Positions 1 through 64,000 of a stretch of DNA of 64,000 bases are shown here, piece by piece. Made by a program: the position numbers and the translations under genes. The notes beneath the pieces are model-generated. The model was not told the DNA's origin. It saw only the letters and a list, made by a program, of their open reading frames with translations, and did no database searches. The stretch spans positions 868,001 through 932,000 of the forward strand of contig OZ024762.1 of NCBI GenBank assembly GCA_964016885.1, read 5' to 3'. How positions within the stretch are numbered: position 1 is the first letter of the stretch; each line of letters opens with the position of its first letter. Source of the stretch: Eledone cirrhosa (Eukaryota).

Positions 1-289
1 TCCTTACACCAGGAGACTGTATTGTATACACACAAACAGTATATATCAATATAAGTGTATATATACATACAGACCTACATTTAATAATATAAATATAGCT
101 GTAAGTTAAGAGACAGTATATATATATCAATATAACTTTATATATAGTGTTGTCTTAATGGAATAAAAGGAAGCAGGTGTTTCTATATATATATATAGCT
201 GTATGTCTGTCATTGTTTTTATATTCATTAACATCTCGTTTGTTTCTTTCCAGGTATGTTGAAGATCTACGTCAGGCCACCACAGTGTG

Positions 290-333
<44 letters not shown>

Positions 334-335
334 TT

Positions 336-1296
336 AGCAAGACATACCCGTTCCAAAGACCCTCATGTATAGATAAGAAATGTATAACCTGTAAAATAAG
401 CCCCCATATTAACTGTAAAACTAGAAATGTAGTATATAGCATAAGATGTACTGAAGGACAATGTAGAAACAAAAATATAGTGTACATAGGTGAGACAGCT
501 CGTAGTGTAGGGGAACGAATAAATGAACACTGGCGAGACCTCCAAGATAGTAAAGAATCATCTGTGCTCTACCAACATGCTAAGATAGAACACAGGGGAA
601 AATTAGAGAGCATAGAAATAAAAATAGAATCCACACACAAGAAAGACGCAATGTTTAGGCAAATTACAGAGGCAGTAAGCATAAAAGAATTAAAACCAAA
701 ATTAAATAGAAAATATGAGTGGAACAGCAACATCACAACTTACAATTAAGGACAAAATGAAAACACACACACACATAGAACAAACAACTTACAATTGAAA
801 ACACACACAAGACAAAATGAAAACACACACACACATAGAACAAACAACTTACAATTGAAAACACACACAAGACAAAATGAAAACACACACACACATAGAA
901 CAAACAACCAACCAACAATAAATAAATAAATAAATAAACAAACAAATAGAAAAATATAAATAGAAAAATGAACACAAACACACACAGACACCCGGATGTG
1001 GCGCATGCGCAAACTGAGCACGCAACCCATACACAAACAAAATGGCGTAGGATAGAAGAAAGGAAAGGCACAGAAACGAAGAAAGAAATCCCCAGTCACT
1101 GAAGAGGTCACAGAGTGTGTGACGAAAGAACTATGACTATATATATATATAAACAACTATCTGGTTGTGGAACCAACCAACCAACCAGAAATTTATAAAT
1201 TTGTAAATTTATAAATATTTAATAAATTAAATTGAAGTGAAAGCAACTGGTGCGTGTGTTTCTTATTGGCAACATGACCCTCCCAAAGTATAACAA
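336..1296 (+). mobile_element. 5'-truncated Penelope-like retroelement: GIY-YIG endonuclease C-terminus plus 3' pseudo-LTR
   Basis: ORF ending at 749 reads C-x4-C-x2-C...NVVYSIRC...YIGETARSVGERINEH...EAVSI...PKLNRKYEW. It is followed by an A-rich UTR with ~60-bp direct repeats (741-905), a hammerhead motif and AATAAA, and is flanked by (TA)n. Confidence 0.88.
1094..1138 (+). ncRNA. Minimal type I hammerhead ribozyme (Penelope pLTR)
   Basis: AGUCA-CUGAAGA-G-GUCACA(GAGUG)UGUGAC-GAAA-GAAC-UA-UGACU: stem I 5 bp, stem II 6 bp, conserved core, very short stem III. Confidence 0.7.
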
Positions 1297-1559
1297 TATA
1301 TATATATATAAATGAAGTAATTCCGTCGGAAAAGTCCAGGAAAAAAGAGTGCTCTATGTAAGCAACAGAGCTTTTTAAGATCCAAATTCAATAAACAAAC
1401 CAGGATTTTTTCATTCTGAGGATTGAAAGCAAAACCTTTTGCTTTTAAGAAACCACTGGTAAATGGAATAATTGCCTTATGTTGTTTATTACATAATAAT
1501 AAATATATATATATATGGAGAGAGAGAGAGAGAGAGAAAGATAGTGAACGAGAGTAAGA

Positions 1560-1661
1560 GAGAGTGTGAGTGTGTTACAGAGAGAGTGTGCGTCAGTGAG
1601 AGAAAGAGTGCGTGCACGAGAGAGTGAGAGCGTGTGTCAGTGAACGGCCGCTAGGTGTCGG
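1560..1661 (+). promoter_or_regulatory. Probable promoter / non-coding first exon of the PARP gene
   Basis: Locally CpG-rich stretch after (GA)n ends in a consensus donor G|GTGAGT at 1662. An acceptor CAG at 1786-1788 lies just before ATG 1791. The start coordinate is approximate. Confidence 0.45.
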
Positions 1662-1790
1662 GTGAGTGCCAAGTTTCCAAGAAAGTAACATTGTTGTTGT
1701 TGCTTTAGAGAGGATTGTAGCACATTACTACAGTCTCACAGATATATACACATTATACACACATATATACATACATGTGTATATACAGAT

Positions 1791-1902
1791 ATGCCGAAAA
1801 GAAAACAAGGTTTGCCAACACATTTATGTATATTTATTTATTTGTCTATATAATCATTCATTAGTTTGTATGTATCGGTTGTATATAAACATGTACGAGA
1901 TA

Positions 1903-1937
<35 letters not shown>

Positions 1938-2282
1938 TAGAGTGTATATAAACATGAATAGTATATATATATATATATGTCTAGAGTGTATATAAACATG
2001 AATAGTATATATATATATATTATATATGTCTAGTGTAGTATATATAAGGCAGAAGTTAATAAAATGAAGTGTGATCTTTCGTTTTTCAGCTAAATTAATA
2101 TATATGTATATGTGATTGTATCAATATGATTTCTCAAGAATGAAACAGTTCTAGTCCTGTAGAATCTCATTTATATATATATAAGTTTATCCCGGGTTCA
2201 ATCGGTGGTAACCACAGTAAGGTACTCAATACATTAGTAGATGATGATTTCTCCCGAATGAAACGGTATTAGTCCTGTAGAA

Positions 2283-2316
<34 letters not shown>

Positions 2317-2436
2317 GAGGGTAATATTAAATATTATCCAATTACAAGTATGAGAATAACTCGATGTAAAATAAACAATCCAGAACCGAAATAAATAATC
2401 AAAGAGTGTTTAGAACATTTAATATCACTTACGATC

Positions 2437-2496
<60 letters not shown>

Positions 2497-4487
2497 ATTT
2501 CTTTATTAGCCACAAGGGCGCAACAAGAAAGGGGACAATACAAAGACATGCCGGGGATTTTACATACAGTCGTGTAAAAAATATAAAAACAAACAATTTC
2601 AACAATCGAAATCCCCAATAGGGGGGAGGCGCCACAAATGGGTTGTTTAATACCCCGTCGATAGAACAACCCTCAACTCAAGGAGCGTGTTGTGCAAGTG
2701 CTCCTTTCTTCCTTTTGCTCTCTTCCTCAACCTACAGGCTTATAAACAGAGAAGGCCCAATCACTCGGGCCATTTTCGCTTCATTCACCCACCTTTCAGT
2801 AAATTTACTGGGGTGCAGTGCCTCTCTCTCCACCCTGATTCTCCTTCTAAAGTGATACTTAAAGAATGGAATCAATTGGGTAAACGGAATAGAAAATGCT
2901 GACAAATTGTTCACAGTTGAAAAATGGTTTAATTAGGAATAAAAGAGTATTAGTGATTGTATGGGTTAGTATTCAGTTGTGGTTTTAAGTTTTTAAGTTT
3001 TTACCGGTTTAAGTGAAATAGCGTAAAAATAAAGGCTTCGTTGGTTTAAGCTATTTTTATAAAGGATGCCACAGAATGTACGATATATAATGATTACAAT
3101 ATTTTTTAGCAACAACTCTAGTCCCACACTTTTGAGCTTGCGCATTTTTCATGTCTAGTATATATATATATACACGTGTTTGTGTATTGTATAAAGTATT
3201 TAGGGTTGTAAGACTACAAATCAATGTAGTACTCAATACATATATAATGTAGTGTCTGAGTATGTTTTACAGAGATAGACTCCAGTTGGGGCTGTGTCTC
3301 TCCTATGTCCCACAATCTATCAGATCGATAAATTAGGGCCCAGGATCTAAAAAATTTATAAACTGGAGCCGATATGATCGAATAAAGTATAAGTGTACAC
3401 AAAATTTACATTAAGTTTAATGTGGTGCCCCAGCATGGCCGATGTCTAATGACTGGAACCGGTAAAATATATATATATATATAATGTTTATATACACACA
3501 CACAGGGTGTCTCCCAAAATGTATACATATATTTATTAGAATTCTGTTGAAATGATATACATTTTTTGGGATACCTTATATATATAAGGTGCCCCAAATG
3601 TATACATTTATATATGTATATATATATATATATAAGAAATGAAATGTGGTAAGGAACCAGATGGACCATAACGCACCAGAGTACTCAATACTTAGGGTAG
3701 TAGAGTAGGAAATAGGAAAAGGTATGACCCCGACGGCAGAGCTCAAGCCGTTTAGACAGCTATTTCTGGACCAGAAATAGCCGTCGCAATGGCTTGAACT
3801 CTGCCGTCGGGGTCATACCTTTTCCTATATATATATTTGTATATATACCACCTGCAAAATAAGAAACACATCAAAAACTACCCCGGTACAATTTCATGTT
3901 CCTTATTACGCAGATAAACTAATAAATTTTAATATTTTACTAGAAATAATGGTGAGCTTTTATAAATATTTATTTTTCAGACAGAATTGGTTTTATTTCG
4001 ATTGTAAATCATTTTAATAATTATCTTTCGTAAATTATAATTAAAAATTTAATCCATGTTAGTCGGTGCTGCCATTTCCGAACTAAATATAACAATTTAG
4101 CTGTATATATATATATATATATACATACTTACATATGTATATATGTATATATATACATATATATATATATATGTGTGTGTGTGTGATTTCTTTTGAATGA
4201 AACAATTCTAGTCCTGTAGAAGCCATTTCTATATTAAACTTGATGTTTACACTCTACTAATGTATTGAGTACCTTACTGTGGTTACCTTCGATTGAACCC
4301 GGGACTCACACACACACACGTGTATATATATATATATATATACACACACACATACAGGATGTCCCAAAAAATGTATACACACTTTTGTTAGAATGCTATT
4401 GAAATAAGTATACATTTTGGCGGAACACGCTGTATTTATTAATTTAGCTGAATGAAAGATAACACTTCATTTTATTAACTTCTACGT

Positions 4488-4525
<38 letters not shown>

Positions 4526-7500
4526 TGTGTGTATAGGAGATTGTATATAAAGAAGCAATCTATAAAACTTCGAAGTCACTTTTATCTATTTCTTCAAAAA
4601 GTAAAGATCATATGTATTGAGAGCTACATTCATTTTTAAAACAACCACTTTATTTAATGTCTATATAATATATACACACACACACACCAGTAAACCATGT
4701 TATTTCGTATTTTGTGTGTGTATATATATATATATATACACCAGTAAACCATGTTATTTCGTATTTATGTGTGTGTATCTATATATATATATATATACAC
4801 ACAGACATCAGTAAAGCATGTTGTTAGTTGGTATTTGGCTGCCATTGTTAAAATGCCAACATCCATTCACAAATATCGGCGCGAAAACCACATTATGAAT
4901 GGTGTTACGGCTTACTATAGCTCTGCCTACACACCAGCTCGCTGTTACATATATATATAATTGTTTCTACTTTAGGCACAAGGCCAGCAATTACTCAGTG
5001 CATTACTGGTACTTTATTTTATCGACCCCGTAAGGATGAAAGGCAAAGTCAACCTCGGCGGGATTTGAACTCAGATCGTAAAGGGACGTAACTATGCTGG
5101 AAAGCATGGCGTCCGACCCTCTACCGATACTGCCAATCCACCGTGAATCTTTGTCTATACTGTATATACACGAATGGGCTATGTAGCCGGTAAACTCTAA
5201 GGGGACGCAACACACATCGCTATAGCATTTCACCAGCCTTTTCCTTCTGCTGTCTGTATCTATTCACGTATTTACGTTTGGTGATTAATAAATAATTTCA
5301 ATAAAGTAAATCGAATAGGCTATATAGCCGGTAAACAATAAAAGGACGCAACACGTATGTATTTACGTGTAGATGAGTGTATATGTAACTAAAGTGCAAC
5401 GTTACCAATGGAAGAATAAATGATATTAACTTGTTTCTTAGTGGAAAAGATTTCAAATTGTCTGACACTCTTACCGGCTACATAGCCTCTTCCATATATA
5501 CATATAACAGCAGGAAAGCCCTGATGATTTCCTTCGAATGAAACAGTTCTAGTCCTGTAGAAATCATTTCTATGTTAAATTTGTTATATACATACACTCA
5601 ACTAATGTATTGAGTACCTTACTTACTCTGGTTACCCTCGATTGAACACACCCGATATATATATATGTAGTATTAATATATAAAGGAACAAAGAATCAGT
5701 GTTACCTCATATACATATTTAATTACATATTACATATGTTTCACTGTCGATCAGCTCGAGGTATGATCTATTGATGTGATCGAACCTGACTCTAGAATTG
5801 GGAGCTCTTCAGATATGTTTTAACATGTAGACACGTGTCTGAGAGTGGTGTATATATATATATACAGAAGACTGAGATGGTATGGACATGTGATGCACAT
5901 GGAGTGTGACAATTGGGGCCAGTCATATCACTAGGCCCAACGGAAAATTTTGAGGCATGCCAAAACACTGGCAGTATTACCATGGGTGAAGGCGTGGCTA
6001 AGACACTGAAACAACCAAGCTCCATCACTAGGAACAAAATACCAGTAATTAGAGGAGGACCAGATATATGGCTGCCAATGGTTCTCAACCAATTCCTGTA
6101 GTAAAGCCAGGACCCTGGACTTTATGGGAGTGTGTTTTGCTCAAGAACAGAAGATGCTACCCAGCCCACAAATGAAACCCATGACATGATTGTAAGTCCA
6201 ACACCCTTACCACAAGGCCACGTGCCTTTACTGGTTGATAACTAAAAGGTTAAAATGTTTTTTTTTGTTTTATTTCTCCTCTCATTAGCAGCAACTGTTG
6301 TCGACAGTAATGGCACCTCAGGCAAGAAACTTAAAACTACTTCCATTCCGATGGATGTGTTATCGGAAATTGATGGACTCAAAGTAAAGTGGCACTATGA
6401 AGATACTGGGAAATGGGTGCCTTACTCGGATAACATCTCCGAACAGTTAACAGACCGATATAATGGTGGCGATACTGAAGTAAGTCTATTTCTTTGACAA
6501 CCTCTCTAGTGCTGGTGCCATGATAACATACACCCAGTACACTCTGTAAAGTGGTAGTGCTGGTGTCATGATAAGATACACCCAATACACTCTGTAAAGT
6601 GGTAGTGCTGGTGACATGATAAAATACACCCAGTACACTCTGTAAAGTGGTAGTGCTGGTGTCATGATAAAATACACCCAATACACTCTGTAAAGTGGTA
6701 GTGCTGGTGTCATGATAAAATACACCCAATACACTCTGTAAAGTGGTAGTGTTGGTGTCATGATAAAATACACCCAATACACTCTGTAAAGTGGTAGTGT
6801 TGGTGTCATGATAAAATACACCCAGTACACTCTGTAAAGTGGTAGTGACGGTGCTGGTGATGGTGGTGATATTTATAAATGTATTTTCTTTCTCACCAGG
6901 TTGAAGTGTCTGGTATCAGGGGCCGCAAGCTGTATGTATCCTTAGAACATCTGACACAGAAAACAACAGCTGGTAGATCAGCCCGTGGTGCAATACGGAT
7001 TCGTTGTTGTTTTCAGGATGAGCAGGATAAAGGTGATTATATTATCTCCCCTTAAAGGAGCACTCTTCTATCTTTTTCGTCAACCTCCTGTAGCTATCCC
7101 TCTTATTGATTTATTTTCTGTCCTCTTTTTCTCTTTATACATGTGTGTATATGTGTATAAATATATGTGTGTGTATCATCATCATCGTTTTACGTCCAGT
7201 CTTCCACGCTAGCATAGGTTAGATGAGTTGTCCTGTTCTGGGCAATGCTAGGTCAGGTGACCTTGTCTTGCTCCCACGGGAATTGATTTTGGCTTGATTT
7301 CTACAGCTGGATGTCTTTCCTAACACCAACCTCATATATATATATATATATATGGAGGCACATGGCTTAGTGGTTAGAACATTGGCCTTGCAATCGAAAG
7401 GTTGTGAGTTCAATTCTCAGACCGGGTGATGTGTTGTTTCCTTGAGCAAGACATTTTATTTCACATTGCTCCAGTTTACTCAGCTGTAGAAATGGAGGTG

Positions 7501-8434
7501 CCACGGCAAAAAAGCACCCAGCACTCACTGTAAATGAGGTTGGTGTTAGGAAGGGCATCCAGCTGTAGAAATCAAGCCAGAATCAGATCCCGTCCCACCC
7601 TTGCAAGCAGGGAAAAGTGGACGTAAAATGATGATGATGATGATATATATGTATTTATATATATATTCTGAATGGAACTAGTTGTTGAAACGGCAAGAGC
7701 TCAGCTGTCGTGCCTCATATCTTTATATATATATATTGGTCATGAACTCAGCAGACAGCTAGAAGTTGAACAGAAAAACATGAAGAAAAAATATGAATTA
7801 CTTTTTTTGTTTTGATTCATTGATTTACTCTGGGTATATCAAAAAGTACTCACGATTACAAATCCAGTTCTCTCACCAATCAGCCACACGCCTTCACTTT
7901 TGTTATATATCAGTTATTAATTATTCCTTCTGTTTTCTCTACGTTGTTCCCAGAATATTACAGTTGGCAATGGCAGGGTGAAGATGGCCGCTGGGAGATG
8001 TATTGTATCCCGTCCAGTCTGGCTTTAGAGAAGGCCTTCAGGAAGGCCATGCCAACGGTGGACATTGTAACAAGTAACCAGTCATACATGATTGACCTTC
8101 ACACCCTGAAACAGTCCAACGAGGTGGACAATATTATCTCATCAGTGCAGAGAATCAAGTGTAAGTCAACTTTTTATCTCTTAACTTCCTCTACCTCCTC
8201 CTGTAGCACAGGCGGGCGGATGGAGTCGTTGGCAACAAGCTAGGAGTATTGGTGGGAGAGCATCACTTGCTGTGTAGTTAGTTACTATGATGATATCTAT
8301 CTGTCTTTCACATACAGTCTCTCTGTATTTCTCTCTCAACATTTCACATGGGGAAAAAATAGTTTCGGTTTACGAAAATTTCAAGTGACGAACAACCTTC
8401 AGGAGTGAATTAAGTTTGTGAACCGAGGTTCCAC

Positions 8435-8466
<32 letters not shown>

Positions 8467-11400
8467 ATCATTTCATTTTACGTCCGCTTTTCCCTGCTTG
8501 CAAGGGTGGGACGGGAACTGATTCTGGCTTGATCTCTACAGCTGGATGCCCTTCCTAACACCAACCTCATTTACAGTGAGTGCTGGGTGCTTTTTTGCCG
8601 TGGCACCTCCACGACTACTTTGCAGTGGAATGATAGGGACCCCCAGTCCCTATCATCTCATTTCTACAGCTGAGTAAACTGGAGCAATGTGAAATAAAGT
8701 GTCTTGCTCAAGGAAACAACACATCACCCGGTCTGAGAATTGAACTCACAGCCTTTCGATTGCAAGGCCAATGCTCTAACCACTGAGCCATGTGCCTCCA
8801 TGATATATATATATGTGTATATGTGTATCCCGGGTTCAATCGGGGGTAACCACAGAAAGGTAGTCAATACATAGCAGAGTATAAATTTTTAATATAGAAA
8901 TGACAGTCGGCTTTCCTGATGATTTCCTTTGAATGAAACAGTTCTAGTCCTGTGGAAGCCATTTCTTTATATATATATATTTACATACACAGTTATAATA
9001 TACATATGCCAAGGCCTCCAGCATGGCCACAGCCATTATACTAGAGAGAAACAGAACCCATTAATGTTTCAATGAGAGGTTTACTGTTTGTCTTCTCTCC
9101 CTCACTCTCCTTCACCCCCCTCACACTCCTTCATCCCCTCTCTCTCACCCCACAGGTGGAAGCTCCACATCTTCAGCTGACGCAGTCTCCGACTCCCGTA
9201 GTAGCAGTCGCAGCAGTCGCAAGACAAGTGCAGCCCAGCCTCAGGCGACGACAAACCGGAAGAAAACTGGGAAGCAGAGCGGTCCATCTTCGGGAGATAA
9301 CAAAATAAAGAAGGAATTGCCTGAAGAGAATGGACACAGCAACGAGGACAGCAAGGATAGTAAGTGGTCGTTCTATTACTGAACCTTTAGAATATATCTG
9401 GTCATATTTGACCAGAATTCTCTCACCTCTTCCTGTTCAAACCAACCATATCTGGCCAGAATTGTTTCACCTCTTTCTACAGTTACTCATACTGATAAGT
9501 TATTATTGTTCTCAAAATAAATATGAAAATCTTCAATATTATGTGAAATAAAATGTTTACCATGACAATACAATGTTAAATATAGAGTAATGTAATTGCT
9601 AAAGGGTTAAAGCTTTCTTCTTTCTAATTTCATTTCCTCCATAACATGTTTGATAGCTTTACCTGGTCAAATGTTTCACTTTGGGGGTGAACATTACACC
9701 TGTTTCACTTTGGAGGTGAATATTACACCTGTTTCACTTTAGAGGTGAATATTACACCTGTTTCACTTTGGACATGAAATTCATATTTCCTGTTGTGGTT
9801 GATATGTTTTGAATGAATACGGCCTTAAAAATGGGTGGAAATTGGTAAAAACATTGTTATGTAATGGAGTTGTGAAACAAAAACTATTCTAAACGACACT
9901 TAAAACATTTTAATTACCAGAATATTAAAACTTCATAAATATATTCTCTACTCATGAGAATATCAAAACCTCACCATGTAAACATGTGTTGACTTACAAA
10001 CGACGTTAGGATTTTTACATATTAGTCAGATATAAAATAGTTGGGGACGGGTCAGCTTATATTTGAGTCAATACTGTCCCCATTGATGATAATAAATTAC
10101 TGTATATTTCAGTAAAAACAGTTGTGGTCAAGGGAAAGGCCCCAGTTGATAGTGAATGTCCAATGTTGCGTCGTGTCCATGTCTTCACACAAGGAAATGA
10201 TGTATGGGACTGCATGCTAAACCAGGTAAAATTTTCTATTTTACACTTAAAACTTTCCATATTGTCCAATAATGCATTTTTGCATATGTGTATGTATATA
10301 TATATGTATGTGTATGTATATATATGTATGTGTATATATATGTATGTGTATGTATATATATGTATGTGTATGTGTATATATATGTATGTGTATGTATATA
10401 TATGTATGTGTTGTTTTAACATCCACTCTCCCTGAGATATTCTTTTCTCCTCTCCTCTCTAGACCAATGCACTTAACAACAACAATAAGTTCTACTTGAT
10501 ACAACTTCTCCAACAAGACAGTAAACCTAATTACTACGTGTGGTTGAGATGGGGCCGTGTTGGCTATAAAGGTCAGACCAACCTTGTCAACTGTGTCTCC
10601 AACTTAAACAGTGCCATTGATGTTTTCACCAAAAAGTAAGTTAGATATTGTTTTGTTTTTGTTATTGAACCCTAAACTATGGAAAATAATTGTTTGGTTA
10701 TTGAACCCTAAACTATGGAAAATAATTGTTTGGTTATTGAACCCTAAACTATGGAAAATAATTGTTTGGTTATTGAACCCTAAACTATGGAAAATAATTG
10801 TTTGGTTATTGAACCCTAAACTATGGAAAGTTTAGAAGATAACAGAGGTGATTATATAAAATAATGGTGGAAGGTTTTGATAAATGTAAACAGTTTAAAA
10901 CATAGTTTAGTATCTTAGAACCAATGTCATAGAACCAGGTGGTTTGATATCTTACAACTAATGTCAGTTTCAGGTGGTTTGATGTACTAGAACCAGGGTC
11001 ACGGTCAGATGGTTTGATGTCCTATAACCAAGGTCAGGGCCAGGTGGTCTGGTATCTTAGAACCAATGTCAAGGTTAGATGGTTTGTTTAATTATATTTC
11101 TCTTTTCTGTTTTCTTGTAGATTCCAGGATAAAACCAAGAATGAATGGAGTGAACGACACAAATTTAAAAAGGTCTCTGGAAAATATGATTTGATCCAAA
11201 TGGATTACAGTACCGAGGTAATCATCACCTTCATCTTCATATCAACCTTAATGCACCGAAACCATAGAGACCTCCAGAGGTTATCTGGTGAGATGGGATT
11301 GTCCCTCTTTCAGGTGTTTTTTCCATTGTCTTTGTCTTGTGATCTCCATATTTTGAATTTGCAACAAGAAAGATGAAAAAAACATACCTCAACACTTAAT

Positions 11401-13458
11401 TTTAAATCTTTAATTCTTAGTTTTTAATCCTTATTAATTCTTTTTAATTGTAATACTCAGCATTTGATAAGATTAATTTTACTAATACATCGAAACCGGT
11501 TATACTTCTCTTTTTTTTTTAAAGAATTGTCCTTCTCATTTTTTCAATAATGTCACTTTGATGAATCAAAGAAAGGAAAAACAGACCCTTAAATATATTT
11601 TCAGTGCTATTTCTAATTTCACCCTCTCCCTCTCTCTCTCTATATATATATGTATATATATATGACAGAATATTTGTTGTTTATGTTTAACAGGGAAAAG
11701 ACGATGTTGATGGTGTCGACATAAAGAAAGAAAGTATTTGCAAGGTTCCTGATTCTACACTCGATCCATCTCTACAGGTAAGTCTTTGATATTGCAACAC
11801 TCCCCTCTCCCTCTCAGGGATATATGTTTGTTGCTGGTATAGGAGCGATTTCATACCCAAGAAATGCTGTATGTCAATACGCCACCCCTATAACTATATA
11901 GATATGTGCGTGTGTGTGTGTGTGTATATATACAGGGAGTGTAACTTGGAGTTACTGTAGGTTCACCCGGGTGAGCACTCGATGTTTAGGTTCACTTCAG
12001 TGTCGAGGTGTAGAGCTAGACAGAGTCTATTATAGTGAAGACAACAAGAACGATTGGTTACTCCTCCATCACATTGACGCGAGTCACCAACCAATAAATG
12101 TAATGAAGGAGTAACCAATCGTCCTTGTTATCTTTTCACTATATATATATATATATATCGTGAAGGCGCATGCCTTAGTGGTAGGAGCATTGGGCTTGTA
12201 ATCAAAAGGTTGTGAGTTCAATTCTCGGACCGGGTGATGTGTTGTGTCCTTCAGCAAGACACTTTATTTCACGTTACTCCAGTTTACTCAGCTGTAGAAA
12301 TGAGATGATAGGGACTGGGGTCCCTATTATTAATTACCCAAGACACCTCCAACGAGATATACCTTGGAGGAGGCCAGCTAAACCTGTATAGGTGTGAGCT
12401 GTCACACACACTCATACACATAGGTGTGAGCTGTCACACACTCACACACATATATATATATATATATATCCAAGAGATGTCAACATGAATGGACCTGTTA
12501 TTTTTATCTAAAGACATTTTTTCCGTCCCCTCAATCTATCTTATTTCTCATTCTTTCTTCTGATGAAGGACTTGCGTCTGAAACGTTAAGACCCTCTTCC
12601 TGTTATTTCAAGCGTTAACCTAATGTATCCCTTCCATATACTGTACCGATTGTGTTGTTATTTCTGTTTACTTTTTACACACGTACATATATATAACGCT
12701 TATGTGGACCTCTCAAATTCGTTGGATTTTCACCCCAAAACTAGATATAAACCCAAAGTCTACCTGAGCTTCCACCAGGAAATCTTTCGTATCACTGAAA
12801 TTTTCTTTGCTTCTTACATTTATATATATATATATAATAAGCTATAATATCCATGTTCTGCCTGCTTATCTACACTATAAGTTACTTTATCCATGTTCTG
12901 TTGCAGAAATTAATTCAGTTAATCTCTGACATTAACACAATGAAAGAAACTGTCGTTGAAATGAAATATGATGCACAGAAAGCTCCTCTCGGTAAGTTGT
13001 TGTTGTTGTTACTGTTGTTGTTGTTGTTGTCAAACATTGTTCATATCAAATAAAAATCCATCAATGGATGATCAATTTTATAATTAGTTCCTTTAATTAA
13101 TCTTTGCCAGGTCGTTTAACAGAGAAACAGATCAATGCTGGTTACCAGGCCCTGGAAAAAATTGCTGATTGTATAGAAAAGAAAAACTTTGGTACCAGCC
13201 TCACCTCAGCATGTGATGAATTTTATACAAGGATTCCTCACACATTCGGGTATGTTTCAACGTCATCATCATCGCTGTTTAATGTCCATTCTTCCATCCT
13301 AGTGTGGGTTACACAAGTTGTTCTGTTTTGGGCAATGCTAGGTCAGGTGACCTTGTCTTGCTCATACAGAACTGATTTTGGCTGGGTTTCTACACCTAGA
13401 TGCCCTTCTTAACACCAACTTAATTCTTTGAGTATGTATATATAACAATATTTAGGGC

Positions 13459-13491
<33 letters not shown>

Positions 13492-16400
13492 ACAATATTT
13501 ACGGCATATATATGTATATATAACAATATTTAGGACATATATGTATATATAACAATATTTAGGGCTTATATATATATGTGTATATAACAATATTTAGGAC
13601 ATATATATATGTGTATATATAACAATATTTAGGACATATATATGTATATATATCAATATTTAGGGCATATATATATATTCAAAAAGAGGGAGTGCACAAA
13701 CGACAGACAGTCCCATCTCCTCAGTCAACCTCTGGAAATTACTATAGTTTCAGTATATTAAGGTTGAAACCATTAATTCTAGTATACATTGGGACATAAC
13801 GACACATGTAGAGACATATATGTATCTAACCTGTTACAACCATCTAGCTAAGGCCATGCTGGGGCACCGCCCTTTAAAATAATAGCAGTCATCCCTGGTG
13901 GGTAATTAATTTAAAAAAATTGGTGAAGACAATGGAAAAACAGACAATATGCAAGGCAGTCCCTTTTCATCAGTCAACCTCAGGAGCTCCTTGTGATTTC
14001 AGTTCATTAAGGTTGATACCATTAGCTCCAGTGTACATAGAACAGTAGCAAATGGACACAAGAAAAGATGATGGATCTTCCAGTTATTTACAAATAAAAT
14101 ACAAATTACTACAAACCAATGTACTGCAAATGTGAAGAAGAGATGGAAATAAGGCCCAATATATTAGCCCCTACATGGACACACTGCAAGAGGAAGACCG
14201 AGGTTAACATGTTGATGCCCTAAGGACAGACACTGGTCTGTTGGAGACCCAGGACATGACAGCGATAATGAGGGACAGAGACTGCTGGAGAGAACTCGTC
14301 CATGGATCTCGGGAATTTTACCCGCCCTAGATATATATATTAGCCAAGAAAGTAAGTACAGAATATGAAGGTGGAAGAGATAGGTTGGACATTAGTCCCT
14401 AAATAGACCGACACGAGCAGAGATAGAAAGTGAAGAAAATACAGGCGATGTAATGTTTAAAATAAATCAATTTGATTTAATGACCCACGCAGCTAAGCTC
14501 TTATAATCTATCTATTTATCTGTCTATCTATCTATCTATCAGTCTCTATCTATATACCTATCTATTCTCGTCCTCCAGTATGAGGAAGCCTCCAGTCATC
14601 CGTGACAAGGAAACAGTTAAAGAAAAGATCCAGTTGCTTGAGGTGAGTTTTATTTTGTTAAAATGTCCCGGAAGCAGAGCAAATGAATGACTACCTCTGA
14701 TATATCCACACTGTAAAGTGGTTAGTGATAGGAAGGGCATCCGACTGTAGAGATCTTGCCAAAGGGTTGGGAGGAGCGTCAGTTATGTAAAAGACGTGAC
14801 AACCTCTCCTGAACGTTGGAACGTGAGACCCCTCCCCCCCTCCTCATCAACCTCCTCCACTACATCATCATCATTACCATCAGCATATATATATATATAT
14901 ATCATCATCATTTAACGTCCACTTTCCACACTAGCATGGGTTAGATGGGTTGTCTCATTTGAGGCAAGTTTGGGTTGGGTGACCATGTCTTACTCATACA
15001 GAACTGTTTCTGGCTGGTTTTCTACAACTGGATGCCCTTCCTAACACTAACCACATTTACAGTGTGGACTGGGTGCTTTTTTTGTGTCACCTACACAACC
15101 ACATTTACAGTGTGGACTGGGTGATTTTTTTTGTGTCACCTACACAACCACTTTACAGTGTGGACTGGGTGCTTTTTGTTGTGTCACCTACATGACCACT
15201 TTACAGTGTGGACTGGGTGCTTTTTGTTGTGTCACCTACATGACCACTTTACAGTGTGGACTGGGTGCTTTTTGTTGTGTCACCTACATGACCACTTTAC
15301 AGTGTGGACTGGGTGCTTTTTGTTATGTCACCTACATGACCACTTTCAACTTTGTTTCTTATTTATTTGACAGGCGTTAGGAGATATCGAGATTGCCATC
15401 AATATCTTGAAGCAAGGTGACATGTCAGAGAACCCTGTGGACAGAACATACAAATCACTGGAGTGTCACCTCACACCTGTCACTTCAGATCATCCAGATT
15501 ATAAGGTAAGACACTCAATCACTGGAGCGTGACCTCACACCTGTCTCTTCACATTATAAAGTAGGGCACTAGTCACTTGAAAGAGGGGATAAGGGTGAGT
15601 AGGGGTATATTGTTGTTACTGTTGTTATTGATATAAGCAGAAATGTATGATGGGGAGAACAAATTTTATTCCTCACACACATTTATATATGTGTGTGTGA
15701 GGATAAAGATCCCATAACTCCTTGTGAAGTGACAGAGGCCCCGTCATACGGTGTGTCTAGGGCAGTTTTAAACCCGGCGGAGCCGAACCCTCTCCAGGTC
15801 TGAACACAGCCGATTATTTTTTTTATATAAAGGAAGAATCGACCCCAGTACTTGACTGGTACTTTTTTATCGAGCTTGAAAGGATGAAAAGCAAAGTTGA
15901 CCTCGGCGGGATTTGAACTCGGAGCAGGCAATGAGGTGGGGCGAATTCCATAAAGCATTCTATCTGATGTCTTAACGACTCAGTCAAATACACAAGTGTT
16001 GTCATCATCATCATCATATGTCCGCTTTTCCCTTCTTGCAAGAGTGGGACGGGTCCTATTCAGCACAGCATCTCTCCACTTGTCACGGTCCTTTGTCATC
16101 TCCTCCGTGAGTTTCAGCGATCTGAGGTCTGTTCTCACCACTTCCGCCCATGTTTTTCGTGGGCAACCTCTACTGGGATTTCTTGGCACTTCTTTACCCA
16201 CCGGTCATCCTCCATGCGCATCACATGTCCATACCATCTCAGTCTTCTCCCCCGCACACTACAACTTATCCCTCTTATACCCAGTTTCTTTCTCAACTCG
16301 TCTATGCTTGGTGTTCACACACATTACATTGCACATCCATTGGAGCATGCTTGCTTCATTTCGCTCCAGCTGTCGCATATCCTCTGCAGTTGCTGCCCAT

Positions 16401-17870
16401 GTCTCACTACTATGCAGCATCGCGCATCGGCATCATATAACCAGCCTTTCGTATGCAGGGAGAAACCCTTCTTTGTAAGCAGAGGAAGCAGCTTCCTAAA
16501 CTTCTTCGAACCAGTCCTTATTCTAGATACTATGGCCTCGGAACACCCCACTCCCATGCTAATCTGATCACCTAGGTACCGGAAGCTATCAACCACTTCT
16601 ATAGAACCCACCTGCATTTGAAACGTGTCTATCACTGCGATTACTAATTAAAATGTTGTGTTGTGTTTTATTTTTCAGCTCGTCAAGGAGTATTTACTCA
16701 ACACTCATGCCATGACACACAACAATTATAACATGGAGTTACTTGAGGTTTACAGTTGTAGGAAAGAGACCAAGTTTATCGACTGTGGTAACAGGTTAGT
16801 ACTGAATACTTACTAATACTACTGCTACCATCATAACCATATCACTGCCTATGTCACTACACTACACCACGACACCACCATACCACTGCCTATGTCACTA
16901 CATCGCACCCTACACCACGACATCTCCTACACTAGGCCACACCTTATGCTCCCTATACCCCCTACACCACATCACCCCCTATGTCACTACACTACACCCC
17001 CTACACCACTCCCATCATTGGTTCAGTTCCTCAATATGTTTGTTATTTGTATTTTCCAGAATGTTGTTATGGCACGGCTCCCGACTAACCAACTGGGTTG
17101 GAATACTCAGCCGTGGACTCCGTATAGCCCCACCTGATGCCCCCATCACAGGTTACATGGTGAGTATTGATCTTTGTATTGCTATACACCCGAGGTTCTC
17201 AAGGCCATGTAATACATTCAGTGACCCCCAACTCTAGTTGCAGGGCGACCTGCCTACACACAAATTGTAAATAATATATATATAGAGATTATTATATATA
17301 TATAAAAAGGAAAATGTCTGTCTGTATGTGATGTGTTTCCATCTGATTTGTTCAAATGTGATACATAGGTTATTTAGCTCCCAGAACATGTCAACATGTA
17401 GCTTAACCCTTTAGTGTTCAAACCGGCTAAAACTGGCCAGAATTCTCTACCTCTTTCTGTTGAAACTGGCTGTAACTGGCCACTCATACTGATGTTAAGG
17501 TATTGTTCTCAAAGGGAATACTTTCAAAATCTCATAGATTCGATATTATGTAAGATAATTATGTGAGGTAAAGCATTTACCATGAAAATATAATAGTATA
17601 TATAGAGTAATGTGAATGCTAAAGGGTTAAACCATGCTCTCCTCTTAAAATACCAGAGTTCTGGGGCTATTTAAAGATGGGGTGAGGCAGGTCTTCCATG
17701 TCAATATATAGTTTAAATCTTTCTCTCCCCTAAAATAGCAGAATTCTAGGGTTATTTAAAGACAGGGTGAGGCAGGTCTTCCATGTCAATATATAGTTTA
17801 AATCTTTCTCTCCCCTTAGCTTATCTGGGAGATCAGTAACCACTGCTTCAGTACTCACTTGGTAATGGAA

Positions 17871-17922
<52 letters not shown>

Positions 17923-20411
17923 TTGCTGGCCTGTCTAGGAGGTCAGTAGCCCTTCTTCAGTCCTGTGTTGGTCTAATTGCTGATTCTACATTTTCTCCAC
18001 AGTTTGGTAAAGGAATCTATTTTGCTGATATGTCCAGTAAGAGTGCCAACTACTGCTTTGCTACAAAGAAAAAGAACATCGGTCTCGCACTTCTCTGTGA
18101 GGTAAATCTTGTTTTAAATCTTACTAACTCCTGTTTACTACTTCAGTGTGGGGTATATATTATATTTAAGGAAATGTGGGGTATATATTATATTTAAGGA
18201 AATGTGGGGTATATATTATATTTAAGGAAATGTGGGGTATATATTATATTTAAGGAAATGTGGGGTATATATTATATTTAAGGAAATGTGGGGTATATAT
18301 TATATTTAAGGAAATGTGGGGTATATATTATATTTAAGGAAATGTGGGGTATATATTATATTTAAGGAAATGTGGGGTATATATTATATTTAAGGAAATG
18401 TTGTGGGGTATATATTATATTTAAGGAAATGTGGGGTATATATTATATTTAAGGAAATGTGGGGTATATATTATATTTAAGGAAATGTGGGGTATATATT
18501 ATATTTAAGGAAATGTTGTGGGGTATATATTATATTTAAGGAAATGTGGGGTATATATTATATTTAAGGAAATGTGGGGTATATATTATATTTAAGGAAA
18601 TGTTGTGGGGTATATATTATATTTAAGGAAATGTGGGGTATATATTATATTTAAGGAAATGTGGGGTATATATTATATTTAAGGAAATGTGGGGTATATA
18701 TTATATTTAAGGAAATGTTGTGGGGTATATATTATATTTAAGGAAATGTGGGGTATATATTATATTTAAGGAAATGTGGGGTATATATTATATTTAAGGA
18801 AATGTGGGGTATATATTATATTTAAGGAAATGTGGGGTATATATTATATTTAAGGAAATGTTGTGGGGTATATATTATATTTAAGGAAATGTTGTGGGGT
18901 ATATATTATATTTAAGGAAATGTGGGGTATATATTATATTTAAGGAAATGTGGGGTATATATTATATTTAAGGAAATGTTGTGGGGGTATATATTATATT
19001 TAAGGAAATGTGAGGTATATATTATATTTAAGGAAATGTTGTGGGGTATATATTATATTTAAGGAAATGTTGTGAGGTATATATTATATTTAAGGAAATG
19101 TTGTGGGGTATATATTATATTTAAGGAAATGTTGTGGGGTATATATTATATTTAAGGAAATGTGGGGTATATATTATATTTAAGGAAATCTTGTGGGGTA
19201 TATATTATATTTAAGGAATGTTGTGGGGTATATATTATATTTAAGGAAATCTTGTGGGGTATATATTATATTTAAGGAAATCTTGTGGGGTATATATTAT
19301 ATTTAAGGAAATCTTGTGGGGTATATATTATATTTAAGGAAATGTTAAAACTTTATCTTTAACCAGGTGTCCCTAGGAGAATGTCATGAGCTGTTAGAGG
19401 CAAACTATTATGCCGATAGACTACCTCCAGGGAAAAGCAGTGTTAAGGGTCTCGGTCGTGTGGCCCCACACCCTACCACATATCAAACAATGTAAGTATT
19501 TTTTCAAAATTTAACCCTTTTTGTATCAAACTGCCTAAAATTGCCTCTGTTACCTCAATACAACTATTTATTTTAAAATGTTTAAATATTATTTAACAAA
19601 TGAGGTCGTTAGGTGTCACAACAAAAAAAAAACACAGTCCACGCTGTAATGTGGCCGTGTAGGTAACACGGTAAAAACCTCCCAGTCCACACTGTAAACG
19701 TGGTTGGTGTTAGGAAGGGCATCCAGCCGTAGAAAACCCGCCTGACAGTCCTATACGAGCAGGACAACAAATCTTGCCTCAAGGGGGAAAACTCCCGTCC
19801 AAACCCATGCAAGCATGGAAGATGGACGTTAAACGATGATGATGATGATATATATATATACATTTAAATTAAATCTGCCAGCCAAACAACTCTTCTCCAA
19901 TTGCTCTCTAAGCCCCTCTCCATGGATTCTCTTGAGAGTGGCTTTTAAATCACAAAATATTTGAGATCAATAAAATAGCTAAGGTACAATTCTACCGTTC
20001 TCAGTCCCTTTATTCTCTATAACTCCTGTTACTTTGGCACTTTTTATCTCGCACACATTGTCAGGCTTCCAGATATTTAAACTTATTTAAATTTGTATTT
20101 CTTATTCCACAATGCTTCAAGCAAACTGCAACACTTTGTTTTATATATGTATATATAATACTTTGTTATATAAGGAATTTGTAGTTTACTTGAAGCATTG
20201 TATCTGATATTTCTTCTTCCGAGGAAGAAGAGATATTAATCTCAAAATATCAGGATATAGGAACAAATTAAGGTAAAAAAACAACCCCTGTTTCTTACCA
20301 TTTAATTATTCTCTGTCTAAACCTACATTGTCGTGGCTTTCAAACATCGAATATTTCACATATATATATATACACACACACACTTACACACATATATATA
20401 TATACATACTT

Positions 20412-20462
<51 letters not shown>

Positions 20463-20694
20463 AACCCACAAATTCATCTTTTTTACTTCTCTAGGAGGTT
20501 TGTTGTTTTAGTTCTAATCTTTGCCATTGTATCGTTGCAGGAAAGATGGTACCATCATACCGTATGGCAGAGGTACAGACACCTGTGTTGCTAATCCATC
20601 TGGCTACACATTAAACTACAACGAGTATGTTGTATACGACACAAAACAGGTGAAAATGAAATACCTGGTCAAGATACGCTTCAACTTCAAATAA
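1791..20694 (+). CDS. PARP2: PARP2-like poly(ADP-ribose) polymerase, WWE-WWE-WGR-regulatory-catalytic, 744 aa, 18 coding exons
   Basis: Exons with GT-AG boundaries and consistent phase: 1791-1809, 6289-6479, 6900-7032, 7954-8160, 9156-9359, 10113-10225, 10463-10635, 11121-11217, 11694-11777, 12907-12991, 13111-13249, 14579-14642, 15374-15505, 16679-16794, 17060-17159, 18003-18101, 19367-19491, 20541-20694 (sum 2235 nt, ends TAA). Motifs: [26 protein letters not shown] (WGR), [56 protein letters not shown] (H-Y-E triad). The first 19-nt coding exon (MPKRKQ) is inferred from phase only and is less certain. Confidence 0.93.
2497..2900 (-). mobile_element. 3' fragment of an L1/Tx1-like LINE
   Basis: Minus-strand translation [29 protein letters not shown] resembles Tx1-type ORF2 C-termini. 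It is followed by a UTR ending AATAAAGAAAT and (TA)n. Confidence 0.55.
3712..3828. repeat. Near-perfect ~58-bp-arm palindrome
   Basis: ATAGGAAAAGGTATGACCCCGACGGCAGAG...TATTTCTGG-A-CCAGAAATAG...CTCTGCCGTCGGGGTCATACCTTTTCCTAT with a few mismatches and a 1-nt centre. Confidence 0.9.
4960..5140 (-). mobile_element. tRNA-derived SINE (copies ~15840-15980, 42740-42930, 47365-47585, 48495-48645, 51800-51960, 59870-59970)
   Basis: Shared core GAGTTCAAATCCCGCCGAGGTT.ACTTTGCCTTTCATCC...GGGGTCGATAAAATAAAGTACCAGT, with a B-box-like GTTCAAATC. Confidence 0.8.
6508..6848. repeat. 51-bp minisatellite in a PARP intron (~6.5 copies)
   Basis: Unit GTGCTGGTGTCATGATAAAATACACCCAATACACTCTGTAAAGTGGTA. Confidence 0.9.
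7355..7645 (+). mobile_element. tRNA-headed SINE with (ATG)n tail (copies ~8465-8800 on -, 12160-12330, 44760-44890; tail parts at 7175-7330, 14900-15080, 19610-19850, 62060-62245)
   Basis: GGAGGCACATGGCTTAGTGGTTAG (A box)...GAGTTCAATTCTC (B box)...CCTTGAGCAAGACA...GGAAGGGCATCCAGCTGTAGAAA...GGACGTAAAATGATGATG. Confidence 0.8.
8829..8965 (+). mobile_element. Short (TA)n-associated repeat with hammerhead-like core and inverted tail; other copies ~2125-2290, 4185-4305, 5511-5655, 63645-63820
   Basis: GGCUUUC-CUGAUGA-UUUC(CUUY)GAAU-GAA-ACAG(UUCUAGUC)CUGU-R-GAAGCC. Copies share the tail ...TAATGTATTGAGTACCTTACTGTGGTTACC...GATTGAACCCGG, often in an inverted plus forward arrangement. Confidence 0.6.
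10663..10829. repeat. 36-bp minisatellite (~5 copies)
   Basis: Unit TATTGAACCCTAAACTATGGAAAATAATTGTTTGGT. Confidence 0.95.
12556..12591 (+). ncRNA. Minimal hammerhead ribozyme in a Penelope-like pLTR remnant (~12480-12680)
   Basis: UCUU-CUGAUGA-A-GGAC(UUGC)GUCU-GAAACGU-U-AAGA, with a palindromic ACGU stem III. Same family as 60916-61280. Confidence 0.7.
15050..15346. repeat. ~45-bp minisatellite
   Basis: Unit ACCACTTTACAGTGTGGACTGGGTGCTTTTTGTTGTGTCACCTACATG. Confidence 0.9.
16002..16636 (-). mobile_element. RTE-like LINE 3' fragment
   Basis: Broken frames: [14 protein letters not shown]...[16 protein letters not shown] and [16 protein letters not shown]...DRDKWR, followed by a (GAT)n tail. 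Confidence 0.85.
17403..17630. mobile_element. TTAA-flanked MITE (piggyBac-like ends); related copies ~9380-9610, 21380-21607, 44125-44310, 49376-49560, 53170-53650
   Basis: TTAA-CCCTTTAGTGTTC ... GAATGCTAAAGGG-TTAA terminal inverted repeats. The internal sequence is shared with the other copies. Confidence 0.75.
18148..19346. repeat. 29/32-bp minisatellite filling a PARP intron (~40 copies)
   Basis: Unit TGTGGGGTATATATTATATTTAAGGAAA(TGT). Confidence 0.97.
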
Positions 20695-21649
20695 TTCCAC
20701 GACAATTCCTAGCAGACAATTTCTGTCATCCGTATATTATATACATTTATGTGTTGGTGGTGGCTGTCATTTAGCCCCGGTCCAGATCCAGGCCGTTCAG
20801 CAGGCAGACCTATGATGGATGATCACCTTTCCAGCATTGTTTTAAGATGAATTCTATTTTGAATTACATTTGCACTACATGTCTTATTCAGACAGTTGGA
20901 TGTGGCTGCTATTTCTGCTACATCAAGTAACCATGTATGTATGAATATATATATGTGTGTATATATATAAAGATAGGTATACAGATATATATATACATAT
21001 AATAAATGAGAGATGGTTTTATTTGTACATCTTCATTTTATTATCTAACATATATATATATATATATACATACATATACAGATATATATATGTATACAGA
21101 TATATACATATACAGATATATATATACTTTATTATGGCTAAATGATTCAACATAATGTAACTGTTTTTCCAACATACATTCTCCCATACACACAATATGT
21201 ATTGCCTGATGACCCTATTAGGTGAAACTCCACAGTCTTCACTGAGCCATAATAAAGAATATATAAACTACCCCAGTATTGAGTTCTTATTCTCACATGA
21301 GATATATATATCATCATCGCTTTTATATCCATTTTTCCACGCTGTTACAGTTATGCCAACCTCCCTAATGTGACAGTGTTAACCTCACCCCTTTCTGTTC
21401 AAACCAGCCGTAACTGGCGACTCATACTTATATTAAGGTATTGTTCTCTAAATAAATAACAAAATCTCATAGATTTAATAGTATGTGAAGCCTTTACCAT
21501 GAAAATACAATAATATATATAGAGTAATGTAAATGTTATGTGAAGTAAAGACTTTACCATGAAAATACATTCGTAAATATAGAGTAATCTAAATGCTAAA
21601 GGGTTAAAGTTCTTAGCCCACTGCTGTACATCAGTTCTTCAGGCCATAA

Positions 21650-22827
21650 CAGAGCAGTTTAAAACTGGTTGCCCATGGAAACTTCCCTGTGCCTGAAACT
21701 GAAAAAGAACTAGAAAATAAATTTGGAATCAAAAGGTCTGAGGGGAAACTTAACCAAAACTAAAGTGCTAGTGAGTAAAAAAGATGGGGCCCAGATTCCC
21801 TCAGGGAATATGTAGGAAAAGGTAGACTTAAAATCCATACTATGTGCAGATGTAGTGGGATAACATGTAGACTAACAGGAAGGGAGAACTTTGCTTGTAG
21901 AAGATGCACAGGAGAAATCAAGAGGAAAAGTGCAATGATATAAACCTTTTACAGTGACAGGGAGGACTTATAGATGAGGTTGATAGCTTCTGCTATCTAG
22001 GAGACTTAATTAGCAGTGGAGGAGGGGGCACCGAGTCACAGGATGGACTCATAGTGGAGGAGGGTGCACCGAGAGTATAATAGTTGGAGAGGATGGAAGA
22101 ATCACTCCCACTGTTGATAACAAAAGGTTTCTCCCTACCTAAAAAAGAATGACTGTATGATACTGCATGATAGTGAAACATGGGCTGTGACTGCAGGGAA
22201 CATGTGGTGTTACATGGGCTGTGACTATAGAGGACGTGGTGCTGCATGATAGTGAAACATGGGCTGTGACTGCAGGGGACATGTGGTGCTACATGGGCTG
22301 TGACTATAGAGGAAGTGGTGCTGCATGGTAGTGAAACATGGGCTGTGACTGCAGGGGACATGTGGTGCTACATGGGCTGTGACTATAGAGGACGTGGTGC
22401 TGCATGGTAGTGAAACATGAGCTGTGACTGTAGAGGACGGGGTGCTACATGGGACATGTATAGACTGGAGAGAAATGAAGCAACCATGCTTTGTTGGATG
22501 TGTAATGTAAGTGTGAGAAAGGCAGAACTTGGATGAGTTAAGGGAGAAACGGGGATTTCAGAGGAATCCGAGGTGGTGTGCAGGAGAGAAGACTGCGTTG
22601 GTATGGACTAGTGGTGCTCATGGACAATGACCGATGGGTGAAGAGATGCCAGGAAATCCCAGTGGAGGGAAGTTGCAGTAGAGGACGACCAAGAAAAACC
22701 TGGGCAGATGTGAGAGCTGACTTCAAATCACTAAGACTGGCAGAGGAGATGACGAAGGAACAGGACAAGTAGAGAGATGCCATGCTGAGAAGGACTGTCC
22801 AACCAATGCAAGCATGGAAAAGCAACG
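21650..22827 (+). mobile_element. Decayed RTE-like LINE 3' part with internal tandem amplification (22165-22450)
   Basis: Remnant motifs VDSFCYLGD, HGSETWAVT (repeated), ERRLRWYG, RGRPRKTW. Confidence 0.8.
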
Positions 22828-24225
22828 ATATATATACTGGTTTGAATCGCCTGTATAAGGTTAGACTTTTCTTCTTGTTTATGTTTCCTAATATTACATA
22901 TTGATTGCTCGATTTCTATCGCACATCAGCTTTTATATGCCTCGCTATGTATATATACAATAAACTGGTTGAGTTCTTCTTTTGGTGCAAATTCTTTTCT
23001 TTGAACTCAACCACTAAATCACACTTTTTGTCTACTATAGAAGTCTTTATTTTCATTACAGGCAAAGTGTGACTAACAAGAGCTGCTATGATATCTTATC
23101 CAGTGGTAATGGTTACTACACAATGTATAGACTGATCTAGTGACTTTGGTGGTCTGCTGATGAAGTGCAGCTTGCCTGGTTACATGACTTTCTGAACATT
23201 ACGGATTTAATATCTGCGTTTGTGAAGTTATGTTGCACAGGGTTCAAATTCTACCGAGGTCACTAAAAAAAGTACCAGTCTAATATTGGGGTCAAATCTT
23301 CTATATCTCTTTCTCACTTCCATTCTCTGAAATAAATCTGTTGCATTCAGACCCGGAGAGGAAATAGGCTCTGCCAGTTTTTAAGAAAATGCCCTATGTT
23401 CACAGCCAATACACTCAAGTGTTCTTTAAAAACTCTTTATTTCATGTTGATGAGAGTAGGTACCAGCAGAGTTATTTATATGTTGATTCCATATACAGAT
23501 CTGTCTAAGGCTATGTTACCATCTTGAAGTAAGTATATTTACCTATATATTAATTGTTCTGAATAGAGGCATCAGTCCTCTCCATTCTCCTCTATGGAGC
23601 AGAAACGTGGCCCCTCACAAAGAGGATTGACAGCTTCAATAGCAGAGCCTTGAGGACCATCACATTCGTAACAAGGTGGTGCATGTGCATCAGCCTATAG
23701 CTTCCCAACTCATGTGCTGGTACGGACATGTTCTTTGCCAGATACCTGTGCCTTACTCTCGTTCGACGCAGACCCACACGGCTGGATGACATCAGGGAAG
23801 ATCTCTGGTGGACCTGGTTGGCTCTACCCACGATGATACTTTGAGATCGCTGGCTTTGGATGACTCCAGCCTCGTCGAGCAAGAAGAATAGATGTACAAA
23901 ATACTAGGTGTTTCTCAGTTAATATACTCGAATATAAGGTGACCTTATCTTGTCTGAGAAACCTTATTTACGTAGAATGTGAAGTTGCTGAAAATATTGA
24001 CAGGTCGACCCCCTTCTATTTGTGTGTATCTTGTTATTTCATTTCATTTTTACATCCGCTTTTTCCCTGCTTGCAAGGGTGGGACGGGAACTGATTCTGG
24101 TTTGATTTCTACAGCTGGATGCTTGGCACCTCCACGTCCACTTTGCAGTGGAATGATATAGACCCCAGTCCCTATCATCTCACTTCTTCAGTGAAATAAA
24201 GTGTCTTGCTCAAAGATACAACACA

Positions 24226-24700
24226 CGTTATGTATGTACAAAATACTAACAGTTCCTCAATGGCTATATACCCTGTTATATATGTACAAAATACTAGTAG
24301 TTCCTCAATGGCTATATACCCTGTTATATATGTACAAAATACTAGTAGTTCTTCAATGGCTATATACCCTGTTATATATGTACAAAATACTAGTAGTTCT
24401 TCAATGGCTATATACCCTGTTATATATGTACAAAATACTAGCAGTTCCTCAATGGCTATATACCCTGTTATATATGTACAAAATACTAGCAGTTCCTCAA
24501 TGGCTATATACCCTGTTATATATGTACAAAATACTAGTAGTTCCTCAATGGCTATATATCCCGTTATATATGTACAAAATACTAGTAGTTCCTCAATGGC
24601 TATATATGTACAAAATACTAGCAGTTCTTCAATGGCCATATACCCTGTTATATATGTACAAAATACTAGTAGTTCCTCAATGGCTATATATCCCGTTATA
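24226..24700. repeat. 48-bp minisatellite (mirror at ~34108-34660)
   Basis: Unit GTTATATATGTACAAAATACTAGTAGTTCCTCAATGGCTATATACCCT. Confidence 0.95.
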
Positions 24701-24839
24701 TTTATATATATAGAAACGGAAAGAAAGCGAGATAACACTCGGAATATGTCCTGTTATCTCGCTTTCTTTCCGTTTCTTTTTTTTTTAAAAAAGAAAGAAA
24801 ATGTTAGCTATAAGTATGACTATTTGACTCTGTAGAATT

Positions 24840-25002
24840 GCGGCTTGTGCGTGGCGCTGCACGTAGCGTTTCTGGCTTCGCTGTCGTACTTCGGTATGGC
24901 TGACCACTCGATCGTGTCTGAAGTTCGAATCGTTGCGGGGTCGGCCGGGACCGTTGCAGGCTGGCTTTATGCTGGCCTGCTCTCCCGCCTCGCATTAGTT
25001 TT
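24840..25002 (+). ncRNA. Candidate structured Pol III small RNA, copy 1 (family unidentified)
   Basis: GC/CpG-rich island. TATAAGTA at 24809, A-box-like TGGCGCTGCACG at 24852, B-box GTTCGAATC at 24923, T4 at 24999. Hairpins GUCGUAC-UUCG-GUAUGGC and GCAGGCUGGC-UUUAU-GCUGGCCUGC rely on G-U pairs on this strand. Confidence 0.5.
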
Positions 25003-25202
25003 GGCCAAAAAATTCGATGAGAGTTATCTCCCCCTGAATTGAATTATTTGCCCTTTGTTGACATTGAGCTACTTCCGGTTTGTGGAAATCTACTTCCGTT
25101 GTTGTCATTTCTCTTCAATGTATTGAAGAAGTAACATCGTTTTATTTACTCTGGGACTATTACTGACATTGGTTTGGATCTTACTTTCGTGTTGAGAGGT
25201 TT

Positions 25203-26392
25203 GTAGAGTTCTATTTTAATACATTGCTACCATATACACACCTAACCTTCTCCATTATATACACTCACTCCTGTAAACAGTGTAGAGTTCTATTTTAATA
25301 CATTGCTACCATATACACACCTAACCTTCTCCATTATATACACTCACTCCTGTAAACAGTGTAGAGTTCTATTTTAATACATTGCTACCATATACACACC
25401 TAACCTTCTCCATTATATACACTCTCTCCTGTAAACAGTGTAGAGTTCTATTTTAATACATTGCTACCATATACACACCTAACCTTCTCCATTATATACA
25501 CTCTCTCCTGTAAACAGTGTAGAGTTCTATTTTAATACATTGCTACCATATACACACCTAACCTTCTCCATTATATACACTCACTCCTGTAAACAGTGTA
25601 GAGTTCTATTTTAATACGTTGCTACCATATACACACATAACCTTCTCCATTATATACACTCACTCCTGTAAACAGTGTAGAGTTCTATTTTAATACATTG
25701 CTACCATATACACACCTAACCTTCTCCATTATATACACTCACTCCTGTAAACAGTGTAGAGTTCTATTTTAATACATTGCTACCATATACACACCTAACC
25801 TTCTCCATTATATACACTCTCTCCTGTAAACAGTGTAGAGTTCTATTTTAATACATTGCTACCATATACACACCTAACCTTCTCCATTATATACACTCTC
25901 TCCTGTAAACAGTGTAGAGTTCTATTTTAATACATTGCTACCATATACACACCTAACCTTCTCCATTATATACACTCACTCCTGTAAACAGTGTAGAGTT
26001 CTATTTTAATACGTTGCTACCATATACACACCTAACCTTCTCCATTATATACACTCACTCCTGTAAACAGTGTAGAGGTCTATTTTAATACATTGCTACC
26101 ATATACACACCTAACCTTCTCCATTATATACACTCACTCCTGTAAACAGTGTAGAGTTCTATTTTAATACATTGCTACCATATACACATCTAACCTTCTC
26201 CATTATATACACTCACTCCTGTAAACAGTGTAGAGTTCTATTTTAATACGTTGCTACCATATACACACCTAACCTTCTCCATTATATACACTCACTCCTG
26301 TAAACAATGTAGAGTTCTATTTTAATACATTGCTACCATATACACACCTAACCTTCTCCATTATATACACTCACTCCTGTTAACAATGTAGA
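25203..26392. repeat. 79-bp tandem array (~15 copies; mirror ~6 copies at 33117-33594)
   Basis: Unit GTAGAGTTCTATTTTAATACATTGCTACCATATACACACCTAACCTTCTCCATTATATACACTCACTCCTGTAAACAGT. Confidence 0.97.
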
Positions 26393-26574
26393 TATTAAGA
26401 CATAAAACCCAGTAATGTCTCCTATGTACACAAGTCTCTCTAGGATATACAGACATGTTTTAACTCCATTTCTGATATTCAGACACTACACTATACACTC
26501 TCTCTCTATAAAGTAGACATTGTAATGTTTTAACCTTTCTTCTCAGATATTTGAGACATAAAACTGAACTTATC

Positions 26575-26781
26575 TATATTTACCTACAATATAACCCACC
26601 TCTATATATATCTACCTACAGTATAACCCACCTCTGTATATATCTACCTACAATATAACCCACCTCTATATATATATCTACCTACAATATAACCCACCTC
26701 TATATATATATCTACCTACAATATAACCCACCTCTATATATATATCTACCTACAATATAACCCACCTCTATATATATATCT
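26575..26781. repeat. ~33-37-bp minisatellite
   Basis: Unit TCTACCTACAATATAACCCACCTC(TA)n. Confidence 0.9.
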
Positions 26782-26891
26782 AATTACCTTTTCTATTGTG
26801 TTTATGTTGAGTTTGATACCCATCTCTAGAGGTGTATAAGAAACTATATAATAGAGACACATAAATATTGCTAGGTACTGTAAATACCTGT

Positions 26892-27200
26892 TCCTTACAC
26901 CAGGAGACTGTATTGTATACACACAAACAGTATATATCAATATAAGTGTATATATACATACAGACCTACATTTAATAATATAAATATAGCTGTAAGTTAA
27001 GAGACAGTATATATATATCAATATAACTTTATATATAGTGTTGTCTTAATGGAATAAAAGGAAGCAGGTGTTTCTATATATATATATAGCTGTATGTCTG
27101 TCATTGTTTTTATATTCATTAACATCTCGTTTGTTTCTTTCCAGGTATGTTGAAGATCTACGTCAGGCCACCACAGTGTGTATATATATATACACAGATT
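26892..27200 (+). repeat. Direct duplicate of window positions 1-335
   Basis: Near-identical from TCCTTACACCAGGAG to CACAGATT, apart from (TA)n length. Confidence 0.95.
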
Positions 27201-27889
27201 GAAGAAATAAAAAAACTCCAACAACAAAATGTACTTTATTGCCTTTTATTTCACAGAAGAGGTTGTAGCTACATGTACTTGGTCCTGTATAGAGAAGAAA
27301 GTGTATACATATTCTATACATCTTTATTATATAAGTGTATAACATATATTTACTGTACTTGTTATATTTAGAAAGTATATATATTAGTGTTTCTATATTC
27401 TTTGGAATACACTTCTCTTTGTCTCACTGTATATATAGAAACATTCTATATACACATCATACCTTTTTATCTCTAAATGTATCTAGACAGTTCATAGGAG
27501 GAAGTTAATTATATACACAGTGAAGAATATTTATATAAAGATGTAGCTTTCTGTGTATATATACTTAGTAGTATGTATTAATATATACAGTTATTGCAGC
27601 CTCGACAGTAAGTGTGTGTGTATATATTAATGAATCTAGATACAATTAGTATTATATATACCTCTACAGAGGATTATATACATTTCTATATATAGGATGT
27701 ATTCAACTTACTTTTAGAAACATTCAGTCTGTGTGTATATGTATACACAGCTATATATGTATGTCTAGTGAGATAGAATATATATACAGTAGCTAGTGGA
27801 TAACTTTATATACAGTATCCAAGGAGTTTCTATCTTCAGATTATATAGAGTTATGTCAAGAGAAGGTATATAATAGTTTAATTTCTAGA

Positions 27890-30750
27890 TATACACATGT
27901 ATGTATATATATATACATATGTATATATATATACATACGTATGTATATATATACATACGTATGCACATATATATACATACGTACGTATGCATATATATAC
28001 ATACGTATGTATATATATACATACGTATGTATATATATATACATACGTATGTATATATATACATACGTATGTATATATACATACGTATGTATATATACAT
28101 ACGTATGTATATATACATACATATGTATATATATACATATGTATATATATACATATGTATATATATACATACGTATGTAGATGTATACATACGTATGTTT
28201 GCATACATACGTATGTATATATATACATACGTATGTATATATATACATACGTATGTATATATACATACGTATGTATACATATACATACGTATGTATATGT
28301 ATACATACGTATGTATATGTATACATACGTATGTATATGTATACATACGTATGTATATACATACGTATGTATATATATACATACGTATGTATATATACAT
28401 GCGTATGTATACATACATACGTATGTATGTATATATACATATGTGTATGTATACATACGTATGTATATATATACATACGTATGTATACATACACATATGT
28501 ATGTATACATACATACGTATGTATACATATACATACGTATGTATATATACATACATATGTATATATACATACGTATGTATATATACATACATATGTATAC
28601 ATACATGCGTATGCATACGTATGTATATATGCATACGCATGTATGTATGCATATGTATGTATACATACGTATGTATGTATACATACGTATGTATATATAT
28701 ACATACGTATGTATACATATACATACGTATGTATATATATACATACGTATGTATGTGTATACATACGTATGTATGTGTATACATACGTATGTATATATAT
28801 ACATACGTATGTATGTATACATACATATGTGTATGTATACATACGTATGTATATATATACATACGTATGTATATGTATACATACGTATGTATGTGTATAC
28901 ATACGTGTGTATATGTATACATACGTATGTATGTGTATACATACATATGTATGTATATATACATACGTATGTATATATACATACGTATGTATATATACAT
29001 ACGTATGTATGTATACATACGTATGTATGTATACATACATATGTGTATGTATACATACGTATGTATATGTATACATACGTATGTATGTGTATACATACAT
29101 GCGTATGCATATATACATACGTATGTATATATATATACATACGTATGTATGTATACATACGTATGTATACATACGTATGTATACATACATGCGTATGCAT
29201 ATATACATACGTATGTATATATATATACATACGTATATATATACATACGTATGTATATATGCATACGCATGTATGTATACATATGTATGTATACATACGT
29301 ATGTATGTATATATATACATACGTATGTATGTATATATATACATACGTATGTATACATACATGTGTATGTATACATACGTATGTATATATATACATACAT
29401 ACGTATGTATACATACGTATGTATATATATACATACATACGTATGTATACATACATATGTATACATACATGCGTATGCATATATACATACGTATGTATAT
29501 ATACATACGTATGTATATATACATACGTATGTATATATACATACGTATGTATATACATACGTATGTATGTATACATACATATGTGTATGTATACATACGT
29601 ATGTATACATATACGTATGTATATATATACATACGTATATATATATACATACGTATATATATATACATACATATGTATATATACATGCGTATGTATATAT
29701 ACATGCGTATGTATGTATACATATGTATGTATATATACATACGTATGTATATATACATACGTATGTATATATATATACATACGCATGTATAGATATATAC
29801 ATACGTATGTATATATACATACGCATGTATAGATACGTATGTATATATACATATGTATGTATATATACATACGTATGTATATATACATACGTATGTATAT
29901 ATACATACGTATGTATGTATACATACATATGTATGTATACATACGTATGTATGCATACGTATGTATACATACGTACGTATGTATACATACGTACGTATAT
30001 ATATGCATATGTATGTATACATACATATATATACATACATATGTATGCATATATACATATGTATGTATATATACATACGTATGTATATATACATACGTAT
30101 GTATATATATACATACGTATGTATGTATACATACATACGTATGCTTATACATACATGTATATATATATACATACGTATATATATATACATATGTATGTAT
30201 AGATATATACGTATGTATACATACATATGTATGTATACATACGTATGTATATATATACATACGTATATACGTATACATACGTATGTATACATATATACGT
30301 ATGTATATATGTATACATACATACGTATGTATACATGCGTATGTATGTATACATACATACGTATGTGTATATCAATATGTATGTATATATATACATACAT
30401 ATGTATGTGTATATATATGTATGCTTATATACATACGTATGTATATATATATACATACATATGTATATATATACATACATATGTATCTACATACATATGT
30501 ATGTATATATATATACATACATATGTATATACATATGTATCTATATACATATGTATGTATATATATATACATACATATGTATGTATATACATATGTATAT
30601 ATATACATATGTATGTATACATACATATGTATGTATATATACATACGTATGAATATATACATACGTATGTATATATACACACATATGTATATATAAATAC
30701 ATACGTGTATATATATATACATATGTATGTATATATATATACACATATAT
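27890..30750. repeat. 2.9-kb alternating purine-pyrimidine compound microsatellite
   Basis: Built from the palindrome TACATACGTATGTA plus TA/CA/TG dinucleotides. Confidence 0.97.
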
Positions 30751-32192
30751 ATTACTGTATATATATATATATATATAGAAGATATAATAGTAAAGTAACA
30801 ACTCTAGATTACTGTATATATATATATATATATATATATAGAAGATATAATAATAAAGTAACAACTCTAGATTACTGTATATATAGAGAAGATATAATAA
30901 TAAAGTAACACCTCTAGATTACTGTATATATATATTATAGAAGATATAATAATATAGTAACACCTCTAGATTACTGTATATATATATTATAGAAGATATA
31001 ATAATATAGTAACACCTCTAGATTACTGTATATATATATTATAGAAGATATAATAATATAGTAACACCTCTAGATTACTGTATATATATATTATAGAAGA
31101 TATAATAATATAGTAACACCTCTAGATTACTGTATATATATATATAGAAGATATAATAATATAGTAACACCTCTAGATTACTGTATATATATAGAAGATA
31201 TAATAATATAGTAACACCTCTAGATTACTGTATATATATATTATAGAAGATATAATAATATAGTAACACCTCTAGATTACTGTATATATATATTATAGAA
31301 GATATAATAATATAGTAACACCTCTAGATTACTGTATATATATATATATAGAAGATATAATAATAAAGTAACACCTCTAGATTACTGTATATATATAGAA
31401 GAAATAATAATAAAGTAACACCTCTAGATTACTGTATATATATATATATATAGAAGAAATAATAATAAAGTAACACCTCTAGATTACTGTATATATATAT
31501 ATAGAAGAAATAATAATAAAGTAACACCTCTAGATTACTGTATATATATAGAAGAAATAATAATAAAGTAACAACTCTAGATTACTGTGTATATATATAT
31601 AGAAGAAATAATAGTAAAGTAACAACTCTAGATTACTGTGTATATATATATAGAAGAAATAATAATAAAGTAACACCTCTAGATTACTGTATATATATAT
31701 AGAAGAAATAATAATAAAGTAACACCTCTAGATTACTGTATATATATATAGAAGAAATAATAATAAAGTAACACCTCTAGATTACTGTATATATATATAT
31801 ATATAGAAGATATAATAATATAGTAACACCTCTAGATTACTGTATATATATATAGAAGAAATAATAATAAAGTAACAACTCTAGATTACTGTATATATAT
31901 AGAAGATATAATAGTAAAGTAACACCTCTAGATTACTGTATATATATATATATAGAAGAAATAATAATAAAGTAACACCTCTAGATTACTGTATATATAT
32001 ATATAGAAGAAATAATAATAAAGTAACACCTCTAGATTACTGTATATATATATATATATAGAAGATATAATAATATAGTAACACCTCTAGATTACTGTAT
32101 ATATATATAGAAGAAATAATAATAAAGTAACACCTCTAGATTACTGTATATATATATAGAAGATATAATAATATAGTAACACCTCTAGATTA

Positions 32193-32226
<34 letters not shown>

Positions 32227-32262
32227 TATATAGTTATGTATATATATATATATAGAAGAAAT
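30751..32262. repeat. ~45-50-bp minisatellite with variable (TA)n
   Basis: Unit GAAGAWATAATAATAWAGTAACACCTCTAGATTACTG(TA)n. Confidence 0.95.
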
Positions 32263-32959
32263 AATAATAATAAAGCAACAACGCAAAAGTTTTGTTTATT
32301 CTTTAATTTGGCAATTATTTACCTGTCTTCCTGGATGGAGGTAGCAGCTTGTTGGTAATAGGAGACAGGTGAGGTTTATATGTGGAGAAGAGTGTTTACT
32401 TACAAGAGGTGTAAGGTATATATTGTCAGGAAAGGGTGTGTATATAGAAGTAAACTCCAGCTAATTTCTTGGGAAGTATGTAGAGTGTCTGGTAAACGTT
32501 GTGTGTATAACTAGACATGGCAGAGCAATAGTAAAGATGCTCTAGAATGACCACAGCAGTTTGAAGCTGGATTGAGTTCCCATTATGGAATAAAAAGGGG
32601 GCAGTTAGTAAGTAGGAGAGATAGGGCCCTTAATATATAATAGGATAATAAACATGGTTGACACGAAAGGGTTTCTTTACGTGCGATTGTAGGAGAGAAG
32701 CTACCATGTTGGATGTTAAAGAAATATATATGTCTAGTGACGTTTGTGTAGATCTCTAAAGTTATTCCTACTTACAGAGGATAGTAAAATGTAGTCTGGT
32801 ATGTCTCAAGAATATCAACGAGTGTTTGAAAGACATGTATATCTCTAACAGGGAGAGGTTTCTTCCAAAATATAGTAAAATGTAGTCTGGTATGTGAAAG
32901 ACATTGTTTACAAGAATGAATGGGGATCTCTAACAAACGAAAGACAGTAAAATGTAGCT

Positions 32960-35053
32960 TTGTCTCAAATATCTGAGAAGAAAGGCATTTAGAATGAATT
33001 TCTAATAAAAAAAACATTACATTGTCTACTTTATAGAGAGAGTGTCTAGTGTAGTGTCTCAATATCCTAGAGAGACTTGTACATAGGAGACATTACTGGC
33101 TTTTATGTCTCAATATCTACACTGTTTACAGGAGAGAGTGTATATAATGGAGAAGGTTAGGTGTGTATATGGTAGCAATGTATTAAAATAGAACTCTACA
33201 CTGTTTACAGGAGTGAGTGTATATAATGGAGAAGGTTATGTGTGTATATGGTAGCAATGTATTAAAATAGAACTCTACACTGTTTACAGGAGTGAGTGTA
33301 TATAATGGAGAAGGTTAGGTGTGTATATGGTAGCAATGTATTAAAATAGAACTCTACACTGTTTACAGGAGTGAGTGTATATAATGGAGAAGGTTATGTG
33401 TGTATATGGTAGCAATGTATTAAAATAGAACTCTACACTGTTTACAGGAGTGAGTGTATATAATGGAGAAGGTTAGGTGTGTATATGGTAGCAATGTATT
33501 AAAATAGAACTCTACACTGTTTACAGGAGTGAGTGTATATAATGGAGAAGGTTAGGTGTGTATATGGTAGCAATGTATTAAAATAGAACTCTACAAACCT
33601 CTCAACACGAAAGTAAGATCCAAACCAATGTCAGTAATAGTCCCAGAGTAAATAAAACGATGTTACTTCTTCAATACATTGAAAAAAAATGACAACAACG
33701 GAAGTAGATTTCCACAAACCGGAAGTAGCTCAATATCAACAAAGGGCAAATAATTCAATTCAGGGGAGATAACTCATCGAATTTTTTGGCAAAAACTCAT
33801 GCGAGGCGGGAGAGCAGGCCAGCATAAAGCCAGCCTGCAACGGTCCCGGCCGACCCCGCAACGATTCGAACTTCAGACACGATCGAGTGGTCAGCCATAC
33901 CGAAGTACGACAGCGAAGCCAGAAACGCTACGTGCAGCGCCACGCACAAGCCGCAATTCTACAGAGTCAAATAGTCATACTTATAGCTAACATTTTCTTT
34001 CTTTTTTAAAAAAAAAAGAAACGGAAAGAAAGCGAGATAACAGGACATATTCCGAGTGTTATCTCGCTTTCTTTCCGTTTCTATATATATAAATATAACG
34101 TGGTATCTACTAGTATTTTGTACATATATAACAGGGTATATAGCCATTGAGGAACTACTAGTATTTTGTACATATATAACAGGGTATATAGCCATTGAGG
34201 AACTACTAGTATTTTGTACATATATAACAGGGTATATAGCCATTGAGGAACTACTAGTATTTTGTACATATATAACAGGGTATATAGCCATTGAGGAACT
34301 ACTAGTATTTTGTACATATATAACAGGGTATATAGCCATTGAGGAACTACTAGTATTTTGTACATATATAACAGGGTATATAGCCATTGAAGAACTACTA
34401 GTATTTTGTACATATATAACAGGGTATATAGCCATTGAGGAACTACTAGTATTTTGTACATATATAACAGGGTATTTAGCCATTGAGGAACTACTAGTAT
34501 TTTGTACATATATAACAGGGTATATAGCCATTGAAGAACTACTAGTATTTTGTACATATATAACAGGGTATATAGCCATTGAGGAACTGCTAGTATTTTG
34601 TACATATATAACAAGGTATATAGCCATTGAGGAACTGCTTGTATTTTGTACAAATACAAGATATACTCAATAGAAGGGGGTCGACTGGGGTCATCCTAAG
34701 ACAGCGATCTCAAAGTATCATCGTGGGTAGAGCCGACCAGGTCCACCGGAGATCTTCCCTGATGTTATCCAGCCGTGTGGGGTCTGCGTCGAACGAAAGT
34801 AAGGCACAGGTATCTGGCAAAGAACATGTCCGTACCAGCACATGAGTTGGGAAGCTATAAGCTGATGCACATGCAGCACCTTGTTATTGAAGCTGTCAAT
34901 CCTCTTTGTGAGGGGCCACGTTTCTGCTCAATATAGGAGAATGGAGAGGACTGATGCCTCTATTCAGAACAATTAATATATAGGTAAATATACTTACTTC
35001 AAGATGGTAACATAGCCTTAGATAGATCTGTATATGGAATCAACATATAAATA
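32960..35053 (-). repeat. Right arm of large inverted duplication
   Basis: Mirror of 23473-26558 with indels and different array copy numbers. Confidence 0.92.
33791..33954 (-). ncRNA. Candidate structured Pol III small RNA, copy 2
   Basis: Reverse complement of 24840-24995, identical by eye, ending in T5. Confidence 0.5.
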
Positions 35054-35481
35054 GTGATTAGTATCGATTTTGGTAATCTTAAGATCATGATTCCAATCAT
35101 TGATAGATGTATTGATTAAACCTAATTTAGTATATATATAAGTTAAAGTCTGTTCTCAGCATATCACCAGTTTCCTTGGAGTTAAGTGTCTGAGAGTACA
35201 AGACTCTCTCTGGACAAGATGCCAGTCTATCACAGAATTAACTCCCCACCTACTGCTGGTACTCACTCTCAGCTGGGTATACTGGAGCAAGGCAGAGAAT
35301 GTGTAATGTTATTTATGTATATAATTTAATATTTAGAAGGAAACACCAACATTCTAGGTTGTTGTGTGTGTCTACTCACGTTTTATTCTTTTGGGGGCCT
35401 TTCCTGATTGAAAATCTTTTATTCACATTTGTATAAAAAAATATAATATAATGGTTACAGAAGGAAAACACATAATATATA

Positions 35482-38400
35482 CAAAGCAGGTAATACACAC
35501 ACCTGGGACCACATACAACTCAACCAGGACCACATACAACACACAAGCAGGTAATATATACATCTAGAACCCCATACAACACACAAGCAGGTAATACACA
35601 CATCTAGGACCACATACAACACACAAGCAGGTAATACACACGTCTAGGACCACATACAACACACAAGCAGGTAATACACACGTCTAGGACCACATACAAC
35701 ACACAAGCAGGTAATACACACGCCTAGGACCACATACAACACACAAGCAGGTAATACACACATCTAGGACCACATACAACACACCAGCAGGTAATACACA
35801 CATCTAGGACCCATACAGCACACAAGCAGGTAATACACACGTCTAGGACCACATACAACACACAAGCAGGTAATACACACATCTAGGACCACATACAACA
35901 CACAAGCAGGTAATACACGTCTAGGACCACATACAACACACACATCTAGGACTACATACAACACACAAGCAGGTAATACACACATCTAGGACTACATACA
36001 ACACACAAGCAGGTAATACACACGTCTAGGACCACATACAACACACAAGCAGGTAATACACGTCTAGGACCACATACAACACACAAGCAGGTAATACACA
36101 CATCTAGGACCACATACAACACACAAGCGGGTAATACACGTCTAGGACCACATACAACACACAAGCAGGTAATACACACGTCTAGGACCACATACAACAC
36201 ACAAGCAGGTAATACACACATCTAGGACCACATACAACACACAAGCGGGTAATACACGTCTAGGACCACATACAACACACAAGCAGGTAATACACGTCTA
36301 GGACCACATACAACACACAAGCAGGTAATACACACATCTAGGACCACATACAACACACAAGCGGGTAATACACGTCTAGGACCACATACAACACACAAGC
36401 AGGTAATACACGTCTAGGACCACATACAACACACAAGCAGGTAATACACACGTCTAGGACCACATACAACACATAAGTAGGTAATACACACATCTAGGAC
36501 CACATACAACACACAAGCAGGTAATACACACGTCTAGGACCACATGCAACACACAAGCAGGTAATACACACATCTAGGACCCATACAGCACACAAGCAGG
36601 TAATACACACATCTAGGACCACATACAACACACAAGCAGGTAATACACACATCTAGGACCACATACAACACATAATCAGGTAATACACACATCTAGGACC
36701 ACATACAACACACAAGCAGGTAATACACACATCTAGGACTACATACAGCACACAAGCAGGTAATACACACGTCTAGGACCACATACAACACACAAGCAGG
36801 TAATACACACGTCTAGGACCACATGCAACACACAAGCAGGTAATACACACATCTAGGACCACATACAACACACAAGCAGGTAATACACACATCTAGGACC
36901 CATACAGCACACAAGCAGGTAATACACACATCTAGGACTACATACAGCACACAAGCAGGTAATACACACATCTAGGACCCATACAGCACACAAGCAGGTA
37001 ATACACACATCTAGGACCACATACAACACACCAGCAGGTAATACACACGTCTAGGACCACATACAACACATAAGTAGGTAATACACACATCTAGGACCAC
37101 ATACAACTCACAAGCAGGTAATATACACGTCTAGGACCACATACAACTCACAAGCAGGTAATACACACGTCTAGGACCACATACAACACACAAGCAGGTA
37201 ATACACACATCTAGGACCACATACAACACACAAGCAGGTAATATACACGTCTAGGACCGCATACAACATACAAGTAGGTAATACACACATCTAGGACCAC
37301 ATACAACACACAAGCAGGTAATACACACATCTAGGACCACATACAGCACACAAGCAGGTAATACACACGTCTAGGACCACATACAACACACAAGCAGGTA
37401 ATATACACGTCTAGGACCGCATACAACATACAAGTAGGTAATACACACATCTAGGACCACATACAACACACAAGCAGGTAATACACACATCTAGGACCAC
37501 ATACAGCACACAAGCAGGTAATACACACGTCTAGGACCACATACAACACACAAGCAGGTAATATACACGTCTAGGACCGCATACAACACACAAGCAGGTA
37601 ATATACACGTCTAGGACCGCATACAACACACAAGCAGGTAATACACACATCTAGGACCACATACAACTCACAAGCAGGTAATACACACGTCTAGGACCAC
37701 ATACAACACACAAGCAGGTAATACACACGTCTAGGACCACATACAACACACAAGCAGGTAATATACACGTCTAGGACCACATACAACACACAAGCAGGTA
37801 ATATACACGTCTAGGACCACATACAACACACAAGCAGGTAATACACACGTCTAGGACCACATACAACACACACATCTAGGACTACATACAACACACAAGC
37901 AGGTAATATACACGTCTAGGACCACATACAACACACAAGCAGGTAATATACACGTCTAGGACCACATACAACACACAAGCAGGTAATACACACGTCTAGG
38001 ACCACATACAGCACACAAGCAGGTAATATACACGTCTAGGACCGCATACAACACACAAGCAGGTAATATACACGTCTAGGACCGCATACAACACACAAGC
38101 AGGTAATACACACATCTAGGACCACATACAACTCACAAGCAGGTAATACACACGTCTAGGACCACATACAACACACAAGCAGGTAATACACACGTCTAGG
38201 ACCACATACAACACACAAGCAGGTAATATACACGTCTAGGACCACATACAACACACAAGCAGGTAATACACACATCTAGGACCACATACAACACACAAGC
38301 AGGTAATATACACGTCTAGGACCACATACAACACACAAGCAGGTAATATACACGTCTAGGACCGCATACAACACACAAGCAGGTAATACACACATCTAGG

Positions 38401-39532
38401 ACCACATACAACTCACAAGCAGGTAATACACACGTCTAGGACCACATACAACACACAAGCAGGTAATACACACGTCTAGGACCACATACAACACACAAGC
38501 AGGTAATACACACGTCTAGGACCACATACAACACACAAGCAGGTAATACACACGTCTAGGACCACATACAACACACAAGCAGGTAATACACACATCTAGG
38601 ACCACATACAACACACAAGCAGGTAATATATACATCTAGAACCCCATACAACTCACAAGCAGGTAATACACACATCTAGGACCACATACAACACACAAGC
38701 AGGTAATACACACATCTAGGACCACATACAACACACAAGCAGGTAATACACACGTCTAGGACCACATACAACACACAAGCAGGTAATATACAACTTCTAG
38801 GACCACATACAACACACAAGCAGGTAATACACACATCTAGGACCACATACAACACACAAGCAGGTAATACACACATCTAGGACCACATACAGCACACAAG
38901 CAGGTAATACACACGTCTAGGACCACATACAACACATAAGTAGGTAATACACACATCTAGGACCACATACAACACACAAGCAGGTAATACACACGTCTAG
39001 GACCACATACAACACACAAGCAGGTAATACACGCGTCTAGGACCACATACAACACACAAGCAGGTAATATATACATCTAGAACCCCATACAACTCACAAG
39101 CAGGTAATACACACATCTAGGACCACATACAACACACAAGCAGGTAATACACACATCTAGGACCACATACAGCACACAAGCAGGTAATACACACGTCTAG
39201 GACCACATACAACACATAAGCAGGTAATACACACATCTAGGACCCATACAGCACACAAGCAGGTAATACACACATCTAGGACCACATACAGCACACAAGC
39301 AGGTAATACACACATCTAGAACCACATACAACACACAAGCAGGTAATACACACGTCTAGGACCACATACAACACACAAGCAGGTAATATATACATCTAGA
39401 ACCCCATACAACTCACAAGCAGGTAATACACACGTCTAGGACCACATACAACACATAAGTAGGTAATACATACATCTAGGACCACATACAACACACCAGC
39501 AGGTAATACATACATCTAGGACCACATACAAC
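35482..39532. repeat. 40-bp satellite array, ~100 copies
   Basis: Unit CAAGCAGGTAATACACACRTCTAGGACCACATACAACACA. Confidence 0.98.
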
Positions 39533-39676
39533 AAAAGGGGTGGTCAAACAAACTGCATTTCTTAACTTAATTTCTATCGATTTTTTTTTATTCATTTATA
39601 AATTCTATTTATAAAAAAATTAATTATGTACGTTGAAATATCCGATATGATATAGAAAATAAAGTTTAGTTTATAC

Positions 39677-42427
39677 CAGGGGTCGGCAACCTTTTGGAGA
39701 GAGAGGGCCAAACAGCTATGCAGTCTCATGGAGGAGGGCCATGTCATTAAATCTGTAAATAAATTTTCTGGAGGTTTAAAGCAAAACAAGGAATTTAATA
39801 TAATTTTATTATACAAGGCCCCTTATTTTACTGCAGGAATAACAAAAACAAAAAGAAAAAAAACTACAAACATATTCAACAAAAAAAAAAAGCAAATTCC
39901 TTATTTACTGCAGGAATAACAGAAAAACAACTACTATTACAATCAACAACAAAAAAAGCAAATTCCTTGTTACAAACGAAATACAGTTAGAAATGGTAAA
40001 TGATTTATTGAGACACTTGTTTCTGCTTATTGTGCGATAACTTCACATCAGGTGAAATATTTGTCGATGACAGGAGCAAAACATCATCCAGATGGTCGTC
40101 ACGCAACCTTGTTCTTAAATGACTTTTAGTATATTTCATTTTGGAAAAAAGTTGTTTACAAGCATATGTACTTCCAAACAATGATATCATCAGTTTCGCA
40201 TTGGTCAAGATGTTTTTATATTTTCCGCTTGCCAATATATATTTCTTGTAGAAGTCAGCAGTGGATTTGAACTGAAGTTTCGATTTCAAAGATTTGTCGC
40301 ACTGTGAGTCAATTAACTCCAACTGATATTCTTCTGCCACTTGCTCCACATCTGTTTCGTAAGGAGTACCAAATAACTTAAATAGAATTCCATATTGCCG
40401 GAAGTCAGCAAAACGAGAGGAAAACTCGCTTCTCAAATCCTTAATAGAGCTCACAAAGATGTCTGGTATTATATCTCTCTTGTGATTTTGGAGACTTGGT
40501 AAATGAGAGTAGTTTCCTTTTTGAAGTTGTGACACAGTTGAAGTTTTCTCTCAAAAGCAGTAATTTGATCAAACATCTCAAATACAACCTTGTTCTTTCC
40601 TTGAAGCTCAAGATTCAAAGTGTTCATGTGGGTCGTGATGTCCACTAAAAAAACTAACTTGACAACCCACTGTGGATCCTGAAAGTAAGAATTATCTTGG
40701 TCTTTGCTCTCTAAAAATATAGAAATCTCTTCTCTCAATGCATATACTCGTTCTATCATTTTTCCGCGGCTAAGCCATCGGACATTTGAAAAATGTGTAA
40801 GGTCGCCATACTCTGCTTCAATTTGTTTTAGAAATTCTTGAAACGGGCGGTGATTTAGTCCTCTTGACAGTATAAAATTCACTGTTTTCACGACCACTGC
40901 CATGATGTCCTTAAAATTCAGTGACTTTGCACATAATGCTTCTTGATGAATAATGCAATGAAGTTTGATTAGTTTTTGCTCAATACCGATGTGGTTTTGG
41001 AGCAATGCAACAAACCCCTTTTTCTCTCCAACCATTGCTGGTGCTCCATCTGTGATTACTCCAGAAAGCTTTGATAAATCCAGATTCATTTCGGTAATCC
41101 ATTTTATTATGCTTTCCAAAATATCTGCTCCAGTGCTAGTGTCCTTCATAGGAATCAATTGTACAAATTCTTCCACAATATCAAATGTTGGTGTTACACC
41201 CCTCACAAACACTGCAAGTTGACAAGTATCCTTCATATCTGTGGTTTCATCGATAGCAGATTATTTAAAATGCCCTCCAAGCCACTTCTGACTTTTGCTG
41301 CCAGCTCTTCAATTCGCCTTGTTACTGTTCTTGCCGATAAGTTGATCGCAGAAAATAATTCCCTTTTTTCTGGACAAACATCTGCTACCTTCAACAATAA
41401 TTCTTTGAAGAAATCTCCATCAGTAAAAGGTTTCATCCTTTCTGCAATTAGTTTTGACACCTCGTAGCTAGCATGAGTGTTTTCGGTCACTTTCTTCAAC
41501 TTTTCTAGTGAAAAAGGATGATTGGTTTGTTACATTATTTCTCAGCCGTGCAACTTCGTTTACTCGTGCTTTTCCAGTAAAACTGTTGTAATGATTATGA
41601 CGAGTTTCATAGTGCCGTTTAATATTTGAAACTTTCTTCACGGCAATGGTTTCTTGATAAATTAAGCAAACACATTTTCCGAAGTGCCCAAGTGTCCAGC
41701 CATCGTTAAAAGTTCGGCCCTCGAAATCCACTTTTCTTTTCTTAGTTTCCATGGGCTTGTTTTTGTTCAAACAAAAAAGATTTATGGGAAGGAAAAAGAA
41801 TAAAAAGTATAATAATCAGAATGAATAAATAAGAAACAATGAAAACAAATGTAAATGCAAATACAGTAATGCGATAAAATATGATAATTGTGAATAAATT
41901 ATATAAAACCAGGTTTCTAACAACGTTGTTAGATCAGGGTTGGCATTTGTTTTTTAAAACCACTAATTCTAATAATAATAATTCACACAATTTATCACAA
42001 ATAATTAAATAAACGTTATTATCGAATAAAGATACCTACTGTATAGTTGTTATACCACCAGACAACAAACTGAAATGAAAATACTCTAGGGAGGAGGGAA
42101 CGAAGTAATTTTTCCAAAGACAACTTTACCTAATCACAGGAAATAATAATACAGGTGATATAATGCTTGGCGGAAAACCCAGAAAAAGATGGATAAGAGG
42201 AAATAATAATAAATGGAAAATATAATAAGGTTACAAAGGTATCTGTAAATATATACGGTATGAGCAGCGATTTGTGATGGGCATCAGGTCAGCCCAACCT
42301 TGAAGTGAACTACTGTATCTGTATTCGATACTAATTAGATAATTAGTGTCCAGTGTAAGATGGCGGACCGGACAAAAATCACTCGAGGGCCGGATGTGGC
42401 CCACGGCCCGGGGGTTGCCGACCCCTG
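39677..42427 (-). mobile_element. Full-length hAT DNA transposon (Charlie/SPIN/Buster, GTF2IRD2-like transposase)
   Basis: 15-bp TIRs CAGGGGTCGGCAACC / GGTTGCCGACCCCTG. Imperfect 8-bp TSD GTTTATAC / GTTTAGAT. Internal transposase remnant. Confidence 0.95.
40005..41752 (-). pseudogene. Frameshifted hAT transposase
   Basis: Four overlapping ORF pieces: METKKRKVD...NIKRHYETRH; KPFTDGDF...LSARTVTRRIE; QLAVFVRG...ITDGAPAMVG...HCIIHQEALC...VRWLSRG; FGSTYACKQLFSKMK. At least three frameshifts. Confidence 0.92.
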
Positions 42428-43853
42428 GTTTAGATAATAATTACGTGAAAGTCAAACTTACCATTTTGTTGTTTTCAGCCATAACATGTGCTACATTTGA
42501 CAGACACATCTTTAGCCACACTTTCGGATTTTCATCGAGTAAAGTCAATTTTTATTTGGTATAATTTTAAATTCTTTTTATTCAGTTGTATAAAAATATA
42601 ATACTTACGAGACGAAAACACAAACAAATATAATATATACCAATATAAACACGTAAAAGAGAGACTAAAACCCCATAATATGTGTGTATAAATTATATTT
42701 GTTTGTTTTCGTTCTGTAAGCATTATATTATTGTATTTTAAGGCGGTGGATTGGCAGTATCGGTAGAGGCTCGGACGCCATGCTTTGACGTATAGAGTTA
42801 CGGCCCTTGCCATTCTGAGTTCAAATCCCGCCGAGGTTAACTTTGCCTTTCATCCTTACGGGGTCGATAAAATAAAGTACCAGTAATGCACTGGTTATTT
42901 GCTGGCCTTGTGCCTAACGTAGAAACAATTATTGTATTTTAAGTATAATTGATTTCTAAAAATTATATTGAATAAATTTTCTTCTTCCTCGTTCACTAAT
43001 TCTTAGTTAGGATGGTCGTGAGAGGGGTAGAGTCCTAAAACACTCCTTCCATCCGGTCCTGTCAGAAACAACCATCTTTAACTGATCTGGCTAGATCTCC
43101 AAGTGACACCAACTGAGATCATGAATGTTATATAACAGACAAACACACCTTTTTAGTCTTAGCTATATAACAGCTTTTGTTTAGGAATACAACAGAGAAA
43201 TAAGAAGAAATAAAACAATGAAATACATAGTGATGGTTTTTAAAAAAATGTAGTTTATTTATATATGTCAATTTATCAAGCAACAACCTTTAATAAAGTA
43301 TTTTTTTGTGTGTTTTACTTCAGATAAATAAACTAAACTGGTTTTCTTTTGTCTTCACTCCATCGACACACAAGAGCAGATATGATGCTAGGAATGTTCT
43401 AAACAGACCATATTTCTGTACAGCAAACAAGTATTCAATTTATTTTTGTCCCGAATATATTTAAACAGCAACGTAGGAGGAGGCACAGTGGTTGAAACAA
43501 TCATTACACAAATATTTTACACATGTGTGTGTGTTGTGTGTGTTGTTATACATATGTACATTGAGACGTGTGTGTGTATATATATATATATATATACATA
43601 TAAATATATATATAATAAATAAGAGAGATGGTTTTATTTGTACATCTTAATTATGATCAACCGACTTTCATCAACTGAATAATAATATATGTATATATGT
43701 ATATATATATATGTGTGTGTATAGATATATATACTCATTATCATCATCATCGTTTAACGTCTATCTTCCACGCTAGCATGGGTTAGATGGGTTTGTCCCA
43801 AGTTGGGTCAGGTGACCATGTCTTGCTCATATAGGAGTGTTATACATACACAC

Positions 43854-43887
<34 letters not shown>

Positions 43888-45404
43888 ATATATATATAAA
43901 TATATGCATACATACATATACATGCATAGTTATATATATATATATATACACACATATACATATATGAAAGATTAAGTAGGAGGATATCTAAATTTAGCAC
44001 AACTTGTGTTAAGTGGGATTACTCATACACACACTAACCCAAACACAGAAGATATATTTCAATGTAAGCCAGCTCTGTCTAGTATCTACCTAGAGTCTAA
44101 CAACCTTTGCTGTTTATATATTTTACCATTAACATATTTTCATGGTAAAGGCTTTATCTCACATAATATGGGATCTACGAGATTTTGATGATATTATTTA
44201 TTTTGAGAACAATACCTTAATGTCAGTATGAGCAGCCGATTATGGCTGGTTTTAACAGAAAGAGGTGAGAGAATTCTGGGCAGATATAACAGGTTTAAAT
44301 ACTAAAAAGTTCAATGCAACAGTTAAACCTTTAAAATAACTGCAGTTGCATCTAACCTCAATTAACTGCACAACTAACAGTAAAGTCACAGAACAGTTGT
44401 GTCTAACCCCAAACACTGACACATATATAAACGTGCTAATGTGCAATCCTCTTCGTTCGTTTATCAAACAACAACCCCTGTTGTCAGCAGTAAGGGTTTC
44501 TGTTTGATTATGTCTAAGGTGCTGTTAACTATATACGAAAGAATTATCAAAAATAGAAAAAATGCCAACAGTGACACCTAGAAAGATAAATGTATATCAG
44601 AATAAACCCCACAAAATTGATGTTTCTAAAGTATTTCTACCATCAGTGGAATTATATATCAGTTGATTGACAAGATCCCAAACCTCATTTGCTTAACGAG
44701 TGAGGTGGAGCGCATCAAATTGGTCTTTCCAATTGCTAATACTATTTACTGGTTGCAACTCCAGGTAGAAGGAGCAACGTGAAATAAAGTGTCTTGCTCA
44801 AGGAGATAACGCATCGCCCGGTCCGGGAATCGAACTCACAACCTCACGATTGTGAATCCAATTCTCTAACCAATCAGCCACATCCCTTCACTTCAGCGGA
44901 ATTATAACAGTTTAAAAGTTGCTTTTAATGTAAAATATTTTAATTCATGGGTGACTTCTGATCATCTGGTAGACATAGTTATATGTATTTGATATATTAT
45001 ACATAATTGATGATCCGTGTCTACAGATGCTGTGTGTGTACAGATGTGTACAGATGTCATAGATATCAGCAACTTATACCATTGATATCTCCAATGATGC
45101 TCAGACACCGTGGAAGAATGCTCTCTCGGGTGTGTAGAACCTCAAGTGTGTATTTGGGTCTACTCTAAGTTTTTTATTTTAAACTTTTTCCAGCTGAAGG
45201 GCTGTGGCCAACCTGGAGCACCACTGTTGGAACAATTTGTTTGTTTGTTTATTTTGATATACATATATGAACCTGAAAATATTCCAGAGACTTTAGTAAA
45301 CGAGGGAGATTCACATGTAGCGACTCGGTGCAATAAAATCTATTTACAACGATTATATTTAGTATATTTAGACTATCTTGTTATTGTTGTTGTTGTTGTG
45401 TCCA

Positions 45405-45640
45405 CAAAGTGTCAGTTACAAAGCTTGGCTAGATGTGGTTTCTGCCACAGCTGAACACATTGCTGTCCTTTCTCATTAAACTCTGTGCAAGGGTGTTCCA
45501 GCAAGGGGTATATTAGGAGGTGCTGCATAATCTGTGGCTTGATGCCGCAGTCACACACAATGTCCCCATCCTTTAAATATCCCCATTTTGCAAGATTGAC
45601 ACCAGATATTAGTCTGTTTAGGCATTTCCCCAACTACAAT
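45405..45640 (-). mobile_element. Non-LTR retrotransposon 3' fragment with CCHC-like tail
   Basis: LNRLISGV.NLAKWGY...CDCG..PQIMQHLL, followed by an (ACA)n tail. Confidence 0.55.
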
Positions 45641-46442
45641 TTAGACTATAAAATCTATTTATAGAAAGACCAGATTTTTTGTCTTTGCTGTAGAATTGTG
45701 TGTCTGCCAGCAGCCATGCTTATCAAGACCTTCAGACAAAGAAAAATATGGAATTGGTGCCACACACAGCAGTAGGTCACACTGGTCAAAGAATTGTCCA
45801 ATTCACAGATTGACAAACTAAATATATTTGTCAACAAAGGTGACGGCTTATTTGTTATCTGCAAAAATCACGTAACATCTAGTCGGTACTGTTCTTGAGG
45901 AAGAAAAGAAAATGTACGACTGAGGAAGGGGAAAACTCCTGAAGAGAGGGGAAAGTTCCCGAAAGGGGAAAAGCTCCTGATAGAGGAAAGTTCCTGAGAA
46001 GGGGAAGCTCCTGAAAAGGGGAAAACCTCCGTAATAAAAGGTAAAGAATCATGAAATAACAGTAAGTGGCTGTTGTTTCTTGTTTATAATTCTACAAGCA
46101 GTGACTTGATTTAATATAAAAATGGAATTTTATACAAAAATTTCATTACCTTTAATTTTTATTTATTTTTTCGGGGATCTAAGGGTAATTTATCCCACAT
46201 CAATTGACCCTCAACTAAACTTTCACTCGACTAACCCAAACTAATCGGTTCATTGGTTCCAAGGTCACATCATTTAAATGGTCCTTGAAAATAGTAAAAC
46301 TTTGATAATCTCTGGCAATATGAGAATAGGAATCTTACACGCACATATATATATATGTATATATATTTAAATATCTATCTATACACACACATACATATAT
46401 ATATAAATATATATATGTATATATATTTAAATATCTATCTAT

Positions 46443-46488
<46 letters not shown>

Positions 46489-46504
46489 TTAAATATCTAT
46501 CTAT

Positions 46505-46535
<31 letters not shown>

Positions 46536-46684
46536 CACCTGGATTTGGCCAGAAAAAGTCAGCAAAAGAATGTAAAACACACACATATATATATACATAT
46601 ATATACACACACATATATATATATATACATATATATACACACACATATATATATATATACATATATACACACACACACACACAT

Positions 46685-46715
<31 letters not shown>

Positions 46716-46789
46716 CACCTGGATTTCTCCAGAATACCTCAGCAATAGAAACTACAAAGTTTTGTTTGGCTGTTTGTCCATCTATCAGT

Positions 46790-46811
46790 CAGCCTATCTG
46801 TCTGTCTGTCC

Positions 46812-46850
<39 letters not shown>

Positions 46851-47046
46851 AGTCCGTCTATCAGTCAGCCTATCTGTTTATCTGTCAGTCTGTCTGTCTG
46901 TCTGTCCGTCAGTCCGTCTATCAGTCAGCCTATCTGTTTATCTGTCAGTCTGTCTGTCTGTCTGTCCGTCAGTCCGTCTATCAGTCAGCCTATCTGTTTA
47001 TCTGTCAGTCTGTCTGTCTGTCTGTCCGTCAGTCCGTCTGTCTGTC
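46790..47046. repeat. (TCTG)n-based compound repeat with 60-bp periodicity
   Basis: Successive 60-bp lines are identical. Confidence 0.9.
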
Positions 47047-47140
47047 CTGTTAGCTATAAAATGCTTCTAATCAAGATATTGAACCATTTATGTCAACAGT
47101 GTTCACTATAATCCCAATATAGACATGGGAAGGTTTTGAT

Positions 47141-47260
47141 GGATGAAATGGTCGTCACTCAGGCGGGGTCCCGGATGAAATGGTCGTCACTCAGGCGGGG
47201 TCCCGGATGAAATGGTCGTCACTCAGGCGGGGTCCCGGATGAAATGGTCGTCACTCAGGT
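47141..47260. repeat. 33-bp GC-rich minisatellite (~3.5 copies)
   Basis: Unit GGATGAAATGGTCGTCACTCAGGCGGGGTCCC. Confidence 0.9.
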
Positions 47261-48189
47261 GGTTCCCATCTCTACATTGCACGGAACATCAAACAAACTC
47301 CTTCATTTTCACGGTTCAGTGATTTTAAACAGAAAACAATAACAACAACAACTAATAACAATGGTTTCAGGTTTAGGCACAAGGCCAGCAATTTTTAAGG
47401 GAAGGAGGGGGGAGGTTCGATTAAATCGACCCACCCAGTGCATTACTGGTACTTTGTTTTATCGACCCTGTAAGGATAAAAGGCAAAGCTAACCTTGGTG
47501 GGTGGGATTTGAACTCAGTACGTAAAGGGACGTAACTCTATGCCACAAAGCATGTTGTTCGACACTCTACCGACTACTGCCAATCCAAACAATAATAACA
47601 ATAATAATAATAATAATAATAATGATAATAATAAAAATAATAATCGTAGTTTAAAAAAAAATAAAGAAAATTCTACAAAGGATAATAAATAAATAGATAT
47701 ATAAATACATAAAAAAAAGCAAAATATTTCACAGCCATATTGTTTTAAGGTGATGTCTGATGTTGGTACAATGTCCTGTTTCACTGTAGCTAGCTTTTCT
47801 TAGCTTCATCCAAAACAAATCAACCGATAAAACCAATATATATATATTTTCTACCCACCGGTCAAACTAGTGGTTTATATAGTAGTGGTAGTAGTAGTAA
47901 TGGTAATGGTAATGGTGGTAGTGGTAGTAGTAGTAGTAGTAGTAGTAGTAGTAATAGTAGTAGTAGTAGTAGTGGTAGAGCAGCAAACAGCTTGTACAGT
48001 CAAGTTATGAGTAGCTATACTACGGTTTACACACACGTAGTACAACAGTTAGATTTCTTCTCTCATTCATCACTAACAGAGAAGACAGACGGAGGTTTAC
48101 AGAGTTAGAAACCCATTAAAGATTTTTGTCTTTTGTCTTTTCAACTGTCTTTCTTCTTCTCCTTCTTGTTCTAGTCCTTCTCTGTTATC

Positions 48190-59124
<10,935 letters not shown>

Positions 59125-59471
59125 CTGCAAAACAGAAAAAGAAAACTTTCAGTTGTTTTTGTCACAAATGTTTGTCTTATTTGCTGAAAGTTTCTGTAAA
59201 CCACTTCACCATCCTCCTCCACCTCTATTGATCTCCTCTCTACTTTAGTGATGGCGGTGGTGAAGGTGTTGGTGGTAGTGGTGGTGAGGGTGGTGATGAG
59301 GGTGATGGTGAGGGTGTTGGTGTTGGTTGTTGTGGTGTTGGTGATAGTGATGGTGACAGTGGTGAGGGTGTGTGTGTGTATTAATGGTGTTGGTGAAGGT
59401 GGGGGTTAAGATGTTATACAACAAAAAAAATCACAATGAGGTAATAATACAAAAGGAGAAATATATAAGAA

Positions 59472-59810
59472 TCGGCTGAAAAGCTCATAGGCTGACCAAG
59501 ATACTCTCATGGAATGACCAAATGAGGTTTATTTTTCAACATAGTCCCTGGAAAGAAACAATGCAATTATTAATAAGAAGAGTTGAAATTAATGCATGCA
59601 AGATTTCACAGCTCTAACATCACTCTTTCATAGTCAGCCTATGACCAAGATACTCTCATGGAATGACCAAATGAGGTTTATTTTTCACAAAAGTCCCTAG
59701 AAAGAAACAATATAGTTATTAATAAATAAGAGTTGAAATTAATGCATGCAAGATTTCACAGCTCTAGCATCACTCCTTCCTAGTTAACCTATGAATGTTT
59801 CAGCTGATCT
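59472..59810. mobile_element. Probable mariner/Tc1-like non-autonomous remnant with internal duplication
   Basis: TCGGCTGAAAAGCTCATAGGCTGAC ... GTTAACCTATGAATGTTTCAGCTGA loose inverted ends. The segment is also present at ~49185-49242. Confidence 0.45.
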
Positions 59811-60876
59811 GTGTATATATCAATGAAAATTACATATAATAATAAAGTCAAGTAAAGACATTGCATGGCAGCGTGGGTTGAGAATCCCATAAAAAGGTCT
59901 CTCAGGATTTGGTGCAACATTTTACGTTCTCAGTTCAAATCTTGCTGATGTCAAATTTTGTTTCGTCTTTTTCATTTTTTTTATCACCCTTCCAGAGTTG
60001 TCGATAAATATAACAGCAACAAAGCATAAGGAATGATATATTTGACTCAGGGTTTCCCAAACTATTTCAAACACGGAACCCTTTTTTGGTGCAGAACCTT
60101 TTTCGGGGGACCCCAAAGTCTAATAGTGTTATATGGTCGTAATATAAATATACTCCTCTACCTTTTCTTCACGAAACTCTAGACACTCCTTTGGGGAACT
60201 CTAGACACTCCTGTTCTAGACTATACCCCACATCACGTAATTCCTAGCTGTATCTCTCCTATGTAAGTAAATATAATAAATAGCCATGGAATCCCATGGA
60301 AGATGAAGCATTTCAATACAGTTTCACGATGAGTGGTTTTCATCCAAGATTGCAAGGAAAAAGTTACACAGGATAAATAGGGGATTTTCAAAGGGAAAGT
60401 TATAGGAAATTGTGGGAGAGATTTATAGATAAATGGGATGTTTTCATTAAAAAAGAATTTAAACGAGAATTTATTTATTAAAATGTTTGTTTTACAAAGA
60501 TGATGTAAGTGGTGTTTTACTGGTGATGGTGGTGGTGGGGAGTGTTTCACTGATGATGGTGGTGGTGTTTCACTGATGGTGGTGGTGGTGGTGGTGGTGG
60601 GGTGTTGTTTCACTGATGGCAGTGGTGATGGCAGGGGTGGGAGATGGGGGAGGGGACACTGTTAAAATGTGGTACAAGGTTTAAAATGGGGACAACAACA
60701 ACAGCAATGTTGACAACAAACTATTCTTGTTACATTTTAAAAACAATTCAATGTCTTCTGATGTTGTTAGGAATGTTATTGTCTGTTAGATTACATAATA
60801 TATATCATCATCATTTTACGTCCGCTTTTCCATATATATATATATATATTATATATATATATATATATTATATATA

Positions 60877-60915
<39 letters not shown>

Positions 60916-60919
<4 letters not shown>

Positions 60920-61279
60920 AAAGGTAAACAGAAATAACAACACAATCAGTACAGTATATGGAAGGGATATATTAGGTTAACACTTGATATAGCAGGAAGA
61001 GGGTCTTAACGTTTCGGACACTAGTCCTTCATCAGAAGAAAGAATGAGAAATAAGATAGATTGAGGGGACGGGCGGGTTGGAATTGGAAAAAATGTCTTT
61101 AGATAAAAATAACAGGTCCATTCATGTCCCCTCAATCTATCTTATTTCTCATTCTTTCTTCTGATGAAGGACTAGTGTCCGAAACGTTAAGACCCTCTTC
61201 CTGCTATATCAAGTGTTAACCTAATATATCCCTTCCATATACTGTACTGATTGTGTTGTTATTTCTGTTTACCTTTTAC

Positions 61280-61280
<1 letters not shown>
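60916..61280. mobile_element. Inverted pair of Penelope-like pLTRs, each with a hammerhead core
   Basis: Arms of ~155 bp (60916-61070 and 61126-61280) are reverse complements. The + arm has UCUU-CUGAUGA-A-GGAC(UAGU)GUCC-GAAACGUU-AAGA at ~61157-61192. The pair is embedded in (TA)n. Confidence 0.8.
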
Positions 61281-61333
<53 letters not shown>

Positions 61334-61349
61334 CATATATACATATATA

Positions 61350-61448
<99 letters not shown>

Positions 61449-61600
61449 CATACATACATATATATATATACATACATATATATATATATATACATACATA
61501 TATATATATATATATATACATACATACATATATATATATATATACATACATACATATATATATATATATACATACATACATATATACATATATATATATA

Positions 61601-61634
<34 letters not shown>

Positions 61635-61734
61635 TACATACATATATATATACATACATATATATATATATATATATACATACATATATACATATATATA
61701 TATACATACATACATATATACATATATATATATA

Positions 61735-61768
<34 letters not shown>

Positions 61769-61830
61769 TACATACATATATACATATATATATATACATA
61801 CATACATATATACATATATATATATATACA

Positions 61831-61866
<36 letters not shown>

Positions 61867-61894
61867 TACATATATACATATATATATATATACA

Positions 61895-61930
<36 letters not shown>

Positions 61931-62035
61931 TACATATATATATATATATATATACATACATACATACATATATACATACATACATATATATATATATATA
62001 CATGTATGTATGTATATATATATATATATATATAT
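61281..62035. repeat. (TA)n/(CATA)n microsatellite
   Basis: Direct reading of the sequence. Confidence 0.97.
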
Positions 62036-62243
62036 GACACCCTTCCTAGTGCTGGTGATCTACATGATAAACACACCCAGTACACTCTGTAAAGTTGTCT
62101 GTGTTAGGAAGGGCATCCCGCCACTGTAGAAACCAAGCCAAATGCCAGATCCATAGCAACATGTTGTTGGGCTCCAGACTGAATCATCTCATCATGTGAC
62201 AACCCATCTAACCCATGCAAGTGGGTCGGGGATCGACATTAAA

Positions 62244-62517
62244 TGATGGTGGTGGTGGTGGTGGTGGTGGTGGTGGTGGTGGTGGTGTTGATGATGGTGG
62301 TGGTGGTGGTGTTGATGATGATGGTGATGATGGTGGTGCTGGTGGTGTTGATGATGATGGTGGTGGTGGTGGTGGTGGTGGTGGTGTTGATGATGATGGT
62401 GGTGGTGGTGTTGATGATGGTGGTGGTGATGATGGTGGTAATGGTGGTTGTGATGATGATGGTGGTGGTGGTGATGGTGGTGGTGGTGATGGTGGTGGTG
62501 GTGATGGTGATGATGAT
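62244..62517. repeat. (GGT)n/(GAT)n trinucleotide repeat, expanded SINE tail
   Basis: Follows the SINE 3' end ...GACATTAAATGATG. Confidence 0.9.
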
Positions 62518-62850
62518 ATATATATATATATTGTAAAGTCAGTCCCCACAGTATATCTAAGACTACATTATCAAATGTGTCCGTTCCACCTACTTTTTAT
62601 TATATTAATAACCACACATGTGTGTATGTATGTATGTATGTATGTGTGTGTGTATGTATGTGTGTGTGTATGTATGTGTGTGTGTATGTATGTATGTATG
62701 TGTGTGTGTATGTATGTATGTGTGTATGAGTATATGCACGTGTGTGTGTGTGTGTGGTAGAAACAGAGTGTGTGTGTGTGTGTATATGTGTACTATGACT
62801 AGGAATTAAGTGGACATGGGGAAACATGAAAGAAGAGTGAATAATGTATA

Positions 62851-62900
<50 letters not shown>

Positions 62901-63483
62901 TATATATATATACACACACACATATATATATATATACATACACACACACACAAACATATATATATATATATATAAAGGAAGAGAGAATGCATATGATGTG
63001 TATATATATAGGTATATAGGTAAAGCTGGTGGATGAGAGATGAGTGTCTGATATAAATATATATATATAAATATATATATATTATATATATTTATATATA
63101 TATATATAAACAAGTATGTATATATAATATATACATAGTTATTTGGTAGACTATTTTGCTATTCTGTCCATTGTTAATAGAGAATATATTTTGAAAACAA
63201 AATGTTTGACATTCAGATGTAAATAGACTAAAGAAAAGCAGAGAACACACAGACACACACATACATACATACATATATACATACATACACATACACACAT
63301 ACATTTCATTCATACATTGCATAATATATATACATATATACAGACATGCATATATATATGAATATATATATATATATATATATGATGGCTGCCCCCTCGT
63401 TATCGAGTATACATACAAACATATACATTGAATACATACATAACATACATATATATATGCACATACATACATATATACATACA

Positions 63484-63580
63484 CAGGGTGTCCCAAAAAA
63501 TGTATACACACTTCAATAGCATTCCAATAAATATTGCCTGTACAAGTAATCAATGTGTGTATACATTTTTGGGGGACACC

Positions 63581-63583
<3 letters not shown>
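63484..63583. mobile_element. ~100-bp Tc1/mariner-type MITE (related copies ~3503-3580, 4355-4433)
   Basis: CAGGGTGTCCCAAAAAATGTATACACAC ... GTGTGTATACATTTTTGGGGGACACCCTG inverted ends in dinucleotide tracts. Confidence 0.7.
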
Positions 63584-63649
<66 letters not shown>

Positions 63650-63867
63650 TTAATACAGAAATGGCTTCTATAGGAGTAGAACTAGAAATCATATTTTCTT
63701 TTGAATGAAACAGTTCTAGTCCTGTAGAAGCCATTTTTATATTAAACATCATGCATGTTTACACTCTACTAATGTATTGAGTACCTTACTGTGGTTACCC
63801 TCAATTGTACCTGGTACTCACACACACACACAGATACATGTATACATACATATATGTGTATATACAT

Positions 63868-63917
<50 letters not shown>

Positions 63918-64000
63918 ATGTATGTATATATATATAATTATTAAGGCTAAATAGTGAGTGTTGTTACTCTGGAGTTTCCTCTGTTGATCACAGGGTCTCA

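Follow-up and report, generated by a model that had tools for sequence, protein, structure and literature searches.

What does a short GC-rich island in an otherwise AT-rich region of the Eledone cirrhosa genome encode? The window, by which we mean the whole stretch of 64,000 nucleotides that was analysed, has on average 35% GC and 2.4 CpG per 160 nt. The island (24841-25000) has 61% GC and 18 CpG in 160 nt, and together with its copy it has the highest CpG count in the window. The first-pass annotation had picked out this CpG-rich segment of about 160 nt, which is real, and had proposed that it is a conserved small RNA gene with signals for RNA polymerase III (Pol III). We conclude that the island is probably a structured, multicopy Pol III-type gene and a new variant of vault RNA. 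In its full form, our preferred reading is that the island represents a multicopy Pol III gene family for a folded, vault-type RNA of about 160 nt whose predicted partners are the TROVE domain of TEP1 and, through it, the vault. We give this reading a probability of roughly 0.4.

The elements of the putative gene lie on the plus strand as listed here, together with the corresponding transcript of the second copy in the window.

24809 to 24816, plus strand: TATA-like box TATAAGTA, at -31/-24 of G24840 (position convention as in the excerpted text of PMC7279448)
24840 to 25002, plus strand: predicted Pol III transcript of copy 1, about 163 nt, its start placed from the TATA-like box and its end from the T run
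24852 to 24863, plus strand: A-box-like 12-mer, one mismatch to the consensus, 59 nt 5' of the B box
24873 to 24893, plus strand: second A-box-like 11-mer (one mismatch, 39 nt 5' of the B box), 2 nt, then GTACTTCG, a vault-RNA-type motif according to excerpts of PMC8824774
24922 to 24932, plus strand: B box, core GTTCGAATC
24981 to 24989, plus strand: pyrimidine-rich 3' motif TCTCCCGCC, which resembles the 3' motif of Fasciola vault RNAs
33791 to 33954, minus strand: predicted Pol III transcript of copy 2, with one difference from copy 1, near the 3' end, a continuous 10-bp closing stem and a T5 run

The TATA-like element 31 nt 5' of G24840, the A-box-like 12-mer at 24852, the B-box core and the terminal T run (T4 in copy 1, starting at 24999) had all been described before, and all were recovered. 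A-box-like 12-mers are weak evidence alone, as four perfect ones are present elsewhere in the window. The two island copies account for both occurrences of the strict B-box core in the window; a looser consensus has 29 occurrences there. The position of a TATA-like box at -31/-24 is important for type-2 Pol III genes, according to the excerpted text of PMC7279448, and the promoters of vault RNA genes are described in PMC7058938. We postulate that TFIIIC would bind the internal A and B boxes and that TFIIIB would be placed on the TATA-like box at -31/-24, giving a hybrid type-2 promoter from which Pol III would start near G24840 and would stop in the T run. If the start were set by the second A-like box, the RNA would be about 140 nt long and would have a weaker closing stem.

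The island folds more stably than shuffled versions of itself. Folding of the whole island gave a z-score of -3.07 for copy 1, with 0 of 200 shuffles as good, and of -4.0 for copy 2. Among 12 GC-rich control windows, a z-score below -1.5 was obtained only for a simple TGG repeat. Two parts of the fold can be distinguished.

24872 to 24944, plus strand: vault-like core, a long hairpin in which the side with the A-like box and TACTTCG pairs with the B-box side; it folds on the plus strand only and has a rival fold in the full RNA
24947 to 24986, plus strand: second domain, made of a 4-bp stem, an internal loop and the 10-bp hairpin 24956-24980 (z-score -4.4)

The individual stems proposed in the first-pass annotation fared unevenly. 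The 10-bp hairpin at 24956-24980 is firm, with a pair probability of 1.0 in the ensemble. The C(UUCG)G hairpin is predicted, at a probability of about 0.5, but a competing fold at about 0.44 is 0.2 kcal away; the vault-like fold has a probability of only about 0.44 in the full RNA. The proposed pairing of the ends through UGCGG and UCGCA has a probability of only about 0.08, and it is between 24842-24851 and 24991-25000 that the ends are closed, with 0.8-0.9 for the inner pairs. The claim that several stems form only on this strand is true of the core 24872-24944 (z-score -2.62 on the plus strand versus +0.53 on the minus strand) but not of the whole island (-3.07 versus -3.03). We propose that the paired 5' and 3' ends would form a panhandle, predicted by folding as a 10-bp plus a 3-bp closing stem, and that this panhandle would enclose the vault-like core and the extra hairpin domain.

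This layout can be compared with that of known vault RNAs. According to excerpts of PMC8824774, vault RNAs are 80-150 nt long and are conserved only at box A with its flanking TTACTTCG and at box B, which is reduced to GTTC; they have a panhandle, their T run follows within 150 bp, and ordinary homology search for them is impractical. The same excerpts report vault RNAs from Lottia (a mollusc), Helobdella and Macrostomum, and five copies in Fasciola, four of which are clustered in both orientations. In the five Fasciola sequences (Table S9 of PMC8824774), box B is separated from the closing strand by a hairpin and a pyrimidine-rich motif.

The A and B boxes of a vault RNA are present in the island, with A-like boxes at 24852 and 24873 (one mismatch each) and the B box at 24922. 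From the second A-like box onwards the order is GTACTTCG at 24886, B box, hairpin 24956-24980, TCTCCCGCC at 24981, closing strand and T run. GTACTTCG matches 7 of the 8 bases of the vault TTACTTCG, with a different first base, and is 2 nt behind the second A-like box, which puts the TACTTCG motif about 47 nt from the predicted start. The T4 or T5 run is about 110 nt downstream of the box A motif, within the vault limit of 150 bp. In the excerpted account of PMC8824774, the lophotrochozoan vault RNAs (Fasciola, Lottia, Helobdella) share with the island the A-like box followed by TACTTCG, the B box, the hairpin and the pyrimidine-rich motif, and also the paired ends, the T run, an upstream TATA-like element and clustered copies in both orientations. 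Within the window, the two copies alone contain TACTTCG followed by a B box (2 matches against 0.06 expected). Among 20,000 dinucleotide shuffles of the island, of which 1,269 had a B box, 4 showed the same order. When one mismatch was allowed, 72 of 30,000 did, and when the 3' motif was required in addition, 0 of 30,000; these figures overstate the case somewhat, as the motifs were picked after several families had been considered.

The island also differs from vault RNAs in several ways. The predicted length of about 163 nt is outside the 80-150 nt of vault RNAs, and five Rfam scans covering the island gave no match to Vault (RF00006), either at the gathering score or at E values up to 10. 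About 30 extra bases, with another A-like box, are present at the 5' end, and the hairpin domain is larger. TACTTCG is 2 nt further from the A-like box than in a mouse primer sequence (in the excerpt of PMC11185573), and the family has many more sequence classes than the one to five genes per species reported for vault RNAs in the excerpted literature. Because the island departs from the family both in length and in the Rfam scans, we file it as vault-like and not as a vault member. The vault-like anatomy suggested in the first-pass annotation gains support from TACTTCG after an A-like box, from the Fasciola-like 3' motif and from variation among the paralogue classes that is lower in the core than in the 3' flank, but not from length or from Rfam.

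Vault RNAs bind through the TROVE domain of TEP1 (PMC7916137, PMC12547018, both in excerpt). By analogy, we suspect that the island RNA would bind this domain and hence the vault particle, which is the least certain step of our proposal. Four genes for MVP are reported from the mollusc Aplysia in the excerpted text of PMC9334734. The MVP shoulder domain was also matched in bacteria, in 16 of 151 sampled genomes of the phylum of the myxobacterial genome G001 (L027, L028 and others), mostly in frames of 800-970 aa; these bacterial MVP-like proteins looked too distant and were rejected as a route to the cephalopod MVP. No cephalopod vault RNA, or RNA matching the island, was found in the literature searched, from which subscription journals are largely missing.

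Could the island belong to another RNA family? The five Rfam scans covering it gave no match up to an E value of 10 for Vault, SRP, 7SK, Y RNA, the U snRNAs or RNase P/MRP, and produced only sub-threshold chance matches. The earlier statement that there is no tRNA cloverleaf is correct: ARAGORN found 0 genes, and the sole Rfam tRNA match is at 8733-8790. The loop words of the SRP helix-8 motif (GGAA, GAAA, AGCAG) are absent from the island, also as described before. 7SL RNA, the RNA of SRP, is about 300 nt long, and the island is about half that length. The two have in common a Pol III-type gene and a few short words: GATCG, TGTC, AAGTTCG and GTTGC come in the same order, by eye, in the island and in a human 7SL S-domain probe (in the excerpt of PMC6336407). 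The likeness to 7SL that had been noted earlier extends to these ordered words but not beyond them, as only a gapped match can be made and the SRP features tested are absent. Searches of other collections were equally sparse. A motif scan of metagenome contigs gave 22 matches, all 22 of which are pattern words only, in unrelated coding-like DNA; viral contigs gave 0 matches; blastn against phages gave 2 short chance matches only; and genome contigs gave 3 exact 20-mer matches in bacterial assemblies, which were taken as chance.

One alternative is that the island belongs to a lineage-specific family of Pol III RNAs unrelated to vaults, like rodent 4.5SH RNA, made from multicopy units of several kb. 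Such a family might descend from 7SL or a tRNA, and its RNA might associate with dsRNA-binding or La-type proteins or have little function. The evidence from promoter, terminator and fold would fit it equally well, as would the missing Rfam Vault match and the word order in common with the S-domain probe (PMC6336407, in excerpt). According to excerpts of PMC7279448, the 4.5SH genes are present in hundreds of copies, in tandem units of 4-5 kb, and have a type-2 Pol III promoter with a TATA-like box at -31/-24, much like the layout of the island. However, 4.5SH RNA is a rodent derivative of 7SL/B1, whereas the island has no Rfam match and its copies are dispersed and inverted in the window, not head to tail. 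Descent from 7SL would require several gaps in what is a by-eye word match, with no SRP family matched, and descent from a tRNA is opposed by the lack of a cloverleaf. A family unrelated to vaults also leaves TACTTCG before the B box and the 3' motif unexplained, and we consider it somewhat unlikely.

How is the gene multiplied? Comparison of the window with itself identified a large duplication around the island and the repeats associated with it.

23473 to 26558, plus strand: duplicated block, copy 1, from window self-comparison
32961 to 35053, minus strand: duplicated block, copy 2, inverted, from window self-comparison
24227 to 24701, plus strand: 48-bp minisatellite upstream of the island (copy 2 equivalent at 34107-34652)
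24712 to 24777, no strand assigned: inverted repeat of 26-28 bp, nearly perfect, which lies 60-125 bp upstream and is found in both copies (copy 2 at 34017-34082)
1 to 301, plus strand: end of a likely third unit, with 99.7% identity to 26892-27192 (the end of an intron-like segment and the next exon-like piece)

The identity of about 300 bp seen earlier by eye is exact, with 0 differences between the copies over 24694-24995 (302 bp). The outer arms had been called clearly diverged, which is incorrect: the flanks are 98.5% identical over 547 bp and 98% identical over a further 651 nt, and the left outer arm has 12 mismatches in about 370 bp. The block common to both copies is at least 3 kb long, inverted and about 97-99% alike, and contains minisatellites of 48 bp and 79 bp as well as a fragment that we take to be LINE-like. 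The near-identity of 1-301 and 26892-27192 indicates that a third unit likely ends at the start of the window. The upstream inverted repeat, just 5' of the TATA-like box, has a folding z-score of -11, and the word GTTATCTC has three occurrences per unit.

Since a block of several kb is about 97-99% alike, most of the identity between the copies reflects recent duplication. The core has fewer differences than the flank (0/295 versus 7 events in 203 nt, Fisher p 0.002) or the left arm (0/295 versus 12/368, p 0.0008), with limits of core and flank that were picked after the data had been seen. The low divergence of the core could result from selection or from gene conversion, each of which would be sufficient. 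Conservation, as claimed in the first-pass annotation, thus stands among paralogues of one organism, but the identity of the two window copies is mostly that of a recent multi-kb duplication. The window also contains several copies of tRNA-related SINE heads or bodies, at 8733-8790 (minus strand), 7357-7420, 24039-24225 and elsewhere; one of these SINEs is an insertion in the left arm that copy 1 has and copy 2 lacks.

The family is larger than the window suggests. We used four public sequencing runs (X1-X4) from one study of one organism, which represent at most two samples, X2-X4 being one sample. Contigs matching 24695-25205 with 80-100% likeness numbered 19, 66, 70 and 64 in the four runs, with 24695-24802 skipped as a repeat in the contig comparison. 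Depths per contig in X2-X4 extended from about 11-21 up to 464-513; summed contig depth is not equivalent to copy number, and only the spread of depths and the number of classes were used. The presence of several classes with very different depths within one sample indicates a multicopy family, which on a rough reading has tens of copies. The two copies originally reported are therefore too few, given the many sequence classes in the run contigs.

All of the classes span 24803-24838 upstream of the predicted start, the island and the 3' flank. A retroposed copy would lack the upstream stretch and 3' flank that the classes carry, so an ordinary SINE is excluded, and as far as can be judged from sequence the family is copied as DNA. 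This bears on a group of readings in which the island is the head of an ordinary SINE, a spliced-leader RNA or part of an rDNA spacer. A and B boxes are features of SINEs, and the family is multicopy as SINEs are. However, the copies and classes have both flanks in common, no A-rich or simple-repeat tail is present in the island copies, and there is no tRNA match, and on these grounds a tRNA-derived SINE was rejected. No Sm-type site was found in the island by the pattern tried, and no rRNA was found in the window. These readings are largely refuted, and we consider them very improbable. In our preferred reading, segmental duplication, rather than retroposition, would be the process by which copies of the vault-type gene arise and decay.

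Differences among the classes are unevenly distributed. The 34 listed variant positions comprise 6/34 in 24838-24871, 2/81 in 24872-24952, 3/3 in 24953-24955 (an internal loop in both folds), 0/40 in 24956-24995, 2/7 at the transcript end and 21/168 in the 3' flank. None of the listed variants is inside the 10-bp hairpin. Variant sites are less frequent in 24872-24995 than in the 3' flank (5/124 versus 21/168, p 0.012); for the whole predicted RNA the reduction is not significant (11/158 versus 21/168, p 0.10). The variant table leaves out rare classes, some of them far more diverged and with altered B boxes, and such diverged, low-depth classes are present in the run contigs. No compensatory change is shown among 14 variant alleles of unknown phase; a pair is lost through 7 of them when they are placed on the vault-like fold and through 6 on the other fold. 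In the class with changes at 24843-24845, pairing with 24996-24998 would be feasible if the register were shifted.

A further feature lies downstream of the island.

25199 to 27144, plus strand: intron-like segment with the 79-bp minisatellite; GT donor, branch-like site, pyrimidine tract and AG

One X1 contig runs from 25204 into 23 letters that match 27151-27173. This join points to a spliced product of the unit or to a retrocopy of it, and suggests either that X1 is RNA or that the contig derives from a retrocopy. The ratio of X2 to X1 depth is 23-43 in five of seven variant classes and 2-3 in the other two, and the high ratios, along with X1 cover of the upstream flank, suggest that X1 is shallow DNA; the run is given no weight here as a sign of expression. 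Two ACTTCCG motifs, at 25071 and 25092, are presumably ETS-like. A multicopy spliced transcript may start near these motifs (25071-25098), and the island may be part of a longer unit that is spliced. The downstream exon-like piece is present twice in the window, 254-301 being one occurrence.

These observations raise the possibility that the island makes no discrete small RNA. It could instead serve a multicopy spliced Pol II unit, as a GC-rich promoter or first exon, or be carried as cargo by a non-autonomous DNA element, with Pol III signals that are incidental or that serve as TFIIIC sites only. The intron-like segment and the join across it, the ETS-like motifs, the homology of the classes well past the island on both sides and the decayed low-depth classes would all be consistent with this. 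A mobile unit would also account for the long upstream palindrome, the 12-bp inverted repeat that brackets the island and the minisatellites, features that we take to recall Helitron-type non-autonomous elements. On the other hand, a single unit of 160 nt is marked out by the TATA-like box at -31, the A and B boxes, the T run and the closing stem together, and the core varies less than the flank. For a mobile unit, there is the additional difficulty that the shared block runs on into an outlying LINE-like fragment and has no terminal inverted repeats at the edges tested; no 10-bp inverted match was found between these outer edges, except one inside a SINE. Segmental duplication therefore fits better than transposition. 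We regard a Pol II or mobile unit as unlikely, and it is because of the X1 join that we continue to give it this much weight.

If the island does specify a vault-type RNA, the family may have a wider significance. It is possible, though doubtful, that a lengthened, two-domain vault-type RNA has been multiplied in octopods into tens of genes, whose distinct sequence classes escape the Rfam model. This would be the first cephalopod vault RNA in the literature searched and an unusually large family, and the loading of vaults or TEP1 by its classes could differ from one tissue to another. What vault RNAs do is not settled, and members of the family are difficult to find beyond the vertebrates. A lengthened, multicopy octopod form would provide a seed for cephalopod searches and natural sequence variants for testing recognition by TEP1, and would show which motifs survive deep divergence. 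If the RNA is not a vault RNA, the island would still stand for a Pol III-type gene family that is absent from catalogues and whose core shows signs of constraint.

The window contains several other genes and elements. A PARP2-type gene with WWE domains and about 20 exons extends from about 1790 to 20695 (plus strand) and ends 4 kb upstream of copy 1; its WWE exon gave two protein matches among 14 candidates, in Octopus bimaculoides (83%) and Argonauta hians (78%), and these matches identify the host as an octopod. The downstream exon-like piece was considered as the start of PARP2 and rejected, since PARP2 has its own start near 1790. The gene was also rejected as the vault PARP, because its catalytic domain is C-terminal, a domain order that we take to set PARP2 apart from the vault PARP. 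Behind the exon-like piece of the third unit is a 5'-truncated Penelope-like element (330-749, plus strand, and 1099-1127) with a GIY-YIG endonuclease frame (Pfam PF01541, E 2.9e-5). This frame is followed by a hammerhead-like core pattern, for which there was no Rfam match. Broken, transposase-like frames at 40005-41815 (minus strand) are presumably of the hAT/GTF2IRD2 type. Lastly, an open frame of 509 aa at 57619-59148 (minus strand), rich in serine and acidic residues, is likely a large coding exon.
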